A stretch of DNA of 64,000 bases from a virus. A program made the translations under genes and the position numbers. The notes beneath the pieces are model-generated. The model had not been told where the DNA came from. It ran no database searches and saw only the letters and a list, made by a program, of their open reading frames with translations. This document shows positions 1 to 64,000 of this stretch, piece by piece (the stretch's first letter is position 1; every line of letters begins with the position of its first letter). The stretch is from IMG/VR virus record IMGVR_UViG_3300025585_000039, positions 1 through 64,000 of that record, one strand, 5' to 3'.

Positions 1-80
1 AATATCAAACAAAATAAAATAATATCAAACATTATTTGATTTATTTGGGCATTTTGCTCAAAATTTCTTTACGAAGATAC

Positions 81-109
81 TTGACAAACAGAGGTTTTGC
101 AGGTATAAT
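81..109 (+). promoter_or_regulatory. sigma70/SigA consensus promoter
   Basis: TTGACA (81-86), 17 bp, TATAAT (104-109). Confidence 0.8.
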
Positions 110-132
110 GCCCAAACCTTATATATTTTTAT

Positions 133-161
133 TTGACAAATATGGATATTTGGGCTATAAT
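133..161 (+). promoter_or_regulatory. second tandem consensus promoter
   Basis: TTGACA (133-138), 17 bp, TATAAT (156-161). Confidence 0.8.
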
Positions 162-258
162 CCTGCAAATGTGGTTTGGAATTGTTTGGATATTTTGTTT
201 GGATATGAGGATAGGTGGTTTGGCATTACGAGCCGCTACGATATAAATGCTCCATTAC

Positions 259-283
259 CCACTATCCTCCACTTCACTCCACT
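259..283. repeat. CCACT x3 phased at 10 bp
   Basis: CCACT at 259, 269 and 279. Confidence 0.5.
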
Positions 284-320
284 TTAACCCCATCTAAGAA
301 AAATATCAGTAAGATTTTTA

Positions 321-342
321 TGTGGATAACTTGTGGATAACT
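321..342 (-). promoter_or_regulatory. tandem perfect DnaA boxes (TGTGGATAACT x2)
   Basis: TGTGGATAA is the reverse complement of TTATCCACA; at 321-329 and 332-340, with a third identical 11-mer at 583-593. Confidence 0.65.
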
Positions 343-346
343 ATGC

Positions 347-375
347 TTGACAAACCCCTTATCCCAATATATACT
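347..375 (+). promoter_or_regulatory. promoter for leaderless mRNA (ATG 382)
   Basis: TTGACA-17-TATACT-6 nt-ATG. Confidence 0.8.
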
Positions 376-381
376 TAAACC

Positions 382-591
382 ATGCCTATACATATTCCAA
401 TTTATATCAATGACAAACTGATCAAAACCTACCATATTGGACGAATAGCAGGGGATACAAACCCTGATTCCATTAATAAATATCTAGTTGTCCAGGACGA
501 TGAACTATGGAGTATGGGTAGAGAGTTTGAACATAGATATGGGGATGGAGTTGAAACCTGTATTATCAAGGGTATTCGAACCTGTGGATAA
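382..591 (+). CDS. hypothetical protein, paralog of 4654..4869
   Basis: ORF with its own promoter; 45/69 residues identical to 4654..4869 by manual alignment. Confidence 0.85.
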   Translation: MPIHIPIYINDKLIKTYHIGRIAGDTNPDSINKYLVVQDDELWSMGREFEHRYGDGVETCIIKGIRTCG

Positions 592-611
592 CTTTACGAT
601 ATACTGTACAT

Positions 612-734
612 ATGGACAAACCAGAATATGATTCTTTAGGCAAATCTTGGAAAGATGCACCAGATTGGTGTGATGATTGTGTAGCAAATCCAGGAGAGAA
701 ATGTCCTGATTGTGGATATACTCATAACTGCTAA
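612..734 (+). CDS. small CxxC...CxxC zinc-ribbon protein
   Basis: MDKPEYDSLGKSWKDAPDWCDDC...CPDCGYTHNC; TATACT 6 nt upstream. Confidence 0.7.
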   Translation: MDKPEYDSLGKSWKDAPDWCDDCVANPGEKCPDCGYTHNC

Positions 735-745
735 AACCAGCGGTA

Positions 746-1078
746 TCAAACAGCCTTAATCGCTCTATTGACCATACGGATCAAACCTTTGCGTGTTATC
801 TTTGAAGCATCAAATGTCTCAGTGTATCCATTTTGAGGCATATCTGACTTATCAAGGAAACCTTGGTTCCTGTCATGTCCATATCTTTCTCTTAGTGTTT
901 TTAGTACTAGGGATTCTACGGTTCTTGCTCGATCCCGTTCGAAAAAATGCCAATAGGCAACAAGGAGCCATCCCTTGGTCCTATGTTGAGCAAACCTTTT
1001 ACCTGAGATATCACTCATCCCTATTTTGATAGCCCTATGCATTGGACTATACAAAATATACAAAATAGCCTCGTTCAT
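746..1078 (-). CDS. GIY-YIG/T5orf172-like nuclease domain protein
   Basis: LYIL...IKIG...R...GYTETF pattern; leaderless TATAAT at 1085-1090. Confidence 0.65.
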   Translation of the reverse strand: MNEAILYILYSPMHRAIKIGMSDISGKRFAQHRTKGWLLVAYWHFFERDRARTVESLVLKTLRERYGHDRNQGFLDKSDMPQNGYTETFDASKITRKGLIRMVNRAIKAV

Positions 1079-1105
1079 AATACCATTATATGCTACAATA
1101 AGAAT

Positions 1106-1234
1106 ATGCTCGATGTATTATGTTTTAGTTGTGGTGTAATGTTTAAGGTTGATTATGGGACTGATAACATTACTAAGCAATGTCCAAAATGTCAGGACAA
1201 AATGTTTGAGCAACAAATATCATTTGAAGAATAA
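1106..1234 (+). CDS. small zinc-ribbon protein
   Basis: CFSC...CPKC; TGCTACAAT-6-ATG places the start at 1106. Confidence 0.7.
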   Translation: MLDVLCFSCGVMFKVDYGTDNITKQCPKCQDKMFEQQISFEE

Positions 1235-1248
1235 TATATAATGGCCTT

Positions 1249-1386
1249 GTGGCTCTTGATGATGACCCCTATGATTTATCTATATTGTTGGGATTCAAGA
1301 CTTTTATATGTGAGTGTGGTAAAAAGGCTATTGGAATAGATAATAATTCTTTACCTAAATGTAGGGATTGTTGGAGTCGTAGTTGA
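1249..1386 (+). CDS. small Cys-rich protein (GTG start)
   Basis: CEC...CRDC; TATAAT (1237-1242)-6-GTG. Confidence 0.6.
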   Translation: MALDDDPYDLSILLGFKTFICECGKKAIGIDNNSLPKCRDCWSRS

Positions 1387-1417
1387 CATACCGTGCCAAA
1401 TCTGATAAACTTAACCT

Positions 1418-1987
1418 ATGGTACACCTAACAAAAATCTATACAAAAACAGGCGATGAAGGCCTTACCTCTATTGGTAACAACGAAAGAGTTGCAAAGAT
1501 TAGCCCACTTATTGAGGCTATTGGGTCTGTGGATGAAGCCAACTCAGCAATTGGTCTAGCACGAACATTTGTTAATCCTTATATCTCCGCTCTTCTTGGT
1601 CAGGTTCAAAATGATCTATTTGACTTAGGGGCAGACCTCTCAGTACCGCTTCCTGCTGAGGGATTACGAATCATTGAGAGCCAGATCACATTTCTTGAAG
1701 ATGTAATCGATAAATATAACTCTCAACTAGAGCCTTTACATTCATTTATCCTGCCTGCTGGACCACAAGGAGCAGTATTATTGCATAATGCTAGAGCAAT
1801 TGTCCGTAGGGCAGAACGAGATGTTTGGATGGCGTTTGTGGTTCATATGTCAAATGACGGTGCTGAAGTCAATACCTTAGTACCAAAATACCTCAATCGT
1901 TTATCAGACCTGTTATTTGTGTTTGCTAGATATGCAGCCAATGGTGATGAAACATTATGGGTGCCACGAGAAACTCCTAACCAATAG
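1418..1987 (+). CDS. pduO: ATP:cob(I)alamin adenosyltransferase, PduO type
   Basis: KIYTKTGDEG, GSVDEANS, QNDLFDLGADL, RRAER, YLNRLSDLLF motifs; promoter TTGACA-17-TAAACT-6-ATG. Confidence 0.95.
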   Translation: MVHLTKIYTKTGDEGLTSIGNNERVAKISPLIEAIGSVDEANSAIGLARTFVNPYISALLGQVQNDLFDLGADLSVPLPAEGLRIIESQITFLEDVIDKYNSQLEPLHSFILPAGPQGAVLLHNARAIVRRAERDVWMAFVVHMSNDGAEVNTLVPKYLNRLSDLLFVFARYAANGDETLWVPRETPNQ

Positions 1988-2061
1988 TGCTACGGTAGTA
2001 GCATGGGGTGGTTAACATTTCTATTTACCGCCGAACTTAAAGATACGCTATAATGGTTTAT

Positions 2062-2613
2062 ATGGAAAAGCACATCAAAGAACTATTGTCCGAAGATGAC
2101 ATATTAAATTTGCGTAATCAAGCAAATCAAATTAAAGAAACATCTGCCGTTAAACGCTGGGAAGAGTTTGCTAAAGAGCCAGAACCTGAATTTACAGATA
2201 CCCACAAAATAATTCATAACGTTAGTTTAGGTAAGATCACATTGGAACTTGAAGTGCCAGATCATGTCAAGGATAAGATTATTAGTATTGCCAACGAAGA
2301 AGGGCTTGATGTCAGGTTTATTCGTGCTGGATATACTGAGTATGCCCCAGAATATGGAAGACCACACCTTGTTGAACATGAAGACAAGGCAGATATTTTT
2401 ATGGTTGATTATCAACTTAGTGGAAATACCTCTTGGCCAATAATTGTTAATGGTAATACTTATGAATTAAAAGATAACGAAGCAATAGCATTTTATCCTG
2501 CTAGGGTTAAGCATTCTAGACCAGAAAAAAAGTTTGAACCAGGAACACACATAGCGATGATCTTTTTTGATACAGAAATTTTAGGAAATTTAACAAACAC
2601 ATCAGGAGAGTAG
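2062..2613 (+). CDS. 2OG-Fe(II) oxygenase-like protein (DYQL family)
   Basis: HED...DYQL..N..W...HSR...MIFF, shared with five paralogs in the window. Confidence 0.7.
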   Translation: MEKHIKELLSEDDILNLRNQANQIKETSAVKRWEEFAKEPEPEFTDTHKIIHNVSLGKITLELEVPDHVKDKIISIANEEGLDVRFIRAGYTEYAPEYGRPHLVEHEDKADIFMVDYQLSGNTSWPIIVNGNTYELKDNEAIAFYPARVKHSRPEKKFEPGTHIAMIFFDTEILGNLTNTSGE

Positions 2614-2617
2614 TCTA

Positions 2618-3439
2618 GTGGCATACAAATTCCATTGGATGCATAGAAATAATTGGCCCAATACCAAAAAAGGCTTAAGGGATATGTTCATGTTTTTAGA
2701 AAACAGGAATATAGTATCTGTACTATTGCCATATGGTCCATACGGAACAGATTTTTTATTACATTTATCAGATATATTTGAGCATACCGTCAAAATTAAA
2801 ATAATGATTGCTTTGCCTGCTTATGGTATGTCTCCAGAATATGCCATGAAAACGTTTGTAACTGCACAAAGATGGGGTAAACACAGATTAGATCTTAATC
2901 TTATTAGTGGCAACTATAGAGGCGAAATAGAACAAAAGGTTATTAGAGATTATCCATGGGATGTAGAATTGATTAATAGCCACGAAAAGCGTGTTGCATT
3001 AACAGAAAGATGGATGAAAAAATTTAAAGTGCTTTTGGAAGAACATAAAAAATTGGGCGTAGAAGATGAATTTAGGACTGTGCTATATGTGGTTGGAGCA
3101 TCTGATACCACAATCAGGACAGCAAATGAGTATGCAGACTATATCATAATTAATGATCGCATGCTTACTGAAGAAACAATGTCTAGAATCAAAGCCAAGT
3201 TACTTTTTGTTATAGATCCTTTAATTCTTGATGAAGGGCAAGACCCTGAAAGTATTGAATATCATGATTATGCATTTAGAAAACATGATAAACACCCAAT
3301 TAAAGGTACGCATGAGCAAGTCGTAAAACAATTAAAAGATATTGCAGAAAAATGGGGTATTCAAGAGTTTCTTATCCACACAGACCAAGTAGACCTTACT
3401 AAGATATGGAGACTTGTAGAAGAAATGCAAAAGGCTTGA
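2618..3439 (+). CDS. luciferase-like flavin monooxygenase (LLM) family protein
   Basis: SVLLPY, IKIMIALPAYGMSPEY, RLDLNLISG, GT.EQV..QL pattern typical of LLM barrels. Confidence 0.7.
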   Translation: MAYKFHWMHRNNWPNTKKGLRDMFMFLENRNIVSVLLPYGPYGTDFLLHLSDIFEHTVKIKIMIALPAYGMSPEYAMKTFVTAQRWGKHRLDLNLISGNYRGEIEQKVIRDYPWDVELINSHEKRVALTERWMKKFKVLLEEHKKLGVEDEFRTVLYVVGASDTTIRTANEYADYIIINDRMLTEETMSRIKAKLLFVIDPLILDEGQDPESIEYHDYAFRKHDKHPIKGTHEQVVKQLKDIAEKWGIQEFLIHTDQVDLTKIWRLVEEMQKA

Positions 3440-3471
3440 CATTGTAGATTAGTATGGTATATACTAAAACT

Positions 3472-3630
3472 ATGGAAATATTAGCAATGCCTAGATGGAA
3501 ATCTAAAATATTAAATACCGTTGCCTGGATGCTAGGCATGCGTGGAGAATATGTGTATTGCATCACAATGAATGTCGATCTTAATGATCCAGAGCAAGCA
3601 AAAGAGTTATTAAAAAATGAGCGCAGATAA
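3472..3630 (+). CDS. hypothetical protein
   Basis: MEILAMPRWKSK...; TTGACA-18-TATACT-6-ATG. Confidence 0.7.
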   Translation: MEILAMPRWKSKILNTVAWMLGMRGEYVYCITMNVDLNDPEQAKELLKNERR

Positions 3631-3880
3631 TTTTTATATAGTACGCAAACATCCACTTGGTGGATATGCTGCGGTAATAGGATTTGCTTCTGATACTGAT
3701 GAAAATGATGAACAGATTATGCCAGAGGCTGAAATTACTGATAAAAAATTTGAAAAGTGGCAAGATGCTTGGAATTATGCCCTTGGACAATATGCAGAGT
3801 ATGGGTATGACATTCATCCTGAGTGTTTTGAATCTAAGTCAATATTAAGACGAATTAAATATATGTTAGGAAAGTTATGA
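3617..3880 (+). CDS. hypothetical protein
   Basis: ORF in a tightly coupled operon. Confidence 0.75.
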   Translation: MSADNFYIVRKHPLGGYAAVIGFASDTDENDEQIMPEAEITDKKFEKWQDAWNYALGQYAEYGYDIHPECFESKSILRRIKYMLGKL

Positions 3881-4251
3881 GCGAAGAATATTATTATCCA
3901 TCAGAGTCTTATGACTCTTTAGTTGCATCTGCTGGAACCATTATTAAAGACTGGAATATTGGTGATTGGCAGGGTGATTATGTATACCTGCTCAAAAATG
4001 GTAATAAATTTGGATTTACTGTAGTTGGATATGGATCATGCTCTTATTGCGATGCCCTTGAAGGTTGTGAAAACGATGAACAGGTTGAAGAATTAAAAGA
4101 AGAAATTGTTAAGGGGATTTTCTGGGGAACTGCAGAAGAAGTAGAAGCCTATGCTATTAATGATCATGCTAATCGTTGGTATTATCATGAACATGAATGG
4201 AAAACTATTAAAAGAGAACTAAAAGCAGAATTGAGAAAAGTAAATGGATAA
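3877..4251 (+). CDS. hypothetical protein (GYGSCSYCD motif)
   Basis: ATGA overlap; acidic ORF with CxxC. Confidence 0.8.
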   Translation: MSEEYYYPSESYDSLVASAGTIIKDWNIGDWQGDYVYLLKNGNKFGFTVVGYGSCSYCDALEGCENDEQVEELKEEIVKGIFWGTAEEVEAYAINDHANRWYYHEHEWKTIKRELKAELRKVNG

Positions 4252-4462
4252 AGAACAATTAACTCTACAACTTTTGATGGAATATGCAGGGAACATGGAA
4301 GATGCTTTAATTAGAAAGACATTGCATGATCTTGAAACTGCCCTGCGTGAGCAGGTAGCACAAGAAATTGCTGCTGTTTGGAGAAAAACAGATAATCCAG
4401 AACATTTAACTTATGCAGATGGATTAGCGGATGCAGTTGATATTGCGAGAAATGGTAAATAA
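4244..4462 (+). CDS. hypothetical protein
   Basis: coupled ORF. Confidence 0.7.
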   Translation: MDKEQLTLQLLMEYAGNMEDALIRKTLHDLETALREQVAQEIAAVWRKTDNPEHLTYADGLADAVDIARNGK

Positions 4463-4654
4463 ATGATAAACCATCCACACGAAGATAATTGCCAAATCTG
4501 TTGGCTGATTGAAAATGCAATTAGACCAGTTATCGAACATCAAGTAATAAAAAAGATAGCACAACAAATGCGAGAAGAGTTTCCTCATCCATCTGATGAA
4601 GCAAAGGCTTGGGCATATGCTTATGCAGAGTTGATTGAAAAGGCTCCTAATTAA
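4463..4654 (+). CDS. hypothetical protein
   Basis: coupled ORF with H/CxxC N-terminus. Confidence 0.7.
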
Positions 4655-4869
4655 TGCCAATTCATATTCCAATTTATGTTAATGATAAACTAATTAAAAC
4701 TTATCATATTGGTAGAGTTTCAGGAGACACGGACCCAGAATCAATCAACACTTATTTAATTGTAGAAGATGACTTTCCTTGGGAGACTGGTCAAATGTTT
4801 AATCATAGGTACGGAGATAGCATAGAGACTTGCGTAACCAAGGGTCTTAGTGCTATGATGGATACATGA
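4654..4869 (+). CDS. hypothetical protein, paralog of 382..591
   Basis: [20 protein letters not shown]...HRYGD conserved. Confidence 0.85.
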   Translation: MPIHIPIYVNDKLIKTYHIGRVSGDTDPESINTYLIVEDDFPWETGQMFNHRYGDSIETCVTKGLSAMMDT

Positions 4870-5045
4870 GACTATTTGTTAATGTAGATGACATTACTTG
4901 GCAATGTGGTGACTGTGGAAATGTGTACGATTTAGCAGTTAATCACTGTCCTAATTTTATATTGGACAAAGCATTGTTGGAGCAAGGAATGCTAAATTTA
5001 AATTATGATAACCCTGCAAAAAATAAAAAGGGTAAAAAGAAATGA
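4866..5045 (+). CDS. small zinc-ribbon protein
   Basis: WQCGDCG...HCP; ATGA overlaps on both sides. Confidence 0.65.
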   Translation: MRLFVNVDDITWQCGDCGNVYDLAVNHCPNFILDKALLEQGMLNLNYDNPAKNKKGKKK

Positions 5046-5317
5046 GCAAAAAGAAAATTGAACGACCAAAATATATAATTAAAGTTACTCGTGACTGGAG
5101 ATATGGCAAGAGAGCCAGATTCTGGGAGATTCAGAAGTGGTATCAGATGGGTACAAAGCCAGATGAAGGATATTGGGGTCGTGCCTGTAAGGGTGGCTTA
5201 GCATATACCGAACGTGGGATGTGGAGAGCAATTGACAAAAAGTTAAAGAAGATGTCCTATGGATACCACGAAAACTATTTTGGTTTAGATAAAAAGGAAT
5301 TAGAGGGAAAGTTTTGA
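5042..5317 (+). CDS. basic hypothetical protein
   Basis: coupled ORF. Confidence 0.7.
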   Translation: MSKKKIERPKYIIKVTRDWRYGKRARFWEIQKWYQMGTKPDEGYWGRACKGGLAYTERGMWRAIDKKLKKMSYGYHENYFGLDKKELEGKF

Positions 5318-5721
5318 TGGAATTAGGACAAATGCTTCTTAGCAATACACCTATGCAGTCTTATGAGGCTGATTGGGCTACCGATGGACTTCATATGATT
5401 GCTGAGGTTATTGCTGAATTCCGTGGACAATCATATGGACAATATGGGTATGGAAATTTACTTACCTCCAATTCTGGTGAACCAGAGTATGTCAACGATG
5501 TATTTGAAATGCGTACATATTGCTGGTGTGATGCAGGTTGGGATGAAGACGAAAATAATCCTCATGCTAAAGGCTGTCCTCCAAATTTTGTATATAAAAA
5601 GAATGGTTTAACTATTACATGGTACAAACATGCTAATCGTGGGATAACCGCTAATATGGAATATCCAGGTGCTAAGAATTGGTTTAAGGCTATTACTGCA
5701 TGTATAGAAAGTATAAAATAA
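5317..5721 (+). CDS. hypothetical protein
   Basis: YCWCD...CPPNF...WYKH..RG. Confidence 0.75.
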   Translation: MELGQMLLSNTPMQSYEADWATDGLHMIAEVIAEFRGQSYGQYGYGNLLTSNSGEPEYVNDVFEMRTYCWCDAGWDEDENNPHAKGCPPNFVYKKNGLTITWYKHANRGITANMEYPGAKNWFKAITACIESIK

Positions 5722-5734
5722 TTAAGGAAATTAA

Positions 5735-6118
5735 ATGAGAGATAATATTTTTATTCCAGAACACAAAACCAACGTTCTTCCCTTACGCTGGTTAGCAAAT
5801 TATGTATTCCATCCTATTTCAATGTGGTTTTTTCATATTGGATTAAGGGCAAATGATCAAATTTATGAGTCAAATGAAGGATACACCGTTTGGGACGAAA
5901 TAAAAGAAAAAATTGGATTTAGAACATATAAATTTTTAAATTATCCATACGACTGGTGGGGCACTATATATAAAATGGATCTAAGCGGATTAGATTTAGA
6001 TATGAACGGGGAAGCCTGGGATGATTATGACGACAGGGGTGTTCCTTATTGGGATTATTTGTGGCATGAAGACCCAGAAACTGGCGATGCTTGGAGAATA
6101 ATACTTCCTGAATTATGA
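5735..6118 (+). CDS. hypothetical protein
   Basis: SD AAGGA upstream; Trp/Asp-rich. Confidence 0.75.
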   Translation: MRDNIFIPEHKTNVLPLRWLANYVFHPISMWFFHIGLRANDQIYESNEGYTVWDEIKEKIGFRTYKFLNYPYDWWGTIYKMDLSGLDLDMNGEAWDDYDDRGVPYWDYLWHEDPETGDAWRIILPEL

Positions 6119-6130
6119 TATAATCGTTTT

Positions 6131-6268
6131 ATGATTCCAATAGAAGATAGGCCACCTGAAAAGTGTTATTACTGCGATAATGTAGCAGAATATAATGAAC
6201 TTATTGATGATATTTTGGCTGTTTCTGGTGTTTGCAAAAAGCACTGTAAAAATTATTACGGTGGTTAA
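6131..6268 (+). CDS. small Cys/His zinc-binding protein
   Basis: CYYC...CKKH; TGATATAAT-6-ATG. Confidence 0.7.
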   Translation: MIPIEDRPPEKCYYCDNVAEYNELIDDILAVSGVCKKHCKNYYGG

Positions 6269-6465
6269 TTAGTATCTATATCTGGTCTTGGAATCCAAAT
6301 GTCAGAACCTTCATCACAAACAACACAATATGAGTTATAGGAGTCTTTATATCTATCCCTATATCCCATCAAAATAATTTTACCTTCTTTATTCCATCGT
6401 AGGGTACGATCATCTACCATTCCGTAAACAATAGGAATCAATTGATTTTTGCAAATTGGACACAT
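6265..6465 (-). CDS. small zinc-ribbon protein
   Basis: CPIC...PIVYG...CVVC; TGGTAAAAT-6-ATG. Confidence 0.75.
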   Translation of the reverse strand: MCPICKNQLIPIVYGMVDDRTLRWNKEGKIILMGYRDRYKDSYNSYCVVCDEGSDIWIPRPDIDTN

Positions 6466-6497
6466 ATATATATTTTACCATATGATACACTTGTTAT

Positions 6498-7154
6498 ATG
6501 GATAAGATTTATCTTTTATTTTCTGCTACTCCTCGTTCTGGCAATACTTTTTTGAGTAGATGTTTAAGTACCGCCATTGAGTTAAATCCAAAATCAATAG
6601 ATATGAGAGTTTCATCACACTTACATAGCCCAGCAATTTTGGCTTTTGATCAAACTGATGAAGTGAAGACCTATACACTATTTAGAAATCCAGAAGATAC
6701 TGTGATATCTTCAACAATTCATAAAATTTTTTTTCAGAAGGGTCCAGATTATAGTTTTACTGGAGATATGTCGTCAGTGTATTACAATATTAATAGGGCT
6801 GTAAATGAATATATGGAGTTTTTAGAATTTCAAAACAAGCACAATAAAGCAACTGTAATCATGTTTGATAAATTAAAATCTGATCCAAACTCTGTTATTA
6901 AACAAATATTTGATGATTGTAATGCTGCATATGTAAATGAAATTTCTGCAGACAATATCATGCAGGGAATTCAAAATGAAGATAAAAAATTATATACTTC
7001 TGGAACTGGTGATTTTTCTAAAGCACCTTATCATACTCCACACAATATTGAAAAGAATCCAATATATGATAGATTAAAAAAGGAACTTCCTTATATTACT
7101 ATTTATCAAAATTTAAAATCTTTATATGATGAAATGGTTAAGAAATATGGATAA
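6498..7154 (+). CDS. sulfotransferase-fold protein
   Basis: 5'-PSB-like TPRSGNTFL and 3'-PB-like RNPEDTVIS. Confidence 0.65.
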   Translation: MDKIYLLFSATPRSGNTFLSRCLSTAIELNPKSIDMRVSSHLHSPAILAFDQTDEVKTYTLFRNPEDTVISSTIHKIFFQKGPDYSFTGDMSSVYYNINRAVNEYMEFLEFQNKHNKATVIMFDKLKSDPNSVIKQIFDDCNAAYVNEISADNIMQGIQNEDKKLYTSGTGDFSKAPYHTPHNIEKNPIYDRLKKELPYITIYQNLKSLYDEMVKKYG

Positions 7155-7704
7155 AACATTAGTTTTTACTCCACCAAGAACTGGAAGGAATTTACTGCAT
7201 ATAGGATTTTTATATTGTACCAAAGTATCTTTACAAACTAATAATTCAGAACCAAATTTAAATTTATCACCATACAATTTAGTATTTAGTATTGCTAGAG
7301 ATCCCAAAGATTCTGTTGCATCGCTATCGACAATGATTAAAGAAAAGCCAGATGTTTCACTAATGCAAGATATTCAATCAGCAACCAATCATTATAATAG
7401 TTTTATGGAAACAATTAAAAACAACGATGTAGTTATTTATAAGTATGATGATCTAGTTAATAAAACAAAAATAGTTTTTTACGATGTTGCAAAAAAAATG
7501 AATGTTGATATAGAAAGAGAATATGATAGCAATAACATTTTAGAAAAGGTAATGGAATTTGATAATAATAATCCATTTGGATATAAAAAATCTTTTGTTG
7601 GTTCGCCACGATATTTGGAAGTAATGAAAAATATTGATGAAATAGATTTTACAATGTCTTATAGTTTATACAATGATGCAATTTCACGCTCAGTAAAACT
7701 ATAG
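7147..7704 (+). CDS. sulfotransferase-fold protein
   Basis: PPRTGRNLL, RDPKDSVAS, YDDL motifs. Confidence 0.65.
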   Translation: MDKTLVFTPPRTGRNLLHIGFLYCTKVSLQTNNSEPNLNLSPYNLVFSIARDPKDSVASLSTMIKEKPDVSLMQDIQSATNHYNSFMETIKNNDVVIYKYDDLVNKTKIVFYDVAKKMNVDIEREYDSNNILEKVMEFDNNNPFGYKKSFVGSPRYLEVMKNIDEIDFTMSYSLYNDAISRSVKL

Positions 7705-7739
7705 TTGACATCAACTGGCTTTTAGTGTATACTTATTAT

Positions 7740-7847
7740 ATGAATAATCAAGTAACCTATTTACACCCATTATGGATATTGGCAGGTTTTGTTGTTGGCT
7801 GGATAGTCTGTTATATTCAAATGAAATATGGCAAAGACAATAAATAG
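7740..7847 (+). CDS. small membrane protein
   Basis: one hydrophobic helix; TTGACA-17-TATACT-6-ATG. Confidence 0.65.
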   Translation: MNNQVTYLHPLWILAGFVVGWIVCYIQMKYGKDNK

Positions 7848-7941
7848 ACTTGTCATTTGCCCAATCTGCAAACGTGAGATTGAGGTTCGATCTGACTTTG
7901 CACATTTAACATTAAGTAGACACCTTAAGGAACACAAATGA
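7828..7941 (+). CDS. C2H2-like zinc-finger micro-protein
   Basis: CPIC...LSRHLKEH. Confidence 0.65.
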   Translation: MAKTINRLVICPICKREIEVRSDFAHLTLSRHLKEHK

Positions 7942-8105
7942 AAAAATATTATGTAGATCATCCTGAGAAGGAAGATTATGAAATTGAAATACCTAAACAG
8001 ATAGTAGATAAAATAAATAGAGATCATATGGTAAAAACATTTTATTGGTCTATTGGCATTTTATGTACTATTATTGGATTTTTGTTAGGAGTTTTGGCAA
8101 CATGA
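7938..8105 (+). CDS. small protein with C-terminal TM helix
   Basis: ATGA-coupled; FYWSIGILCTIIGFLLGVLAT. Confidence 0.65.
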   Translation: MKKYYVDHPEKEDYEIEIPKQIVDKINRDHMVKTFYWSIGILCTIIGFLLGVLAT

Positions 8106-8245
8106 AAAAGAATCTTATTATAGTTTTTACAGCATTTGTAGGAATTTTTGTTTCATTATTTATTTATGCTGCTGCCACCTTGACACGATTGCTAGATTCA
8201 GATATACTTGATATATCCGAAGATGACGATGAGGAATACTTCTAA
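8102..8245 (+). CDS. small membrane protein with acidic tail
   Basis: ATGA-coupled; MKKNLIIVF...EDDDEEYF. Confidence 0.65.
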   Translation: MKKNLIIVFTAFVGIFVSLFIYAAATLTRLLDSDILDISEDDDEEYF

Positions 8246-8727
8246 TGCAAACATTTTTACCAGGTTCAGACTACGAATACTCAGCACAAGTATTGGATAA
8301 CAAACGACTTAACAAACAAATTCTTGAGGGCTATCAGATTCTCAAAGTTTTATCTGGTGCTTCACCTTCTGGTGCTTGGCGTAATCATCCAGCAGTTCTT
8401 ATGTGGAAAAATGCTGAACGCTCCCTTATAAATTATATCGATCACATGGTCTATGAGGCTGAATGGCGTGGTATTAAAACCGACAAGAACGTATCTAACC
8501 TTAGAGAACTTCAACGTTCTCATGGGCATTTGTGGGGAGATAATGAGCCTGTATGGGCTAAGCCACAGCATGTACAACGTGTAACTGCAACACATAGGGC
8601 AAACCTTTACAGAAAAGATCCTATTATTTATGCCTCTTTTGCTTCTGCTAAAGATGATGCATTTAATGTACCTTGTTGTGATCGATGCTTGTATTATTGG
8701 GCAACACATAAGGAGCAAAATGTTTAA
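8245..8727 (+). CDS. pyrimidine dimer DNA glycosylase / MSMEG_6728-like protein
   Basis: MQTFLP...LDNKRLNKQILEGYQIL...W.NHPAVLMW...HRANL..KD. Confidence 0.85.
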   Translation: MQTFLPGSDYEYSAQVLDNKRLNKQILEGYQILKVLSGASPSGAWRNHPAVLMWKNAERSLINYIDHMVYEAEWRGIKTDKNVSNLRELQRSHGHLWGDNEPVWAKPQHVQRVTATHRANLYRKDPIIYASFASAKDDAFNVPCCDRCLYYWATHKEQNV

Positions 8728-8923
8728 GAATGATGAATGGGTATTATTGGTTGATCAACAAATACCTGCCCAAATTACCAAAATAGAAGTTCATACAGTA
8801 GAACTTAAATTACAAGATGGAAAAACCATCATTACAAACATTGATAATATTAAGAAAAAGAAAAATTGCACCTGCACCAGATCTAAAAAATATCCATTTT
8901 GTGATGGATCGCATTCTTCTTAA
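8720..8923 (+). CDS. small protein with CDGSH [2Fe-2S] domain
   Basis: CTCTRSKKYPFCDGSH matches C-x-C-x2-S-x3-P-x-CDGSH; SD AAGGAG. Confidence 0.8.
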   Translation: MFKNDEWVLLVDQQIPAQITKIEVHTVELKLQDGKTIITNIDNIKKKKNCTCTRSKKYPFCDGSHSS

Positions 8924-8930
8924 TCAATAA

Positions 8931-9001
8931 TCTCTCATGGTGTAATGGCAGCACAGAGGCCTTTGAAGCCTTTAGTTTTAGTTCGAGTCTAGATGAGAGA
9001 A
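8931..9001 (+). tRNA. tRNA-Gln(UUG)
   Basis: acceptor TCTCTCA/TGAGAGA, anticodon loop CTTTGAA, T-loop TTCGAGT. Confidence 0.9.
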
Positions 9002-9004
9002 CAA

Positions 9005-9077
9005 GCCCTTGTAACCCAGCGGTAGAGGTGGTGGACTTAAAATTCATTCAGCGTTGGTTCGAATCCAACCAGGGGCA
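9005..9077 (+). tRNA. tRNA-Leu(UAA), short variable arm
   Basis: GCCCTTG/CAGGGGC acceptor, loop CTTAAAA, GGTTCGAATCC. Confidence 0.9.
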
Positions 9078-9081
9078 CTAT

Positions 9082-9153
9082 ACCTCCATAACTCAGCGGA
9101 AGAGTAACTGCCTTCTAAGCAGTAAGTCGTAGGTTCGAATCCTACTGGGGGTA
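9082..9153 (+). tRNA. tRNA-Arg(UCU)
   Basis: ACTGC-CTTCTAA-GCAGT anticodon arm, GGTTCGAATCC. Confidence 0.9.
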
Positions 9154-9891
9154 CTCATCTTCAAAATATCTAGATAGGTATATGTTAGGAATTCCTGCAT
9201 CATTAAATGAATAATAGGCAACTTTCCAATCTCTGTTTGTATCTAAAAATTGAGTAACTGCCTGCATAACTTCACATACATAAAGTGGATCATTTAAACT
9301 TAAAGTGTAATCATCTATTCCAATTATTCCAGTTGTTTTGGTTAGTTGTGCTGAATACAAAATTTCGTTATATGTATTAAAAAACTCATGATTTGAATCT
9401 ATATAAATAAAATCAAATTTATCATTATTATTTGTTCCCAAAAAATTTGTAGGAAGCACCTTCCTAGAATACCCTTGAAGAATCTCAACATTATTTTTAT
9501 TTTGAAATCTTTGTTTAACAAATTCTAAATTTGTTTCTCTATTAAATCTTCGATTTCCATCTAATGACATTTCATCAATATTATTAAAAGGATCTACAAG
9601 AACTAATTTATTTATCTTTAAATTATTATACATAAGTTCGGCAAAGTCACCAGCCATAACTCCAACTTCCATTACATTTAAAGATCTCTGAGTATTTTGT
9701 AAAACATCTATAATACTTTCTCGTTTTTCTAAAATTTTTGTACCACGTGTTTGTGCAGGGGATATGGACCTAATTTGTTTAGTACTGGTAAGAGGAAATT
9801 TTGGTTTGCCACAATCACAAGTACATAACTCGCCATTATTTTCCATGCTTTGCTTGACCATTTCTTCACGCATTGCTACTATTTTATCCAT
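9142..9891 (-). CDS. class I SAM methyltransferase (Methyltransf_24-like)
   Basis: MEVGVMAGDF, LVDPF, FDFIYIDSNH, GIIGIDDY. Confidence 0.85.
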   Translation of the reverse strand: MDKIVAMREEMVKQSMENNGELCTCDCGKPKFPLTSTKQIRSISPAQTRGTKILEKRESIIDVLQNTQRSLNVMEVGVMAGDFAELMYNNLKINKLVLVDPFNNIDEMSLDGNRRFNRETNLEFVKQRFQNKNNVEILQGYSRKVLPTNFLGTNNNDKFDFIYIDSNHEFFNTYNEILYSAQLTKTTGIIGIDDYTLSLNDPLYVCEVMQAVTQFLDTNRDWKVAYYSFNDAGIPNIYLSRYFEDEYPQ

Positions 9892-9926
9892 CTAACCATT
9901 ATACCAAACTATGGTAGAATAGATAC

Positions 9927-10592
9927 ATGCATCCATTAACACCAGATTGGTATAGACCAAGATCAGAACTAAAAAAGATAGATAATATCAGTGCAATCAT
10001 AGGTACTGGGGTAGACAACATTAAAGTAATAGAAAATTTCATTTCCGATGAAGAATGTGCTACAGCAATGAAAATTATTTCTAATCTTCCAGTCAATTTT
10101 GAAGCAACACACTCATACCCAATTCATACACACAAAGATTATCGTGGACCATATGAAAATGAAAAAGCATTTGGCATTATGATGGGTAAAAGGATGGTTG
10201 AAACTGCTGAAAAATTATATGGACTTACATTAGTCCGTGATCAAATGTTTTTATATATAGTTCATCCAAAAGGTACATATATTGATCCTCATACAGATAT
10301 CTTAGATATTGATAATCCAGATTATGAAAATGATACATATGAATCACAATTAGAACGTTTTCCATATTTATGGAGCGGTCACTTATCAATACTTACTTAT
10401 TTAAATGATGAATATGAGGGTGGAGAATTATATTTTCCAGAATTAGATTATGCTATTAGACCTAAAAAGGGAATGATTATTACGTTCCCTGGAAATTTAC
10501 ACTATGTTCATGGTGTGGCACCAATTACTGAGGGCGTTAGATATACATTATCTCAATGGTCAAAGTTTGTAGATTTTAAACCAAGGGGATAA
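9927..10592 (+). CDS. 2OG-Fe(II) oxygenase, prolyl-4-hydroxylase-like
   Basis: HTD...YLNDEYEGGEL.F...HGV...RY. Confidence 0.9.
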   Translation: MHPLTPDWYRPRSELKKIDNISAIIGTGVDNIKVIENFISDEECATAMKIISNLPVNFEATHSYPIHTHKDYRGPYENEKAFGIMMGKRMVETAEKLYGLTLVRDQMFLYIVHPKGTYIDPHTDILDIDNPDYENDTYESQLERFPYLWSGHLSILTYLNDEYEGGELYFPELDYAIRPKKGMIITFPGNLHYVHGVAPITEGVRYTLSQWSKFVDFKPRG

Positions 10593-10593
10593 G

Positions 10594-11292
10594 TTGGATA
10601 AAGTAAGAATCATAATTAATTCTTGTCCAAGAAGTGCACATGCTTGGTTACAAACGGTCTTGATAAATTCACTTAACAGAGATCCTAAAATAAGTTTTGA
10701 TGATATTGAGGATCAATTTATTACAAGAGCAAATACACCAGCAATGTTGTTGGGAAAATTTGATAATGCAATTCAGACAACTATTTTAAGGAGTCCAGAT
10801 CAAATCATTCCATCAGTAGTAACAAAAACAATGGGTGGTTTGGGTGGTACAACAACTGTTGGTGTTGCAATGCCACATGAGCATATGGGCAAATTAGAAT
10901 TAAATAATTTAATTAATCATCAATTCACAGTTTATAAAAGATGGGTAGATGGAGTAGTGCAAAACATTGATAACCTTTATCCATTTACTTTTAATCAGGT
11001 TATTTCTGATATTGAGTTTGTAGTGCAGTCAATAATGGATAATTTTGATGTGGAATACTATCTATATTCAAATGATGAATTGCCAGAATTACTTGACAAG
11101 ATCAATAAACAAATTAGAATACACGATAAAGGTGATGTAGGTTATAATAATGCCACACCTGTTGCAAAAAAGCCAGAAGTGTATTATGATGCTGTAGATA
11201 TTGTTAAAAACAATAAATTGTTGCCACTTGCAATGGAAAATTATAATGATGCTGTAAAAAAAATATACGAAAGGCAAAAACATTATGGCTAA
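10594..11292 (+). CDS. sulfotransferase-fold protein
   Basis: NSCPRSAHAWL and LRSPDQIIPS motifs. Confidence 0.55.
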   Translation: MDKVRIIINSCPRSAHAWLQTVLINSLNRDPKISFDDIEDQFITRANTPAMLLGKFDNAIQTTILRSPDQIIPSVVTKTMGGLGGTTTVGVAMPHEHMGKLELNNLINHQFTVYKRWVDGVVQNIDNLYPFTFNQVISDIEFVVQSIMDNFDVEYYLYSNDELPELLDKINKQIRIHDKGDVGYNNATPVAKKPEVYYDAVDIVKNNKLLPLAMENYNDAVKKIYERQKHYG

Positions 11293-11962
11293 AAAACCAG
11301 TAGAAACTCCAAACGGTAAAGACGAAGTTGAGCATTCACCCAAGATTAGTCAAGCACAACTAAATAATGCCAAACTGTATTCTTCTCGTGAAGAATATGC
11401 TAAGGCCTTACCAAAAGGTATCAGGTATTTAGAAGTAGGTGTTGCATGGGGATATTCTGCAGAATTGTTTGCTGGTACAAGTGAGGCATCTAAAATTGAT
11501 TTACTTGATTTGTATAACCAAGATTTGAAGTGCTGGTCTTGGAGACAATTTGGATCTTGTCAGTGTGATGGAATGAAGCATGAATTACTGTACCTGCCAG
11601 AAACACACGAACAATATATTAAAGATAAATTTAAAAACTATAAAAATGTTCGAACATTACAAGGTAATGCCACTGCAGTTATGCAAACGCTAGATGAAGA
11701 ATATGACTTTATTTATATTGATATAACAAATGAAAGAAAAACAACAAAGGCCTGTTTACAACTTGCAAGTGAAAGAACAGCAATAGGTGGTGTTGTTGGT
11801 ATGAATGATTACCTTATTTACGATGGAATAATTGAAGATCAACTTTATGGAACATTTCAAACAGTTAATTGGTTCCTACATCTTCACCCAAATTGGTCTG
11901 TTGATGCATTAGCACTTCATAATTTAGGGTTTTACGATATTTATTTAAAAAGAAATTCCTAA
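11285..11962 (+). CDS. class I SAM methyltransferase (Methyltransf_24-like)
   Basis: YLEVGVAWGYS, YDFIYID, GGVVGMNDY. Confidence 0.85.
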   Translation: MAKKPVETPNGKDEVEHSPKISQAQLNNAKLYSSREEYAKALPKGIRYLEVGVAWGYSAELFAGTSEASKIDLLDLYNQDLKCWSWRQFGSCQCDGMKHELLYLPETHEQYIKDKFKNYKNVRTLQGNATAVMQTLDEEYDFIYIDITNERKTTKACLQLASERTAIGGVVGMNDYLIYDGIIEDQLYGTFQTVNWFLHLHPNWSVDALALHNLGFYDIYLKRNS

Positions 11963-12120
11963 GCAGATTTTTCTTTTTTGCCCTTGTATTCACCATATTT
12001 GCCAAGCACAGTTTTAATTGTTCCATCTTTACGAAGACGAACAATCATGCCATTCTTGATTTGAATTGGATTAAATCCATGGTGTTTGCTATAAGATCCT
12101 GATGAACGACGTGATGACAT
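11959..12120 (-). CDS. small basic protein
   Basis: MSSRRSSGSY...QIKNGMIVRLRKDG...; coupled to the upstream gene. Confidence 0.7.
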   Translation of the reverse strand: MSSRRSSGSYSKHHGFNPIQIKNGMIVRLRKDGTIKTVLGKYGEYKGKKEKSA

Positions 12121-12121
12121 A

Positions 12122-12622
12122 TTACCAACCCTTAACTCTTTCTGTTTTTGATATTACTCTACCAAATCCTTCAAAGACTTTTTTATTTACTGGAACACAA
12201 TTTGGAACCATTTTACCATTCTGTTCTTTCATCCCTCTTTGAACATAGCCATCCCAACAAGGTGATTTCTTATTTAAATCTGGACAACAATCTGATTTCA
12301 TTTCATTTGCTTGACAATCTGGACAAGCATCGCAGCATACATTTAATTTTATACATGTAGCGCAACCACATCCATCATATTGACATTCTATAATGCCTTC
12401 TGTGTTTTGTAATGGTGAAGGAATTGGTGGATTATAATCTCCAATTTCTTGTCCAGTACCGTCAAACTTTCCTCTGGCATCTGGAACATTTGCATATAAT
12501 GCTTGTAAATGATTAACTGCTTTTGCTCTTGTGGGATGACATCCAACCGCTTTTCCCTTATCATCAACTACTGGATAACCAGAGCATCCATGTGATCCTT
12601 TAGCACCAACGTTATATGGCAT
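12122..12622 (-). CDS. Cys-rich hypothetical protein
   Basis: CGCATC..CCDACPDC cluster and CWDGY..GMK...VPNCVP module. Confidence 0.75.
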   Translation of the reverse strand: MPYNVGAKGSHGCSGYPVVDDKGKAVGCHPTRAKAVNHLQALYANVPDARGKFDGTGQEIGDYNPPIPSPLQNTEGIIECQYDGCGCATCIKLNVCCDACPDCQANEMKSDCCPDLNKKSPCWDGYVQRGMKEQNGKMVPNCVPVNKKVFEGFGRVISKTERVKGW

Positions 12623-13071
12623 TAGTCTATCTCATTTTCTTTAAGGATAGATCTCATTTGCCAGGACCACTTTTCATGTTGTGATTGTCTATCAGCAAGG
12701 AAGTTTGCAATACCTTGTTTTTTGGCAGCAGTAGCAATATCAAATGCTGCAATTAATTTTGCTGTTACCATGTCATTTGACATTTTTAAATCTGTAACCA
12801 TTACCATAGGGTCTGATGTAACATCTGTATCTGGAACACTTGTAAGTTCTACAAATCTTGAAAGTCTAAAGGGTGCATAAGAATCTAATGCACGAATATA
12901 TTCTGCTAATGGGTCAATTGCACTATCATAATCACTATAAAGCATTTCAAAGAATGCATGATATTGAGGGAAATCGTCACCTTCTACATTCCAATGAAAT
13001 CCATGCGCTTTGTGTCTTAGGGCAACGGTATCTGCCAAAAGGCTTTTAAGCATTTGAATTAATTCTTCCAC
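12622..13071 (-). CDS. dps: Dps family DNA-protecting ferritin-like protein
   Basis: HGFHWNVEG.DF.QYH.FF...D..AE.IR...HEK..W; GTG start 6 nt after TATAAT. Confidence 0.95.
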   Translation of the reverse strand: MEELIQMLKSLLADTVALRHKAHGFHWNVEGDDFPQYHAFFEMLYSDYDSAIDPLAEYIRALDSYAPFRLSRFVELTSVPDTDVTSDPMVMVTDLKMSNDMVTAKLIAAFDIATAAKKQGIANFLADRQSQHEKWSWQMRSILKENEID

Positions 13072-13085
13072 CCTAATATTATACA

Positions 13086-13355
13086 CTATGGTTCTAAAAA
13101 CCTATTATGTGTCCTAATTCTATGGCAATTGGCACATACTACCTCACATTTGTCTATTTCTTTCAAAATGGCCTTCCAGGAAAAACCATCATGAACCATA
13201 CGTGAGATGTTGTATCTTTTGTCCCTGAGATGATCAAAGTCTAATATGATGTGATTTTTAACGCCACAATCTTTGCAGCCAGCCTTTTCTTTCAATTCAG
13301 CAAGTTTTCTTTTATACTCTTGCTTCTTTGCGTGGTCCAACTTTTTCTCAGACAT
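13086..13355 (-). CDS. small HNH endonuclease
   Basis: CKDCG...DFDH...CEVVCANCHRIRT. Confidence 0.9.
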   Translation of the reverse strand: MSEKKLDHAKKQEYKRKLAELKEKAGCKDCGVKNHIILDFDHLRDKRYNISRMVHDGFSWKAILKEIDKCEVVCANCHRIRTHNRFLEP

Positions 13356-13384
13356 TAATATTATTATACCGCTAAATGTTAAGA

Positions 13385-13502
13385 GCCTCACACAGGTAAT
13401 TCAAGCACGATGGCCCGTTGGTCATATAGATAGGTAACTAATCCATCTCTAAGGTCCTGTGTGAGGCATACCAGGTATTTAGTGTCGCTGTCTCCCCCGA
13501 CA
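13385..13502 (-). ncRNA. candidate structured small RNA, unclassified
   Basis: own -10 (TACAAT 13508-13513); 5' hairpin TGTCG/CGACA; perfect 12-bp stem 13385-13396/13456-13467 enclosing further pairings. Confidence 0.5.
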
Positions 13503-13513
13503 TTTATATTGTA

Positions 13514-13918
13514 CTACTGAATTTCAATAGTCTTTGGTAGTTTATCTTCTGGGATTTGCTTTTCAAGTAGGACATTCAATATACCGTCCTTGAATTCAGC
13601 CCCAACAACTTCAACAAACTCAGGAAGTGTGAAGATATCTGTGAACTTGCGTGTAGCAATTCCTTTATGTAGATACTCTGCACCCTCTGGTAATTCCATC
13701 CCCTTGTTTTCGCCCCTAATTGTAAGTTTGCGATTGTCTAGCGAGATAGAAACATCATCCTTAGTAAATCCAGCCAAAGCAAATGAAAGGATATATTCCT
13801 TATCATTTAATTTGATTTGATTATAAGGTGGATAGTTTGTTGTATTTTGTACCTTTGCAATTGTGCTGAAGGTATTAAAAAATGGATCATTAAAAAGATC
13901 CAGTGCTGATTTAACCAT
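13514..13918 (-). CDS. Hsp20/IbpA small heat-shock protein
   Basis: YPPYN, ALAGF, YLHKGIATRKF, A.FKDGIL. Confidence 0.95.
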   Translation of the reverse strand: MVKSALDLFNDPFFNTFSTIAKVQNTTNYPPYNQIKLNDKEYILSFALAGFTKDDVSISLDNRKLTIRGENKGMELPEGAEYLHKGIATRKFTDIFTLPEFVEVVGAEFKDGILNVLLEKQIPEDKLPKTIEIQ

Positions 13919-14009
13919 ATTTTTCTCCTTTTAAGCGAGTTAAATACCCCCCAATCTGGGCAGGTACTATAATTATAGCATGATATAATGGTAATGTCGA
14001 AAGGTAACT

Positions 14010-14711
14010 ATGGATCAACAACGACTAGAACAGGCTGCTCAAGGTTTTACAGTAGACCAACAAGGTAACAAGTATAGTTTTACATCCCCTATCCCTGGAG
14101 TTCATATTTATGATAATGTTTGGGAAAACTCTATGGACTTTTTCAATTCACTATTGGATAAGGAGTTTTGGGATAAGCATGAAGGTAATAAGAATTATAG
14201 AAAATGGGTTAGAGAAGATTTCTTTGACAATCAGGAATATACTAGAGAAAATGGAAAACAAGCAGACACTTGCTGGATACATACATACCCAGAAGCAAAT
14301 GATGCACTCAGAGGCGTTATTGATTCATACTGCTTTCATTGGAATCTAGATCCAAAGAGTCGTGAAAGTTTACGCATTACAAGATATTCAAATGGAGAAT
14401 GGTTTGGTGCACATTCTGATGATACATATGCAACACCAAGAACAATATCTTTAGTTTATTATCCAAACGATGACTACGAAGGTGGAGAATTAGAGTTTAT
14501 TCACTTTGGAGTAACAGTTAAACCAAAGGCTGGTCAACTATTTCTTTTCCCATCTGCTTATTCTTATGAGCATAAGATTCATGAAATCACTGGTGGAAAT
14601 CCAAGATGGACTGTTGTATCGTTCTTGTATTTTGGAGATGAAAAAGAAGCCAATATGAGACGAGAAGGCCTAGAATTTCCATACAAACCAATCTTTAAAT
14701 CATTGTTTTAA
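14010..14711 (+). CDS. 2OG-Fe(II) oxygenase, prolyl-4-hydroxylase-like
   Basis: HSD...YPNDDYEGGELEF...FPS...H...R. Confidence 0.9.
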   Translation: MDQQRLEQAAQGFTVDQQGNKYSFTSPIPGVHIYDNVWENSMDFFNSLLDKEFWDKHEGNKNYRKWVREDFFDNQEYTRENGKQADTCWIHTYPEANDALRGVIDSYCFHWNLDPKSRESLRITRYSNGEWFGAHSDDTYATPRTISLVYYPNDDYEGGELEFIHFGVTVKPKAGQLFLFPSAYSYEHKIHEITGGNPRWTVVSFLYFGDEKEANMRREGLEFPYKPIFKSLF

Positions 14712-14762
14712 AAATAAAAACAGGCTAGATATGTAATTAAACTACCTAGCCTGTTTATTTTT
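14711..14762. terminator. bidirectional intrinsic terminator
   Basis: 11-bp stem AAACAGGCTAG/CTAGCCTGTTT with A/T tracts, between convergent genes. Confidence 0.75.
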
Positions 14763-14764
14763 AT

Positions 14765-15034
14765 TTAGTTTTTCTTTGTTGTTGCCTTCTTTGCTGGAGC
14801 CTTTTTAACCTTTACAGATGTTAATGCTGCAGCAACGTCTTCTTCCGCTGGCAATCTACCAAAAGCCTTATCATTGGGGTTAATTGCTCTTAGCGCAACA
14901 GGCGCAACAGCAGCCACCAATGAATAGGCAAGTGTCTTAGGGTCTGTTACCCCAGACATATATAGAGCAATTGCAGCACCTAGAACTGATCGTCCGTATG
15001 ATGCAAGCATTGCCTTTAGTTGTTCAGTTGTCAT
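14765..15034 (-). CDS. holin-like small membrane protein
   Basis: LASYGRS..GAAIALY...AAVAPVALRAINPND..FG, Lys-rich tail; SD AGGAGG sets the start at 15034. Confidence 0.6.
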   Translation of the reverse strand: MTTEQLKAMLASYGRSVLGAAIALYMSGVTDPKTLAYSLVAAVAPVALRAINPNDKAFGRLPAEEDVAAALTSVKVKKAPAKKATTKKN

Positions 15035-15042
15035 TTTTCCTC

Positions 15043-15201
15043 CTAAGAAATATAGTGTGTTATGACATAGTAACCAGCCCATAAACCTACAATACCTGCA
15101 ACTCCTGCAAATACTGGTGGTGCTGGAACTGGTAATTTGAACGCAGCAAATGCAACGCCACATCCAAAACCTGTGATTATTGATAGTAATATATCTTTCA
15201 T
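15043..15201 (-). CDS. XapX-domain (DUF1427) membrane protein
   Basis: G..FA.FKLPVPAPP..AG..GI.G.W.G; below ORF-track cutoff. Confidence 0.8.
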   Translation of the reverse strand: MKDILLSIITGFGCGVAFAAFKLPVPAPPVFAGVAGIVGLWAGYYVITHYIS

Positions 15202-15281
15202 TAATAAATAAACTTTCTTGGCTTACGTATTTCTTTTTTAATTTTTCTAAATCTGTACCACTGAATTATTTTTTTAATCAT
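15201..15281 (-). CDS. 26-aa basic micro-protein
   Basis: MIKKIIQWYRFRKIKKEIRKPRKFIY; ATGA and TAATG overlaps at both ends. Confidence 0.6.
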   Translation of the reverse strand: MIKKIIQWYRFRKIKKEIRKPRKFIY

Positions 15282-16195
15282 AACCAACCTCGTTTTTCTA
15301 TTTCTTTCTGGAACTTTGCAGCCCAGTATTCATTTACAAGAGTACCTGCGTGACCATCTCTTCTATTTAGATCAAACTTTTCAATCTTGCCATCTGGTCT
15401 TTTCTCTCTAATAAAGTCTAGCAACTCTTCATCTGATATGTCAATATAGTTTGAAGATAGATCTGCAAACTTATAGTTTACATTTTCTTGATAATCCCAT
15501 GAACCCCATAACAACTTAGTGCCCATTGACTCACAAAACTTTTCAAATAATTTCCAACTAATTGCAAAATCTATAAAGCATTTACGATGCTCAAGAAGTG
15601 TAAAAGGCTTTTCAATCAATAAGAAATCTGGAACCTTAGATTCATCTAGTTGGTCAGTGCTTACTCCGCCACCATTTGGGTATCTCTGTACATATACATA
15701 CTTTTCATTTTCTTGATCCCAGTCATAGAATCTACCTAAGTTTGGTAATAAAACAAACATATACTCTGGAGCACCATATTTTTCAATATAAATCATGTAT
15801 GTGGTTATAACCTTTTGCCATCCATATCCAGATTTGCCAATGCTATAAAAACCGTTATTAGTATTATTCTTCTTATTAAGATTATTTAATAAAACTTTTG
15901 TCCATACCGTTTCCTGTGGCGCACCAACACCTTCAGTTTGAGAACAACCAGCAAACAAAATATGCTTTTCATTTGAATGGTCTGCGGTAAAGTTATCACA
16001 TCTAAAAAAATCATCATTGTAGTTATAATCTACTGTGCCATCATCATCTGCAATCTCAATTGGAATTCTTGTCCAATGTCTTTGTGTAGTTAAAATACCG
16101 TTCATCTTACCCCAAGTCGCATCGAACTTGTTGTAAAATACGTCATCTATTCCACCATCAAGACTTCTTAAAACAAAAGGATCTGTCTTCTTCAC
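15278..16195 (-). CDS. SGNH/GDSL-like protein
   Basis: ILFAGCSQTEGVG block I and C-terminal DGH; paralog of 38739..39518. Confidence 0.6.
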   Translation of the reverse strand: MKKTDPFVLRSLDGGIDDVFYNKFDATWGKMNGILTTQRHWTRIPIEIADDDGTVDYNYNDDFFRCDNFTADHSNEKHILFAGCSQTEGVGAPQETVWTKVLLNNLNKKNNTNNGFYSIGKSGYGWQKVITTYMIYIEKYGAPEYMFVLLPNLGRFYDWDQENEKYVYVQRYPNGGGVSTDQLDESKVPDFLLIEKPFTLLEHRKCFIDFAISWKLFEKFCESMGTKLLWGSWDYQENVNYKFADLSSNYIDISDEELLDFIREKRPDGKIEKFDLNRRDGHAGTLVNEYWAAKFQKEIEKRGWL

Positions 16196-16704
16196 TCTAA
16201 TACCTCTCCTACTGGTTGGCTATATATAGTTAATGGTCGTTCATCAAAGTATGCAAGAAGAACACCAGTCTTATTATTGTTAATGTCGGGGTTTGTGTTT
16301 CTCCAATGCTCTAGTTTGCCTGAATTAAAAGCAACACCAGAGTTTGGTGGGAAAACATATTCTTTATCTTCTACCATGATTCCCCATGGCAAATTTTCAT
16401 ATAGACACACATCCAAAAGACATACAGTTGGATTTAAATCAACGTGCTTCCCAAGAACACCTTGATGTCCTTCGTAATGTGCAAATGTTGTTTTAGTAGA
16501 AGAAAGATTTGGATTGTCAAATAGTTCTCTTGCCAATGGTAAAAGTTCTTGTCCAAACATTTGTAGCACTGGATTATTGATACTATCAAACATAGTTCTT
16601 TGTTGTTTGTTTACACCAGAATGAGACAGTAGTCGTTTACAGTATGAAACAACTTCCTCAAACCTATCAAGTGTAAAAACACCATGTACTATTTTTGGAT
16701 CCAT
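16192..16704 (-). CDS. 2OG-Fe(II) oxygenase-like protein (DYQL-related)
   Basis: L.KHVD...DVCL...W...EHWR. Confidence 0.7.
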   Translation of the reverse strand: MDPKIVHGVFTLDRFEEVVSYCKRLLSHSGVNKQQRTMFDSINNPVLQMFGQELLPLARELFDNPNLSSTKTTFAHYEGHQGVLGKHVDLNPTVCLLDVCLYENLPWGIMVEDKEYVFPPNSGVAFNSGKLEHWRNTNPDINNNKTGVLLAYFDERPLTIYSQPVGEVLE

Positions 16705-16721
16705 ATATCTATTCTATCATA

Positions 16722-17126
16722 TTAGGACGATTGTTCGTCTTCTTCTTTTGGCAACAACAACATCAATTCTTCATACGCTGTCACTAGTCTATTTAAACTA
16801 TTAATGTTTGGTGTCCATATTACGTCACCATATTTTTTGTGGTAATCTACTACTGGACCAACCTCATCCTTGAATTTGTTCAGTGCTTGCTGAACAACCT
16901 CTATATAAACAAACGCATCGTCTCTTGATTTTAATAAAAAGTTAGTAAACCCTTCGTTATCTGCAATATTAGATTTTTTTAATTGATCCGCCACTATAAA
17001 ATAATCTAGATTTACTTGAAACAAACTTTGAATTAATTTTTTTATTTTTAATGTTGCAATAATATTATAAAACAATGACGACATTAAAACTAAAAAGAAA
17101 ATAATAAATAGTATAAAGTTTAACAT
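16722..17126 (-). CDS. membrane-anchored hypothetical protein
   Basis: N-terminal TM; SRD.AF.YIE.VQ. Confidence 0.75.
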   Translation of the reverse strand: MLNFILFIIFFLVLMSSLFYNIIATLKIKKLIQSLFQVNLDYFIVADQLKKSNIADNEGFTNFLLKSRDDAFVYIEVVQQALNKFKDEVGPVVDYHKKYGDVIWTPNINSLNRLVTAYEELMLLLPKEEDEQSS

Positions 17127-17356
17127 TACATCTTATCCCTAACAAGCATAACAATTGCCCCATTATCTTCTAGTGCTTTTTTAACTCTAATCATATACTC
17201 AACAGCAGAAATCTTATCATCATGTCCAAGTCTCATGAACTGCTCAGTATTAGCCTTGACTGTTAAAAAATTTTCATTATCAATTATTTGCACACTAAAA
17301 TTTTTAGGCGGTGTCAAGGATCTAAATGCTTTCTGCATTGACAAAGTATATGTCAT
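17126..17356 (-). CDS. hypothetical protein
   Basis: ATGA-coupled ORF. Confidence 0.75.
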   Translation of the reverse strand: MTYTLSMQKAFRSLTPPKNFSVQIIDNENFLTVKANTEQFMRLGHDDKISAVEYMIRVKKALEDNGAIVMLVRDKM

Positions 17357-17574
17357 TTCTCTTCTGCCCTCCACTGTCTAAATGATTTAATATAAACAGA
17401 AGCATACGCAAGAGCCATTATAATAAAACCATATTGCTTTGTAGCAAGTGCATAAAGTATCCAGATGCACTCATTGATACATAATACTAACCATCCCAGC
17501 ATGTTCTTATTACCAACAACATATATTCCAGAAACTCCAATTACTGCTAAGATCCAAGACCACCACTGATTCAT
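17353..17574 (-). CDS. small PnuC-like membrane protein
   Basis: 3 hydrophobic helices, GW...NE..W..Y pattern. Confidence 0.5.
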   Translation of the reverse strand: MNQWWSWILAVIGVSGIYVVGNKNMLGWLVLCINECIWILYALATKQYGFIIMALAYASVYIKSFRQWRAEEK

Positions 17575-17578
17575 ATTA

Positions 17579-17860
17579 TTAACCCATAGTCAAAGATTGC
17601 CAGGTTTCATTCCATTTATCTTTGTCCTTGTGTAAATTAAATTCTTTAGAGATCGCCCCATCTTCTAGGTAAACTCCACCCCAAACTCCCCATTCTTTTT
17701 GAGAAATTCCAACAGCAAAACATTGCTTGTTAACTGGGCATTGATTGCAGAGTTTGTCTAATGCATCTCGCAAAAGAACATCCTCTTCATATTTTTCAAA
17801 GAACATGTTTGTATCATAATCTAAACATGCAGATGAGTCTTTCCACTCATGTCTCTTCAT
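17579..17860 (-). CDS. whiB: WhiB family Fe-S transcription factor
   Basis: C-x22-C-x2-C-x5-C and GVWGG. Confidence 0.92.
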   Translation of the reverse strand: MKRHEWKDSSACLDYDTNMFFEKYEEDVLLRDALDKLCNQCPVNKQCFAVGISQKEWGVWGGVYLEDGAISKEFNLHKDKDKWNETWQSLTMG

Positions 17861-17863
17861 TGG

Positions 17864-18073
17864 CTATACCGCCAATTTGTCTGGTAACTCCCATCCAGAA
17901 CGAGTAGGAACAAAACGACGTGTCATATGCCACTTATTATTGATAAGTGCTCCAAATTTGGATGTTCTACCCTTGTCTGATGGATATCTATGGACTACTG
18001 TCCATCCATCCCAATCTAGGGATTTATTCTTTGCTACAATTTTTTCCATTTTTTCAAGTGATTCGATTTTCAT
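17864..18073 (-). CDS. hypothetical protein
   Basis: ORF with SD; WDGW motif. Confidence 0.75.
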   Translation of the reverse strand: MKIESLEKMEKIVAKNKSLDWDGWTVVHRYPSDKGRTSKFGALINNKWHMTRRFVPTRSGWELPDKLAV

Positions 18074-18081
18074 TATTATCC

Positions 18082-18432
18082 TTAGTATCTAAAAATTCCT
18101 ACCTCAACATTGTTGTTTTCGGCAGTCGAAACAATTTTTGATGTTGTCTCTTTTGGTGTTGATAAAAACGCAAAATAGTTAAAAGAACTCATATTCTCTT
18201 CTAACCAACTTGCTGGTACTTTATATAACTTTATTTTTTTATTTCGAAGTTTCATACCTTTTTCAGAAAGGTTTACAAACTCCATAGCCATTGAATTTAC
18301 TTTGGCTGGTCCAGCGGTATAGATAGCCAAGAGGTTGTCATCTGCTGGCATGCTGGACATAGCCACACCCATGGCCCTTAAGAAAACATTATAGTCGCTA
18401 AAACTATTTGTTCCCTGTACTCCCACTATCAC
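18082..18432 (-). CDS. SLOG/YspA-like protein
   Basis: IVGVQGT..F.DY..F N-terminus. Confidence 0.45.
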   Translation of the reverse strand: MIVGVQGTNSFSDYNVFLRAMGVAMSSMPADDNLLAIYTAGPAKVNSMAMEFVNLSEKGMKLRNKKIKLYKVPASWLEENMSSFNYFAFLSTPKETTSKIVSTAENNNVEVGIFRY

Positions 18433-18826
18433 GTTTTTGTCCGTTCTGTAATTGATCTACTATGAAGATCGTCTTATCTAATTCTACCTTATCCATACTC
18501 ATTGTGTCAACTGGAAAAGTAGTTTCTTTATCTACCCCTTCTTTGGTAACTTTGGCGGTATATAAAATGTTATCCTTAATCCAATAGGCATCTGGCCCAA
18601 TGATAATAACCCTGATTTGAACACCTTCCAGGTGCTTTGAGGACTGAGTGTTCAGAGGCTTCCTGAGAGAGGCTGTAGGGGGCATTAGAGGCCTTATAAT
18701 GCTATGTATATGGCTTTGTGAATATCTGTATGTATTGGTTGGCGGAATGCGTGTAAGGTTATTCAGGAGTATATATAGGAAGGCAGCCCCCAAAAAAGTG
18801 ACAAAAGAACCTATAAAATATTCCAT
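18404..18826 (-). CDS. membrane-anchored hypothetical protein
   Basis: N-terminal TM, SD AGGAG. Confidence 0.75.
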   Translation of the reverse strand: MEYFIGSFVTFLGAAFLYILLNNLTRIPPTNTYRYSQSHIHSIIRPLMPPTASLRKPLNTQSSKHLEGVQIRVIIIGPDAYWIKDNILYTAKVTKEGVDKETTFPVDTMSMDKVELDKTIFIVDQLQNGQKRDSGSTGNK

Positions 18827-18852
18827 GATATATGTCTCCTAATACTATTATA

Positions 18853-19191
18853 TCAGGATTCTTCACTAACGATTCTTACAATTTCCTTTAATACATTTTG
18901 TTGATCACTGGTTAGTTTATTAGTCTCAATAACATCTAAAGCCTTTGGTGTCAGCATAACCTTTGGATCATTGGTATCCATTTCTTGTATTTCCAAAAAC
19001 CCATATTGCCATAATGTCATTACATCTGTATAAAAGTATGTAAACATTGCATCATGTAATTGTGGATTGACAACTTCTAGTTTGTCAGTAAAAGAAAATA
19101 GTAATTCATTTGTATCCATATCAACAGCAGCAACTTCAAGTGCTCCATCAAGGATTAATTGCTCTACGATTTTATCCTCTGGTTCCATCAC
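18853..19191 (-). CDS. hypothetical protein, tandem paralog of 19172..19414
   Basis: L.L.GALEV..D..T.E.L...TDKL shared. Confidence 0.8.
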   Translation of the reverse strand: MMEPEDKIVEQLILDGALEVAAVDMDTNELLFSFTDKLEVVNPQLHDAMFTYFYTDVMTLWQYGFLEIQEMDTNDPKVMLTPKALDVIETNKLTSDQQNVLKEIVRIVSEES

Positions 19192-19414
19192 TAATTCTCC
19201 AAGTCATTGTTTTAGGTCCAGCATACATCATCTGGATCATATTTTTTCTAAAAATTGCGTTTACTTCTTTGTACATTGCTGGGGAAACCTCTTCAAGTTT
19301 ATCTGTAATTGCATACAAAGTCTCACCAGTTTGAGGATCCATACCAGACACTTCTAGCGCACCTTGTAAAAGTAAGTGTTCTAAAAGTGCCTCAGTTTTT
19401 ATATTGATATTCAC
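19172..19414 (-). CDS. hypothetical protein, tandem paralog of 18853..19191
   Basis: LLLQGALEVSGMDPQTGETLYAITDKL. Confidence 0.8.
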   Translation of the reverse strand: MNINIKTEALLEHLLLQGALEVSGMDPQTGETLYAITDKLEEVSPAMYKEVNAIFRKNMIQMMYAGPKTMTWRISDGTRG

Positions 19415-19818
19415 TTCTTCTTCTTAGCACGTTGCTTGGCAAGAGCATCGAAATCTTTTACCTTGGTATCTCCAAGATAGCCCCATGCATAACCGTCTTC
19501 AATCATTTGATCATTGACGGAAATAGTATTTCCATCTAAATATACCCACCCCAAAATACGACCGTATTTTTCTGTAGAGTCTGGCAATTCAGTTTTAATT
19601 ACTACTAGTTTAGCATCTTTGAACTTATATTTCAAGTACTCTTTTGCTTCTAATCCTAATGCTTTTTCAACCTTATCTGTTGTACGAGATTCAGGGGTAT
19701 CAATACCAGCCAATCTCACACGCTTTGTTAAAGAAATATCAAAGCCAAGATCAATATCAACATCGATAGTATCTCCATCGACTATCTTTATAACATTTTT
19801 TACTCTATATTCGTACAT
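19411..19818 (-). CDS. thermonuclease (SNase) family protein
   Basis: VDGDTID, RVRLAGIDTPE, KYGRILG. Confidence 0.92.
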   Translation of the reverse strand: MYEYRVKNVIKIVDGDTIDVDIDLGFDISLTKRVRLAGIDTPESRTTDKVEKALGLEAKEYLKYKFKDAKLVVIKTELPDSTEKYGRILGWVYLDGNTISVNDQMIEDGYAWGYLGDTKVKDFDALAKQRAKKKK

Positions 19819-19819
19819 T

Positions 19820-20479
19820 CTATAACCTATTCCCATGCCAATAATCCCAACCATGAAGATCTATGAATTCTTTTTGGAAGTTTTCTTGGTATGCGCTTTC
19901 TGTTAGTTTCTTTATTTCTTTTGTCATTCCATAATCATCTTGTTTTCCATCATGGAAATGAAAAAATATCATATCTACATATTCATCATCTTTTAATATT
20001 GTAGGCTTTCTCCAGTGTACCTCATACGATGGTTTAAAAACTAGTGCATCGTTATCTTCTAAAGAATACTCTTTATTTTCTACAACCAATTTCCACTCAA
20101 CATTAGATTCTAGTTGATAGTCAATAGTAAATGTAGAATGACCAGTGTCATAATGTGGTGCAAGTCGTGGAGTTCCATATTTAGGCGAGTATCTTGTAAA
20201 AGCATAACCATCTGGTTTTAGATCTTCACCATAATTATCTCTAGCATATTTTTCTATCTTATCGGCAATCCTTTTTGGAATTCTATCAGTAGCAACAAAC
20301 AGGGCACGTCCAGACCATTCCTGTGCTAAGACCTTATCTGTTGGTCTACCTTCTTTTGCAATAGTTTCAAGCGGTATGGTTACTGGCTCCATAGAATTAA
20401 AAAATCCATACATTGCTTCTTTGAGTTCTGCAATCTCATCATCTGTAAAGAATGCTTTAAGTTGATGGCTCTTTGTCAT
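19820..20479 (-). CDS. 2OG-Fe(II) oxygenase-like protein (DYQL family)
   Basis: PHYD...IDYQLESN..W...HWR...MIFFHF. Confidence 0.75.
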   Translation of the reverse strand: MTKSHQLKAFFTDDEIAELKEAMYGFFNSMEPVTIPLETIAKEGRPTDKVLAQEWSGRALFVATDRIPKRIADKIEKYARDNYGEDLKPDGYAFTRYSPKYGTPRLAPHYDTGHSTFTIDYQLESNVEWKLVVENKEYSLEDNDALVFKPSYEVHWRKPTILKDDEYVDMIFFHFHDGKQDDYGMTKEIKKLTESAYQENFQKEFIDLHGWDYWHGNRL

Positions 20480-20679
20480 TGTCTACCCCACTGAATATTA
20501 TTCCATCCACGCTCATGGAAATAATAAAGAATTGTTTTTGTTAATACCTCAAAACCAGCAATAGACGCTGCCGTAACTGCCTTATGTGTTATGAAATATG
20601 AAAGAACGAAGGTATCTAATGTACCAACAACTCTCCATGTAATTGCTTTTAGTGCAGATCTTGATTTAGTTACTTTCAT
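20476..20679 (-). CDS. DUF2061 membrane protein
   Basis: RS.LKAITWR...YYFHERGW. Confidence 0.85.
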   Translation of the reverse strand: MKVTKSRSALKAITWRVVGTLDTFVLSYFITHKAVTAASIAGFEVLTKTILYYFHERGWNNIQWGRQ

Positions 20680-20756
20680 GATGGCCACTCCATATCATTT
20701 GGTCTTGTGATAATATCCCAGATCTTCGATAAAACCTTTTTAAGTTTTGTAATCAT
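20676..20756 (-). CDS. 26-aa micro-protein
   Basis: MITKLKKVLSKIWDIITRPNDMEWPS, ATGA-coupled on both sides. Confidence 0.5.
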   Translation of the reverse strand: MITKLKKVLSKIWDIITRPNDMEWPS

Positions 20757-21310
20757 GAGATATACCTATTAGGAATAATGTCTACCAATAAATGAATGCG
20801 ATGCAACGGACTCTTGTTAACCACAGAGTGAATCTTAGCATTATTTATTTCCCAACATTCTCCTTCTTTCATTGTAACTGTTTTTTCATCTACAGTAAAA
20901 AAGACATTCTGATTTGTTATGATTGGTATATGGTGTCTGCGAGAATGCATAAGGTAGTCACCACTATCACTATGTGGATGAATGTCTCCAAATCCTTTTA
21001 GTTTAATTAGAAGGCATTGTCCAACTTTACCATCATGTAATATCTCTAAATCCCTTACAATTGGATCAACAAGACTCATAATGTTGTCATCAAAACATAA
21101 TTGTTGACCTTGGTATGGCGTATTAATACCCCACCCCAAAGGGTGAGTATATAAAAAAAATGACTCTGTAAATCTGTGTGTATATTCGCTGCGCTGCCTG
21201 CTTGTATTAATTTGCCATTCTGAATTAAATTTTTCAACAATAGACCGCAATTGAGAAACGTCAAATTGTTTGTGCATTGTTATGCTAAATTCTTCGTCCC
21301 TCTTGTACAT
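20753..21310 (-). CDS. Asp/Asn beta-hydroxylase family 2OG oxygenase
   Basis: I.PHSD...RHHIPIITN...WEINN...HSV.N...RIHL.VD. Confidence 0.88.
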   Translation of the reverse strand: MYKRDEEFSITMHKQFDVSQLRSIVEKFNSEWQINTSRQRSEYTHRFTESFFLYTHPLGWGINTPYQGQQLCFDDNIMSLVDPIVRDLEILHDGKVGQCLLIKLKGFGDIHPHSDSGDYLMHSRRHHIPIITNQNVFFTVDEKTVTMKEGECWEINNAKIHSVVNKSPLHRIHLLVDIIPNRYIS

Positions 21311-21311
21311 T

Positions 21312-22073
21312 TTAGATACCTAACTCTTTTCGCTTTTGTGTGGCACTAATGGATTCAATTTCATCACCAAGTTTAACTTGTTCTATTTTATATCCAACGT
21401 CACGACCATAAACAATATTAGTAATGTTAGGTAATCTAAGAACCATTGATCCATCCATAAATGAATCTTTAGCAATATAATCTTTTACTTCATCAAACTT
21501 TAATGGATCTTTTTCGCTTGTTTTATATGTATTACGCACTCCCAGAAGTACCTGATCAGTTCTCTTACCTGCTTCTACATATAGAGCGTGATGACCCTCA
21601 TGCCATGGTTGATATCGCCCAAGCATAAGTGTTGTTGGTGCAGACCAATCATGCAAGCCAAATTCTTTAATTATTACGGATGCTTTATCATCTGCATCAA
21701 GAATGTGGCTTGGAAACGAGATGTCATATTGAGTTGGCTCTTCAAACATTTTATTTGTATCTTCAAAACGACTTTCCTTGATTGTTCTCATCCAAATAAG
21801 AATATCTGGCTTACCAAATGCTGCACGAGTTAAATCTGTTGGGCATACAAAGTCAACAATAACTGGAGCAACACCTTGCTTTGAAATAAGACGTGCCATC
21901 TCTCCCATGCGTCGTGCCTGTTCTAAACGATCCTCTGGCGTAAAGCCAAGATCTGAATTCACTGTTGCACGAACCTCATCTGCATTAAGATGAATAGCGT
22001 TAATACGTTCTTTTAATGCCTTCGCAAGTTCTGTTTTGCCAGAACCTGGCAATCCAATTATTTGAATAATCAT
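21312..22073 (-). CDS. adenylylsulfate kinase fused to an HxGH nucleotidyltransferase domain
   Basis: GLPGSGKT, NADEVR...DLGF..EDR; C-terminal GRYQPWHEGH...SAT..R. Confidence 0.85.
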   Translation of the reverse strand: MIIQIIGLPGSGKTELAKALKERINAIHLNADEVRATVNSDLGFTPEDRLEQARRMGEMARLISKQGVAPVIVDFVCPTDLTRAAFGKPDILIWMRTIKESRFEDTNKMFEEPTQYDISFPSHILDADDKASVIIKEFGLHDWSAPTTLMLGRYQPWHEGHHALYVEAGKRTDQVLLGVRNTYKTSEKDPLKFDEVKDYIAKDSFMDGSMVLRLPNITNIVYGRDVGYKIEQVKLGDEIESISATQKRKELGI

Positions 22074-22324
22074 TCTTCTGTTTCGTCCTCAAGTTTGTTC
22101 TCTGATAAACGTTCACGTTCATCTAATATTTCATACATAAATTGCATCATTTTATCGTACCCCTCTGGAGTAGACATAATACCGTTATAATGATGTGCAC
22201 AAAAAAGTAGATCTCCAGATACTCCAGTTACCTTAACATAGGCCTGTGCAGAACATCTGTCACATCTATCATTTGCATCTAGTACCCACTCCCTTTTAGA
22301 TACGGAAGGGTGTGTTGCCGTCAT
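22070..22324 (-). CDS. actinobacterial-type small Zn-binding protein
   Basis: DRCDRC.AQAYV...L.FCAHH. Confidence 0.75.
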   Translation of the reverse strand: MTATHPSVSKREWVLDANDRCDRCSAQAYVKVTGVSGDLLFCAHHYNGIMSTPEGYDKMMQFMYEILDERERLSENKLEDETEE

Positions 22325-22331
22325 ACTCATA

Positions 22332-22517
22332 TTATACCTTTCGATTATCAGTGGAATAAAAGCCAGAGCCGTTAAAAACCGCTCCTACATTAGAGTATAC
22401 ACGAACTAGTGGTTTTTGGCAAGTTTCACACAAATATCCTGGATCATCTTCAGTCATAGCCCTAACTTTGATATATCTTTGGGCACAAGCCATGCAATCA
22501 TATTCGTATGATGGCAT
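22332..22517 (-). CDS. FmdB family zinc-ribbon protein
   Basis: MPSYEYDC..C...C..C...F.GSGFYSTD. Confidence 0.9.
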   Translation of the reverse strand: MPSYEYDCMACAQRYIKVRAMTEDDPGYLCETCQKPLVRVYSNVGAVFNGSGFYSTDNRKV

Positions 22518-22624
22518 TACTTTTTCTTCTTTGCTTTAACGTACCATATTGGTAAATTTAAATTATCTCCAGACCATTCATAGCCAAGTAGTTTAACAAC
22601 AAACTTAATAATCTTAATACGCAT
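22517..22624 (-). CDS. 35-aa basic micro-protein
   Basis: MRIKIIKFVVKLLGYEW..., TAATG-coupled. Confidence 0.55.
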   Translation of the reverse strand: MRIKIIKFVVKLLGYEWSGDNLNLPIWYVKAKKKK

Positions 22625-22824
22625 TATTTTACCTTATTCCCAAATTTTGTCCAAAGTCTTTCATGCACAAAGTACAAAGCAGATTCCCAAAATAATTCCG
22701 CCAGAGCAGCAATACCAGCAATTTCCCATTCTCCTGTTAAAAGAAAAATTGTTCCTGCAACCATTGTCATGTGAACCAGTTGCCAAGTAACTGTTTTAAG
22801 TAGACTCTTTTTTGGTGTATCCAT
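22624..22824 (-). CDS. DUF2061 membrane protein
   Basis: SLLKTVTW...YFVHERLW. Confidence 0.8.
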   Translation of the reverse strand: MDTPKKSLLKTVTWQLVHMTMVAGTIFLLTGEWEIAGIAALAELFWESALYFVHERLWTKFGNKVK

Positions 22825-23606
22825 TACTTTACTCCCTTAATTCTTCTGTATGTTTCTTCATCTACAATACCATTTACTGGAAGACCTTCTTTTTTCTGAA
22901 AAGCCCTTACCGCTTTATCGGTAATTGGTCCAAACACACCTTCTGCTGGCTTAACACCAAGTGCTACTTGAACAACCTTAACTGAAGATCCCTTCGATCC
23001 TTGCTTAAATGGTTTAAATAATTTTACTTCTGGAACTTCGACACCTTGTGATTTAGCAACTTCAGCAAGTGCAACCTTCTTGTCTTCTAAAGGCATTGGT
23101 GCATCTGCATCTGGATAATCAACTACTCCGTATCCTGCAATGAATACTTGAAGACCTTTCTTGTTAGGACCGTATGCACGAAGTTTCTTTGCACACTCAC
23201 CACCATTTGACTGACTACCCTTCTTTCCATCAGCGGATGTATTTCCTTCAATACACCAAGCAGTTCCATCACCATTATCTTTCAATACCCAACCAACATG
23301 GTCAATGTCACGACCACCAGGGAAGTCAAAATAAACTACCCAACCTGGCTGTGGTTTGTTACCTTTAACAGGAACCCACTTGTTCATCTTTTTAAATGCT
23401 GCTACACCAGCAGGTGTATAAACTGTATTTGGAACTTTTACACCAGCCTGATTAGCGGACCAGTTAACAAACGATCCACACCATGGCAAGAAATTTGCCT
23501 TTGTGTATGCACCATATTTTGTTTCATTATCTTTTGGACCTTCTACGGTTCCAACTTCTTTTTGAATCACTTCAAGTAGAAGTGCTCTTGTACCTTTTTC
23601 TGCCAT
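22824..23606 (-). CDS. endolysin: CHAP amidase plus peptidoglycan-binding domain
   Basis: PWCGSFV, DHVG.V, IEGNT; C-terminal G.FGP.T..AV..FQ...GL...G.V. Confidence 0.9.
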   Translation of the reverse strand: MAEKGTRALLLEVIQKEVGTVEGPKDNETKYGAYTKANFLPWCGSFVNWSANQAGVKVPNTVYTPAGVAAFKKMNKWVPVKGNKPQPGWVVYFDFPGGRDIDHVGWVLKDNGDGTAWCIEGNTSADGKKGSQSNGGECAKKLRAYGPNKKGLQVFIAGYGVVDYPDADAPMPLEDKKVALAEVAKSQGVEVPEVKLFKPFKQGSKGSSVKVVQVALGVKPAEGVFGPITDKAVRAFQKKEGLPVNGIVDEETYRRIKGVK

Positions 23607-23620
23607 TTTTCCTCCTAGTG

Positions 23621-25045
23621 TTACCTGATAATTTTTGTATTATAGGTCTTTTCCCACTCTATTATATCACTCTCATCATTTAGTAGTGGTTGGCCTTTAA
23701 TATTTAAACTGGTATTTAATAATATAGGAACACCAGTTGCCTTATAAAATTTTTCTAAAACAGCATACAATCCAGGATGCTGTTCTTTAGTTACTGTCTG
23801 AACCCTAGATGTGCCATCAATATGCACCACAGAAGGTATTAAATCTGGCTTTAAACATCTTGGGGTATATTGCATATATGGGGATTCATACTTCATGTCA
23901 AACCATTCTGAGGCGTGTTCTGCCATTATTACGGGGGCAAAAGGTCTAAACAATTCACGCTTCTTAATAAGATTTACCTTGTCTTTAATATTTGGATCTC
24001 TTGGATCAGCAAGGATACTTCTATTTCCTAATGCCCTTGGACCAAACTCTGCTCTACCGCTTGCTACTGCAGCAATTTGATTTGTCATAATCTCATTAAA
24101 GATAGCATCAACTGGATACTTTCCTGGAATATTATATCCAAGATATGGTCCTTCCCATTTTACATGTTTTGCACGAAGAGCAAGGGCAGCACCCAAAGAA
24201 CTACCAGCATCTCCAGGATTTGGCATGATCCAAACGTCATCAAAAATATCCCAAAGCATTGTATTGGCTGAAGCATTTAATGCACAACCACCCATAAAAA
24301 CCAAATTCTTATATTCTGGTAATAGTTCTCCTCGAACCATTATCATAAACTCCCACAATCTTTCTTCATACACCTTTTGAACTGAAGCAGCAATATCAAA
24401 CTTATCTTGATCAGTCAAGATGTGGTATGGCCAATCTTTAATTCCTTGATGGTAATTATATTTTTGTGTTTTAATATCAGGGAAGTAGGACCAAACCTCT
24501 TTGTAATATGTGTCTGGATTTCCATACCCTGCCATACCCATTAGAATATATTCTTCTTGATTTGGCATTAAACCTATCAGTTGTGTAAATGCAGAATAGA
24601 ATAAACCGAAACTTAATGGATATTTTATTTCTTTAACAAGTTTGATATCCTCTCCATCTCCTACCCAAACAGTAGACGTAGAAAATTCTCCAATAGCATC
24701 TAAAACAACAATTGCTGCTTTGTCAAATGGACTTGTATAATATCCTGCACAAGCATGGGTGTAGTGATGCTTAAATGATATATCAAACTTATGTTTTGGC
24801 TTCCAATCTGCAGCACCACCACGTAAAACCAATCTTAACTTTTTAAGTCCAGGCTTTTCATAGTATGCAATTTCATCTGGAGTTCCTCCGTATCGCTCTG
24901 CATCTTTCCATAACTCATTATTGGTATACCAATCATTTTTAATCTTGCTATATCTTTCTGCGTGTCCAGCAAATAAAATAGAACTATTTTTAATTACAGC
25001 AAGTGCAGCATCGTGAGATGTCTCATTGAATCCAAATATTTTCAT
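23621..25045 (-). CDS. carbamoyltransferase (NodU/CmcH/TobZ family)
   Basis: SHDAA, HHYTHA, DAIGE, GGCALN, GDAG, EFGPRALGNRSILADPR, RPFAP, LNTSLN. Confidence 0.95.
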   Translation of the reverse strand: MKIFGFNETSHDAALAVIKNSSILFAGHAERYSKIKNDWYTNNELWKDAERYGGTPDEIAYYEKPGLKKLRLVLRGGAADWKPKHKFDISFKHHYTHACAGYYTSPFDKAAIVVLDAIGEFSTSTVWVGDGEDIKLVKEIKYPLSFGLFYSAFTQLIGLMPNQEEYILMGMAGYGNPDTYYKEVWSYFPDIKTQKYNYHQGIKDWPYHILTDQDKFDIAASVQKVYEERLWEFMIMVRGELLPEYKNLVFMGGCALNASANTMLWDIFDDVWIMPNPGDAGSSLGAALALRAKHVKWEGPYLGYNIPGKYPVDAIFNEIMTNQIAAVASGRAEFGPRALGNRSILADPRDPNIKDKVNLIKKRELFRPFAPVIMAEHASEWFDMKYESPYMQYTPRCLKPDLIPSVVHIDGTSRVQTVTKEQHPGLYAVLEKFYKATGVPILLNTSLNIKGQPLLNDESDIIEWEKTYNTKIIR

Positions 25046-25722
25046 TATTCTTGTCCAGTGGAATCTCTTTTAGCAGAAAGGGGAACATTGTGATACCAAT
25101 TTGGTAACGCATATCTTGGACCTTTTGTAACTGGATGAACTTCATGAACATACAAAAAGTTAGATGGGAAGAACAAAACGCTTCCTGGATCTGGTTTAAT
25201 TACAAGGTCTGAATGTCTAAACTCTATCTCTCCGCCCTCATAGTCATCATTGAGATAAAGCAATACAGATAAAACTCTTGTACTAATTCCTTGATCTTGA
25301 TGAGCAGGAAGGTGTCCAGTTTTTTCATACTTCAATAAATGCATTGTATGTTCTCTAGACTTAATGTTCTTTTCTGCAAATGGATATAAGTCTTTTGTAT
25401 AGTGATCAAGCGTTATATCTAATGCACCAAATAGTTCTGAAGAAATAAACTTTTGTTCTTCACCATATATATCATTTGCTGGAATGTCTTTGACTTGTGG
25501 AATAAACTTCTGCATGTTAAACGTCAGCATGCTTTCACCCTCGCCATATGTCCAAGGAACCCATGGCTTTACGGATGTTTGATTTGGTCCAGGCTTATCA
25601 GTAAGCCATCTATTCTCAAGTTCTTCAACAGCATCAATAATCTTTTGTGGTTCTTTAATTACATTTGTATAATAAACTAAACCAAGATCTAAAACTTCAT
25701 AATCAAACATGGTTAAGTCCAT
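25045..25722 (-). CDS. 2OG-Fe(II) oxygenase, prolyl-4-hydroxylase-like
   Basis: HQD...YLNDDYEGGE...FPSN..Y.HEV.PV..G.RY; start could be 25710. Confidence 0.9.
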   Translation of the reverse strand: MDLTMFDYEVLDLGLVYYTNVIKEPQKIIDAVEELENRWLTDKPGPNQTSVKPWVPWTYGEGESMLTFNMQKFIPQVKDIPANDIYGEEQKFISSELFGALDITLDHYTKDLYPFAEKNIKSREHTMHLLKYEKTGHLPAHQDQGISTRVLSVLLYLNDDYEGGEIEFRHSDLVIKPDPGSVLFFPSNFLYVHEVHPVTKGPRYALPNWYHNVPLSAKRDSTGQE

Positions 25723-26353
25723 ATTCTCTTGCAAGCCACTTTGGTCTTTGGCCTGGGAATAGGAACTCTGGATCTGCATTTTGTGGCAAACTAGTATGCA
25801 TATACAGTGCCGTATATCTATTGCCCTTAGTTACCGTTGTAATACCATGTACATATTCTGTTCCAGCACTTGGGAAAAATACCGCCGAATATTTCTTAGG
25901 AGCATAAACAACATTTTGGTTTGGAAAATAAATTCTTCCACCTTCAAAATCATCGTTAAGATACATAACGGTACTCCACTCAATCCATGGTTCTGGGCCT
26001 TGTGCATCAATGTGTAGGTCTCCCTTTTTACCTTCTGCCCACCAAGATCCAAACCCTTTGAATACATATATATCATGCATATACCCATTGAGTCTTCTGT
26101 GGTCTTCGTTTGCTTTCTGTCCATACTTAACAAGTACTTCCATAACTTGCTTGTTATAAGGAAGAGAAGTTCCTCCAAATCTTTTCTTATAATAATCTGG
26201 ATAATCATTAACCTCAGAAGGATTTTGCATTTCTCTAACTAAGAGATCTGCATCTTCTGGTGTAATGTAATTTTCTATAACATGAATTCTATGGCCATAG
26301 GTTTCTGGTCCGTGTGCCTCTAAATAGTTTTCTGGATTTGCTACTTCGATCAT
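25703..26353 (-). CDS. 2OG-Fe(II) oxygenase, prolyl-4-hydroxylase-like
   Basis: HID...YLNDDFEGG...HG...RY; SD GAGGAG. Confidence 0.9.
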   Translation of the reverse strand: MIEVANPENYLEAHGPETYGHRIHVIENYITPEDADLLVREMQNPSEVNDYPDYYKKRFGGTSLPYNKQVMEVLVKYGQKANEDHRRLNGYMHDIYVFKGFGSWWAEGKKGDLHIDAQGPEPWIEWSTVMYLNDDFEGGRIYFPNQNVVYAPKKYSAVFFPSAGTEYVHGITTVTKGNRYTALYMHTSLPQNADPEFLFPGQRPKWLAREYGLNHV

Positions 26354-26378
26354 TTTTTCTCCTCTTATTATTATACCA

Positions 26379-27248
26379 CTAGTGAACTGCTTTGGTGGTA
26401 GCAGTATATCTTCTAGCATCAATTTGATTAAAATTTAATTTTTCTGGATCATATTGAACATCATTAGTTTCAAATGGTAGTGGTTCTAAACTTTTGAAAT
26501 CAAAGTTGTGTCTTGTGCAGAAATCATCTACCGTTAAGTCCCTGCCAAGAATTGATCCACAGCAATTAATACCAGTCCTTAGCATTGTGATTGCTTCATT
26601 GTAATTATGATTTATTGAAAATGGTACGTACAGTGTTTCCATAGTTGGCTTACCAGCAAGAGTATAAAAATCTGTGGGCATTGCAAAAACTGGAATACCC
26701 CTTGTAAATAAATCTAGGGATAGGACTTCTTCCACACCATTATATTTTATATAACTTGGATAGTTAAGATTAGACATTGTTTTCTTATCACCAAATATTA
26801 GATCCCTATCAATAAAATCTGTTTGAACAATTTCAGAAGTTTCAATTTTTTCTTTTTGTATATAGAATACATTCTTTGCGGATATAGCAACTTGGTGATT
26901 ACCAGAAATTATCTGATTTGGCTTACACGCCTCAATTAGTTTTACATCCCAATCCTTAGACAACATAACATTGTCCGACAACAACATAAAATATTTTGAT
27001 TTGGACCACATTGCATTTGATGCTCTTAGGGCTGAATGATTTGTAATCCAATCCCAGAATAGGTGCTTATATCCAACACCCATTTTTTCAAAGGTATCTT
27101 TTCTATCTAGTGGATGTTGATCATATATACCTATACCAATTGAATGTTTCTTACTTGAATTATCTATAATCTGTTGAATAACATCTTTAAGATGTTTACC
27201 CTTATAAGAATAAATAAAAATATTTATGTCTACATTATTCATCGTCAT
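26379..27248 (-). CDS. GT-A fold glycosyltransferase-like protein (GT60/Skp1 GlcNAc-transferase-like)
   Basis: IFIYSYK...IGIYDQ...R...KYFM...WD..LI...EE..SL..FT.G pattern; DxH motif degenerate (SDN). Confidence 0.55.
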   Translation of the reverse strand: MTMNNVDINIFIYSYKGKHLKDVIQQIIDNSSKKHSIGIGIYDQHPLDRKDTFEKMGVGYKHLFWDWITNHSALRASNAMWSKSKYFMLLSDNVMLSKDWDVKLIEACKPNQIISGNHQVAISAKNVFYIQKEKIETSEIVQTDFIDRDLIFGDKKTMSNLNYPSYIKYNGVEEVLSLDLFTRGIPVFAMPTDFYTLAGKPTMETLYVPFSINHNYNEAITMLRTGINCCGSILGRDLTVDDFCTRHNFDFKSLEPLPFETNDVQYDPEKLNFNQIDARRYTATTKAVH

Positions 27249-28005
27249 GCTTGACTTCTTTCATCAATGCATTTTTGATACCATAAATCTTACGTCTCCA
27301 AGCAGTTTCTTTATAATAACCATATAGTCTGGATCTTCGATTCTCTGCCATAAACTCATGTCTTTCTAAATCTGAATCTTTTTCTGCTAATTCCATTTCC
27401 CAGTTTTCTCGTTTAAATGGTATCATTTGAAATATTGGTGTTCCCTTTGGAATTGTTCCAATGAAATTTTTCTTTAAAAAGAATGCGGTAAATACTGGTA
27501 GTCCCCAAATATCAGCCTCAACAACGCCAGACATTGTATAGAATGGAAGGTCGTGTCTATTCATTGGGTGGGTAATAAGAACAGAGTATCCAGGTGGTGT
27601 TTCATAATACCAGTTCATTCTCCATCCGTAATGGATTGGATGACACCCATCTGGCACTGGTAATTCAATCGTTGGTCTTTTATCAACCATCATTACTTCA
27701 CCATTCCAAGACACAATTGGCTTACCGTGCTTGGTTTGATCTACGTGAACATCATCTTCTAGGACATAGTGATATCCACCAGTCATGGCATCAAAGAATG
27801 GCATACACATTTTAGTAGCAACCATTGCTCCGTCTGCACCAATATTATTTTTTACACCAAGAGTAATATCATCATTTGACTTATCAAACTTTGCAAGACT
27901 TCTGTACCATTCAGGCACATTCTTTACCGCTGGCTCTGGTGGCGTAAGTCTATGCTCATAACCAGTAAAGGCTGGTGTAAATTTAATAATGTTAGGATCT
28001 GTCAC
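27235..28005 (-). CDS. conserved phage protein (DUF6065-like, dUTPase-like fold)
   Basis: P.WY...K.CMPF.DAMT.GY...TPPGYS.L..HP...KGTP..Q.IPFKRE.W. Confidence 0.6.
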   Translation of the reverse strand: MTDPNIIKFTPAFTGYEHRLTPPEPAVKNVPEWYRSLAKFDKSNDDITLGVKNNIGADGAMVATKMCMPFFDAMTGGYHYVLEDDVHVDQTKHGKPIVSWNGEVMMVDKRPTIELPVPDGCHPIHYGWRMNWYYETPPGYSVLITHPMNRHDLPFYTMSGVVEADIWGLPVFTAFFLKKNFIGTIPKGTPIFQMIPFKRENWEMELAEKDSDLERHEFMAENRRSRLYGYYKETAWRRKIYGIKNALMKEVKHDDE

Positions 28006-28724
28006 TTAAATTCTTTCTTTGCTCTATATTTATTTTTATAAGAGTGAACAAAATTACTTCTAAGTTTAAATCTTTGTTTTGTTAATTCTGCTGATGATTC
28101 AGAAGTTGGAACTAACTCCATCTTCCAATCTTCACGTTTAAATGGGATGACTTGAACAAGAGGTGTTCCTTGTTTAATTACACCCTTAAAATCTTTTTCA
28201 ATAAGAATAGATAGGTGACCATCTGTAATAAACTTATCTGTGTCAATGAATCCCTGTATTGCTAAGAAAGGTAAGTGATCTTTGTGCAAGGGATGCATGA
28301 AAAGTGTGCTATAACCTTCTGGTGTTTTAACTGCCCAGAATGGCATAACTCTAAACAATTGTTTGTGATACTTATTAGTATCGATTGGATAATGATCGTA
28401 TTGTTCTGGAGCATGTACAGCAAACATATCATTAACAAATTGCTTCATCGTCAACGGAACTGAGAACTCAATCTTTGCTGGGTTTGTTGCATCAATATAA
28501 ACATCGCATGGAAACGGAATGACATACCCTGCTGTCATAGCATCAAAAATTGGCATACAACGTTTAATAGTTGATGATAATTCTCCCTTTGGAAGGAACT
28601 CGTCATCCCTTACAGATGCTGGCTGTCTCTTATACCAGTCTGGTGTATTTTTGATTGCTGGTGTTGGTTCTGGTGCGAAAAATGTTGTTCTTTCGCTAAA
28701 CGGATAAAACCGAATGATGTTCAT
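28002..28724 (-). CDS. conserved phage protein (DUF6065-like), tandem paralog
   Basis: same motif set as 27235..28005. Confidence 0.6.
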   Translation of the reverse strand: MNIIRFYPFSERTTFFAPEPTPAIKNTPDWYKRQPASVRDDEFLPKGELSSTIKRCMPIFDAMTAGYVIPFPCDVYIDATNPAKIEFSVPLTMKQFVNDMFAVHAPEQYDHYPIDTNKYHKQLFRVMPFWAVKTPEGYSTLFMHPLHKDHLPFLAIQGFIDTDKFITDGHLSILIEKDFKGVIKQGTPLVQVIPFKREDWKMELVPTSESSAELTKQRFKLRSNFVHSYKNKYRAKKEFK

Positions 28725-29385
28725 AGAACTCCTTTACTCTATTAACAATTATATCATCTGCCTCAAAAACCATATCAAACATTGGCTGTTGTCTTTTAAT
28801 TTTGCCAAAATTCTCATTGATCATATGGGGTCCAACTTTTTTAAAGGCAAATGTAACAAATGCTGGCTCAATATATTTTTCATCGCCAGTGGTTTTTGTA
28901 TAACTATATTCTGTTGGATTAATATAGAATGGTGAGGCAGCGTCTGGTTTTTCAAACCTCACATTGATGTTTTCATCTATAAACCACGGAACATAAAACT
29001 TATAAAAAGAATTAAAACAATCATCTGTCAAATCAAAGGTTTCTTTGGTTTGATAGTATTGCCTTATCCATGGACGATCTAAATTAAAAAATGCCCTAGT
29101 GTGTTGTCTTACTAGCAAAAAGAATTCAGCATGATTTCCCTGCCTAAGTCTAACTGTATTGTTTTCAATCGATACAAGTTTTGGTGCTGGGTATAAATTC
29201 CTTACATAGTTGTTGATTGGCTTGATTATTGAGTCTTTATATTCACTCTGCATGACTTTAGAATATGTAATCCAATTTATATTTACCCTGGATTTTTCAC
29301 TAATATCAGAAAAAACTGGGTCCCATGTTTCTTGCCAAATATGAAAATTATATTTTTGATCTGTTAGGATTTCTGGTCCTTGCAT
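28696..29385 (-). CDS. hypothetical protein
   Basis: long ORF; promoter TGGTATAAT and leader GTCGAAAGG. Confidence 0.75.
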   Translation of the reverse strand: MQGPEILTDQKYNFHIWQETWDPVFSDISEKSRVNINWITYSKVMQSEYKDSIIKPINNYVRNLYPAPKLVSIENNTVRLRQGNHAEFFLLVRQHTRAFFNLDRPWIRQYYQTKETFDLTDDCFNSFYKFYVPWFIDENINVRFEKPDAASPFYINPTEYSYTKTTGDEKYIEPAFVTFAFKKVGPHMINENFGKIKRQQPMFDMVFEADDIIVNRVKEFYEHHSVLSV

Positions 29386-29428
29386 TACAAAACCTTTCGA
29401 CAACTCATTATACCAACACATTCATCAG

Positions 29429-29500
29429 AGCCTCCTGTAGGATTTGAACCTACGACAACTCGCTTACAAGGCGAGTACTCTACCCCTGAGTTAAGGAGGC
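29429..29500 (-). tRNA. tRNA-Thr(UGU)
   Basis: CTCGC-CTTGTAA-GCGAG; GGTTCAAATCC. Confidence 0.92.
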
Positions 29501-29501
29501 G

Positions 29502-29573
29502 TAGCCCTAGAGAGAATTGAACTCTCGTTTCCAGATTGAAAATCTGATGTCCTAACCACTAGACGATAGGGCC
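29502..29573 (-). tRNA. tRNA-Glu(UUC)
   Basis: TCAGA-TTTTCAA-TCTGG; GAGTTCAATTCTC. Confidence 0.9.
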
Positions 29574-29577
29574 TAAG

Positions 29578-29651
29578 CGATCCCGAACGGACTTGAACCG
29601 TCGACCTCTTCCGTGACAGGGAAGCGTTCTAACCAACTGAACTACGGGACC
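29578..29651 (-). tRNA. tRNA-Asp(GUC)
   Basis: CTTCC-CTGTCAC-GGAAG; GGTTCAAGTCC. Confidence 0.92.
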
Positions 29652-29655
29652 TCAG

Positions 29656-29726
29656 AGCGAATAGGGAGAATCGAACTCCCACCTTCTGCTTGGAAGGCAG
29701 AGGCACTACCATTATGCAACATTCGC
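29656..29726 (-). tRNA. tRNA-Gly(UCC)
   Basis: TCTGC-CTTCCAA-GCAGA; GAGTTCGATTCTC. Confidence 0.92.
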
Positions 29727-29727
29727 A

Positions 29728-29836
29728 GTGTCTAACTTTGTTGTTGCGTCCTAGTTAGACTTAGGCACAGAGGCAGTGCACTGCATGTGATGATGTGTGA
29801 CCGACACTTTCGTGTTACAGGGACAAACATACGCTA
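29728..29836 (-). ncRNA. candidate structured spacer RNA inside the tRNA cluster
   Basis: ACAC-GAAA-GTGT tetraloop hairpin; GTCTAACT/AGTTAGAC stem with possible pseudoknot. Confidence 0.35.
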
Positions 29837-29838
29837 TG

Positions 29839-29911
29839 CTGGTCTGGCAGGTCTCGATCCTGCGACATCTCGATTAACAGTCGAGTGTTCTACCAACTGA
29901 ACTACAGACCA
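29839..29911 (-). tRNA. tRNA-Asn(GUU)
   Basis: CTCGA-CTGTTAA-TCGAG; atypical T-loop ATCGAGA. Confidence 0.88.
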
Positions 29912-29918
29912 AAACCTT

Positions 29919-30683
29919 TTATGCTGCTGCTTTTACAATTTTAGATGTAACTGCATCAGATGACCACATTGCTGCAAGTGCTGCAGTGGCAGATGAAGAT
30001 GTATGTGCTACTAAGCCAATAGTAGTTGAATAACTAAACTTAGATCCATCATCAGAGATTTTTACAAAGTAATCTGTATCAGCATTAAACTGTCCAAGTG
30101 CACTTCCAACTTCATTGGCATGTACTACTGAAGCAGTATCTACAATGCATGCTGGATAGTTTACTGGCTTAGCCTTGTCATTGCCAGTAGATGCAAAAAC
30201 CAAAATACCTTTTTGCTTTAACACTGTAATAATTCTCTTAATTTCTTTATCTGCTGTATCTGGTGTCCATGGTGCAGATGCAATTGGCATACATGGTTTA
30301 GTTGCATGATTAAAATATCTTGAAAATGAGACAGCCTTTACCATAGATGCATTCTTTTCAACCCACTGCAAAGACGAGATAAATTGTGCTGGAGTCATTT
30401 CTGTTTTTGCATTTGCTCCACAAATTGCAATAATATTTAATGCTGGATTTTGCAATTTTGCAACAGCGTACATTGCTGTACCATGATTGTATGGGCTTGA
30501 TGCCAACGCACCAGAAATAGGTGCAGTTTGTGGACAAGATGTTCCAGATGGTGTAATTGGATTCAGTGCAACATTAGACTGAAAATAAGAATCAATAATG
30601 ACAAGAGACTTAGTATCTGCCTGTGCTTGAACTGGTACTACAACTGAAAATAGTATTGCTACTAGTGCTATGATTTTTTTCAT
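29919..30683 (-). CDS. secreted subtilisin-like (S8) peptidase
   Basis: signal peptide; IIDS, NHGT, STGND, TS.SAT catalytic-type motifs. Confidence 0.75.
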   Translation of the reverse strand: MKKIIALVAILFSVVVPVQAQADTKSLVIIDSYFQSNVALNPITPSGTSCPQTAPISGALASSPYNHGTAMYAVAKLQNPALNIIAICGANAKTEMTPAQFISSLQWVEKNASMVKAVSFSRYFNHATKPCMPIASAPWTPDTADKEIKRIITVLKQKGILVFASTGNDKAKPVNYPACIVDTASVVHANEVGSALGQFNADTDYFVKISDDGSKFSYSTTIGLVAHTSSSATAALAAMWSSDAVTSKIVKAAA

Positions 30684-30699
30684 TTTATTCCTTTTGCTC

Positions 30700-30906
30700 T
30701 TACGATATCATCAATCTGATGACATGACAACATGGGTCGCCTCCTGCTTCCCATTCTTCTAACTCTTCCTCACCCATATATTCGTATCCGCCATCGTGGG
30801 TATTGCAATATGGGGGTGTTACCCAACCACGATCAATACCATTAGAAAGCCAAATACCAAACTCTGTTTCCTCTGGAGATAAATCTTCTTCATGTGTGTG
30901 ATTCAT
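30700..30906 (-). CDS. small acidic protein
   Basis: CNTHDG...GGDPCCHV; leaderless start. Confidence 0.75.
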   Translation of the reverse strand: MNHTHEEDLSPEETEFGIWLSNGIDRGWVTPPYCNTHDGGYEYMGEEELEEWEAGGDPCCHVIRLMIS

Positions 30907-30919
30907 ACTATTAATTCTA

Positions 30920-32566
30920 CTACTTACCGTTCCACTTGTCAAGTTCTTTTTTGAGCATATCTAGCCCCATAGGACCTAATTTCAATGCGTACATATGCCA
31001 TTTTTTGAGATTAAAATTGTCACCTAATTTAGTTTTTGATTTTTCTCTGGCTTCGAGCCAAATACGCTCACCAAGTTTATAGGTGATTGCTTGTCCTGCC
31101 CAAGAAATATATCTTTTAACTTCATTAACAGCATAGTCATGTGTTAATAATGCTTGCTCTTCCATAAATTTTACAGCCAAGTCTGGTGTCCATGTTTCAC
31201 CATATGGACTTTCATATTCTAAGTGCAACCCAATATCAACAACTAACCTTGCTGCTCTCATTGCTTGGCAAAGTAAGTATCCCATTTTATATCCAGGATC
31301 TTCAAAATAGCCAAGTTCATCCATTAGTGTTTCTGCATATAAAGCCCATCCTTCACCATACCCAGAATTCCAAGCATCTTCTCTTTGATATCTTGTCAGT
31401 GTTTCTTTGTTGTATGTTGCAGTTGCAATTTGCATATGATGGCCAGGCACTGACTCATGGAACCATGTCGAATAATTTTCCCATGTTGTAAACTTTGTAC
31501 GTCCCAATGTTGGATAATATGTTCTTCCTGGTCTCTCTAAATCATCTGAAGGTCCTTTGTAATATGGAGATTCATCAATAGTATCTTCATCCATGATCAC
31601 TTCACATTTACGAATAACAGCAGGAATTGTAAAATACTCACCACTTAGATCCGCAATTGCTTGCTTAGTTATTTTATCTAAAAACTTTTTAAAATTATCT
31701 TTGCCCTCGATGGTGTAGTCTGGACTATTATTTAAAAAATTTGCAACCTCTGTCAAGGACTTGGCATCTGGTTTAATTTTTTTGGCAACATCCCACATCT
31801 GCTTATGAATATTTTCTAAATCTTTGAAGCCAGAAGCATATACCTTTTTAGGATTAATCATTAAACCAGTTTGAGACTTTACTAGTTTTATGTATCTTTC
31901 TTCACCCACAGCAAACTTATCTAAACAGGTAGGAAGGTATTTAAGTTCTAACCAAGTAGAGACTTGCTCACATGCGATCTGCGCTTCCTTTGCAGCCTTT
32001 AAAAGTCTTTTGTCAGCATCATCAATATCTTTGGCAATTTTAACAAACAAACCTTCTGCATAATTATTTAAAATATCAATCAAATATTCAACACGTAACT
32101 TAATTCCAGGCTGACCCAATGCTGATACGTCTTTCAGTGATGAGACCCATTGTGTAAGTGCCGTTGGAATTTTTTCCATACGCTTAATAATATTTAAAAC
32201 ATCTTTCCTTGTTTCTTTAGGCATGACCTCAAAAACTTCAAACATGGATTGTGGCTCTGAAAAAACTGAGCCGAAGTTTACATAGTTCCAATTGTCATCA
32301 GCATCTTCTATGTAATCATTAATATCAAACAAGATAACCTTTTTTGCAATCTCATCATAGCGATCAATTGGCTCTACCTCGCTGATTTGTTTGTAATATT
32401 TTTTTGCTATCTTTAAAAATGGGTCTACCTCATGGTAGGCATAGTCGTTCCAGTCTGAATTTTGGTCTGTATCATTGGCAAAGGTTGAAGCGATAGCATC
32501 ATATTCTAAAGACTTAAGGCTATATTCTTCAGACAGCCTAAAAATTTCTGATCGATGCCTTGCCAT
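30920..32566 (-). CDS. DUF885 family protein (putative metallopeptidase)
   Basis: HESVPGHHMQ, EGWALYAE, RAARLVVDIGLH, EV.RY...GQA.TYK.G. Confidence 0.9.
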   Translation of the reverse strand: MARHRSEIFRLSEEYSLKSLEYDAIASTFANDTDQNSDWNDYAYHEVDPFLKIAKKYYKQISEVEPIDRYDEIAKKVILFDINDYIEDADDNWNYVNFGSVFSEPQSMFEVFEVMPKETRKDVLNIIKRMEKIPTALTQWVSSLKDVSALGQPGIKLRVEYLIDILNNYAEGLFVKIAKDIDDADKRLLKAAKEAQIACEQVSTWLELKYLPTCLDKFAVGEERYIKLVKSQTGLMINPKKVYASGFKDLENIHKQMWDVAKKIKPDAKSLTEVANFLNNSPDYTIEGKDNFKKFLDKITKQAIADLSGEYFTIPAVIRKCEVIMDEDTIDESPYYKGPSDDLERPGRTYYPTLGRTKFTTWENYSTWFHESVPGHHMQIATATYNKETLTRYQREDAWNSGYGEGWALYAETLMDELGYFEDPGYKMGYLLCQAMRAARLVVDIGLHLEYESPYGETWTPDLAVKFMEEQALLTHDYAVNEVKRYISWAGQAITYKLGERIWLEAREKSKTKLGDNFNLKKWHMYALKLGPMGLDMLKKELDKWNGK

Positions 32567-32668
32567 TTTATCCTCTTTAGGTAGTAGTAAACCCCCCATT
32601 AAGGATGGGGCATACATATAGTATACCAGCCCTTAAGGGGGGTGTCAATTACCACTATTAATGATTAA

Positions 32669-32968
32669 TTAACCCTTTTTTGATCGTGATCTACGCTCTT
32701 CAACCACCATGTCTTCTACGGTAATTGCATTTTTGTCTACAGTAGAGAATGCTGAATTAATCTCATCGATAGTTAGTTTGCCATCGTCCATAAATGCACG
32801 AGCCAACTTTTCAACTACTGCTGCAACTGCTGTCAAACCAGCAACGGTAACTGCCTTAATTGTAGAGATACCAGCAATAGCACCAGCACCAATGACTGCA
32901 AGGCCATTAGCAGCAAAGACTGCCACGATACGCATAATAATATTCCAAATATTTTTTACACCTTTCAT
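32669..32968 (-). CDS. membrane protein with EF-hand-like DDGKLT..E motif
   Basis: two hydrophobic segments, then DDGKLTIDEIN. Confidence 0.7.
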   Translation of the reverse strand: MKGVKNIWNIIMRIVAVFAANGLAVIGAGAIAGISTIKAVTVAGLTAVAAVVEKLARAFMDDGKLTIDEINSAFSTVDKNAITVEDMVVEERRSRSKKG

Positions 32969-32969
32969 T

Positions 32970-33176
32970 CTAGTCCTCCTTTCTCAATGGAATGGATATT
33001 AACCAAACCACTGTAGTAATAAGAATTGCTATACCAACAATATCTCTTGCTGATCCTGTAAGGGTTAGCCAAGCAATAAAAAATCCAAGGAGAGTAAATG
33101 CTTGAGCAATTATTTCTACACCTGCATCTTTTAGCCATGTCATGAATCCCTTTATAACTTTCTTAATCATTTTCAT
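32970..33176 (-). CDS. small two-TM protein
   Basis: FTLLGFFIAWLTLTGSARDIVG. Confidence 0.75.
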   Translation of the reverse strand: MKMIKKVIKGFMTWLKDAGVEIIAQAFTLLGFFIAWLTLTGSARDIVGIAILITTVVWLISIPLRKED

Positions 33177-33178
33177 AT

Positions 33179-35212
33179 TTACCTCCTCATACCAATAATC
33201 GTACTTGCAATTTGAGATACAATGACTACTGGGATTATTACCTCTTGTGCTTTTTCTCTCTGATCGTCTGTCATATCCATACCTAACTCAGAGAAATTAG
33301 ATAGGAGTTCTAGTGGGTCTACATTAAATAATGCACCAAGTGGATCTTCTAAAAATGCTTCTGCTTGTACCTCTGTAACAGCGTCTGCCAATGTAAATGG
33401 CATTGGGGTATCTCCAGCATCACTTGCTCTTGCTGAAAACTCAACAAATGCTTCTGCAAGTGCTGGATTAGATTTCATTTGATTTGCAATTTGTCCAATT
33501 TCTGATGTTTTAATACCAAGATCTTTTGCAACCTCAGCCTTTGCCTCTTGAGTTAAGGTTTGCAGTGTTTGGCTAACTGCTGCTATTTGTTCGGCAGAAA
33601 GTTTAACTAATTTATTATCTTTGCTTGTAAGGTTTGCAATAACTCCAGATAAATCTTCTGTTGTTCCAGTACCCTTTTCTGGAATAAGTGCTGCCAATTC
33701 TTCATCTTTTATTTCAGGATTAGTGGTTGGTTCGGTAGTTGGCTCTACTGTTGGTTCTGGGCCAGGTGTAGGCTCTGGAGTTGGATCTATTATAGGCTCT
33801 GTTGTAGGTTCTACCGTTGGCTCTGGAGTTGGCTCTGGGGTAGGATCAATTGTTGGTTCTGGATCTGGGGTAACTTCAGGTGTAGGTTCTGGGGTAGGTT
33901 CTGGAGAAACTTCTGGAGTAGGTTCAGGTGTTGGATCTACGATAATTGTTGGTTCTGGAGTAGGCTGATTTGCTGCTGCATTGGCTGCTGCTTGTGCAAT
34001 TGCAATTTGAATTTCTCTTTCTTTTTGTTTATTATAATATTCCCATGCATCTTCTATAGCATTATTCATATCTATTATTGCTTGATTGTAATTATCATTA
34101 GCAGTATTCTTATTAGATAATGCATTTTCTGTATTTGTAACAGAAGTATTATATGCTGTTATTTTTTCCTGTAAAGTTTGATTATATGTTGTTAGTGTAG
34201 AATTGGCACTATTATATGCAGTAACTTTATTATTATAATTTGTTTGTGCTGTTGCTTGATCTTCTACTGCTTGATTATATGCATTAGTCTGTGCCTGTGT
34301 TGGTCCAGAACCAGAAGAAAAAGTATTTAAATTGCAACTAAAACCTACACCCCAACCACCAGTATAGTCACATCCTGCTCCAGTCCATCCTCCAGGAATA
34401 GCCCATCCAAGATAATAAGATCCTGGACCACCACCGTTATACCACCAAATTTCTACATCTAATGTTTTATTTTGGCTAACATCATATACTGGTGAATAAG
34501 CACTCCATCTTGCTCCCTGTTCTACCCAGTTATCAATTGCTAATTGACCATTGACATACATTTTAAAACCATCGTCTGTATACCCTGCAAAATAAGTTGA
34601 AGTCCAATGAGATGGAACTGTAATCTTTCCAGTAAACTTAACTACTATATTTTCATATCTATTACCACAGACTGGCAGGTACATAGAATTTGAATTCCAG
34701 GTACCAGAACAAATAACAGAATCTGGTACTGCTATGCTTGGCCAAACCCTAGCAAGGTTATAAACTGTGTATTGAAGTCCTTGACCACTAGCAGATTGCA
34801 TATTTGCTTGGGTTGTTTGAACATTAATGTTTGCTAGATCTAGGGTATCTTGAGCAGCATTCTTTGCAGATAGTGCTGTTGCTACCGTTGAAGTTTGACC
34901 ATCAACTGCAGATTGTGCCAAAGTCTTTTCTTCAAGTGCAACCGCTTGAGCATTTACTGCATCTTCATAGGCTTGGTTTGCTGCATCTCTTGAGTCTCGT
35001 GCTGATACGGCAGCATCATATTTATTTTCTGCTATATCTATTAGGTTTACAAAATCAGTCTGATAGTTTAAGTCATCAACGCTGTTATTAAGTTTTGTTA
35101 TTTCTTGTGCAGCAACTGATATAGGGTCGTCTGAATTAGCGTCTGTAGGGGCTATTAAAAGCCATCCAAAGGCTAATATGGTGGCTGTTGCTATGCGTAT
35201 TAATCGTTTTAT
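33179..35212 (-). CDS. secreted PA14-domain, coiled-coil, Pro-rich surface protein (probable AUA start)
   Basis: frame open 97 codons upstream of the track start and encodes a signal peptide; PA14 motif TDDGF.MY.NG...W.EQ...WWYNGGG; PTPE repeats; C-terminal hydrophobic anchor. Confidence 0.8.
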   Translation of the reverse strand: MKRLIRIATATILAFGWLLIAPTDANSDDPISVAAQEITKLNNSVDDLNYQTDFVNLIDIAENKYDAAVSARDSRDAANQAYEDAVNAQAVALEEKTLAQSAVDGQTSTVATALSAKNAAQDTLDLANINVQTTQANMQSASGQGLQYTVYNLARVWPSIAVPDSVICSGTWNSNSMYLPVCGNRYENIVVKFTGKITVPSHWTSTYFAGYTDDGFKMYVNGQLAIDNWVEQGARWSAYSPVYDVSQNKTLDVEIWWYNGGGPGSYYLGWAIPGGWTGAGCDYTGGWGVGFSCNLNTFSSGSGPTQAQTNAYNQAVEDQATAQTNYNNKVTAYNSANSTLTTYNQTLQEKITAYNTSVTNTENALSNKNTANDNYNQAIIDMNNAIEDAWEYYNKQKEREIQIAIAQAAANAAANQPTPEPTIIVDPTPEPTPEVSPEPTPEPTPEVTPDPEPTIDPTPEPTPEPTVEPTTEPIIDPTPEPTPGPEPTVEPTTEPTTNPEIKDEELAALIPEKGTGTTEDLSGVIANLTSKDNKLVKLSAEQIAAVSQTLQTLTQEAKAEVAKDLGIKTSEIGQIANQMKSNPALAEAFVEFSARASDAGDTPMPFTLADAVTEVQAEAFLEDPLGALFNVDPLELLSNFSELGMDMTDDQREKAQEVIIPVVIVSQIASTIIGMRR
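33722..33966 (-). repeat. Pro/Thr/Glu linker repeats (PTPEPT)n
   Basis: many PTPE/PEPT units in the translation. Confidence 0.9.
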
Positions 35213-35267
35213 TTGCCTTCCCCCTTGCAGACGAATGTCTGATAGGATGATTATACCATTTTATTGC

Positions 35268-35300
35268 AAAAAAAGAGGGCCAGTATATAACTGACCCTCT
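35268..35300 (-). terminator. intrinsic terminator
   Basis: AGAGGGTCAGT-loop-ACTGGCCCTCT followed by a T-run on the - strand. Confidence 0.85.
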
Positions 35301-35314
35301 AATTTATAAGTTAA

Positions 35315-36409
35315 TTACTTAACTAGTGTAACCTTTGCCTTTGGATTCTTTGCATTCCACTTCTTAGCAAGATCGTTGAATGCCTTCTTAATTGCAGCAA
35401 GAGCAGCAGCATTGTCTGCCTTCAATTTTGCAATTTCAGCATCCTTAGCAGCAATTGCAACTGCTGTTGCTGAATCTGAAGCAGCCTTTGCATCTGCAAG
35501 TGCCTTTGTAGATGAAGCCTTTGTTGCAGCATGTGCAGCAACTTCATTTGCAAGAGCAGCATCTGCTACAGCCTTAGCAGCAACTGCTGCATCTGCGATA
35601 GCCTTTTGTGCTGCAAGTTCAGACAAAAGATCACGAACTGTGATTGTCTTAACTACGCTTGAAGTAACTGTGTTGAATCCTGCTACTGCAGTTGCAACAT
35701 CAGATGAATTTGTAACAGAAACAACAATGGTTGAAGAACCAGTTGCTGGAAGTGTTACCTTAAATTCTGCCTGACCAAAGTTAGACAAAGTTGCGCCAGT
35801 TGTAGCGGTTGTTGTATCAAGAGTTCCACCAACAACAAGTGCTGTTAGACCCTTACCTGATACCTTGTTACCAAATACGTCTGTTGCGGTTACTGTTGCA
35901 GTTACAACGCTTGAGGTTGTTCCAGCATCAGCAGATGAAAGTGCAATGGTATTAATCTTACCAGCAGTTCCCTGTACATAATATGTTAGTGTTGTTCCGC
36001 CATTTGTGATAGCAACTGTACCAATTGCTGTTGTCTTTGTATAGACATAAAATGTTGCGGTTGTTCCTGTTCCAGTTGCAATCGTCAAAGATGATGATCC
36101 TGAAGATGCAGATACTGGTGCAGCAGATGTGTGTAGTGCTGATACGATTGTTGCATTTGTTGCTACAACAGAAACGTTTGTTCCTGTATCAACTGTTGCA
36201 ACAAACTTTAGTGCATCAGCAGCATCAACTGTGTTATCTGCTGGGACTGGCAATGATGCAGGCGTAGCAAGTGCGGATGCTGTTGTATTAGCAGTTCCGT
36301 CAAGTGATACAGCGACTGTCATTACGGCAGCACTTGCAGGCGTTGCCACGATTGTTGCGGTAGTCATGGCTGCAACCACGGCTAGGGCGATTTTCTTAAA
36401 TGAATTCAT
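35315..36409 (-). CDS. secreted Ala/Thr/Val-rich Ig-like/S-layer-like protein with C-terminal coiled coil
   Basis: signal peptide MNSFKKIALAVVAA...ASA; TVTATDVFGNKV; SD AAGGAG. Confidence 0.65.
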   Translation of the reverse strand: MNSFKKIALAVVAAMTTATIVATPASAAVMTVAVSLDGTANTTASALATPASLPVPADNTVDAADALKFVATVDTGTNVSVVATNATIVSALHTSAAPVSASSGSSSLTIATGTGTTATFYVYTKTTAIGTVAITNGGTTLTYYVQGTAGKINTIALSSADAGTTSSVVTATVTATDVFGNKVSGKGLTALVVGGTLDTTTATTGATLSNFGQAEFKVTLPATGSSTIVVSVTNSSDVATAVAGFNTVTSSVVKTITVRDLLSELAAQKAIADAAVAAKAVADAALANEVAAHAATKASSTKALADAKAASDSATAVAIAAKDAEIAKLKADNAAALAAIKKAFNDLAKKWNAKNPKAKVTLVK

Positions 36410-36431
36410 TCATTTCTCCTTATATTTATAT

Positions 36432-38219
36432 TTATATTGTTTTTAATCTATCCATAAAATCATCATCATTATCGATGTCTGAATCTTTACGAGTAGGTTT
36501 AAATTGTATCACACCATCTGGCTGCTTGTCAACTTTGGGTCTATCTTTGAAGGTGTGAATCTCTACAACCACATCTTGATATTTTGGGGTATAGGAGATT
36601 GCTCCAAAAATAGCACCACAGACAGCATCTGCCAAATCCTTAGATTTTTTACGGGGGTGATCAACTTTATCATTTTTCATGATTTTGAGTTCTGTTAACT
36701 CATTGAACAATAGTTCAATTGCTGGCATAACTAGTCGCTCTTCGTAAACTAGCATGGCCATATCCTCATAATGTTTCTTAGCAACAGAAACAGTATCAGT
36801 TCTCATTCCTACGGATTGGAGTTCATTTTGAATATCGAACGATTGCCAACGGTCAAACGATACCAATCCAATATTAAAACCAAGTCTTCGAAGGTTTTGT
36901 ATCCATTGTTTTACCTCTGAAAGATTCACTGGACCTTCTACCTTTGGTTCCCACCATGCTACGGCATCTACAATTACTATTGGAGATACCTGCTGGTAAT
37001 CTTTTAATACCTGCACATTTACCCACTTTTCCACGTGTGCAATAGCAACCGCACACTTGTCATGCTTTTGTGCAAGGTCAGCATGTACATAATAAATTTT
37101 ATTTGGATCTGGAACAAATGTTTCTTCAAATCTTCTAAATTGATCTAATGGATTTCGTGCTGTCATACATGCTCTAACTTTGTCTGCCTGTTTGAAGAAT
37201 GCGTCAGAAGCAAAAGTTGGTACGCAAGCAAAACGTTGCATTGCATCACCCATGTCAGTTAAGAATGCGATTTTAAAATCATCAACTTTTCTTGTGGGGT
37301 TGACTTCCCATGTTGGTCTCTTAAGAGCAAACACACCAGGATATCTGTATGATTTGATGTGATCTTCATCCCATGAAATTTCAAACCAATTCTCTGGATC
37401 ATCTTCTGGCAAAAGTGGATTAATAATAAATCTATGTGTCTTAGTTATCGTTTCTTTATCAGCAATTACAGCATCATATCTTTCAGAAATAAAGTCTCCC
37501 TGATATCTTGGAAATGACAATAGGGCTACCTTTCCCAAATCTGGAAAACGAGAATCCACAGAAGCACGGAATGCTTTATAGATATTATCTGCAGTCTTAC
37601 CTTGATCGTTACCCGTTCCAATCTCCTGAGCAAAACCAGAAATCTCATCAAGCACTGCCATAATAAGGTTCAAACCCTCATGTGATTCACGTTCTGAGTG
37701 ACCTGAGTAAACTGTAATAGATTTGTCAAATTCAATAGAGTCTGCCTTTGCATTAAACTTACCAGCAAACCATGGAGATTTTTCAATCTTTGTTTTAAAG
37801 CCTTTAAAGAAAACGTTCTTAGCCTGTTGAGCGTTAATAGCAACGTTAATAATATCGATGGCATCTCCAGAAGGTTTTCCATAGTACCGTGCTGGATCTT
37901 TAAGGCAGAGCAACTTATAAACAGTATAAGCACAACCAACTGTAGAAGTAAAATCCTTACCAGAGCCTTTTCCTAGTTGTAGAATAATTTCATTTTTTGT
38001 ATACTTATCATAATAACGTGCACCTTCTTCTTCACCAAGCAAGGACATCAAATCTTCTTTTTTATAAACCTGGCTCATTGCTTGCACGATATCATACTGA
38101 ATATCTGATAATCCAGGTTGTGCAAGATAGTCTGGTGACTCTACAAATGTTTTTACATCTACTGGTACTTCTTCAAAATGATCGTCTTGAAGTGCCAATA
38201 AAAAATCATTGAACTCCAT
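36432..38219 (-). CDS. terminase large subunit
   Basis: GKGSGKD Walker A, AVLDE Walker B, nuclease HADLA...FD...KDLADA. Confidence 0.93.
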   Translation of the reverse strand: MEFNDFLLALQDDHFEEVPVDVKTFVESPDYLAQPGLSDIQYDIVQAMSQVYKKEDLMSLLGEEEGARYYDKYTKNEIILQLGKGSGKDFTSTVGCAYTVYKLLCLKDPARYYGKPSGDAIDIINVAINAQQAKNVFFKGFKTKIEKSPWFAGKFNAKADSIEFDKSITVYSGHSERESHEGLNLIMAVLDEISGFAQEIGTGNDQGKTADNIYKAFRASVDSRFPDLGKVALLSFPRYQGDFISERYDAVIADKETITKTHRFIINPLLPEDDPENWFEISWDEDHIKSYRYPGVFALKRPTWEVNPTRKVDDFKIAFLTDMGDAMQRFACVPTFASDAFFKQADKVRACMTARNPLDQFRRFEETFVPDPNKIYYVHADLAQKHDKCAVAIAHVEKWVNVQVLKDYQQVSPIVIVDAVAWWEPKVEGPVNLSEVKQWIQNLRRLGFNIGLVSFDRWQSFDIQNELQSVGMRTDTVSVAKKHYEDMAMLVYEERLVMPAIELLFNELTELKIMKNDKVDHPRKKSKDLADAVCGAIFGAISYTPKYQDVVVEIHTFKDRPKVDKQPDGVIQFKPTRKDSDIDNDDDFMDRLKTI

Positions 38220-38742
38220 TAACCACCGTAATCACTTCATTTTCTTTTGCAATAGCAGATAACCTACGCATAATATCATCACGAACCTCTGGATACTCAG
38301 ATGCAATATCTTTTAGAATTCCAACAAGGATTTCCTGTCGTCTTTCAATCTCAACCATTTCTTCTGCAAGTTCCTTATTTTCAAGTAGTCCTGCTTTTTG
38401 TAGCATATCAATACGCTTAGATTCGATATCCATAACAAGTTTAATGGCTGCGGTTTTTGCTCCAAGATTATTAGTCATAGACGCTTCATCAATAACTTCA
38501 TATGATTTTGTTATCAATTTACTATAATGTGCATCAGCACCTACCAATGCTTCTTTTGCTCTTGCTCTGATGACAGCATTATCAGAAGCCATTTGCTTCC
38601 ATTCATCAATGTACGCAACTACCCGTGTGCGTGGAATAGCCAAGTCTTTAGAAATTTGTGTTGGATCATTTCCCTTTAGGTACTCAGAAACTACATCATT
38701 GACTTGATCTAAATGCTTGACCAGATCTTCTTCTGCTGTCAC
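38206..38742 (-). CDS. probable terminase small subunit
   Basis: N-terminal HTH plus helical region, directly upstream of terL. Confidence 0.6.
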   Translation of the reverse strand: MTAEEDLVKHLDQVNDVVSEYLKGNDPTQISKDLAIPRTRVVAYIDEWKQMASDNAVIRARAKEALVGADAHYSKLITKSYEVIDEASMTNNLGAKTAAIKLVMDIESKRIDMLQKAGLLENKELAEEMVEIERRQEILVGILKDIASEYPEVRDDIMRRLSAIAKENEVITVVNGVQ

Positions 38743-39518
38743 TTTGAACTCTTTTCCATATATCTATTATACATTATTTCGGCCCATACCGTGTGGTATC
38801 CATTTCCATAATGATGGCCATCTCTAGCATTCATTGCATATTCATCATCTGGATTTTCTATTACATATTTGGCAACCATGTCATCGTCTAGAATATTGAC
38901 ATAACAGTTTAAATCTTGATAATGATTAAAATTAGAACGAGGTGCCCATGTGCCATAAATTAAATTAATATTATTTGACTTACAATATCTTTCTAGCATA
39001 AAAATATATTGATATTCTATTAATGGAATCGTATGCCAGAGTTCTTCTGAGATTTCTTCTGGCTCATGAATATTAACATAAATATGTTTTTGTATTGTTG
39101 TATCAAATGAAAGGAATCTTCTTGATACTGGGAAATTAATAAAGATTACATTTGGTTTGCCAAATGATTCAATATATTTATAAATATTAAAAACAATAGC
39201 AAGAATGCCTAATCCAGGTGCACCTATATTAAAAAATCCAGAAGTATTTTCTTTGTGATGAATTTTGTCATAAAGTCTTTTTGCCCAAATCTCATGCTCT
39301 TCTAAACCATCCCCAAAAGTATTAGAGCATCCAGCAAACAAAATATGAAGTCCAGCATGCTCTGTAGTAAAATCATCTGACCTATATTTATGTTTATTTA
39401 ATCTAATTTTGGGATCATGTAGATATGGGTGTGCCTGTATTTTGGGAAAGTCTTTCTTGAAGGGGAAGGCTATTACTCTGTAGACAGAACCACTATCGGT
39501 ATCAAAAATATCAGGCAT
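38739..39518 (-). CDS. SGNH/GDSL-like protein
   Basis: ILFAGCSNTFGDG...ARDGHH; paralog of 15278..16195. Confidence 0.6.
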   Translation of the reverse strand: MPDIFDTDSGSVYRVIAFPFKKDFPKIQAHPYLHDPKIRLNKHKYRSDDFTTEHAGLHILFAGCSNTFGDGLEEHEIWAKRLYDKIHHKENTSGFFNIGAPGLGILAIVFNIYKYIESFGKPNVIFINFPVSRRFLSFDTTIQKHIYVNIHEPEEISEELWHTIPLIEYQYIFMLERYCKSNNINLIYGTWAPRSNFNHYQDLNCYVNILDDDMVAKYVIENPDDEYAMNARDGHHYGNGYHTVWAEIMYNRYMEKSSK

Positions 39519-39744
39519 TCTGTAATCTTTCTATCTCATCCTTAATATAGAAGATTGCTTTCTGTAAATCTTCAATTTGTTTCTTATCATCTTTGAGTCC
39601 TGCTCTCCAAAGATATTTAAAAGCATTACCAATATTAAAATTGCGATGTCTAGTAATTTGAATACACTCAACTCCAGATGGATCGCTAGTATAATGTAAT
39701 GGGTGGTTAACCTGATCTACCGTAATGTTAAATTTATCTGTCAT
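39511..39744 (-). CDS. DUF3310 family protein
   Basis: DQVNHP.HY...GNA.KYLWRAG.K...EDL.KA.FY. Confidence 0.9.
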   Translation of the reverse strand: MTDKFNITVDQVNHPLHYTSDPSGVECIQITRHRNFNIGNAFKYLWRAGLKDDKKQIEDLQKAIFYIKDEIERLQNA

Positions 39745-39896
39745 CGTCTGCTCTTTCTTAATTTGAATTTAGCCAAATATGCGTAGATAGTTTCTACACT
39801 TGCTCCACACTCTTTGGCAATTTCTTGTGGAGTTTTTTTATCCACAATAAAACGTTTTTTAAGCCATGCTTCGTTTGTATATAGTCTAGCACTCAT
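39741..39896 (-). CDS. small HTH DNA-binding protein
   Basis: WLKKRF...TPQEIAKECGASVETIY.YL.KF. Confidence 0.75.
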   Translation of the reverse strand: MSARLYTNEAWLKKRFIVDKKTPQEIAKECGASVETIYAYLAKFKLRKSRR

Positions 39897-40077
39897 CTTC
39901 TTTTTTGTCAACTCGTTCCATCTGTTTTAATTTATCCCAATATCCATTTTTGTTTCCCTCGTATACCTGGCCAGTTTCCCTGTCAATTAAAATCCATTTT
40001 GTGGGTGCTTTTGTTTTTACAACTAAGAATACTGGCTCGTCTTCTTCTGGAAAACTAAATGGTTGTCTATTAGTCAT
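39886..40077 (-). CDS. hypothetical protein
   Basis: TK.P.KW.LID.ETGQVY.G; ATGA-coupled. Confidence 0.7.
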   Translation of the reverse strand: MTNRQPFSFPEEDEPVFLVVKTKAPTKWILIDRETGQVYEGNKNGYWDKLKQMERVDKKEDEC

Positions 40078-40640
40078 GCAAGAGCCTTTTCCCAATTGTT
40101 CAATGCCCAATGACCTATGCCACACGCATCCGCTACATCATAATCATCTATGGTTTTATCATAAATAACATCTATCAATTTAATAGTTCTTTTTTTTCTA
40201 TAATCTCTTTCAAAACTTTTATACCAAGAATCTGATTTTCCAGGGTTCTGTTGTCTTAGTACCAACTGTTCCTCTTTGGTTAATCTTTTATTTCCTAAGT
40301 AGTTTTGCCATGTGATTGGGGATACCTTACCGATACCCTTGATTCCAACAACTCCAGCAGAACCAATAATTGCACCTTGAACCAAAGCAAGATCAGCAGC
40401 GGTTTTAGGGCTATTCATAAAAACCGTATGCTCAATAATCAAATGCTCAGTATTATCAAATAATGGATTTTTAAAAAAGGCCTGAACCTTTTGTGATGCA
40501 TCAATACATTTTTGATAGATATCTTTGCCATCAAAATTTATTTTTCCAACTAATTCTATTTTGCCAAAAACAAAAAGACAAAAAGCAAGACTATTAGTAC
40601 TTGCATCAATAGATACAAATTTGGATGGCATTTGTTTCAT
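40074..40640 (-). CDS. RuvC-like Holliday junction resolvase
   Basis: SIDAST, IIEH, D.ADA.GI. Confidence 0.8.
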   Translation of the reverse strand: MKQMPSKFVSIDASTNSLAFCLFVFGKIELVGKINFDGKDIYQKCIDASQKVQAFFKNPLFDNTEHLIIEHTVFMNSPKTAADLALVQGAIIGSAGVVGIKGIGKVSPITWQNYLGNKRLTKEEQLVLRQQNPGKSDSWYKSFERDYRKKRTIKLIDVIYDKTIDDYDVADACGIGHWALNNWEKALA

Positions 40641-40912
40641 TTGCTATTTCCCTTAATCTGTTTTAAAGCCTTTAGTACTTCATTTGGATTAACGCTACAC
40701 TTAATGCATAGTGGGTCATCATTATATATAGATAGCGGTGACCCACATGACTTGCATTTACGATCCTTGCCTTTTCTTTTTTGTCTTCTTGTAATGAGGT
40801 AACGCTGCGCTATTTTTTGTTTTGTAGCAGCAGCCCTACACTCATCTGAGCAATATACCTGATAGGTTATTGCTGTAAAGAATTCAGTATCACACCAGTT
40901 ACAATGCTTCAT
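40637..40912 (-). CDS. double zinc-finger protein
   Basis: CNWC...YCS.EC...CKSC...CIKC. Confidence 0.75.
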   Translation of the reverse strand: MKHCNWCDTEFFTAITYQVYCSDECRAAATKQKIAQRYLITRRQKRKGKDRKCKSCGSPLSIYNDDPLCIKCSVNPNEVLKALKQIKGNSK

Positions 40913-41750
40913 TCCCTAACAACTCCAGAGGTTTAATTTTAACTACCCCTGTTTCGGCCTCAGCGCATGCCTTCTGAATCGGACATACCTTGCAAATTTT
41001 TGAGTTTGCACGATATGTTTTTTGTGGAAGTTCTTTGTTCTCCCAAGACTTCCGAACCGTTCTCATCCAATCAAACGCTTGGTCTACCCACCTGCGGTAA
41101 TGATCACTTACTTGAACAGGAATAACCATTAGTTCATGATTATTTTTATTCTCGTAAATCAAAGCACCCAAATCCTTTTTAAGTATCTTCATATACATAA
41201 TAAGTTGCATTAGGTGTCCATCTTTTGGTTTTCTACTTGCTTTCTTGTATTCAAAGCCTTCGTTTGGCATTGTTTTAATTTCACCAAGAATAGTATTGCC
41301 ATTATAGTTCAACATCGCATCCCCGTAACCAGAAATAGGTGGATCTTGATATTTAATTCTAAACTCAAGAGCAGGGTGTTTCTGTGTCTTGTATTTGCTT
41401 GGCTCTGGATCAAACTCCATCGTTTCATCTAAAAGACCAGCATCCATAATAGCATCTTGAATTCTGTCATGACTGAGTGTTCCGCTTGTTCTATTGGCTA
41501 CACCATATGCATCTGCATTATCATGAAAGATTGCTCCCTCAAATGCTAAATACCAATACCTTGCACATTCGCCAGCACCATAAGTTAGTGTTGACGGAGC
41601 AAAGGTTGTCTTCTTTTGAAAACGTGGCTTAATTTTTGCAGTATAGCCAGAATTGATTGCATCAACTAGCCCTTCTGTAAAGTCTGTATCGGAACTTGTT
41701 TTCTTAGGTTCTGATTTAATCATTACTTGTTTTAATAGATTTTTTGTCAT
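40899..41750 (-). CDS. Cas4-like PD-(D/E)XK exonuclease
   Basis: N-terminal C, G..D...EIKT, Q...Y, C-terminal CKVCP...C. Confidence 0.85.
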   Translation of the reverse strand: MTKNLLKQVMIKSEPKKTSSDTDFTEGLVDAINSGYTAKIKPRFQKKTTFAPSTLTYGAGECARYWYLAFEGAIFHDNADAYGVANRTSGTLSHDRIQDAIMDAGLLDETMEFDPEPSKYKTQKHPALEFRIKYQDPPISGYGDAMLNYNGNTILGEIKTMPNEGFEYKKASRKPKDGHLMQLIMYMKILKKDLGALIYENKNNHELMVIPVQVSDHYRRWVDQAFDWMRTVRKSWENKELPQKTYRANSKICKVCPIQKACAEAETGVVKIKPLELLGNEAL

Positions 41751-41755
41751 TTTTA

Positions 41756-42070
41756 TTATCGAGTAATATATTTAAGAGCAGAAACCAAATCATTAATTGA
41801 TTCGGCTGCTGTATAATAAATATTCTTTTTTGCTCTATCTCCTTTATCTACATTAGTCATCCATGTTGCTTTAAAAGCCATTTTTGCTGCGATAGCCTGT
41901 AACCTTACTATCTCAATTGTAGCAGTATTGATTGGGATATCTGGTTTAATAATTAACTTAGCAATAAAGGTTAGGGCTGTAGTTAATTCTTCGTCTTCCA
42001 TAAACTCTGCAACTTCTGCAAGTCCATTCACCATCTCAAGGGTGGTCTTACTTGGTGCTTCAATTGTCAT
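41756..42070 (-). CDS. hypothetical protein
   Basis: helical ORF in the recombination operon. Confidence 0.8.
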   Translation of the reverse strand: MTIEAPSKTTLEMVNGLAEVAEFMEDEELTTALTFIAKLIIKPDIPINTATIEIVRLQAIAAKMAFKATWMTNVDKGDRAKKNIYYTAAESINDLVSALKYITR

Positions 42071-42855
42071 TACATTGACCTCATATCTATTCCATCTAAC
42101 ATGCCTTCGTCATTCCATAACTTAAATGCTGCCATCATATCTGGCCGTGATTGTAGTTCATCTAAATACTTTTTGCGTTCTTGTGGTGATTTCTCTGGAT
42201 CAATAGGATTATCTTCACCAGTAAATCTATAATTATCTGTAGGGCAATAATCCATACTAATAATTTCACAAAATTCATCATTTTTAAATTTACGTTTTGG
42301 TCTCCAATGTATTTGATTAACTGCACTGAAGACAATCGTTTGTCCAGGAGTCAACGTATACTTGGTAAAGTTGCTCGTATCATTCCAATTGCCAACATAA
42401 AGATCCCATTCAATATTTGAATCTAGGCAATAATTCACTGTAATTAAATTTTCATCTGCATCTAGATGTGGTGGTAGGGATGGATTATTATCTCCGTAAC
42501 CCCACTTGCGATTATAATCAATATAGTTGTAGTGGCATAATGCAACGTCTCCGTTATAAAGAGGCTTTGCAATACTGTCCAAGGTATCTTCACAGTCTTT
42601 GGGCATATCAAATTCAATTAGCATTCTAGACATGTTTCTTGCAATCTTTGGCTGATACCGACTTCTGAAATCAGATGTTCGAATGTAGCCATCTTCAATT
42701 CTATCCCCAATAACAAATGGCTCAATCTTTCGATTTTCTTCAATTAGATTTCTTAAACTATTTACCTGCTCAACAGAAAAAAGATTATCTACATAGAATG
42801 GCAAGGGCCTATTGTATTTGTCAAATCCAGTAAGGTAATCATGCAGTTTTCTCAT
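42070..42855 (-). CDS. 2OG-Fe(II) oxygenase-like protein (DYQL family)
   Basis: PSLPPHLD...NYCLDSN..W...QIHWR. Confidence 0.75.
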   Translation of the reverse strand: MRKLHDYLTGFDKYNRPLPFYVDNLFSVEQVNSLRNLIEENRKIEPFVIGDRIEDGYIRTSDFRSRYQPKIARNMSRMLIEFDMPKDCEDTLDSIAKPLYNGDVALCHYNYIDYNRKWGYGDNNPSLPPHLDADENLITVNYCLDSNIEWDLYVGNWNDTSNFTKYTLTPGQTIVFSAVNQIHWRPKRKFKNDEFCEIISMDYCPTDNYRFTGEDNPIDPEKSPQERKKYLDELQSRPDMMAAFKLWNDEGMLDGIDMRSM

Positions 42856-43447
42856 TCGAGAACCCTCCGTTTGCAAAATACCAATCCTTGTACAATTTTG
42901 CTTTTGCATCTACAAACTTCTTTGTAGCCTCATCTTTTGGTGGCAATGTTGGATCTGTGAAATGACAGAATATCATTTCTACATATTGGTCATCGGAGAA
43001 TTCTTTTGGTTCTCTCCAATGAATTTGATGTGTACCAGAAAATGTTGCTGCCTGATTATTTAATAGAGGTAGTGCTCTATGCTCAACGACAATGTTCCAG
43101 TCAACGTTTCCATCTAGTTGATAGTCAAACGTGAATTTGGATTCTTTGAAAGTTTCATCATAATGTGGGAATAATGATGGACGGAACTTTACCCCATCCT
43201 TTTCAGTATTCTTGTATATTGCATGACAGTATTCAGTCAAAACAATATTTTCATTGCCACTGATAACTATTGCATAATGTGTTAATTTATCTACAATATT
43301 CTGTGGGAGTTGTATAAAATTATTTAATTGACAGTGTGGAGCCACAAATGCGGAGCCAGTGCTTGCAACAACGGACTCCTTTATCTGACCAATCTCTTCT
43401 TCTGTAAAAACATTATCTACTACTACATTTGGTATATCGTATCTCAT
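42839..43447 (-). CDS. 2OG-Fe(II) oxygenase-like protein (DYQL family)
   Basis: PSLFPHYD...FDYQLDGN..W...QIHWR...MIFCHF. Confidence 0.75.
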   Translation of the reverse strand: MRYDIPNVVVDNVFTEEEIGQIKESVVASTGSAFVAPHCQLNNFIQLPQNIVDKLTHYAIVISGNENIVLTEYCHAIYKNTEKDGVKFRPSLFPHYDETFKESKFTFDYQLDGNVDWNIVVEHRALPLLNNQAATFSGTHQIHWREPKEFSDDQYVEMIFCHFTDPTLPPKDEATKKFVDAKAKLYKDWYFANGGFSNEKTA

Positions 43448-43470
43448 TTTTTCTCCTAGTTACTACTCTA

Positions 43471-43755
43471 TTATACAGCATCAATCAGTTGTTCTAACAT
43501 CTCTAATTCTATAATTGCTAGTCTTACCTTTGCATTACCCTCGCCCAGCACCACAAAAATTGCTGGATCATTACCATTCCGAATCGCATCAGTAACGGCC
43601 TTGGCCCAATTATCTTTATTTACTGTAAATCCTTTTGGGTATTCTTTAAAATCTACAGTAAAGTTATGCCATGTGGCATCACCTTTTTTAGTATTTCTGC
43701 CAGAGTTTTTATGTGGCTTGGCACCAATTCTTTTACTCTCCGTCTGTTCGCTCAT
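43471..43755 (-). CDS. Hjc-like PD-(D/E)XK resolvase
   Basis: E...A...NSG...KGD...VDFK. Confidence 0.65.
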   Translation of the reverse strand: MSEQTESKRIGAKPHKNSGRNTKKGDATWHNFTVDFKEYPKGFTVNKDNWAKAVTDAIRNGNDPAIFVVLGEGNAKVRLAIIELEMLEQLIDAV

Positions 43756-43915
43756 AATCCTTTTTCTTTCTTTTTGCAAAAGAAACTTTGCTCAAATGCT
43801 TTTCTTTGCACATCCAAGTTGCCTCTTTTGTATCAGCATAGAGTCTTAATGTTGGTACTTCCATCTTGCATGTGTGGCATACAAACTTGCCAGAATAAAC
43901 TGTATAGGATGCCAC
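43733..43915 (-). CDS. small zinc-binding protein
   Basis: CHTC...C..KH. Confidence 0.7.
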   Translation of the reverse strand: MASYTVYSGKFVCHTCKMEVPTLRLYADTKEATWMCKEKHLSKVSFAKRKKKDYERTDGE

Positions 43916-44451
43916 TAAGCACCTGAACCAAATCTAAAAAATACCATCTTAAGAAATTCACCCTCTGCAAAAGTTTTGTCTACCCTAGAGTGCAACTGTC
44001 TTACTGGATCCATTACTAGCGCATCATTATCTCCTAAAGTATAAATTTCATCATCTATACATAAATCCCAACTGGTATTTGATTCTAGTTGATAATTAAT
44101 CATCAAGGATGAATCTCCGCCATCCTTGTGTGATCTTAAAACTGGCCTACCATATTTTCCAGAATACTCTACCGCCATAATTCCATGAGCCTTTATGGAA
44201 TGATGATTAGTGCCATCTAAGTCATCTGCTATTTTTTGAATAGAAGGCATAATAGATTTTGGTATATTTAATTGCTCAACATCTAAACGACCCATAAATT
44301 TATGCACTACAGTTTTAGTATTTTGTCCTTCTAGGTATCCTGGATCATCTAGGTATACTGTCTCACGAGAATTCTGCTCTCTTTCAATAAATGATTTTAA
44401 TAGAGCAACTTGTTCTTCTGATAAAACATTTCTTACAATATATGGTTTCAT
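43915..44451 (-). CDS. 2OG-Fe(II) oxygenase-like protein (DYQL family)
   Basis: SHKD...INYQLESNTSW...HSR...MVFFRF. Confidence 0.75.
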   Translation of the reverse strand: MKPYIVRNVLSEEQVALLKSFIEREQNSRETVYLDDPGYLEGQNTKTVVHKFMGRLDVEQLNIPKSIMPSIQKIADDLDGTNHHSIKAHGIMAVEYSGKYGRPVLRSHKDGGDSSLMINYQLESNTSWDLCIDDEIYTLGDNDALVMDPVRQLHSRVDKTFAEGEFLKMVFFRFGSGA

Positions 44452-45461
44452 TATGAGATCTTTCCTTTAATCTGTTCCTGAAGATCTAAATCTTCTTTGA
44501 CACGATTAATAAATCCTTCTCTACCCTGAACTTTTGTTCCATCATCAAACTGGTACCATGCTCCAGTTCTATTGATTATGCCAAGTGATTCAGCAGTATC
44601 ACAAAGATCGCCGATAGTGTCAATCCCAATAGAATCACCTCTAAAATAGAAATCATATTCACCAGACTGAAAAGCAGGAGAAGTTTTCGAAAACTGTAAT
44701 TCCCATCTAACTTTGCGACCAATCTTTTCTTCAATAAGTTTGTCACCAACATGTATTTTTCCCTTCAATGCTTGGTTTTCTGATTCTGACGAAAATAATT
44801 TAATAACCGTAGAAGAATAAAACTTAGTAGCCTGACCACCAGTAGGCTGCTGGCTAGTATACATAGCATTAATATTATTGCGAGACTGGCTAATAAGGAC
44901 AAGCAAAGTAGGCTTAACTTTATTGTTAGCATAGTTAAGCATTTTCCATGCATTGCTAAAGTCTCTAGATTCCGCTCCAATTTGCTTGGTATTCTCCAGT
45001 TGCTTGAGTTCATCAGAATCCTTTTCAAAATAGATTGCTGGAAGTAGAGATGTAATTGAGTCAACGACAATCATATCAACCCCAGCCTCCATCAATTGTA
45101 CACCCACATCTACCATCTCATTAATTGTTCTTGCTTGAGAATAAATCAGTTTAGTAGTATCTACGCCTAATCTTTCAGCCCAAGTCTTATCATAAGACAT
45201 CTCTGCATCGATCCATGCACAAATCTTATCCTCCTGTTGGGCCTGTGCAATCATTTGTAGACAGAGTGAGGACTTGGCAGATGATTTAGATCCCCAGATA
45301 AGTACCTGCCTTCCATACGGTAAGCCACCACCCAAAGCACGATTTAGTCCAAAACTTGGTGTGGCAGCAAACTCTGTCTTAGGCACAGCATCGCCTACAA
45401 GAATATTTTTACGTAACTTAGGATTTAAGTTTGCTAGTACTTCTTCTACTGTTACTGACAT
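44451..45461 (-). CDS. recA: RecA-like recombinase
   Basis: GGGLPYGR, GSKSSAKS Walker A variant, IDAE, IVVDS, GG.A.KFYSS, GAWY. Confidence 0.93.
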   Translation of the reverse strand: MSVTVEEVLANLNPKLRKNILVGDAVPKTEFAATPSFGLNRALGGGLPYGRQVLIWGSKSSAKSSLCLQMIAQAQQEDKICAWIDAEMSYDKTWAERLGVDTTKLIYSQARTINEMVDVGVQLMEAGVDMIVVDSITSLLPAIYFEKDSDELKQLENTKQIGAESRDFSNAWKMLNYANNKVKPTLLVLISQSRNNINAMYTSQQPTGGQATKFYSSTVIKLFSSESENQALKGKIHVGDKLIEEKIGRKVRWELQFSKTSPAFQSGEYDFYFRGDSIGIDTIGDLCDTAESLGIINRTGAWYQFDDGTKVQGREGFINRVKEDLDLQEQIKGKIS

Positions 45462-45778
45462 TAGAATCTTACCCCATGCTTCTGTGGACGATCTTTATTA
45501 ATGTTAGCCTTTTCCTGTAAAGCATAGTCAAGGGAGACTGTGGTATACCCTGCCTGTACAAGACCAGCATATAGATCTAGTGTACGAATAAAGATATCTG
45601 CAGTTTCCATTGCAATCTCTTCTTCTCCCTTGTCCTTACGAATTGCTTCCATAAGTTCTGTGACCTCTGATACAATCATCATACATTGTTTTGCAATAAA
45701 AATATCATCAGTTTCATTAGGCCAAAAACCTTTTGCTACTGCCGTTTCGTGTAATTGTTCTGCTAAATCATCAAGCAT
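45461..45778 (-). CDS. MazG-like NTP pyrophosphohydrolase
   Basis: SEV.E..EA.RK...E.AD..IR..D...K...N..R..KHG. Confidence 0.8.
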   Translation of the reverse strand: MLDDLAEQLHETAVAKGFWPNETDDIFIAKQCMMIVSEVTELMEAIRKDKGEEEIAMETADIFIRTLDLYAGLVQAGYTTVSLDYALQEKANINKDRPQKHGVRF

Positions 45779-48700
45779 TTATATCCTCCAATATAACCGT
45801 TCCATCTTTTGTCTTGCCAAAATCAAACTTATAAACATTTCCTTCTTGTATTTTCATATATGCTTTAGCAAATGCGGTAGGAAATACAGTAACAGAATGT
45901 AAGTCTCTAGATGCATCCGCAACTGTGAGGGATGCCATCTTCTTGCCAGTTTTTGTAACACGTGGTTTAAATGATACCACGAACATCTCTTCATCTTTAT
46001 ATGGCAACATTCTATAATTTAAAAACTTAATTAATGCATTGTCAGATGTTTTAATTTCTTCAATTGGTACTGCAGAAACAACCCTGTTGTCATTAGCAAG
46101 TAAGATATACGTCTTGCCTGCTTCAATAGTTGTCTGCTCATCATCAAAAATACCAGTGCTACCAGTTTTATCTAGCAGTTCAACTCTTGACCATCCCTTT
46201 GCTCTCTTAATTCCTTTTATCATGCCCATCATAATAAAAGATCCCTTTTCTTCATAATCTTCTACAGGTGTAATAAATGCATGATAGTGAGATGGAACTG
46301 TCAAATTAAATTCTGGTAAGTTTAAATATTCGTAGAGGTTTTCTTTAATCTCTTCGTCATTTCTTGGGTTGTCACTAAATGTTGCTGCACCGACAACACG
46401 TAATGCTTGAAGAGCACGGCTGTTAACTCCGTTTCCCTTAGTAAAAGTAAACTCCTCAAGTTCAGAATACGAATTGAAAGGCCTAGCAGAGATATACCTC
46501 TCAGCAATTTTATCTGATATGTACTTAATACCAGAAAGACCAAATCGTATACCCTTACCCTCAATTTTAAAATCAATATCTGAATCATTAATATGAGGTA
46601 GTTTAATGCTGATCCCCATTCTCTTTGCTTCAATAAGATATTCAGTCCTCGCATCTTTATCCTTTTCGTTCTTTAGTATTGAGTACATAAACTCAAGTGG
46701 ATAGTAATATTTCAACCATGCTGTCCAATAGGAGAGGGTTGAGTAGGCCACTGCATGTGACTTGTTAAAAGAATATCCTGCGTGGGCTTCGAAATCATGC
46801 CATAGGTCAAGAGCGTTATTAGGACTAATATACTTACTAGCACCAGTAACGAAACGATCTTGGAAGGCGTTAAATTCTTTTGCATCTTTCTTCTTTCCAA
46901 TAATCTTTCTAACTTTATCTGCTTCTGACATTGACATACCACCAAGTTCAACGCATGCCTGCATAACCTGTTCTTGATATAAAATACAACCATAGGTATC
47001 TTCTGTAAACTCTTTTAATACCTGATGTTTATAGTCAATGTTTTGACGACCATGCTTGCGTTCAATATAATCTTTTCCAATTGTATTCATTGCACCTGGA
47101 CGTACCAGAGCATTTGATGCAGCAAGTTCTGCCAAATTCTTTACACCCATTTTAATGAGTAGGTTGGTGTATGGTGTTGCTTCACACTGGAATACGCCTT
47201 TGGTATATCCATCTGAAAGCATTTGATAAACATTTTTATCATCCATATCAATAGAAAGAAGGTCTATCTTTTTACCTTCTCTTTCTTCAATAATATTTAA
47301 TGTATCTTTTAATACACTTAAGGTTTTAAGTCCAAGTGCATCGATTTTGATGAGACCAATCTTTTCAGCCTCTTCCATATCCACAGCAACGACAGGAATA
47401 CGGTCATCGCTACCAGGAGAATTACGTGTCTCCATTGGTGCGTATTTAAAAATAGGATCTTTGCTAGTGACAACGCCAGCAGCGTGAATGCCAGTACCTC
47501 TAATACGACCACGTAATTGTTCACCATATACCTCCACCTCTGGATATTTATCTCTAAACCATTCCGTTGTTTTTGAACTACAGAAATCATCCCAACTATC
47601 TACTAACTTTAAAACTTTGTTTACATCTGGTAGTGGAATATTCAATACACGTGCAACATCTCGAACAACACCCTTATCTTTAAAAGAAAGAAATGTTGCA
47701 ATAGAAGCAACGTGTCGATACTGTCTAACTAAATAATCTTTAACTTCTTCACGACGAGAATCCTGAATATCTGTATCGATATCTGGAAAGTCATTACGCT
47801 CTGGGTTAATAAAACGGAAGAACAAAAGTCCATGCTCAATAGGATCTATGTCCGTAATACCAAGTGTGTAGCAGAGCAACGAACCAGCAGCAGATCCACG
47901 ACCTGGACCTACCATGATTCCTTCTTTCTTTGCCCAGTTAATCATGTTTCTTACAACAAGAAAGTATGGAGCAAATTTTTTATCACGAATAACTGATAAC
48001 TCTTCTTCTAGTCTTTGTTCGTATATATCGTTACCAAGCCAGTTTGAGTTTAATCTTTTTTCTTCAAGCCCAGCAAAAGCAAGTTCTGCAAGTTCTCTGT
48101 CTGGATTCTTATACTGAACTGGTAAAAGATTTAAGCCTTCTTGTATATCGTAATCCTCTACCTTATTAGCAATCTCTAATGTGTTAGCATAAATATCTGG
48201 TCTATCGATACCCTGCTTTTCCATTGCAGCCTTTATTTCTTCGTATGATAGTAAATGAATATCAAACTTATTAAAAGTTATGTCTCTGTCAGCACCATAC
48301 AAATAATCCAAACGCTTCATCATGTTGGTATGCTTTTTGGACTTTTCAAAAGTGTGTTCTTTGTCAATCTTGACATGTGTATTTAAGAGTAATTTAAACT
48401 CTTGAATTTCTTTTTGATCTGTTGTGCTGTGGTGGCAGTCTGGAGTAACAACAACCTTAATCTTATACTCATCTGCCAGAGCAATCAGTTGCTTGTTGAT
48501 TTCTGACTCATTGTGTGGCATGACCTCAATATAATAGTCATCCTTAAATACTTTTTTAAACCATTCAATATATTTTTTGGTTATAGCAAATTCACTATTT
48601 TCCAAAGCCTTAACCAAAACACTGCTTGGGCAAGCAGATGTAACAATAATGCCCTCTGAATATTTTTCTAAAATTTCAAAATCAAATCGTGGCTTTTTGA

Positions 48701-49055
48701 AATATCCTTCTGTCCACGCAATCTCATTAATCTTGTTTAGGTTTTCCAAACCAATTTTATTTTTGGCGAGAAGGACTATATGGTTATAGACTAGATCTAG
48801 ATCTCCATCTCTTTCAGACTTATCTCTAGTGTCAAATCTATCAGAACACATATAGCCTTCTACGCCGAGAATAGGCTTAATACCCTTTGCTTTTGCAATA
48901 CGGTGCAGTTCCCTATGCCCAGATAAAGTACCGTGGTCAGTGATTGCCAATGCTGGCATCCCTAACTCAACTGCACGGTTCACGTATTCTTCTGGAGTAG
49001 CAATCCCGTCAAATAACGAGTAATGGGTGTGTACGTGTAAGCCTACGTAAGACAT
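45771..49055 (-). CDS. dnaE: DNA polymerase III alpha subunit
   Basis: PHP HVHTHYS/TDHG, GPGRGSAAGS, PDIDTD, HAAG, KIDALGL, YSFNKSH. Confidence 0.97.
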   Translation of the reverse strand: MSYVGLHVHTHYSLFDGIATPEEYVNRAVELGMPALAITDHGTLSGHRELHRIAKAKGIKPILGVEGYMCSDRFDTRDKSERDGDLDLVYNHIVLLAKNKIGLENLNKINEIAWTEGYFKKPRFDFEILEKYSEGIIVTSACPSSVLVKALENSEFAITKKYIEWFKKVFKDDYYIEVMPHNESEINKQLIALADEYKIKVVVTPDCHHSTTDQKEIQEFKLLLNTHVKIDKEHTFEKSKKHTNMMKRLDYLYGADRDITFNKFDIHLLSYEEIKAAMEKQGIDRPDIYANTLEIANKVEDYDIQEGLNLLPVQYKNPDRELAELAFAGLEEKRLNSNWLGNDIYEQRLEEELSVIRDKKFAPYFLVVRNMINWAKKEGIMVGPGRGSAAGSLLCYTLGITDIDPIEHGLLFFRFINPERNDFPDIDTDIQDSRREEVKDYLVRQYRHVASIATFLSFKDKGVVRDVARVLNIPLPDVNKVLKLVDSWDDFCSSKTTEWFRDKYPEVEVYGEQLRGRIRGTGIHAAGVVTSKDPIFKYAPMETRNSPGSDDRIPVVAVDMEEAEKIGLIKIDALGLKTLSVLKDTLNIIEEREGKKIDLLSIDMDDKNVYQMLSDGYTKGVFQCEATPYTNLLIKMGVKNLAELAASNALVRPGAMNTIGKDYIERKHGRQNIDYKHQVLKEFTEDTYGCILYQEQVMQACVELGGMSMSEADKVRKIIGKKKDAKEFNAFQDRFVTGASKYISPNNALDLWHDFEAHAGYSFNKSHAVAYSTLSYWTAWLKYYYPLEFMYSILKNEKDKDARTEYLIEAKRMGISIKLPHINDSDIDFKIEGKGIRFGLSGIKYISDKIAERYISARPFNSYSELEEFTFTKGNGVNSRALQALRVVGAATFSDNPRNDEEIKENLYEYLNLPEFNLTVPSHYHAFITPVEDYEEKGSFIMMGMIKGIKRAKGWSRVELLDKTGSTGIFDDEQTTIEAGKTYILLANDNRVVSAVPIEEIKTSDNALIKFLNYRMLPYKDEEMFVVSFKPRVTKTGKKMASLTVADASRDLHSVTVFPTAFAKAYMKIQEGNVYKFDFGKTKDGTVILEDINA

Positions 49056-49058
49056 CTA

Positions 49059-49712
49059 TTACCAGTCGATATTTGTACTAGTAACAGAAGGTGTGTCAAA
49101 TCCAAAATAGAATGATTCTTGTTCTGGATATGGAACCTCACGAACAACCTTTTCTAGGTTGAAGAATTCAAGACCATCCCACTTAAATGGTTCTGAATCT
49201 GGCTTGGTAGGAAGAAGTGTGTAATTGGTTTCAGTACCCTGACCATTACGCTTTAACTTCCATTCAAGGTTTGATACGCTACCTGTGTCAAGTGCATATT
49301 CACGAATATTATTAAATGCTGATTGCTTGCTAATACCTTGAGACCATACAGCAATATATGGATCTTCAAGACCATCATTAATCAAAACATTGCAGTAGAA
49401 ACGAAGACGTGCTCTCCAGCCAGACTTCGGTTCCTTCTTGGCCATTTCACAACCGAAACAACGACCTTCTGTTTCCATTGTGCATGCAGCCTTACGCTTA
49501 TAATCTTTTGGATTAGTGTGTTCTGCAACTACTACAGATAAACCACGGCTCTCTGCATAGTTTGCTGAGTCCGAATCTAGTTCTTCTACGAATCGGATTT
49601 TTGCTGATTGTCCATCAGCCAACTTTACCCAACGAACCTTTTGTCCAGTACCTTCATACTTTGGCTTGTCGAGCAAGGCATTGATATCTTTGAGTCCTTT
49701 AATTACGCTCAT
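49059..49712 (-). CDS. single-stranded DNA-binding protein (gp32-like)
   Basis: KL.DG....IRF, C..C..C, KR.G....T.Y; acidic C-terminus; between primase and polymerase. Confidence 0.7.
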   Translation of the reverse strand: MSVIKGLKDINALLDKPKYEGTGQKVRWVKLADGQSAKIRFVEELDSDSANYAESRGLSVVVAEHTNPKDYKRKAACTMETEGRCFGCEMAKKEPKSGWRARLRFYCNVLINDGLEDPYIAVWSQGISKQSAFNNIREYALDTGSVSNLEWKLKRNGQGTETNYTLLPTKPDSEPFKWDGLEFFNLEKVVREVPYPEQESFYFGFDTPSVTSTNIDW

Positions 49713-49733
49713 TTTTTCTCCTTGTTTGTTATC

Positions 49734-50678
49734 TTAGTTTAGCATAGACAGTATTGACTTGTCAAACTGATATTCTAATTGTTTAATTGACGTGTCGTCC
49801 ATATCGCCTATATCTTTATATTGTTTATCTAACTGAATTACGCTAACACGAGAACCTAATCTTTCAATTAATCGATCTTTCATGTTACCGCCTGCCTCAT
49901 CATTATCTGCAATAACAATAATATTATTGAAGTATTTTTGAAGCAATTCTATTTGTGCATTTGAAACATTTGCACCCAAAGTAGCCACTGCTGGGAAACC
50001 AACCTGATCTAATCTAATAGCATCAAATGAGGATTCAACCACATAAACCTTGTCTGCAATTTTTACTCTATGCAAATTAAATAAAGTTTTTGATTTTGGT
50101 AATCCTGGGGTATTTTTAAATTCTTTACCTTCGATGGTTCGTGCAACAAAACCAATAATCATTCCATCTGGGCTATGTACTGGAACAGTGACCATATCTT
50201 GCTTTTCAGAAAATCCAAGCCAAAAGTTTTTCATTGACTGTTCGGTAATTAGTCTGCCTGAAAAATATCTTTTTGCTCTTGGAGATTCCATTGCCTGAGA
50301 ATTTAATCTTTTAATCAATATCTCATCAAACTGGATAAAATCTGGTTTAACATAAAGTGCTTGGTTAATATCTTTTTCTAAATTAGATTCAGATTCTTTA
50401 CCTTTGATAAAACGAATAGATTCAAAATAAGTGCGACCAGACGTGTGCATAACAAGTTCTACTAAATCTGCGACTTTCTGACAAGAAAAACAAAAAAATG
50501 TTCCATCGCTTTTATGCACTTCGCCAGCAGGAGTTCTTGTATTAGAATGAAATGGACAAAAGATAATATAATCAGAATCTACTTCTGATTCGATTGTGAT
50601 TCCCGAACCTGTGAGAACTCTTTTAATTTGTTCTTTGGTGTAGGTATTGCTTTGTGTTCGTCTAGTCCTATTATCCAT
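49734..50678 (-). CDS. dnaG: DNA primase (CHC2 zinc finger + TOPRIM)
   Basis: CPFH...CFSC; VVES.FD; DNDEAG. Confidence 0.9.
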   Translation of the reverse strand: MDNRTRRTQSNTYTKEQIKRVLTGSGITIESEVDSDYIIFCPFHSNTRTPAGEVHKSDGTFFCFSCQKVADLVELVMHTSGRTYFESIRFIKGKESESNLEKDINQALYVKPDFIQFDEILIKRLNSQAMESPRAKRYFSGRLITEQSMKNFWLGFSEKQDMVTVPVHSPDGMIIGFVARTIEGKEFKNTPGLPKSKTLFNLHRVKIADKVYVVESSFDAIRLDQVGFPAVATLGANVSNAQIELLQKYFNNIIVIADNDEAGGNMKDRLIERLGSRVSVIQLDKQYKDIGDMDDTSIKQLEYQFDKSILSMLN

Positions 50679-50923
50679 TCGCTCTGTCTTCTTCCTATGT
50701 ATACTCCGTATAATGTTAATTCAAATTCAAAAAATTTTTTCTTTTCGTTATAGTCTACCGTAAAATCTGGCACTATGTCAAGTCTTGGTACATAACCTGC
50801 CAATCGCATTTCTGTAACCAGAAGGCGGATATACTCCTCCTTCAATCTCCAGATTACAGCCTCGTCGCTGATCATTCCGTTGAGATTGAACTTCTTCAAT
50901 GGTTTGTGATGAAAAGTTGCCAT
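50579..50923 (-). CDS. hypothetical protein
   Basis: leaderless TATAAT-7-ATG; GYVPRLD. Confidence 0.75.
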   Translation of the reverse strand: MATFHHKPLKKFNLNGMISDEAVIWRLKEEYIRLLVTEMRLAGYVPRLDIVPDFTVDYNEKKKFFEFELTLYGVYIGRRQSEWIIGLDEHKAIPTPKNKLKEFSQVRESQSNQK

Positions 50924-50945
50924 GTATCATATTATATCTGCTATC

Positions 50946-52163
50946 TCAATTCTCAAAGTCTTTATATCTATAATGTCCTCTGTCAAAGTCTACTTCAACC
51001 AAGAATTCACCCATAAAACCATTTCTATTCTTTCTAAATACACATTCAATAATGTCGCTATTGGCTCCACGACCAAGTGCCATAACCCAGTCAGCATCAT
51101 ATGCGATCTGTCTAGACCAAGCAGTTTGACCCAATGTTGGAACGGTATCGAGTTTAGTAACGTCATCTGGAGTAGCAGATGAGATTGCAATAATTGGTAC
51201 TTCTTCTGCAATTGCCATTAACTTTAATTCACGAGAGAGGTTCTTCATACGTACCGTCTCATTGTCAGACTTTTGATTTGGACTCATGAGTTGTAGGTAG
51301 TCAACAATAATAAAGTCTGGTTTGTACTGATCAATCTTTCCACGCAGGACAGATGGAGTTACATCTCCACCAGAGTCATTAGAGATAATATGAAATTCGG
51401 GTTTTCCAACAAGACGATCTCCATGCCACTTCTTAAGCATGTCAATCTCAACCTGTCCAGAACTGAGTTTTCTATGTGACCAAAGACCTTCGCCCATAAT
51501 TGTAAATACACGGTTACGAACTTCTGTCTCACTCATTTCCAATGAAATGACTAATGGGGATTTGCCTTGCTTCCATGCTTGTACAGCAAAGTACAAAGAA
51601 AGCCAAGACTTACCAATACCAGGATATGCTAGGAAGACACCCAACTGTCCTGGCATGATTCCTGCTGGAAGATAATTATCAAATCCTGGTAAACCAGTTT
51701 TAATTCCAACAGAACCTAATTCTTGTTGCTTCTTTACTTGTTCATAATATGCAACTGCTGAATCTAAATCCGTAACATCGATATCACGAATTGCAGCAGT
51801 GTTCTTTTTTAATTCTGAAGTTTTCTGAATCAGTGTTTCAAGTGCTGCAGGACCTTGGCCACTCTGTACCTCTGTTGCAGTAGCCCTAAGAATATCTTTA
51901 AGACTATCTGTTAAATACTCTGCCTGCAATTCATCTAGGTGATGCTTTGTTGCTCCCACTCCAGTAGAAGGTGTAAAGTCTCTAAACTTTTCAACAACAA
52001 GGGATAGTGGTGGAACGGATCCATTGTGTTCAGAATAGTTTCGTATAAAGTTCCAAATGTCTCCATGAGTTCTTAGGATGTTGTCAACATTTGCTTGTAA
52101 GAGTACATGAACCTGTCTATCTTCAAGGACAGCGGTAATAAGTTTATTCTCAGTATTATTCAC
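50946..52163 (-). CDS. dnaB: DnaB-like replicative helicase
   Basis: AYPGIGKS, SLEM, IVDYLQL, DAD, KNRNG. Confidence 0.95.
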   Translation of the reverse strand: MNNTENKLITAVLEDRQVHVLLQANVDNILRTHGDIWNFIRNYSEHNGSVPPLSLVVEKFRDFTPSTGVGATKHHLDELQAEYLTDSLKDILRATATEVQSGQGPAALETLIQKTSELKKNTAAIRDIDVTDLDSAVAYYEQVKKQQELGSVGIKTGLPGFDNYLPAGIMPGQLGVFLAYPGIGKSWLSLYFAVQAWKQGKSPLVISLEMSETEVRNRVFTIMGEGLWSHRKLSSGQVEIDMLKKWHGDRLVGKPEFHIISNDSGGDVTPSVLRGKIDQYKPDFIIVDYLQLMSPNQKSDNETVRMKNLSRELKLMAIAEEVPIIAISSATPDDVTKLDTVPTLGQTAWSRQIAYDADWVMALGRGANSDIIECVFRKNRNGFMGEFLVEVDFDRGHYRYKDFEN

Positions 52164-52464
52164 TTAACCACTTCCTAGCCATTGCTCGTCTCTCTTCTCG
52201 TTCTCTTTTGTCTTGTTCTATTTGATTTCGTTTTTCAATTATAGCATCTGCATAATTGACGTAATACTTCCAATTTGGTTCATTTGCAATTTCAAAATAA
52301 TAGGATAACAAATCATAACATGCTGGCAATCCATATGATTCAATCAATGCATCTGCAGCCCATTGCTCTACGTTTAAATTGAGAGATGGCTTCTGCTCAT
52401 ATCGCTGAGTATATAATTTGCTATAACGACTAAGCAAAGCCATGCGGTCTTTGCGCTCAGCCAT
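52156..52464 (-). CDS. hypothetical protein (possible helicase-loader/replication factor)
   Basis: overlaps the dnaB start; function inferred from position only. Confidence 0.65.
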   Translation of the reverse strand: MAERKDRMALLSRYSKLYTQRYEQKPSLNLNVEQWAADALIESYGLPACYDLLSYYFEIANEPNWKYYVNYADAIIEKRNQIEQDKREREERRAMARKWLSE

Positions 52465-52466
52465 TA

Positions 52467-52673
52467 CTACTCTTCTAACTCAGACTTTGCTTCAGCAATT
52501 TTTTCAGTTAGTTTATCTTCTACAAACTTGTAGACTCTTTCAAAAGCATCGTTAGTATTCTCTCCATCACGCTTTGAATCTACAACCCCAAGATCCAGTC
52601 TCAAGGATTGAAAATTTCCAAGGTTGAGGGTATAACCCAATGTTACAGAAACTTTAGTATTCTCATTTTCCAT
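52467..52673 (-). CDS. conserved small actinophage-type protein
   Basis: GYTLNLGNFQSLRLD; SD AGGAG. Confidence 0.8.
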   Translation of the reverse strand: MENENTKVSVTLGYTLNLGNFQSLRLDLGVVDSKRDGENTNDAFERVYKFVEDKLTEKIAEAKSELEE

Positions 52674-52701
52674 TTATATTTTCTCCTATGTGTTTTAAAC
52701 A

Positions 52702-52730
52702 ATCATATCACAGAAGTCTGTGAAAGTCAA
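52702..52730 (-). promoter_or_regulatory. replication-operon promoter with palindromic operator in the spacer
   Basis: TTGACT-17-TATGAT; TCACAGA-AG-TCTGTGA at 52708-52723. Confidence 0.7.
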
Positions 52731-52846
52731 GCATTGTCTTTCTATGGAAGGTGCCAAATCATCCATTAAAGCCACTTTATAGGGGTTTTTAGCCCCTACC
52801 ATAAGTTGCTGGTCATTCTGCCCCCTAGAGGCTGGTTTATGACCCA

Positions 52847-53389
52847 TTAAAGCGTTTCACTCCAAACTGGTATATATCTACCATCTTCAGTCTTTACATA
52901 TGTAAGTATACCGTCCCCCATTCGCCTTGTCAACTCTTGGCGTGAGGGTGTTATATCATTTGTAATTAATTTATCTTTTCTTGGCCTGCCAATATGGTAT
53001 GTAGCCAATATATCACGAATTTCCTTTACCTGCGATTCAGAATAATATGATCTAACTTGCCAACCCCTAGCCCCACCCTTTTGAGATCCCATTGGAAATG
53101 GAATAACCCCACGCTTCATAAGTGATGGCATATACTTTTTGTGTCTATTTACAAGTTCTGCAGTTTCTCCAACTGTATAGGCACGTTCTCTATTATTTTT
53201 AAAATCACTAATAAGACAACTTTCAATTCTATCTTTTGTAATATTATAAACAGACATTATTCCATTAGAACGATTTAAATGATGAACTCGAACAAGATCA
53301 CCATTTAGAAACCAAACCTTTTTGTTTCCAGGAATTACAGAGGCGTTATTGTAACCTTCGCTCTCAATGCTTCCTTTTTTAATAGCCAT
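52847..53389 (-). CDS. MerR-like HTH DNA-binding protein
   Basis: YTVGETAELVNRH...G.IP...R.YYSE..V.EIR. Confidence 0.6.
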   Translation of the reverse strand: MAIKKGSIESEGYNNASVIPGNKKVWFLNGDLVRVHHLNRSNGIMSVYNITKDRIESCLISDFKNNRERAYTVGETAELVNRHKKYMPSLMKRGVIPFPMGSQKGGARGWQVRSYYSESQVKEIRDILATYHIGRPRKDKLITNDITPSRQELTRRMGDGILTYVKTEDGRYIPVWSETL

Positions 53390-53526
53390 TGTCCCTCATT
53401 TGAATCAGTTGGTGGGTGAAAAAATTTGCGTGATCCACATGTCAAACAAAAAGTTTCTAAGTGATCGGCTTTAGTATATTGTCTATCTAGAAACATTCTT
53501 TTGTGACACTTATCACATTTTAACAT
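53335..53526 (-). CDS. small zinc-ribbon protein
   Basis: CDKC..RMF.D...CLTCG. Confidence 0.75.
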   Translation of the reverse strand: MLKCDKCHKRMFLDRQYTKADHLETFCLTCGSRKFFHPPTDSNEGQWLLKKEALRAKVTITPL

Positions 53527-53969
53527 TAGTTCGGAATACCAATAACTATTAGATTGACCCCAACAGTTAAGTTTCCGCTAGTGTTAAAACGAACTACACC
53601 CTCTACCCTAGAAGTATTAACTGTTTTTAATACCACAGATACATTTCCACCTGCTGGTGTACCGCCAACATTTATTGGTGTTGCTGTACAAATTGGTGCA
53701 TACTTGAAGTCTGCTGGAAAGTCATATGAAAATGATTTTTCGTTTCCGCTGTTTACAGTAGTATCTGAATAAATATTTACATATCCACCGATGATTCTGG
53801 CTTCAGATGCTTTGACACTTTGCTTGCCTGCATTAACAGTATCAACGGTTACATACTTATAAGTAGATGGTGAAATTTGGCTGGCAAGATCATTGACTGC
53901 ATTAGCAATCTGATAGATGTAGGTCACATCCATTGGCTGACCTCGTTCTGGTAGTGGTATTTTTGACAT
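53526..53969 (-). CDS. probable tail/virion protein
   Basis: beta-rich, F...P....T...V...GIP; end of the tail operon. Confidence 0.6.
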   Translation of the reverse strand: MSKIPLPERGQPMDVTYIYQIANAVNDLASQISPSTYKYVTVDTVNAGKQSVKASEARIIGGYVNIYSDTTVNSGNEKSFSYDFPADFKYAPICTATPINVGGTPAGGNVSVVLKTVNTSRVEGVVRFNTSGNLTVGVNLIVIGIPN

Positions 53970-53986
53970 AGTATCTCCTTATCCAA

Positions 53987-54415
53987 TTATACCAAAGGTT
54001 CGGTACCTTCGTATATTGTTAATTTTGTATTTCTTTCTTTTGTAATTCCTTCGAATTGAATTGCTACACTTACGCTATTTGCCGTTTCTTTTAAAAATGA
54101 GAAACTATGTACGTATGATGTACCAGCATATTTATACTGACCATTATCAAATTTAACAAAAACATCATAGGCATCTTTATTTACATTGTTATCTGAATCA
54201 CTCCATACAACATTTATAGTTTTAGATCCAACCTCAATAACACCAGTAACAGTAGTTGGGGTTTTTTCAACTAGGTTATATTGTGGAGACCAATGTGACA
54301 TTCTGTTTCTATCTTCAGAAATAATCCTGTATCTTAAAATAACATTATTATCTTTACCAAGTGGTGGTAAATCAGAAGACTTTATAACAACCTTCTTTAT
54401 TCCTGCATCTGACAT
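53987..54415 (-). CDS. probable minor tail protein (FN3-like)
   Basis: RYRI.SED.NR.S.WS; context. Confidence 0.6.
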   Translation of the reverse strand: MSDAGIKKVVIKSSDLPPLGKDNNVILRYRIISEDRNRMSHWSPQYNLVEKTPTTVTGVIEVGSKTINVVWSDSDNNVNKDAYDVFVKFDNGQYKYAGTSYVHSFSFLKETANSVSVAIQFEGITKERNTKLTIYEGTEPLV

Positions 54416-55572
54416 TATTGCACATCCAGGGCAAATCTAAATTCTAGGTAATTAGTTGTATTTTGTAATTTTACAATTGTTTCTGCATTTGTATTTTTAA
54501 TAACAGAATATCCAGTTAATCCGTACAAAGCATTTTCTGTTGAAACATTTTCAAGTCTCATTGCATCAATACACACAAAGAAATTTTCTGATGGCTCACC
54601 ATTTTTAATAACACATGAATAAATCTTTACAACATTAATAGCACTCCAGGCAAATGGGTTTGTTTTAAATAGTTCTTGTAATTGCTTTTTGACAACAACA
54701 TATCGGTTAGTGCTAAAGTCATACTGTCCTGATCCTGTGCCATTTGGTACATCGATTTCTAATTTTGCTGTTTGGCTAGATGATAAATTAGATCCACCAT
54801 CATCTGAAGAAAATTCAACAATAATACGAACAGCATCTGGAACTTCATTTGAATCTGCAATAGTATTTGCTACACTGAAAGCAAATCGTAACTCATCTGT
54901 TGGTGCATTCTTGCTAAAGTCTGCTACTAATCCAGATTGATGAATATGGTTCTCATCTCCAACAACGGAAAGTCTAGAAATACCATTAACTGTTTGTTTT
55001 TGAATATTGCAATGATTACCTCTAACAGCAACAATATTATTTAAAAATCGGCAACGCTCATATCTTGCAACTCTGTTTGCATCATTAAATACTCTATTGT
55101 TAGCGTTTGTTTGTAAAACATTGAGATCTGTAACAATATTATTACTATCTTCTGAACCATTTAGTGGTGTGTATATTGATGGAATTGACGTTGCCTGCTC
55201 TTCTCCAGAAAGGTGCTCTTCCCAGTTTTCCTCTGGAGAATAAGCAAACAAAGTTTTACTGTCATAAGCACCTGCTGTATTATTGGATCCTGCAGAATAA
55301 ATTCCTACTTCAGATAACTCATATCTTTCTTCACTAGGTAGTTCAGCAGTAAATACAATCTTAGAAATACCGTTCTCAGTTACAAAGCCACGAGAAGCAA
55401 TTGGAACACGAAACATCTCAAAATCTAGGTTTGTCTTATTTGAATAATCTGCAAAGTTGTCCCCAGTATCTAGAGGGGTTGGTCCACATCCAACAGCAAT
55501 GTAAGAGGCGTAGGCTGGAGCCTGGCCAATAAGGTATTTGGCTAAAATTCTTTTCCCAGTATTAGTAATCAT
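54415..55572 (-). CDS. probable minor tail/baseplate protein
   Basis: MITNTGK..LAKYL...AVG.G...E.G.Y; context. Confidence 0.65.
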   Translation of the reverse strand: MITNTGKRILAKYLIGQAPAYASYIAVGCGPTPLDTGDNFADYSNKTNLDFEMFRVPIASRGFVTENGISKIVFTAELPSEERYELSEVGIYSAGSNNTAGAYDSKTLFAYSPEENWEEHLSGEEQATSIPSIYTPLNGSEDSNNIVTDLNVLQTNANNRVFNDANRVARYERCRFLNNIVAVRGNHCNIQKQTVNGISRLSVVGDENHIHQSGLVADFSKNAPTDELRFAFSVANTIADSNEVPDAVRIIVEFSSDDGGSNLSSSQTAKLEIDVPNGTGSGQYDFSTNRYVVVKKQLQELFKTNPFAWSAINVVKIYSCVIKNGEPSENFFVCIDAMRLENVSTENALYGLTGYSVIKNTNAETIVKLQNTTNYLEFRFALDVQ

Positions 55573-56063
55573 TAATTATTCACCTCATATATTGTATCAT
55601 TAAGTAGGTCCCCAGCGTTTAGCATTTGAACCTCTACCTGCTCGTCTTCTTCTAGGTTAATAACATTAATAATGATGTCCCCAGTTTCTGAATCGATATA
55701 GACAATTTCCCCATTGGGTCCAGTACCAACATCTGGCACCTTGTTTTCAAACTTGATTGGGAAATTCTTAAAAAATGTATTTGCAGTATTTTGTAATGAT
55801 AAAACATTTTGTGGATTATATTGCAAATAAATGCTTGTTAGGTTTTTGATTGGTTGGTAGGATACTAGTTGACCTGCAACAATATCGTTTCTTGCTATAT
55901 TAATAATTTCCTCAGCACCTATATCCTCAAATAGAAGGTCTGTCATTACCTCTACTGGTACGACCTCTTCTGTTGTAATAATTAGATCAGGTGTCGCTAC
56001 TTTGATTCCTGACGTTGATGTTGATGGAACAATTGTTGGTAAGTTGGGTGTTGCCTCTACCAT
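55572..56063 (-). CDS. probable minor tail protein
   Basis: acidic ORF coupled within the tail operon. Confidence 0.6.
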   Translation of the reverse strand: MVEATPNLPTIVPSTSTSGIKVATPDLIITTEEVVPVEVMTDLLFEDIGAEEIINIARNDIVAGQLVSYQPIKNLTSIYLQYNPQNVLSLQNTANTFFKNFPIKFENKVPDVGTGPNGEIVYIDSETGDIIINVINLEEDEQVEVQMLNAGDLLNDTIYEVNN

Positions 56064-59000
56064 TATTTTACCTCACTTAAAAATACCGTCATGTTAGGGC
56101 CATGACCATCTTTGCTATATTCAATATTATATACTACAAAACGGTCTGTATCTGAAACCAAAACATCTACATCTTCTTGTTTAAATTTAATATTAACAAT
56201 ATCTCCAAGTTGTAATGTTGGCATTGCAAATATTTTAAGACCAATAGATTTTCTTGGCTTAGAGATTTTTGAAATAATCCATTCCATCATATTTTGTGCA
56301 TCGTCATATGATTGTATGTATGGTGCATTTAATGAAAAATCTTTTTTACCATGAGTTAATCTACTTATTTTAATATCCTCATAAAGTTTATTAACCTTAA
56401 ATGGAGAAGATATTAAATTGGTTCCCTTAAATTGTGGATTAGAAAAATTAGAATTTTTAGTAAAATATTCATCCACAGTATAATCATTCTGAGACTGCTG
56501 CGTAAATGTTACGCCCTGAATTCTTAAATAATTTCCACTACCGCTGTCCAAACTTAATGCTTTGTCTGTTGCATTAAATACCATAAATTCTGCTGCATAC
56601 GATCCTGCCCTAAAGCCAGAGACGGTATATCCCTTAATGTTATTAAATGTTGGTGACAATTTTGCATAAAGTGCAGGAAAGGCTTTATCATATTTTACAT
56701 TAAAGTAATGTGCCTCTCTCATGATTGTGCCAAATTCGTCAAAGTATATCTTATATGCAGGTGGTTCTGCTGGATTGATTCCAGATAGGTATGTGCCCTG
56801 AATTACACCACTCATTGCATATTTTCTAAAAGCCTCATTGGTATTAATTTCACTATCAGAATATATATTGTTTATAGGTAGGTCTAGGGCATATGCGGTA
56901 TTCTGACTATAGTTATTTGTTAATGCATAAACATTTTCAAACATTACCCTGGAAGATCCACGCAAAAATAATGCCATATTATTATATTTTGGTAGAGGAT
57001 CTGTATCATCTACTGTAGCAACAAGTCTGTTATTAATATACAAGAAAAACCTTCTTATATTTCCTATGTCCAAATATTCTACTCCAAGGTCATATACCGT
57101 TTGCTTATCTTGTCCAGAAATTCTATATTGGCCAACAAGCGTTCCAGAGTCTACTAAAACCTCGGCAAGTCCAGACCATAGTTTAATTGGAACTGCTAAT
57201 TCACCAGATGCGTCTTTTTTAATTTTATAAAAAATAACATTACTTACTCCAGAATCCTGATCACTATACGCCTCTATATTGTTTGCTGTAAGTGCTGCCA
57301 ACTCAAAGTAATATCCATTGTTTGTATTTGGATTAACCATAACTGCTAAACCACCAGAAGATCCACCAATCTGTAAACTATTTTGTGGGGTGGTTCCTGT
57401 AACAGTATAATATATACCAGTTCCAATTGGTGTTTGACCACGACTCTCACTATTTTCAATTTTACCAATAATACGCATACGTGTACCAAAATGCTTAAAT
57501 CTATCATTCAATGGTTTATAAACATAAGAAATATAATCTAATGGTCTATCTGCTGTTGCAAAAGAAGGGCCATTCATTACCAGAGCAGATGACTGAACGG
57601 TACCAGTATCTGTACTCTTTTTGCTATTAACTTCTGTTTCTGTTAAATATCTACTTGACAAAAAGTTTCTAATAATTCCATTTCTTGTAGTGTTATTAGC
57701 AAGTGTTTGTCTCATACCTGCGACACCTTCAACTGTTGCAGGCAATACCTTATCTGTAAATAAATAGTCTGCATTCATTTGACATGCACGAACATACGCA
57801 TTGTCTGACCAGTTAGATGCTAGTCCTGCGTTATGTGAAACTATAGGTGTTCCAAATTGTCCTCTACCGTGTTTTGCAACTGCACCATTTTTGAGCATAA
57901 GGACTCCGCCAACCTCTTCATAGTTTGGTTCGCTATAAATTCTGATCAATCCAGTTGGATAGATTTTTCCATTAAAAGGTAGTTTAGAAAAATAGTTCTG
58001 ATACTCTTGTGTGCTTGTAATCCAAACATTTCCAAATCCAGAAATGTTAAATTGTGCAGCATCAAATTTGATAATTTCACCATTGGCATAGAAGTATCCA
58101 TTGTATCTGGTTAACCAGGAAATGCCTTCACCAAAGTCCATGGTATTGTTTACAACCATTCTATTTACTACTGTCGGTACAGCACTTGAAAGATCTGTAT
58201 TTAATGGAATAGCAGCAAGGGCAAAGTTGGACATATTTGTAACGTTTTGATTAACAGACTTGATTGCTTCTGTACCCGTGGCTTCCCACAATAGAGCAGG
58301 TTGATAAATCCAGGTCTTGTCTTGATCAACCATGCTTGCCTGCTTGATTGAGCCATACTGTCTTTGTATATGCTTTGTATTATATGTAATTCTTCCATCA
58401 TTGATAATTGCATTGTCTTGAGAGGCAACTTCAATAATGTTAGCCAATTTTGTTGATGTTGGTTTATTTTTGTAGACACCAGTTTTTTCAAAATCTTGTG
58501 TACCATATAGTGTCATGTCAATGCCTCTTTGTGTTTCAGAAGGCATAATATAATTTTTTGACATCATTACAAAATTATTATATTCATCAAAAAACATTGC
58601 TGTCTGTGTTGATACTGCTAAATCGTTTAAAATTTCTGCCACAGTTTTATCTGGTGGAATATAGAAAAATGGAATAATAGCATTTGCTTCATTATTAATA
58701 AACTTAAAGACATAGTTAGAAAATCCAACTGAGTCCAACAACAAAGAAACAGCATATGTTAGTGACGCATCTTGGATCAACATCTGAGGGGCAGTAATTG
58801 ATTCAAAATAAAAATATAAATCTCTTAATGTTATGTCAACCTGTCTTGTATTTGCATTGATGGCAGGAAAACCTTCGGAGTACATTGTCTTGATTGGAAT
58901 ATAATAATCATATCCATCAACATTTACAATAATCTCATAAAACTTAATTTGAAGATGTCTTGATGTATACTTTGCAATAATGCTATTTGGATTATTAATA

Positions 59001-60343
59001 TTAAAAGAATTGTTATAGTCAAATAGTTGTAGCATACCAGTTGATGCTAATAGTTGACCAACAGGTAGTGCTGAGCCAGATAGATCAGATGCCGACTTTG
59101 TTATTGAATAGTTTGTTGTCAAATCAGAAATATTGGCTGATAGTCTTGGCGAAAGTTCAATAAGGTCAAATGTAGAGTTGGCCTTGTTCATAGTTTCTAC
59201 CACTATTCTGATACCCTGAATATATTCAAACTGTCTATACTTATTAGATGCTGTCATAGGATCATTAAAATAATCTGGATTTGATAAGTCTGTTACAAAG
59301 TTGGTGAGTCTATCTACCGTTTCTTCTTGTAGATACCATCCATATGTTGGTACAAAGGTTTCATAGGCTTCTCCAGTCCAAATATGAAATGTTCCAATAT
59401 CATGCTGGCTATTTTTAATTAAGTAAGCATATCCAACAATAGACTTTTCTGGTAAAAAGGTGATTGTATTATAGTCTTCTGCATAAATAAAGATGTCCCT
59501 ATATTTATCTGGAACAATTAATCCATATGCAAGTTCAACATAGCCGTCAGACTTAATAATCTTAGTTCCATCTTTTCTAACAGATGCTTTATTAAAAGAT
59601 ATTGCATCGACCCAATTATTATTTTTTAAAAACTGTACCTTCCATTTTTGTGGAGTTGTTTGGTTAGCATCTCCATATAGTGGATCTGAGAATGTTCCTG
59701 CATTTGTTGAGAAAGGTCCAAGATCTGTTGAGCCAACATTTGTTTGCATTTTGATTACTACTCTATTTGATGGTACCTGATCTTTATAAACTACATATGG
59801 AGCAGTATCATCAATATAGAAATCGCCATTAATATTGTTATTAGCAAGACCACGCTCTACGTTATTCTCTGTACGAAAAGATGTCCAGTATTTAAAAGTA
59901 TCGTTTTTGTCTGCCATGTAATATCTTGGTCTTGTTGACATATTCAAATTAGAATGATGGACATATTTGCCATTTAAATAAACTGCCTTATTAATACCAG
60001 ATCTAGGTCTAATCACACCGAAGCAATCTTCTAGAGAGTATAACAGTTTCATCTTATCTTTTACTGATTTAAATACTTGTGGCTGATCATCCTCATCAAT
60101 TCCACCATCAACTGTAATATCTGAATCAGTTGCATCTGTATAATGTCCGTTAATATCATTTTCATCAAATGACGGATTGATATTTTTATACAGAGATTCA
60201 GGGTCTGTTGGTCTATATCTATAATTTCCAATTTGTAAAATATTTGTTGGAATATTCATGTTCCACTCAGCCACAATTGCTGACTGTGTTTTAATTGTAG
60301 AAGAAGTCTCTAGATGATTTTGTAGATCTGTATCTTGAAACAT
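56063..60343 (-). CDS. large minor tail (hub/Tal-like) protein
   Basis: about 1426 aa; FFDEYNNF, P.LQLGD.V C-terminus; second gene after the tape measure. Confidence 0.7.
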   Translation of the reverse strand: MFQDTDLQNHLETSSTIKTQSAIVAEWNMNIPTNILQIGNYRYRPTDPESLYKNINPSFDENDINGHYTDATDSDITVDGGIDEDDQPQVFKSVKDKMKLLYSLEDCFGVIRPRSGINKAVYLNGKYVHHSNLNMSTRPRYYMADKNDTFKYWTSFRTENNVERGLANNNINGDFYIDDTAPYVVYKDQVPSNRVVIKMQTNVGSTDLGPFSTNAGTFSDPLYGDANQTTPQKWKVQFLKNNNWVDAISFNKASVRKDGTKIIKSDGYVELAYGLIVPDKYRDIFIYAEDYNTITFLPEKSIVGYAYLIKNSQHDIGTFHIWTGEAYETFVPTYGWYLQEETVDRLTNFVTDLSNPDYFNDPMTASNKYRQFEYIQGIRIVVETMNKANSTFDLIELSPRLSANISDLTTNYSITKSASDLSGSALPVGQLLASTGMLQLFDYNNSFNINNPNSIIAKYTSRHLQIKFYEIIVNVDGYDYYIPIKTMYSEGFPAINANTRQVDITLRDLYFYFESITAPQMLIQDASLTYAVSLLLDSVGFSNYVFKFINNEANAIIPFFYIPPDKTVAEILNDLAVSTQTAMFFDEYNNFVMMSKNYIMPSETQRGIDMTLYGTQDFEKTGVYKNKPTSTKLANIIEVASQDNAIINDGRITYNTKHIQRQYGSIKQASMVDQDKTWIYQPALLWEATGTEAIKSVNQNVTNMSNFALAAIPLNTDLSSAVPTVVNRMVVNNTMDFGEGISWLTRYNGYFYANGEIIKFDAAQFNISGFGNVWITSTQEYQNYFSKLPFNGKIYPTGLIRIYSEPNYEEVGGVLMLKNGAVAKHGRGQFGTPIVSHNAGLASNWSDNAYVRACQMNADYLFTDKVLPATVEGVAGMRQTLANNTTRNGIIRNFLSSRYLTETEVNSKKSTDTGTVQSSALVMNGPSFATADRPLDYISYVYKPLNDRFKHFGTRMRIIGKIENSESRGQTPIGTGIYYTVTGTTPQNSLQIGGSSGGLAVMVNPNTNNGYYFELAALTANNIEAYSDQDSGVSNVIFYKIKKDASGELAVPIKLWSGLAEVLVDSGTLVGQYRISGQDKQTVYDLGVEYLDIGNIRRFFLYINNRLVATVDDTDPLPKYNNMALFLRGSSRVMFENVYALTNNYSQNTAYALDLPINNIYSDSEINTNEAFRKYAMSGVIQGTYLSGINPAEPPAYKIYFDEFGTIMREAHYFNVKYDKAFPALYAKLSPTFNNIKGYTVSGFRAGSYAAEFMVFNATDKALSLDSGSGNYLRIQGVTFTQQSQNDYTVDEYFTKNSNFSNPQFKGTNLISSPFKVNKLYEDIKISRLTHGKKDFSLNAPYIQSYDDAQNMMEWIISKISKPRKSIGLKIFAMPTLQLGDIVNIKFKQEDVDVLVSDTDRFVVYNIEYSKDGHGPNMTVFLSEVK

Positions 60344-61002
60344 TATACCTCTTCCAGGGTTACATTGATATTCCACATGTCATGACCAACAATGCCACCT
60401 TCTGACGATGTTCCAGTACCCCTCTTAGCAACATTATATGAAAAGTTTGATATATAAACTTCAATCAATTCGTTATATTGGTTAATGTGTCCAAATGGTT
60501 CTTCAGCATTTTTAAAGTTCTTATAGTTATCATATGCAAGAAACATCCAGAATGGACCAGTATGATTATTGTACCAATCTAATAACTCTACTCCACCTGC
60601 TCCACCATCAGCAGTATATTCGTATTCGCTCTTATGGTATGGAGACTTTCCTTGAGAATTAAATTCAGCATTCATGTTATATGCTCTAGATGGAAGCATA
60701 TCCCAAGACATTGAAACTGTCATCTTGTCTGCTGTATGGTAAGACCTCATCCTACCATTAATCATTCTCTCACGTGTTTCTATTCTGGTTGGTGAAAAAT
60801 CTAATGGAGATCTATTGTGATCTGATAAAATAAGGAATTGGTTATATAGTGTTGTATCTGATGTACCGCCAGTATACTGACCAACCTCTAACCCATTTGG
60901 AACATACAGTCCATTAACAAGCGTTCCAGAATTCTCTGACCATAAAACTGCCTGTGGTCTTTGATATCTTTGTCTACCATTCATATAGGCCGTGGTACTC
61001 AT
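60343..61002 (-). CDS. distal tail (Dit-like) protein
   Basis: RMINGRMR...SW..L...LEEV; directly after the tape measure. Confidence 0.65.
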   Translation of the reverse strand: MSTTAYMNGRQRYQRPQAVLWSENSGTLVNGLYVPNGLEVGQYTGGTSDTTLYNQFLILSDHNRSPLDFSPTRIETRERMINGRMRSYHTADKMTVSMSWDMLPSRAYNMNAEFNSQGKSPYHKSEYEYTADGGAGGVELLDWYNNHTGPFWMFLAYDNYKNFKNAEEPFGHINQYNELIEVYISNFSYNVAKRGTGTSSEGGIVGHDMWNINVTLEEV

Positions 61003-64000
61003 TATACTCTTTGCCCCCTAAGTTTTTGAGAATCAATTCTTCGCAATTGTGCCATTACAGTTTGTGCAATGTCTTCTGGTGAAGCATCGGATTGAGCATT
61101 TACTGTCAAGTTATAATTATACATGCTATCACCAATAGATTTTCCGCTATTAATTGCTTTCATTCTATCCAAACCAAAATTACTTACGGCATAACGACTC
61201 ATAACAAATTCTCCAGGTGTTAGCATTGCTGGAACAGTATCTGTTCCCTTTGCATAGCCACCAGCAACAAAATATTTTGGAATAATTCCACCAGCAGATC
61301 TATAATATGAATCTTCATACATCATGATTTTTGTTGCTTTTGTTGCAGCCTCTGCTTCTTTAAGTTTTTGTAATGCTGCTGCTTGTTTTTCTGCTGCTGC
61401 TTGCTGTGCTGCATATGCAATTGCTTGTCCAGTATAACGTGCTGAGGACATTACTCCTGATACGCCACCTAATGCAGCAGTAGCCGCTTTATCAGATAAT
61501 AGGCTTGCTGCCATATCATTAGCAATCTTGCTTGCAGAAGTATCTGTGGTTGTTCCATTCTTTATTGATGTAAGTAGTTTATCTGTTTCGGTTTTTACCG
61601 TTGCATTTGTCTTATCAATATTTCCTGGGTTTGTGGTTGTACCATTGCCTCCGCCTCCGCCACCACCGCCACCGCCAGTGGCACCAGTTCCTGCCTTAAA
61701 TGCTGCTTGTGCTGCGATGGCACCATTGATGGCTGCTATAACGGCATTCCATGCCTGCTCAACAGATATAACACCTGATGCAACAGCGTCCAGATCAATA
61801 GCCATTGTGTCTAGATAATCATTTGTTGCATTAACTGCTTCTTTAATTAACTCCCACTCAGCCTTAGATCTTCCTTGTTTATCAATAATAGCATCGATTG
61901 CCTTTTGCATATCAGTGTTATATTTATTAATAACTTCATTCATCTTATCAAGTTTATCTTGCTCAGCCTTAACCAAATCTTGTGCTTTTTTCAAAGTGGT
62001 TTGTTGAATGGTATAAATCTCATCTTCTTTAGTTCTAACCATTTCTTGCAACTGTGTTCTTGTATAGAGAACGCCATTAATATCAACCTGAATCTTTTCA
62101 ATTTCTTTTTGTTGTTGAATCTCTAGTTGCTTCTTGCGTTCTTGCAAAGCGTCAATAGATGACTGTGTGGAGTTTTCTGCAGCCTTGGCCTGCATATCTT
62201 GTGCAATTTGTGCAGCAGCAGAAATGTCACCTTGAGACAAAGCATCGGCAAGGCTTGTTTTTTGTTTTTCCTGCTCAGCAAGTTTAGAATTAATATCCTT
62301 AACTTTATTTAATGCTTCAATTTGTGAATCAATAGCATCGGTTCTCTTCTTGTAGGCATCATTGATTTTATCTTCTTCTCTACCAATTAAATCAAGGCCT
62401 CTATTCCAAAGAGCAATTTCTTCTTGCTTTTTATCAATTGCTTCATTAATTGCATCAACTTCTTTTTGTTTTGCTTTAACGACTTCTTCTTGTGCTGAAA
62501 TTGCCTGTTGATATTTTTCTGGGGACATGCCCTGTTGTTCAATAAAGTTCTTTCTCTGTTGCTGTTTAATAACAACTTCCTGATATTTGAAATATTGATC
62601 AACTTTGTCTGCTTCAGTTTCCTGTTCTTGTTGTGCAGCAAACTTAGCAGCCTTTAATTCTTTAGCAAGTTGTTTTGTTGCTTCTGCTCCAGCCTTGGCA
62701 CCAGCAATAAAATTCTTAAAGTCATTAGAGTTAATATCTTCTGCTGCTATGTTAGCAGTCAATGCAGCATTTTCCAATACTGCTAAAATCTGACTTGCAG
62801 ATAGGCCAGCCTTTTGTAATTTACCAAATGCAGTAACTTGCTCTTGTGTATTTATAACAATTTGTTGTTGTTGATCAACAAATGTCATTAAAGAATTTTC
62901 TTTAGTAAATTGAAGAATTGCCTTACCCAAATCTCCAAAAATAACCTTTCCATCTTTAAGTCTATAAATTCTATCGCCAAGTTTTTTCAATGTTTCAGAA
63001 TCAATATTATTAATAATGTCAATTGCTTCTTGTGTTGCACCAGCACTACGCATTAGGTTGTCCATGCCCTTGAAGCCAGACATGTCCTTGCTTAATGCTT
63101 TAACAAAATCATTATATGAACCAAGGGCGTTGATTGATTCTAATTTAAACATCTTTAATTTTTTCATTAACTCATCTGTAAATAATGTCTTACGAGTGTT
63201 GCCAGTAGTATCTGTAATAGTTTTTGTGCCTGGAGTTTCTTTTGGATTTTGTAATACCTTTGCAGCCTCTTCTTGTGCTTTTTTAGCATCAGCAATAGTT
63301 TTCTTAAGTCTTGCTTCTTCTAAAATTAAAGCACTATTTGCTCTATCTCCTGCCAATGCCTTTTGAACTTTGTCAAGTGCTTTTTGTGCTTCCTGTATTG
63401 TCATTTGAGCAATAGCACCCTTACTCAAATCTGATGTTTGAATAATCTTAATAGCAACTGAATATTCTTTGCCAGAAATCTGTTCTAATATTTTTGGAAT
63501 AAGAACAAGATCCATCATTGTCAAACTTCCATTAGCAAATCCCATCATCAGGGAAATTTGTGTATTTTTTGGTAACTTGGCCAAATCATCTTTAATTCTT
63601 TTTGCAAATTTTGGATTTGATTTTTCTAATGTAGAAAATACCTGTGTAGCAAGATCTGCCAAAGAATCCTTGGCTAATTCACCACTACTATCAATTTTAT
63701 CTAATGCCTTAACTAATTCGACTGTAGATGATCCAATACCTGCAAAATTATTCCAAATAGCATCAAATTGTTTATTATAATCTTCTTGTTTAATTGCGCC
63801 ATCTGCATACTGCTGATTTAATACAGCCAAACTTTGTGTTTGTTGTTGAAATGCTAAATCTAATTGCATTGATGCTAATTGCACCTTAGATTGTAAATCT
63901 TTATATATTTTAAGTGAATCAATTTCAAGTGGAATATTGAAATTTAGACCACGCATTAACTGTTTTCCAGCACCTAAAACTTCACTCCAGAAACCACCAG
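61002..64000 (-). CDS. tail tape measure protein (5'-truncated by the window)
   Basis: long Ala/Gln/Lys helical ORF open to the window edge; C-terminal A.GG...GTDTVPAMLTPGEFVM. Confidence 0.9.
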   Translation of the reverse strand, partial: GGFWSEVLGAGKQLMRGLNFNIPLEIDSLKIYKDLQSKVQLASMQLDLAFQQQTQSLAVLNQQYADGAIKQEDYNKQFDAIWNNFAGIGSSTVELVKALDKIDSSGELAKDSLADLATQVFSTLEKSNPKFAKRIKDDLAKLPKNTQISLMMGFANGSLTMMDLVLIPKILEQISGKEYSVAIKIIQTSDLSKGAIAQMTIQEAQKALDKVQKALAGDRANSALILEEARLKKTIADAKKAQEEAAKVLQNPKETPGTKTITDTTGNTRKTLFTDELMKKLKMFKLESINALGSYNDFVKALSKDMSGFKGMDNLMRSAGATQEAIDIINNIDSETLKKLGDRIYRLKDGKVIFGDLGKAILQFTKENSLMTFVDQQQQIVINTQEQVTAFGKLQKAGLSASQILAVLENAALTANIAAEDINSNDFKNFIAGAKAGAEATKQLAKELKAAKFAAQQEQETEADKVDQYFKYQEVVIKQQQRKNFIEQQGMSPEKYQQAISAQEEVVKAKQKEVDAINEAIDKKQEEIALWNRGLDLIGREEDKINDAYKKRTDAIDSQIEALNKVKDINSKLAEQEKQKTSLADALSQGDISAAAQIAQDMQAKAAENSTQSSIDALQERKKQLEIQQQKEIEKIQVDINGVLYTRTQLQEMVRTKEDEIYTIQQTTLKKAQDLVKAEQDKLDKMNEVINKYNTDMQKAIDAIIDKQGRSKAEWELIKEAVNATNDYLDTMAIDLDAVASGVISVEQAWNAVIAAINGAIAAQAAFKAGTGATGGGGGGGGGGNGTTTNPGNIDKTNATVKTETDKLLTSIKNGTTTDTSASKIANDMAASLLSDKAATAALGGVSGVMSSARYTGQAIAYAAQQAAAEKQAAALQKLKEAEAATKATKIMMYEDSYYRSAGGIIPKYFVAGGYAKGTDTVPAMLTPGEFVMSRYAVSNFGLDRMKAINSGKSIGDSMYNYNLTVNAQSDASPEDIAQTVMAQLRRIDSQKLRGQRV

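Follow-up and report, generated by a model that had tools for sequence, protein, structure and literature searches.

A conserved phage gene cassette links dUTPase-fold paralogues to a GT60-like glycosyltransferase and prolyl hydroxylase-type oxygenases and may tailor a protein

Introduction

On what would a phage use two prolyl hydroxylase-type oxygenases, a glycosyltransferase (GT) and a carbamoyltransferase whose genes abut three further genes on one strand? This question is raised by a locus of an uncultured lake-type phage, analyzed here within a window of 64,000 nucleotides (positions 1 to 64,000 of IMG/VR record IMGVR_UViG_3300025585_000039). The 80-kb record of this phage is 74% complete; that of a relative, G004, is 92% complete. 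The initial annotation had proposed that a protein is hydroxylated, glycosylated, and carbamoylated by the products of these genes, with DNA hypermodification as the alternative.

Results

The interval from 23621 to 29421 is filled by seven ORFs on the minus strand, neighbours overlapping or being spaced by a few bases (Table 1), and no terminator-like site was found on that strand within the run. The seven abutting genes and their positions are confirmed as first annotated. The family calls made for them also hold, with corrections for the supposed DUF6065-like pair (g2 and g3), for the "unknown" g1, and for the GT, whose GT60 kinship is real but divergent. For g1, alignment with 28 homologues favors the ATG at 29385 over 29421 as the start; g5 probably starts at an ATG near 26353.

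Table 1. Genes of the cassette and the proposed substrate gene in the window.
Feature	Position	Strand	Assignment
g1	28696..29385	-	229 aa; no Pfam/PHROG match; probably a remote paralogue of g2/g3
g2	28002..28724	-	dUTPase-fold protein, phrog_7084, paralogue of g3
g3	27235..28005	-	dUTPase/dCTP-deaminase fold, phrog_7084
g4	26379..27248	-	GT-A glycosyltransferase, divergent GT60 homologue (by sequence comparison)
g5	25703..26422	-	P4H-type 2OG/Fe(II) oxygenase, PF13640
g6	25045..25779	-	P4H-type 2OG/Fe(II) oxygenase, PF13640
g7	23621..25045	-	NodU/CmcH/TobZ-type carbamoyltransferase, PF02543 + PF16861
PA14/(P-T/S-P-E)n-rich secreted protein	33179..35212	-	PA14, E 9e-7; candidate substrate of the initial annotation

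Conservation was assessed in 65 IMG/VR loci carrying the GT, all on independent viral contigs. The g1–g3 trio and the oxygenase genes adjoin the GT gene in 61–64 of these, in the same order and on the same strand, which argues against a chance arrangement. Homologues of g1 are present in 61 loci, always next to g2 and g3, and g2 in 62. Co-occurrence across relatives, named as a check in the initial annotation, was therefore found. The carbamoyltransferase gene lies within 10 kb of the GT gene in 46/65 loci, in variable position, and in G004 and another relative, G011, it is located away from the GT, elsewhere in the genome; this gene is accessory to the cassette and movable. In G011, genes resembling g5, g6, and g7 lie in a tailoring island apart from g1–g4. 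The carbamoyltransferase and the oxygenase pair thus move independently, and the idea of seven genes forming one indivisible pathway had to be given up. In two divergent locus groups, the cassette lies within the structural region, with genes for Mtd_N, fn3, and "virion structural protein" products upstream and the portal gene downstream.

The trio is the part of the cassette most tightly tied to the GT, although the originally proposed pathway had assigned it no role. Both g2 and g3 match phrog_7084 (E 1e-48 and 7e-33, respectively), align over their full length with ∼30% identity, and share invariant K, C, D, H, D, and Q residues. Their match to DUF6065 is below the Pfam cut-off (18.4 versus 26.6 bits; 30 of 42 family members match weakly), and structure searches revealed a dUTPase/dCTP-deaminase fold instead. 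The AF2 model of g3, the best conserved cassette gene (53–79% identity), has a pLDDT of 79. In a wide VIA-align search, its best 22 matches were all chains of the dUTPase superfamily (Z up to 9.2, with 130 of 134 residues aligned), and the next, unrelated matches reached only Z 4.6 and 3.4; Foldseek searches of PDB and BFVD concurred.

The g2/g3 family has the fold of trimeric dUTPases and dCTP deaminases, and dUTPase motifs 2–4 fall in register, but it retains only the acidic pair of motif 3 and the Gln of motif 4, plus an invariant Cys (Cys67 of g3). Missing are the motif-1 Asp, the motif-2 Arg/Ser, the motif-4 Arg, and the C-terminal motif 5. The proteins are also ∼100 residues longer, and Pfam dUTPase does not match the family. 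Bacterial homologues are stand-alone and adjoin TPR genes, and the bacteria that have one also possess a normal dUTPase. For g1, Pfam and PHROG searches indeed gave no match. However, hhalign aligned its family with that of g2/g3 (E 1.6e-4, probability 50%, 77 C-terminal columns in register), which makes g1 probably a remote third paralogue, albeit one in which the acidic pair of motif 3, the Gln, and the Cys are missing. A dUTPase-fold protein with a conserved cysteine has also been described in linkage with tandem dioxygenases in Synechococcus phage Syn9 (Iyer, Abhiman, de Souza, Aravind 2010, PMC2938197), and, as far as this description allows comparison, g2 and g3 resemble it. The Syn9 array, however, comprises ten dioxygenases and halogenases with no GT reported (PMC2938197), whereas here a fixed trio of paralogues is bound to a GT60-like gene.

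The likeness of g4 to GT60 noticed initially is one of homology, as judged by hhalign against canonical phage GT60 (PF11397) proteins (98.1%, E 1.3e-13). PF11397 itself scores 18.5 bits against a cut-off of 21 in g4 but matches 20 of 26 homologues. Sequence comparison thus identifies g4 as a true but divergent homologue of GT60. The AF2 model is a confident GT-A fold (pLDDT 86). Its top structural matches, the polypeptide O-GalNAc transferases GalNAc-T1 and TgGalNAc-T3 (Z 17.6 and 17.1), outscore the others by about 3 Z units (next, 14.7; VIA). Asp92 is invariant, but the His of the DxH motif is replaced by V, I, or C in 26 of 26 members, so the degeneracy first noted for the window protein is a property of the whole subfamily. 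Probably, g4 also lacks the second His that serves as a ligand in canonical GT60s. Donor and metal chemistry may therefore differ from those of GT60; the protein may have another chemistry or be non-catalytic.

Both oxygenases exceed the PF13640 cut-off of 27 bits (g5, 32; g6, 65.8), and their HxD...H triad and Arg (H160, D162, H212, and R222 in g6) are invariant across 35 sequences. By sequence, the best solved relatives of g5 are prolyl 3-hydroxylase 1 (P3H1) and the P4H of Bacillus anthracis; those of g6 are the B. anthracis P4H, lysyl hydroxylase LH3, P3H1, and PiuC. The original designation as prolyl-4-hydroxylase-like thus stands, with protein prolyl and lysyl hydroxylases as the nearest solved relatives. 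PF13640 enzymes also use non-protein substrates. The carbamoyltransferase g7 contains Carbam_trans_N (PF02543, E 1e-40) and Carbam_trans_C (PF16861, E 1e-53) and matches phrog_1601, "Nol-like carbamoyltransferase" (E 1e-101); at the DNA level, it is closest to nol genes of cyanophages. To our knowledge, all known substrates of characterized NodU/TobZ-type enzymes are sugars or small molecules.

Two kinds of protein are candidate substrates: the PTPE protein and the collagen-like, fibre-type proteins of related genomes. The former has 17 Pro within one 40-residue stretch, and only the window's lineage has homologues of it with Pro-rich tracts upstream of the cassette; near the cassettes of two other lineages, no Pro-rich neighbours were found. 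A collagen-like protein of ∼240 aa, with Pro and Lys in Y positions, is conserved among 5 of the 7 genomes compared, but was found neither in the 80 kb of this phage nor in G004. Canonical GT60 genes of relatives lie directly behind fibre-type genes: in G003 (PF11397, 136 bits) these are a Pro/Thr-rich gene of 707 aa and two collagen-like ones, and in G004 those of three large Ser/Thr-rich proteins. Other genes of the window specify a sulfotransferase, an APS kinase, an Asp/Asn beta-hydroxylase of the LpxO-type family, O-methyltransferase-like proteins, and two more PF13640 proteins. Iyer et al. predicted that co-encoded enzymes first hydroxylate and then sulfate collagen-like/tail-collar proteins (PMC2938197).

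Discussion

From the observed gene order, folds, family homology, catalytic-residue conservation, and co-occurrence, we infer the chemical steps, a protein target, and a partner role for g1–g3: hydroxylation of a protein would be followed by glycosylation and, optionally, carbamoylation, with the dUTPase-fold trio as non-hydrolytic partners. We put the probability of this reading at roughly 45%. It is supported by the nearest solved relatives of g5 and g6 (bacterial P4H, P3H1, and LH3), by the GT60 homology of g4 together with its polypeptide O-GalNAc transferase-like fold, by the canonical GT60 genes behind fibre-type genes, by the cassettes amid virion genes in two divergent locus groups, by the conserved collagen-like protein and the Pro-rich secreted proteins that neighbour the cassette in the lineage of the window, and by the prediction of Iyer et al. 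together with the sulfotransferase, APS kinase, and additional hydroxylase genes of the window. By analogy only, since the folds differ, the crocagin pathway is a precedent for catalytically dead paralogues that hand a peptide to a 2OG dioxygenase before it is carbamoylated or glycosylated (PMC10070186). The loss of the phosphate- and Mg-binding motifs, and the normal dUTPase in homologue-bearing bacteria, suggest that g1–g3 are not hydrolases. The reading is weakened by the lack of the collagen-like protein in the 80 kb and in G004 and of Pro-rich neighbours in two lineages, by the missing DxH His of the GT, by the ribonucleotide reductase genes beside some g2/g3 homologues, by the signal peptides on the window's candidate substrates as opposed to the cytoplasmic enzymes, and by the non-protein substrates of PF13640 and NodU/TobZ-type enzymes. 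The interpretation in the initial annotation thus survives in part: GT60 homology, P4H relatives, and co-occurrence speak for it; the trio, the missing DxH His, and the separable genes do not fit.

Two known systems resemble the enzymatic core. In the Skp1 pathway of Dictyostelium and Toxoplasma (PhyA and Gnt1, GT60/PF11397), a cytoplasmic P4H-type 2OG oxygenase is likewise paired with a GT60-family GT-A enzyme. The cassette differs in its phage setting, its two oxygenases, the missing DxH His of g4, and the lack of a Skp1-like target, and nothing in the Skp1 pathway corresponds to the three dUTPase-fold proteins or the carbamoyltransferase. In collagen glycosylation (LH3 and ColGalT1; L230 and R699 of mimivirus, a viral precedent), a 2OG hydroxylase acts first and a GT-A enzyme then attaches sugar to the hydroxylated residue (hydroxylysine or hydroxyproline) of a collagen-like protein. 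Besides LH3 among the g6 relatives and collagen-like proteins in related genomes, LH3/ColGalT1 and R699 are among the structural matches of g4, but they are weaker than the GalNAc-Ts, and in the cassette each enzyme is a small protein of its own rather than part of a fusion.

Alternatively, the GT and carbamoyltransferase, with the sulfotransferases and methyltransferases, could decorate a polysaccharide or lipo-oligosaccharide of the host envelope during infection, which we consider unlikely. The "LPS genes" of cyanophage P-SSM2 and Nod-factor decoration (NodU, NodH, and NodPQ) are models for this. The Nol/NodU-like g7 with its cyanophage relatives, the established sugar substrates of NodU/TobZ enzymes, the sulfotransferase, APS kinase, O-methyltransferase-like, and LpxO-type genes of the window, and the G011 island are all consistent with it. 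However, glycan pathways contain nothing that corresponds to the combination of trio, GT, and P4H-type oxygenases. No match to a membrane-protein family and, by eye, no long hydrophobic stretch was seen in any of the seven proteins, and both the peptide transferase-like fold of g4 and the cassettes among virion genes count against this reading.

Less probable again is a small peptide- or nucleoside-derived, RiPP-like metabolite, with the trio as substrate-binding chaperones for the dioxygenases and subsequent decoration by the GT and carbamoyltransferase. The crocagin pathway (CgnB/CgnE, CgnC, and CgnI) offers the same logic: two non-catalytic paralogues guide a 2OG dioxygenase on a precursor peptide, after which a carbamoyl group is placed on the hydroxyl; related clusters encode a GT instead of the carbamoyltransferase (PMC10070186). 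Secondary-metabolite roles have also been proposed for phage dioxygenase arrays with a dUTPase-fold protein (PMC2938197). One metagenomic protein carries a dUTPase-fold domain fused to a P4H-like region, and another has two copies of the domain. Yet the crocagin binders have an aminopeptidase T-like fold, not that of dUTPases, and belong to bacterial secondary metabolism, so that the precedent is one of analogy, not homology. The fusion is known from one contig of 2 kb, and hhalign gave no significant match for its C-terminal domain (E 0.1). Within the cassette, neither a gene for a short precursor peptide nor one for a protease or an exporter was identified.

Least probable is nucleotide or DNA-base hypermodification, in which the trio would bind or reshape pyrimidine nucleotides, the oxygenases hydroxylate the base as JBP/TET enzymes do, the GT glycosylate it, and the carbamoyltransferase cap it. 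Base J and the glycosylation of 5hmC in phages indeed follow this hydroxylase-plus-GT scheme (PMC8256090). The fold of g3 with its retained nucleoside-side motifs would fit, as would the fact that no canonical dUTPase was found in the record or in five near-complete relatives. A ribonucleotide reductase gene adjoins g2/g3 homologues in haloarchaeal viruses (Hafunaviridae), in cyanophage S-RIM4, and in one lineage of these phages, where a class II enzyme is inserted into the cassette (L052-type loci); this hints at nucleotides instead of a protein target. In the window's lineage, however, it is tens of kb away. The P4H-type oxygenases are not of TET/JBP grade (g6 scores only 19.6 bits with Tet_JBP, cut-off 34.9), no ThyA/ThyX-like hydroxymethylase or C5-methyltransferase was found in the 80-kb record, and neither ThyA nor ThyX in the five relatives. 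With these usual partner genes not found, the phosphate- and Mg-binding motifs gone, a GT nearest to polypeptide transferases, and bacterial homologues that stand alone by TPR genes alongside a true dUTPase, the DNA alternative of the initial annotation is disfavored.

If, as we tentatively favor, a protein is the target, the cassette, widely conserved yet separable, would constitute a soluble, cytoplasmic tailoring set. In it, g5 and g6 would hydroxylate Pro, possibly Lys, side chains of a phage-encoded protein, and g4 would add a sugar to the new hydroxyl or to Ser/Thr; g7, where present, would O-carbamoylate the sugar or a hydroxyl. The three dUTPase-fold proteins, possibly as a heterotrimer, would work together with the GT and the oxygenases by binding either the substrate or the uridine moiety of the sugar donor.

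Conservation and arrangement of the cassette

Between positions 23621 and 29421, seven minus-strand ORFs abut or overlap (see table), and no terminator-like site was found on their strand within the run. The gene order proposed in the initial annotation was right: an unknown gene (g1), two paralogues (g2 and g3; phrog_7084), a glycosyltransferase (GT; g4), two PF13640 oxygenases (g5 and g6), and a carbamoyltransferase (g7). The start chosen for g1 (29385) is backed by an alignment of its homologues. The observation itself, a seven-gene cassette, was confirmed; its interpretation as one pathway that hydroxylates, glycosylates, and carbamoylates a protein held in part. Hydroxylation and glycosylation of a protein are still favored, but the label DUF6065 and the notion of a single inseparable unit had to be given up, and the likeness of the GT to GT60 is that of a divergent homologue.

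The window covers the first 64 kb of an IMG/VR viral contig of 80,003 bp, whose completeness is put at 74%; GC content is ∼36%, and there are eight tRNA genes. The large terminase shares 82–86% identity with the terminases of uncultured 100–120-kb phages and 56% with the enzymes of ∼130-kb Streptomyces siphoviruses. The cassette was not found in any cultured phage. One contig with a homologue (L069; g3 71% identical) was binned in a Flavobacterium MAG; the other bins with homologues were Actinomycetota or Acidimicrobiaceae.

A single-sequence scan of viral contigs with the GT returned nothing; a profile scan of IMG/VR yielded 65 loci with a g4 homologue. Adjoining it on the same strand, tblastn detected g1 at 61 of these loci, g2 at 62, g3 at 63, g5 at 64, and g6 at 62, missing members being mostly accounted for by contig ends; the proposed co-occurrence across relatives was, for these five genes, borne out. 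Three arrangements were distinguished, the first being that of the window. The second (L050/L054 group of loci) reads g2-g1-g3, an extra 214-aa gene, GT, two oxygenases, SDR, LamG protein, and portal. The third (L052/L062 group), with Mtd_N and fn3 fiber-type genes upstream, reads g1-g2-g3, two extra genes of ∼220 aa, GT, class II ribonucleotide reductase, one oxygenase, a 1,250-aa protein, and portal. When the unknown 214–226-aa genes of divergent loci were searched with HMMs of the g1 and g2/g3 families, no more copies of the trio (g1–g3) were found.

The carbamoyltransferase lies ≤10 kb from the GT at 46 of the 65 loci, in variable position (after g6, between g5 and g6, or beyond one to three inserted genes). 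Whole-genome comparison located it in all six other genomes examined, distant from the cassette in the related phage genomes G004 and G011. In the latter genome, the genes most similar to g5, g6, and g7 (68–73% identity) sit together at 40–41 kb, by a methyltransferase and other tailoring genes, and g1–g4 are found at 82–86 kb. The unit that stays constant is accordingly the trio with the GT; the oxygenase pair and the carbamoyltransferase accompany it but can be placed elsewhere. The region of G011 that holds these g5–g7 homologues is equivalent to window positions 9142–14711, a second tailoring island with two PF13640 oxygenases and two Methyltransf_24 genes.

Coordinates of the cassette, neighboring genes, and candidate target proteins (window numbering unless indicated)
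Feature	Position	Strand	Remarks
g1, trio	28696-29385	−	
g2, trio	28002-28724	−	
g3, trio	27235-28005	−	
g4, GT	26379-27248	−	
g5, 2OG oxygenase	25703-26422	−	
g6, 2OG oxygenase	25045-25779	−	
g7, carbamoyltransferase	23621-25045	−	
Cobalamin adenosyltransferase	1418-1987	+	PF01923, E 6e-52
Sulfotransferase	6498-7154		
Methyltransf_24	9142-9891	−	
PF13640 oxygenase, additional	9927-10592		
Methyltransf_24	11285-11962		
PF13640 oxygenase, additional	14010-14711		
Asp/Asn β-hydroxylase-family protein; directly downstream, 253-aa APS-kinase protein	20753-22073	−	PF05118, E 7e-14; APS kinase in N-terminal part of the latter, PF01583, E 1e-14
CHAP + PG_binding_1 endolysin	22824-23606		14 nt downstream of cassette
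Five-tRNA array	29428-29911		upstream of cassette
Secreted subtilisin-like (S8-like) protein, 254 aa (29919-30683)	within 29919-32617	−	signal peptide
DUF885 protein, 565 aa	within 29919-32617	−	E 2e-116; between terminase region and tRNA array
PA14 protein, Pro-rich	33179-35212		upstream of cassette
Giant ORF, 2,391 aa	61005-68177 of the 80-kb record (G000)	−	poly-Gly run; extends beyond window end
Giant ORF within window, 984 aa	61002-63956		from internal ATG; frame open to window end
Fiber-type block, G003	L139:3536-10648; collagen-like protein of ∼240 aa at 5112-5837, Pro/Thr-rich protein at 7298-9418		
Fiber-type block, G011	L140:5065-9350		

Predicted dUTPase fold of the g2/g3 family

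The two paralogues had been labeled DUF6065-like. Against PF19541 (DUF6065), g3 scored 18.4 bits (cut-off 26.6), its match to EutQ/cupin being equally weak, and g2 gave no DUF6065 match in Pfam. Weak DUF6065 matches were obtained for 30 of 42 g2/g3 relatives (best E 2.1e-5). The pair is kin to PF19541 but lies outside the curated family, and a literature search found no paper mentioning DUF6065. The fold is rather that of dUTPases and dCTP deaminases. An AlphaFold2 model of g3 (pLDDT 79), built from an alignment of 42 g2/g3-type sequences, has the trimeric dUTPase/dCTP deaminase jelly-roll, and its top Foldseek matches in the PDB were solely members of these two groups. VIA-align, an independent search of 48,161 chains, placed dUTPase superfamily members in the first 22 consecutive positions (Z 5.4–9.2; alignments spanning as many as 130 of 134 target residues), ahead of matches with Z of 4.6 and 3.4. 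In BFVD, uncharacterised phage proteins came first, followed by dozens of viral dUTPases. A cupin or EutQ identity of g2/g3 was rejected (cupin chains Z ≤3.0, compared with 9.2 for dUTPases).

PDB sequences searched with the g2/g3 family profile gave no match, and Pfam dUTPase matched 3 of the 42 members, with no E below 0.055. Comparison with four bacterial dUTPases (hhalign) was not significant (E 0.14), yet in motif register: the blocks H-P-x-N, G-x-V-D/E-x-D, and G-T-P-x-x-Q-x-I fall, in a single hhalign alignment, on dUTPase motifs 2, 3, and 4. Just the acidic pair of motif 3 and the Gln of motif 4 are kept from the five catalytic motifs; the motif-1 Asp, motif-2 R/S, motif-4 Arg, and the P-loop-like motif 5, involved in Mg and phosphate binding, are missing from the family. 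A Lys-x-Cys pair is invariant. We infer that g2 and g3 derive from dUTPases and are unlikely to hydrolyze triphosphates. The g1 family matched the C-terminal core of the g2/g3 family remotely (hhalign E 1.6e-4, probability 50%) and g1 has neither the motif-3 acids nor the motif-4 Gln nor the Cys; as far as can be judged from these alignments, g1 is probably a third, degenerate paralogue.

The g2/g3 family is very large (5,310 cluster representatives at E ≤1e-3 in public data), and none of these representatives bears a functional name. Two metagenomic proteins have composite architectures, one (P0167) with two copies of the dUTPase-fold domain in one chain, the other (P0166) with this domain joined to a C-terminal region containing an HxD motif. 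The C-terminal half of P0166 lies near P4H-named clusters in a language-model protein atlas (0.92–0.94). Because neither Pfam nor hhalign (E 0.1) supports this half as a P4H, a fusion of dUTPase fold and P4H is to be regarded as a lead only.

A divergent GT60 homologue

The 28 homologues of g4 are all metagenomic. Neither tblastn of g4 against 50,697 phage records nor a search of PDB sequences with its family profile produced a match. The AlphaFold2 model (pLDDT 86) has a GT-A fold related to the GT27 polypeptide transferases: VIA matched it to GalNAc-T1 (Z 17.6, 243 residues aligned) and TgGalNAc-T3 (Z 17.1), followed at 14.7 by the next match and, lower in the list, by LH3/ColGalT1 (13.4), TarP, and mimivirus R699 (12.9); Foldseek agreed. 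The earlier comparison of g4 with GT60 stands with regard to GT-A fold and profile homology, but the DxH motif is missing and the window's protein, at 18.5 bits, stays under the cut-off (21) of PF11397 (CAZy GT60). That g4 is homologous to GT60, as a divergent subfamily, is supported through its relatives: 20 of 26 close homologues match PF11397 (best E 2.4e-7), and profile–profile comparison of the family with four canonical GT60 proteins of related phage genomes, three of which were scanned and scored 55 to 136 bits on PF11397, gave 98.1% probability (E 1.3e-13, 240 columns).

In the alignment with canonical GT60, the W-D and E-E blocks recognized in the initial annotation are conserved. DxH (D-S-H in the canonical phage proteins) is D92-N-V in g4, the His being replaced by V, I, or C in 26 of 26 members; the caveat that DxH is degenerate therefore applies to the whole subfamily. 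Judged by its sequence, g4 is homologous to GT60 yet lacks one of the features that define the family. No literature linking Gnt1 or Skp1 with bacteriophage was found.

Oxygenases, carbamoyltransferase, and further tailoring genes

Both g5 (32.0 bits) and g6 (65.8 bits) pass the cut-off (27) of PF13640, the P4H-type 2OG/Fe(II) oxygenases, and the HxD…H triad and basic 2OG-binding residue (H160, D162, H212, and R222 in g6) are invariant in 35 g5/g6-type sequences, in agreement with their description as P4H-like. Among solved sequences, those closest to g5 and g6 are Bacillus anthracis P4H, prolyl 3-hydroxylase 1, lysyl hydroxylase LH3, and PiuC, the likeness to solved protein hydroxylases being restricted to the DSBH core. 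Records of these phages contain 2–7 PF13640 genes (5–7 in the three most complete). The naming of g7 as a NodU/TobZ carbamoyltransferase was sound, both domains of the family being present: Kae1-like at the N terminus (PF02543, 140.5 bits) and YrdC-like at the C terminus (PF16861, 181.9 bits). Where TobZ has the HHxxH metal motif, g7 reads K-H-H-Y-T-H.

Iyer et al (2010; PMC2938197) predicted that collagen-like and tail-collar proteins are hydroxylated, then sulfated, by co-encoded enzymes; the window, too, encodes a sulfotransferase, an APS kinase, and an Asp/Asn β-hydroxylase, which suggests that the tailoring repertoire includes a sulfation branch. Cyanophage 2OG oxygenases and carbamoyltransferases have been listed without role or substrate (Sullivan et al, 2010; PMC3037559). 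The cobalamin adenosyltransferase is consistent with the class II (B12-dependent) ribonucleotide reductases detected in all five related genomes searched.

Candidate target proteins

In the window's lineage, Pro-rich (P-T/S/E)n proteins are encoded upstream of the cassette, among them the PA14 protein that had been proposed as substrate; none lies within 10 kb of the cassette in the second and third arrangements. The subtilisin-like protein carries an N-terminal Pro/Thr-rich tract in some relatives. A collagen-like protein of ∼240 aa, with 13–15 G-X-Y triplets (Pro and Lys at Y) and a Pfam Collagen match, is conserved in four window-type relatives and in G011 (seven genomes scanned); it is absent from the 80 kb of this phage, a record 74% complete, and from G004. 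G011 and another related genome, G003, share a fiber-type block: two collagen-like proteins (506 and 242 aa), three small genes, and one Pro-rich protein (707 aa and Pro/Thr-rich in G003; in G011, 469 aa and carrying a PASTA domain). In G003, the conserved ∼240-aa protein belongs to this block, and directly behind the block comes a canonical GT60 (136 bits on PF11397). The Pro-rich and collagen-like proteins are candidates only. The giant poly-Gly ORF probably encodes a tail or fiber protein.

Predicted function

We consider it most plausible, at a probability of about 0.45, that the cassette serves protein modification: a protein would be hydroxylated, then glycosylated, and optionally carbamoylated, the dUTPase-fold proteins acting as partners of the tailoring enzymes. 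In its predicted chemistry, the cassette would be a variant of known hydroxylase–glycosyltransferase systems. A more specific version, which we regard as possible but doubtful, is that the dUTPase-fold proteins form a new non-hydrolytic partner class, in which a g1:g2:g3 heterotrimer would present a protein or uridine-linked substrate to the 2OG oxygenases and the GT60-like transferase devoid of a metal site. Crocagin biosynthesis (PMC10070186) provides a mechanistic analogy, not homology; CgnB and CgnE were excluded as homologues of the trio by their aminopeptidase fold (PMC10070186).

Among the alternatives, tailoring of a glycan ranks first, although improbable, and tailoring of a metabolite second. 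Modification of nucleotides or DNA is, by a narrow margin, the least probable, despite the dUTPase fold of the trio, the lack of a canonical dUTPase, and the proximity of ribonucleotide reductase genes in the third arrangement and to the single-copy g2/g3 homologues of haloarchaeal myoviruses (Hafunaviridae; Halorubrum virus VOLN27B, L002) and the T4-like cyanophage S-RIM4 (L068; weak match). The halovirus homologue is equally near tail genes, and the trio has lost the phosphate-binding motifs. Bacteria with a g2/g3 homologue retain a normal dUTPase; in Bradyrhizobium (L078) and Rhodobacterales (L082), the chromosomal copy stands alone (around 8000–9500), convergent with a TPR-repeat gene, a context that gives no functional clue. 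Neither oxygenase belongs to the TET/JBP type (g6 19.6 bits on Tet_JBP, far under the cut-off of 34.9; g5 no match), and no ThyA, ThyX, or C5-methylase was found: PF00145 (C5-methyltransferase) and PF00303 (ThyA) are absent from the 80-kb record, itself 74% complete, and PF00303 and PF02511 from five relatives that are 92–100% complete. The cassette thus differs from TET/JBP (5mYOX) plus GT systems in missing both their Tet_JBP-type dioxygenase and their source of 5mC/5hm-pyrimidine; in two papers on phage TET and T-dioxygenases, the word “carbamoyl” is absent. A dUTPase-fold protein with a conserved cysteine also occurs in the dioxygenase array of Syn9 (Iyer et al, 2010; PMC2938197).

Because the cassette is compact and conserved and its proteins appear soluble, it could be reconstituted in E. 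coli. Few unexplained “auxiliary” genes of aquatic phages are as common as those for 2OG/Fe(II) oxygenases and Nol-like carbamoyltransferases; the cassette joins two oxygenases of this kind to a glycosyltransferase of polypeptide type and a very large, uncharacterised dUTPase-shaped family. Should it act on nucleotides, it would represent a new hypermodification route. If fiber or secreted proteins are decorated, the dUTPase fold would have a new, non-nucleotide role, and phages would offer an instance of hydroxylation-dependent protein glycosylation, none of which was found reported in a narrow literature search. If the dUTPase-fold proteins are indeed a partner class, the abundant and enigmatic 2OG-Fe(II) oxygenase genes of phages would be decorators of virion or secreted phage proteins.
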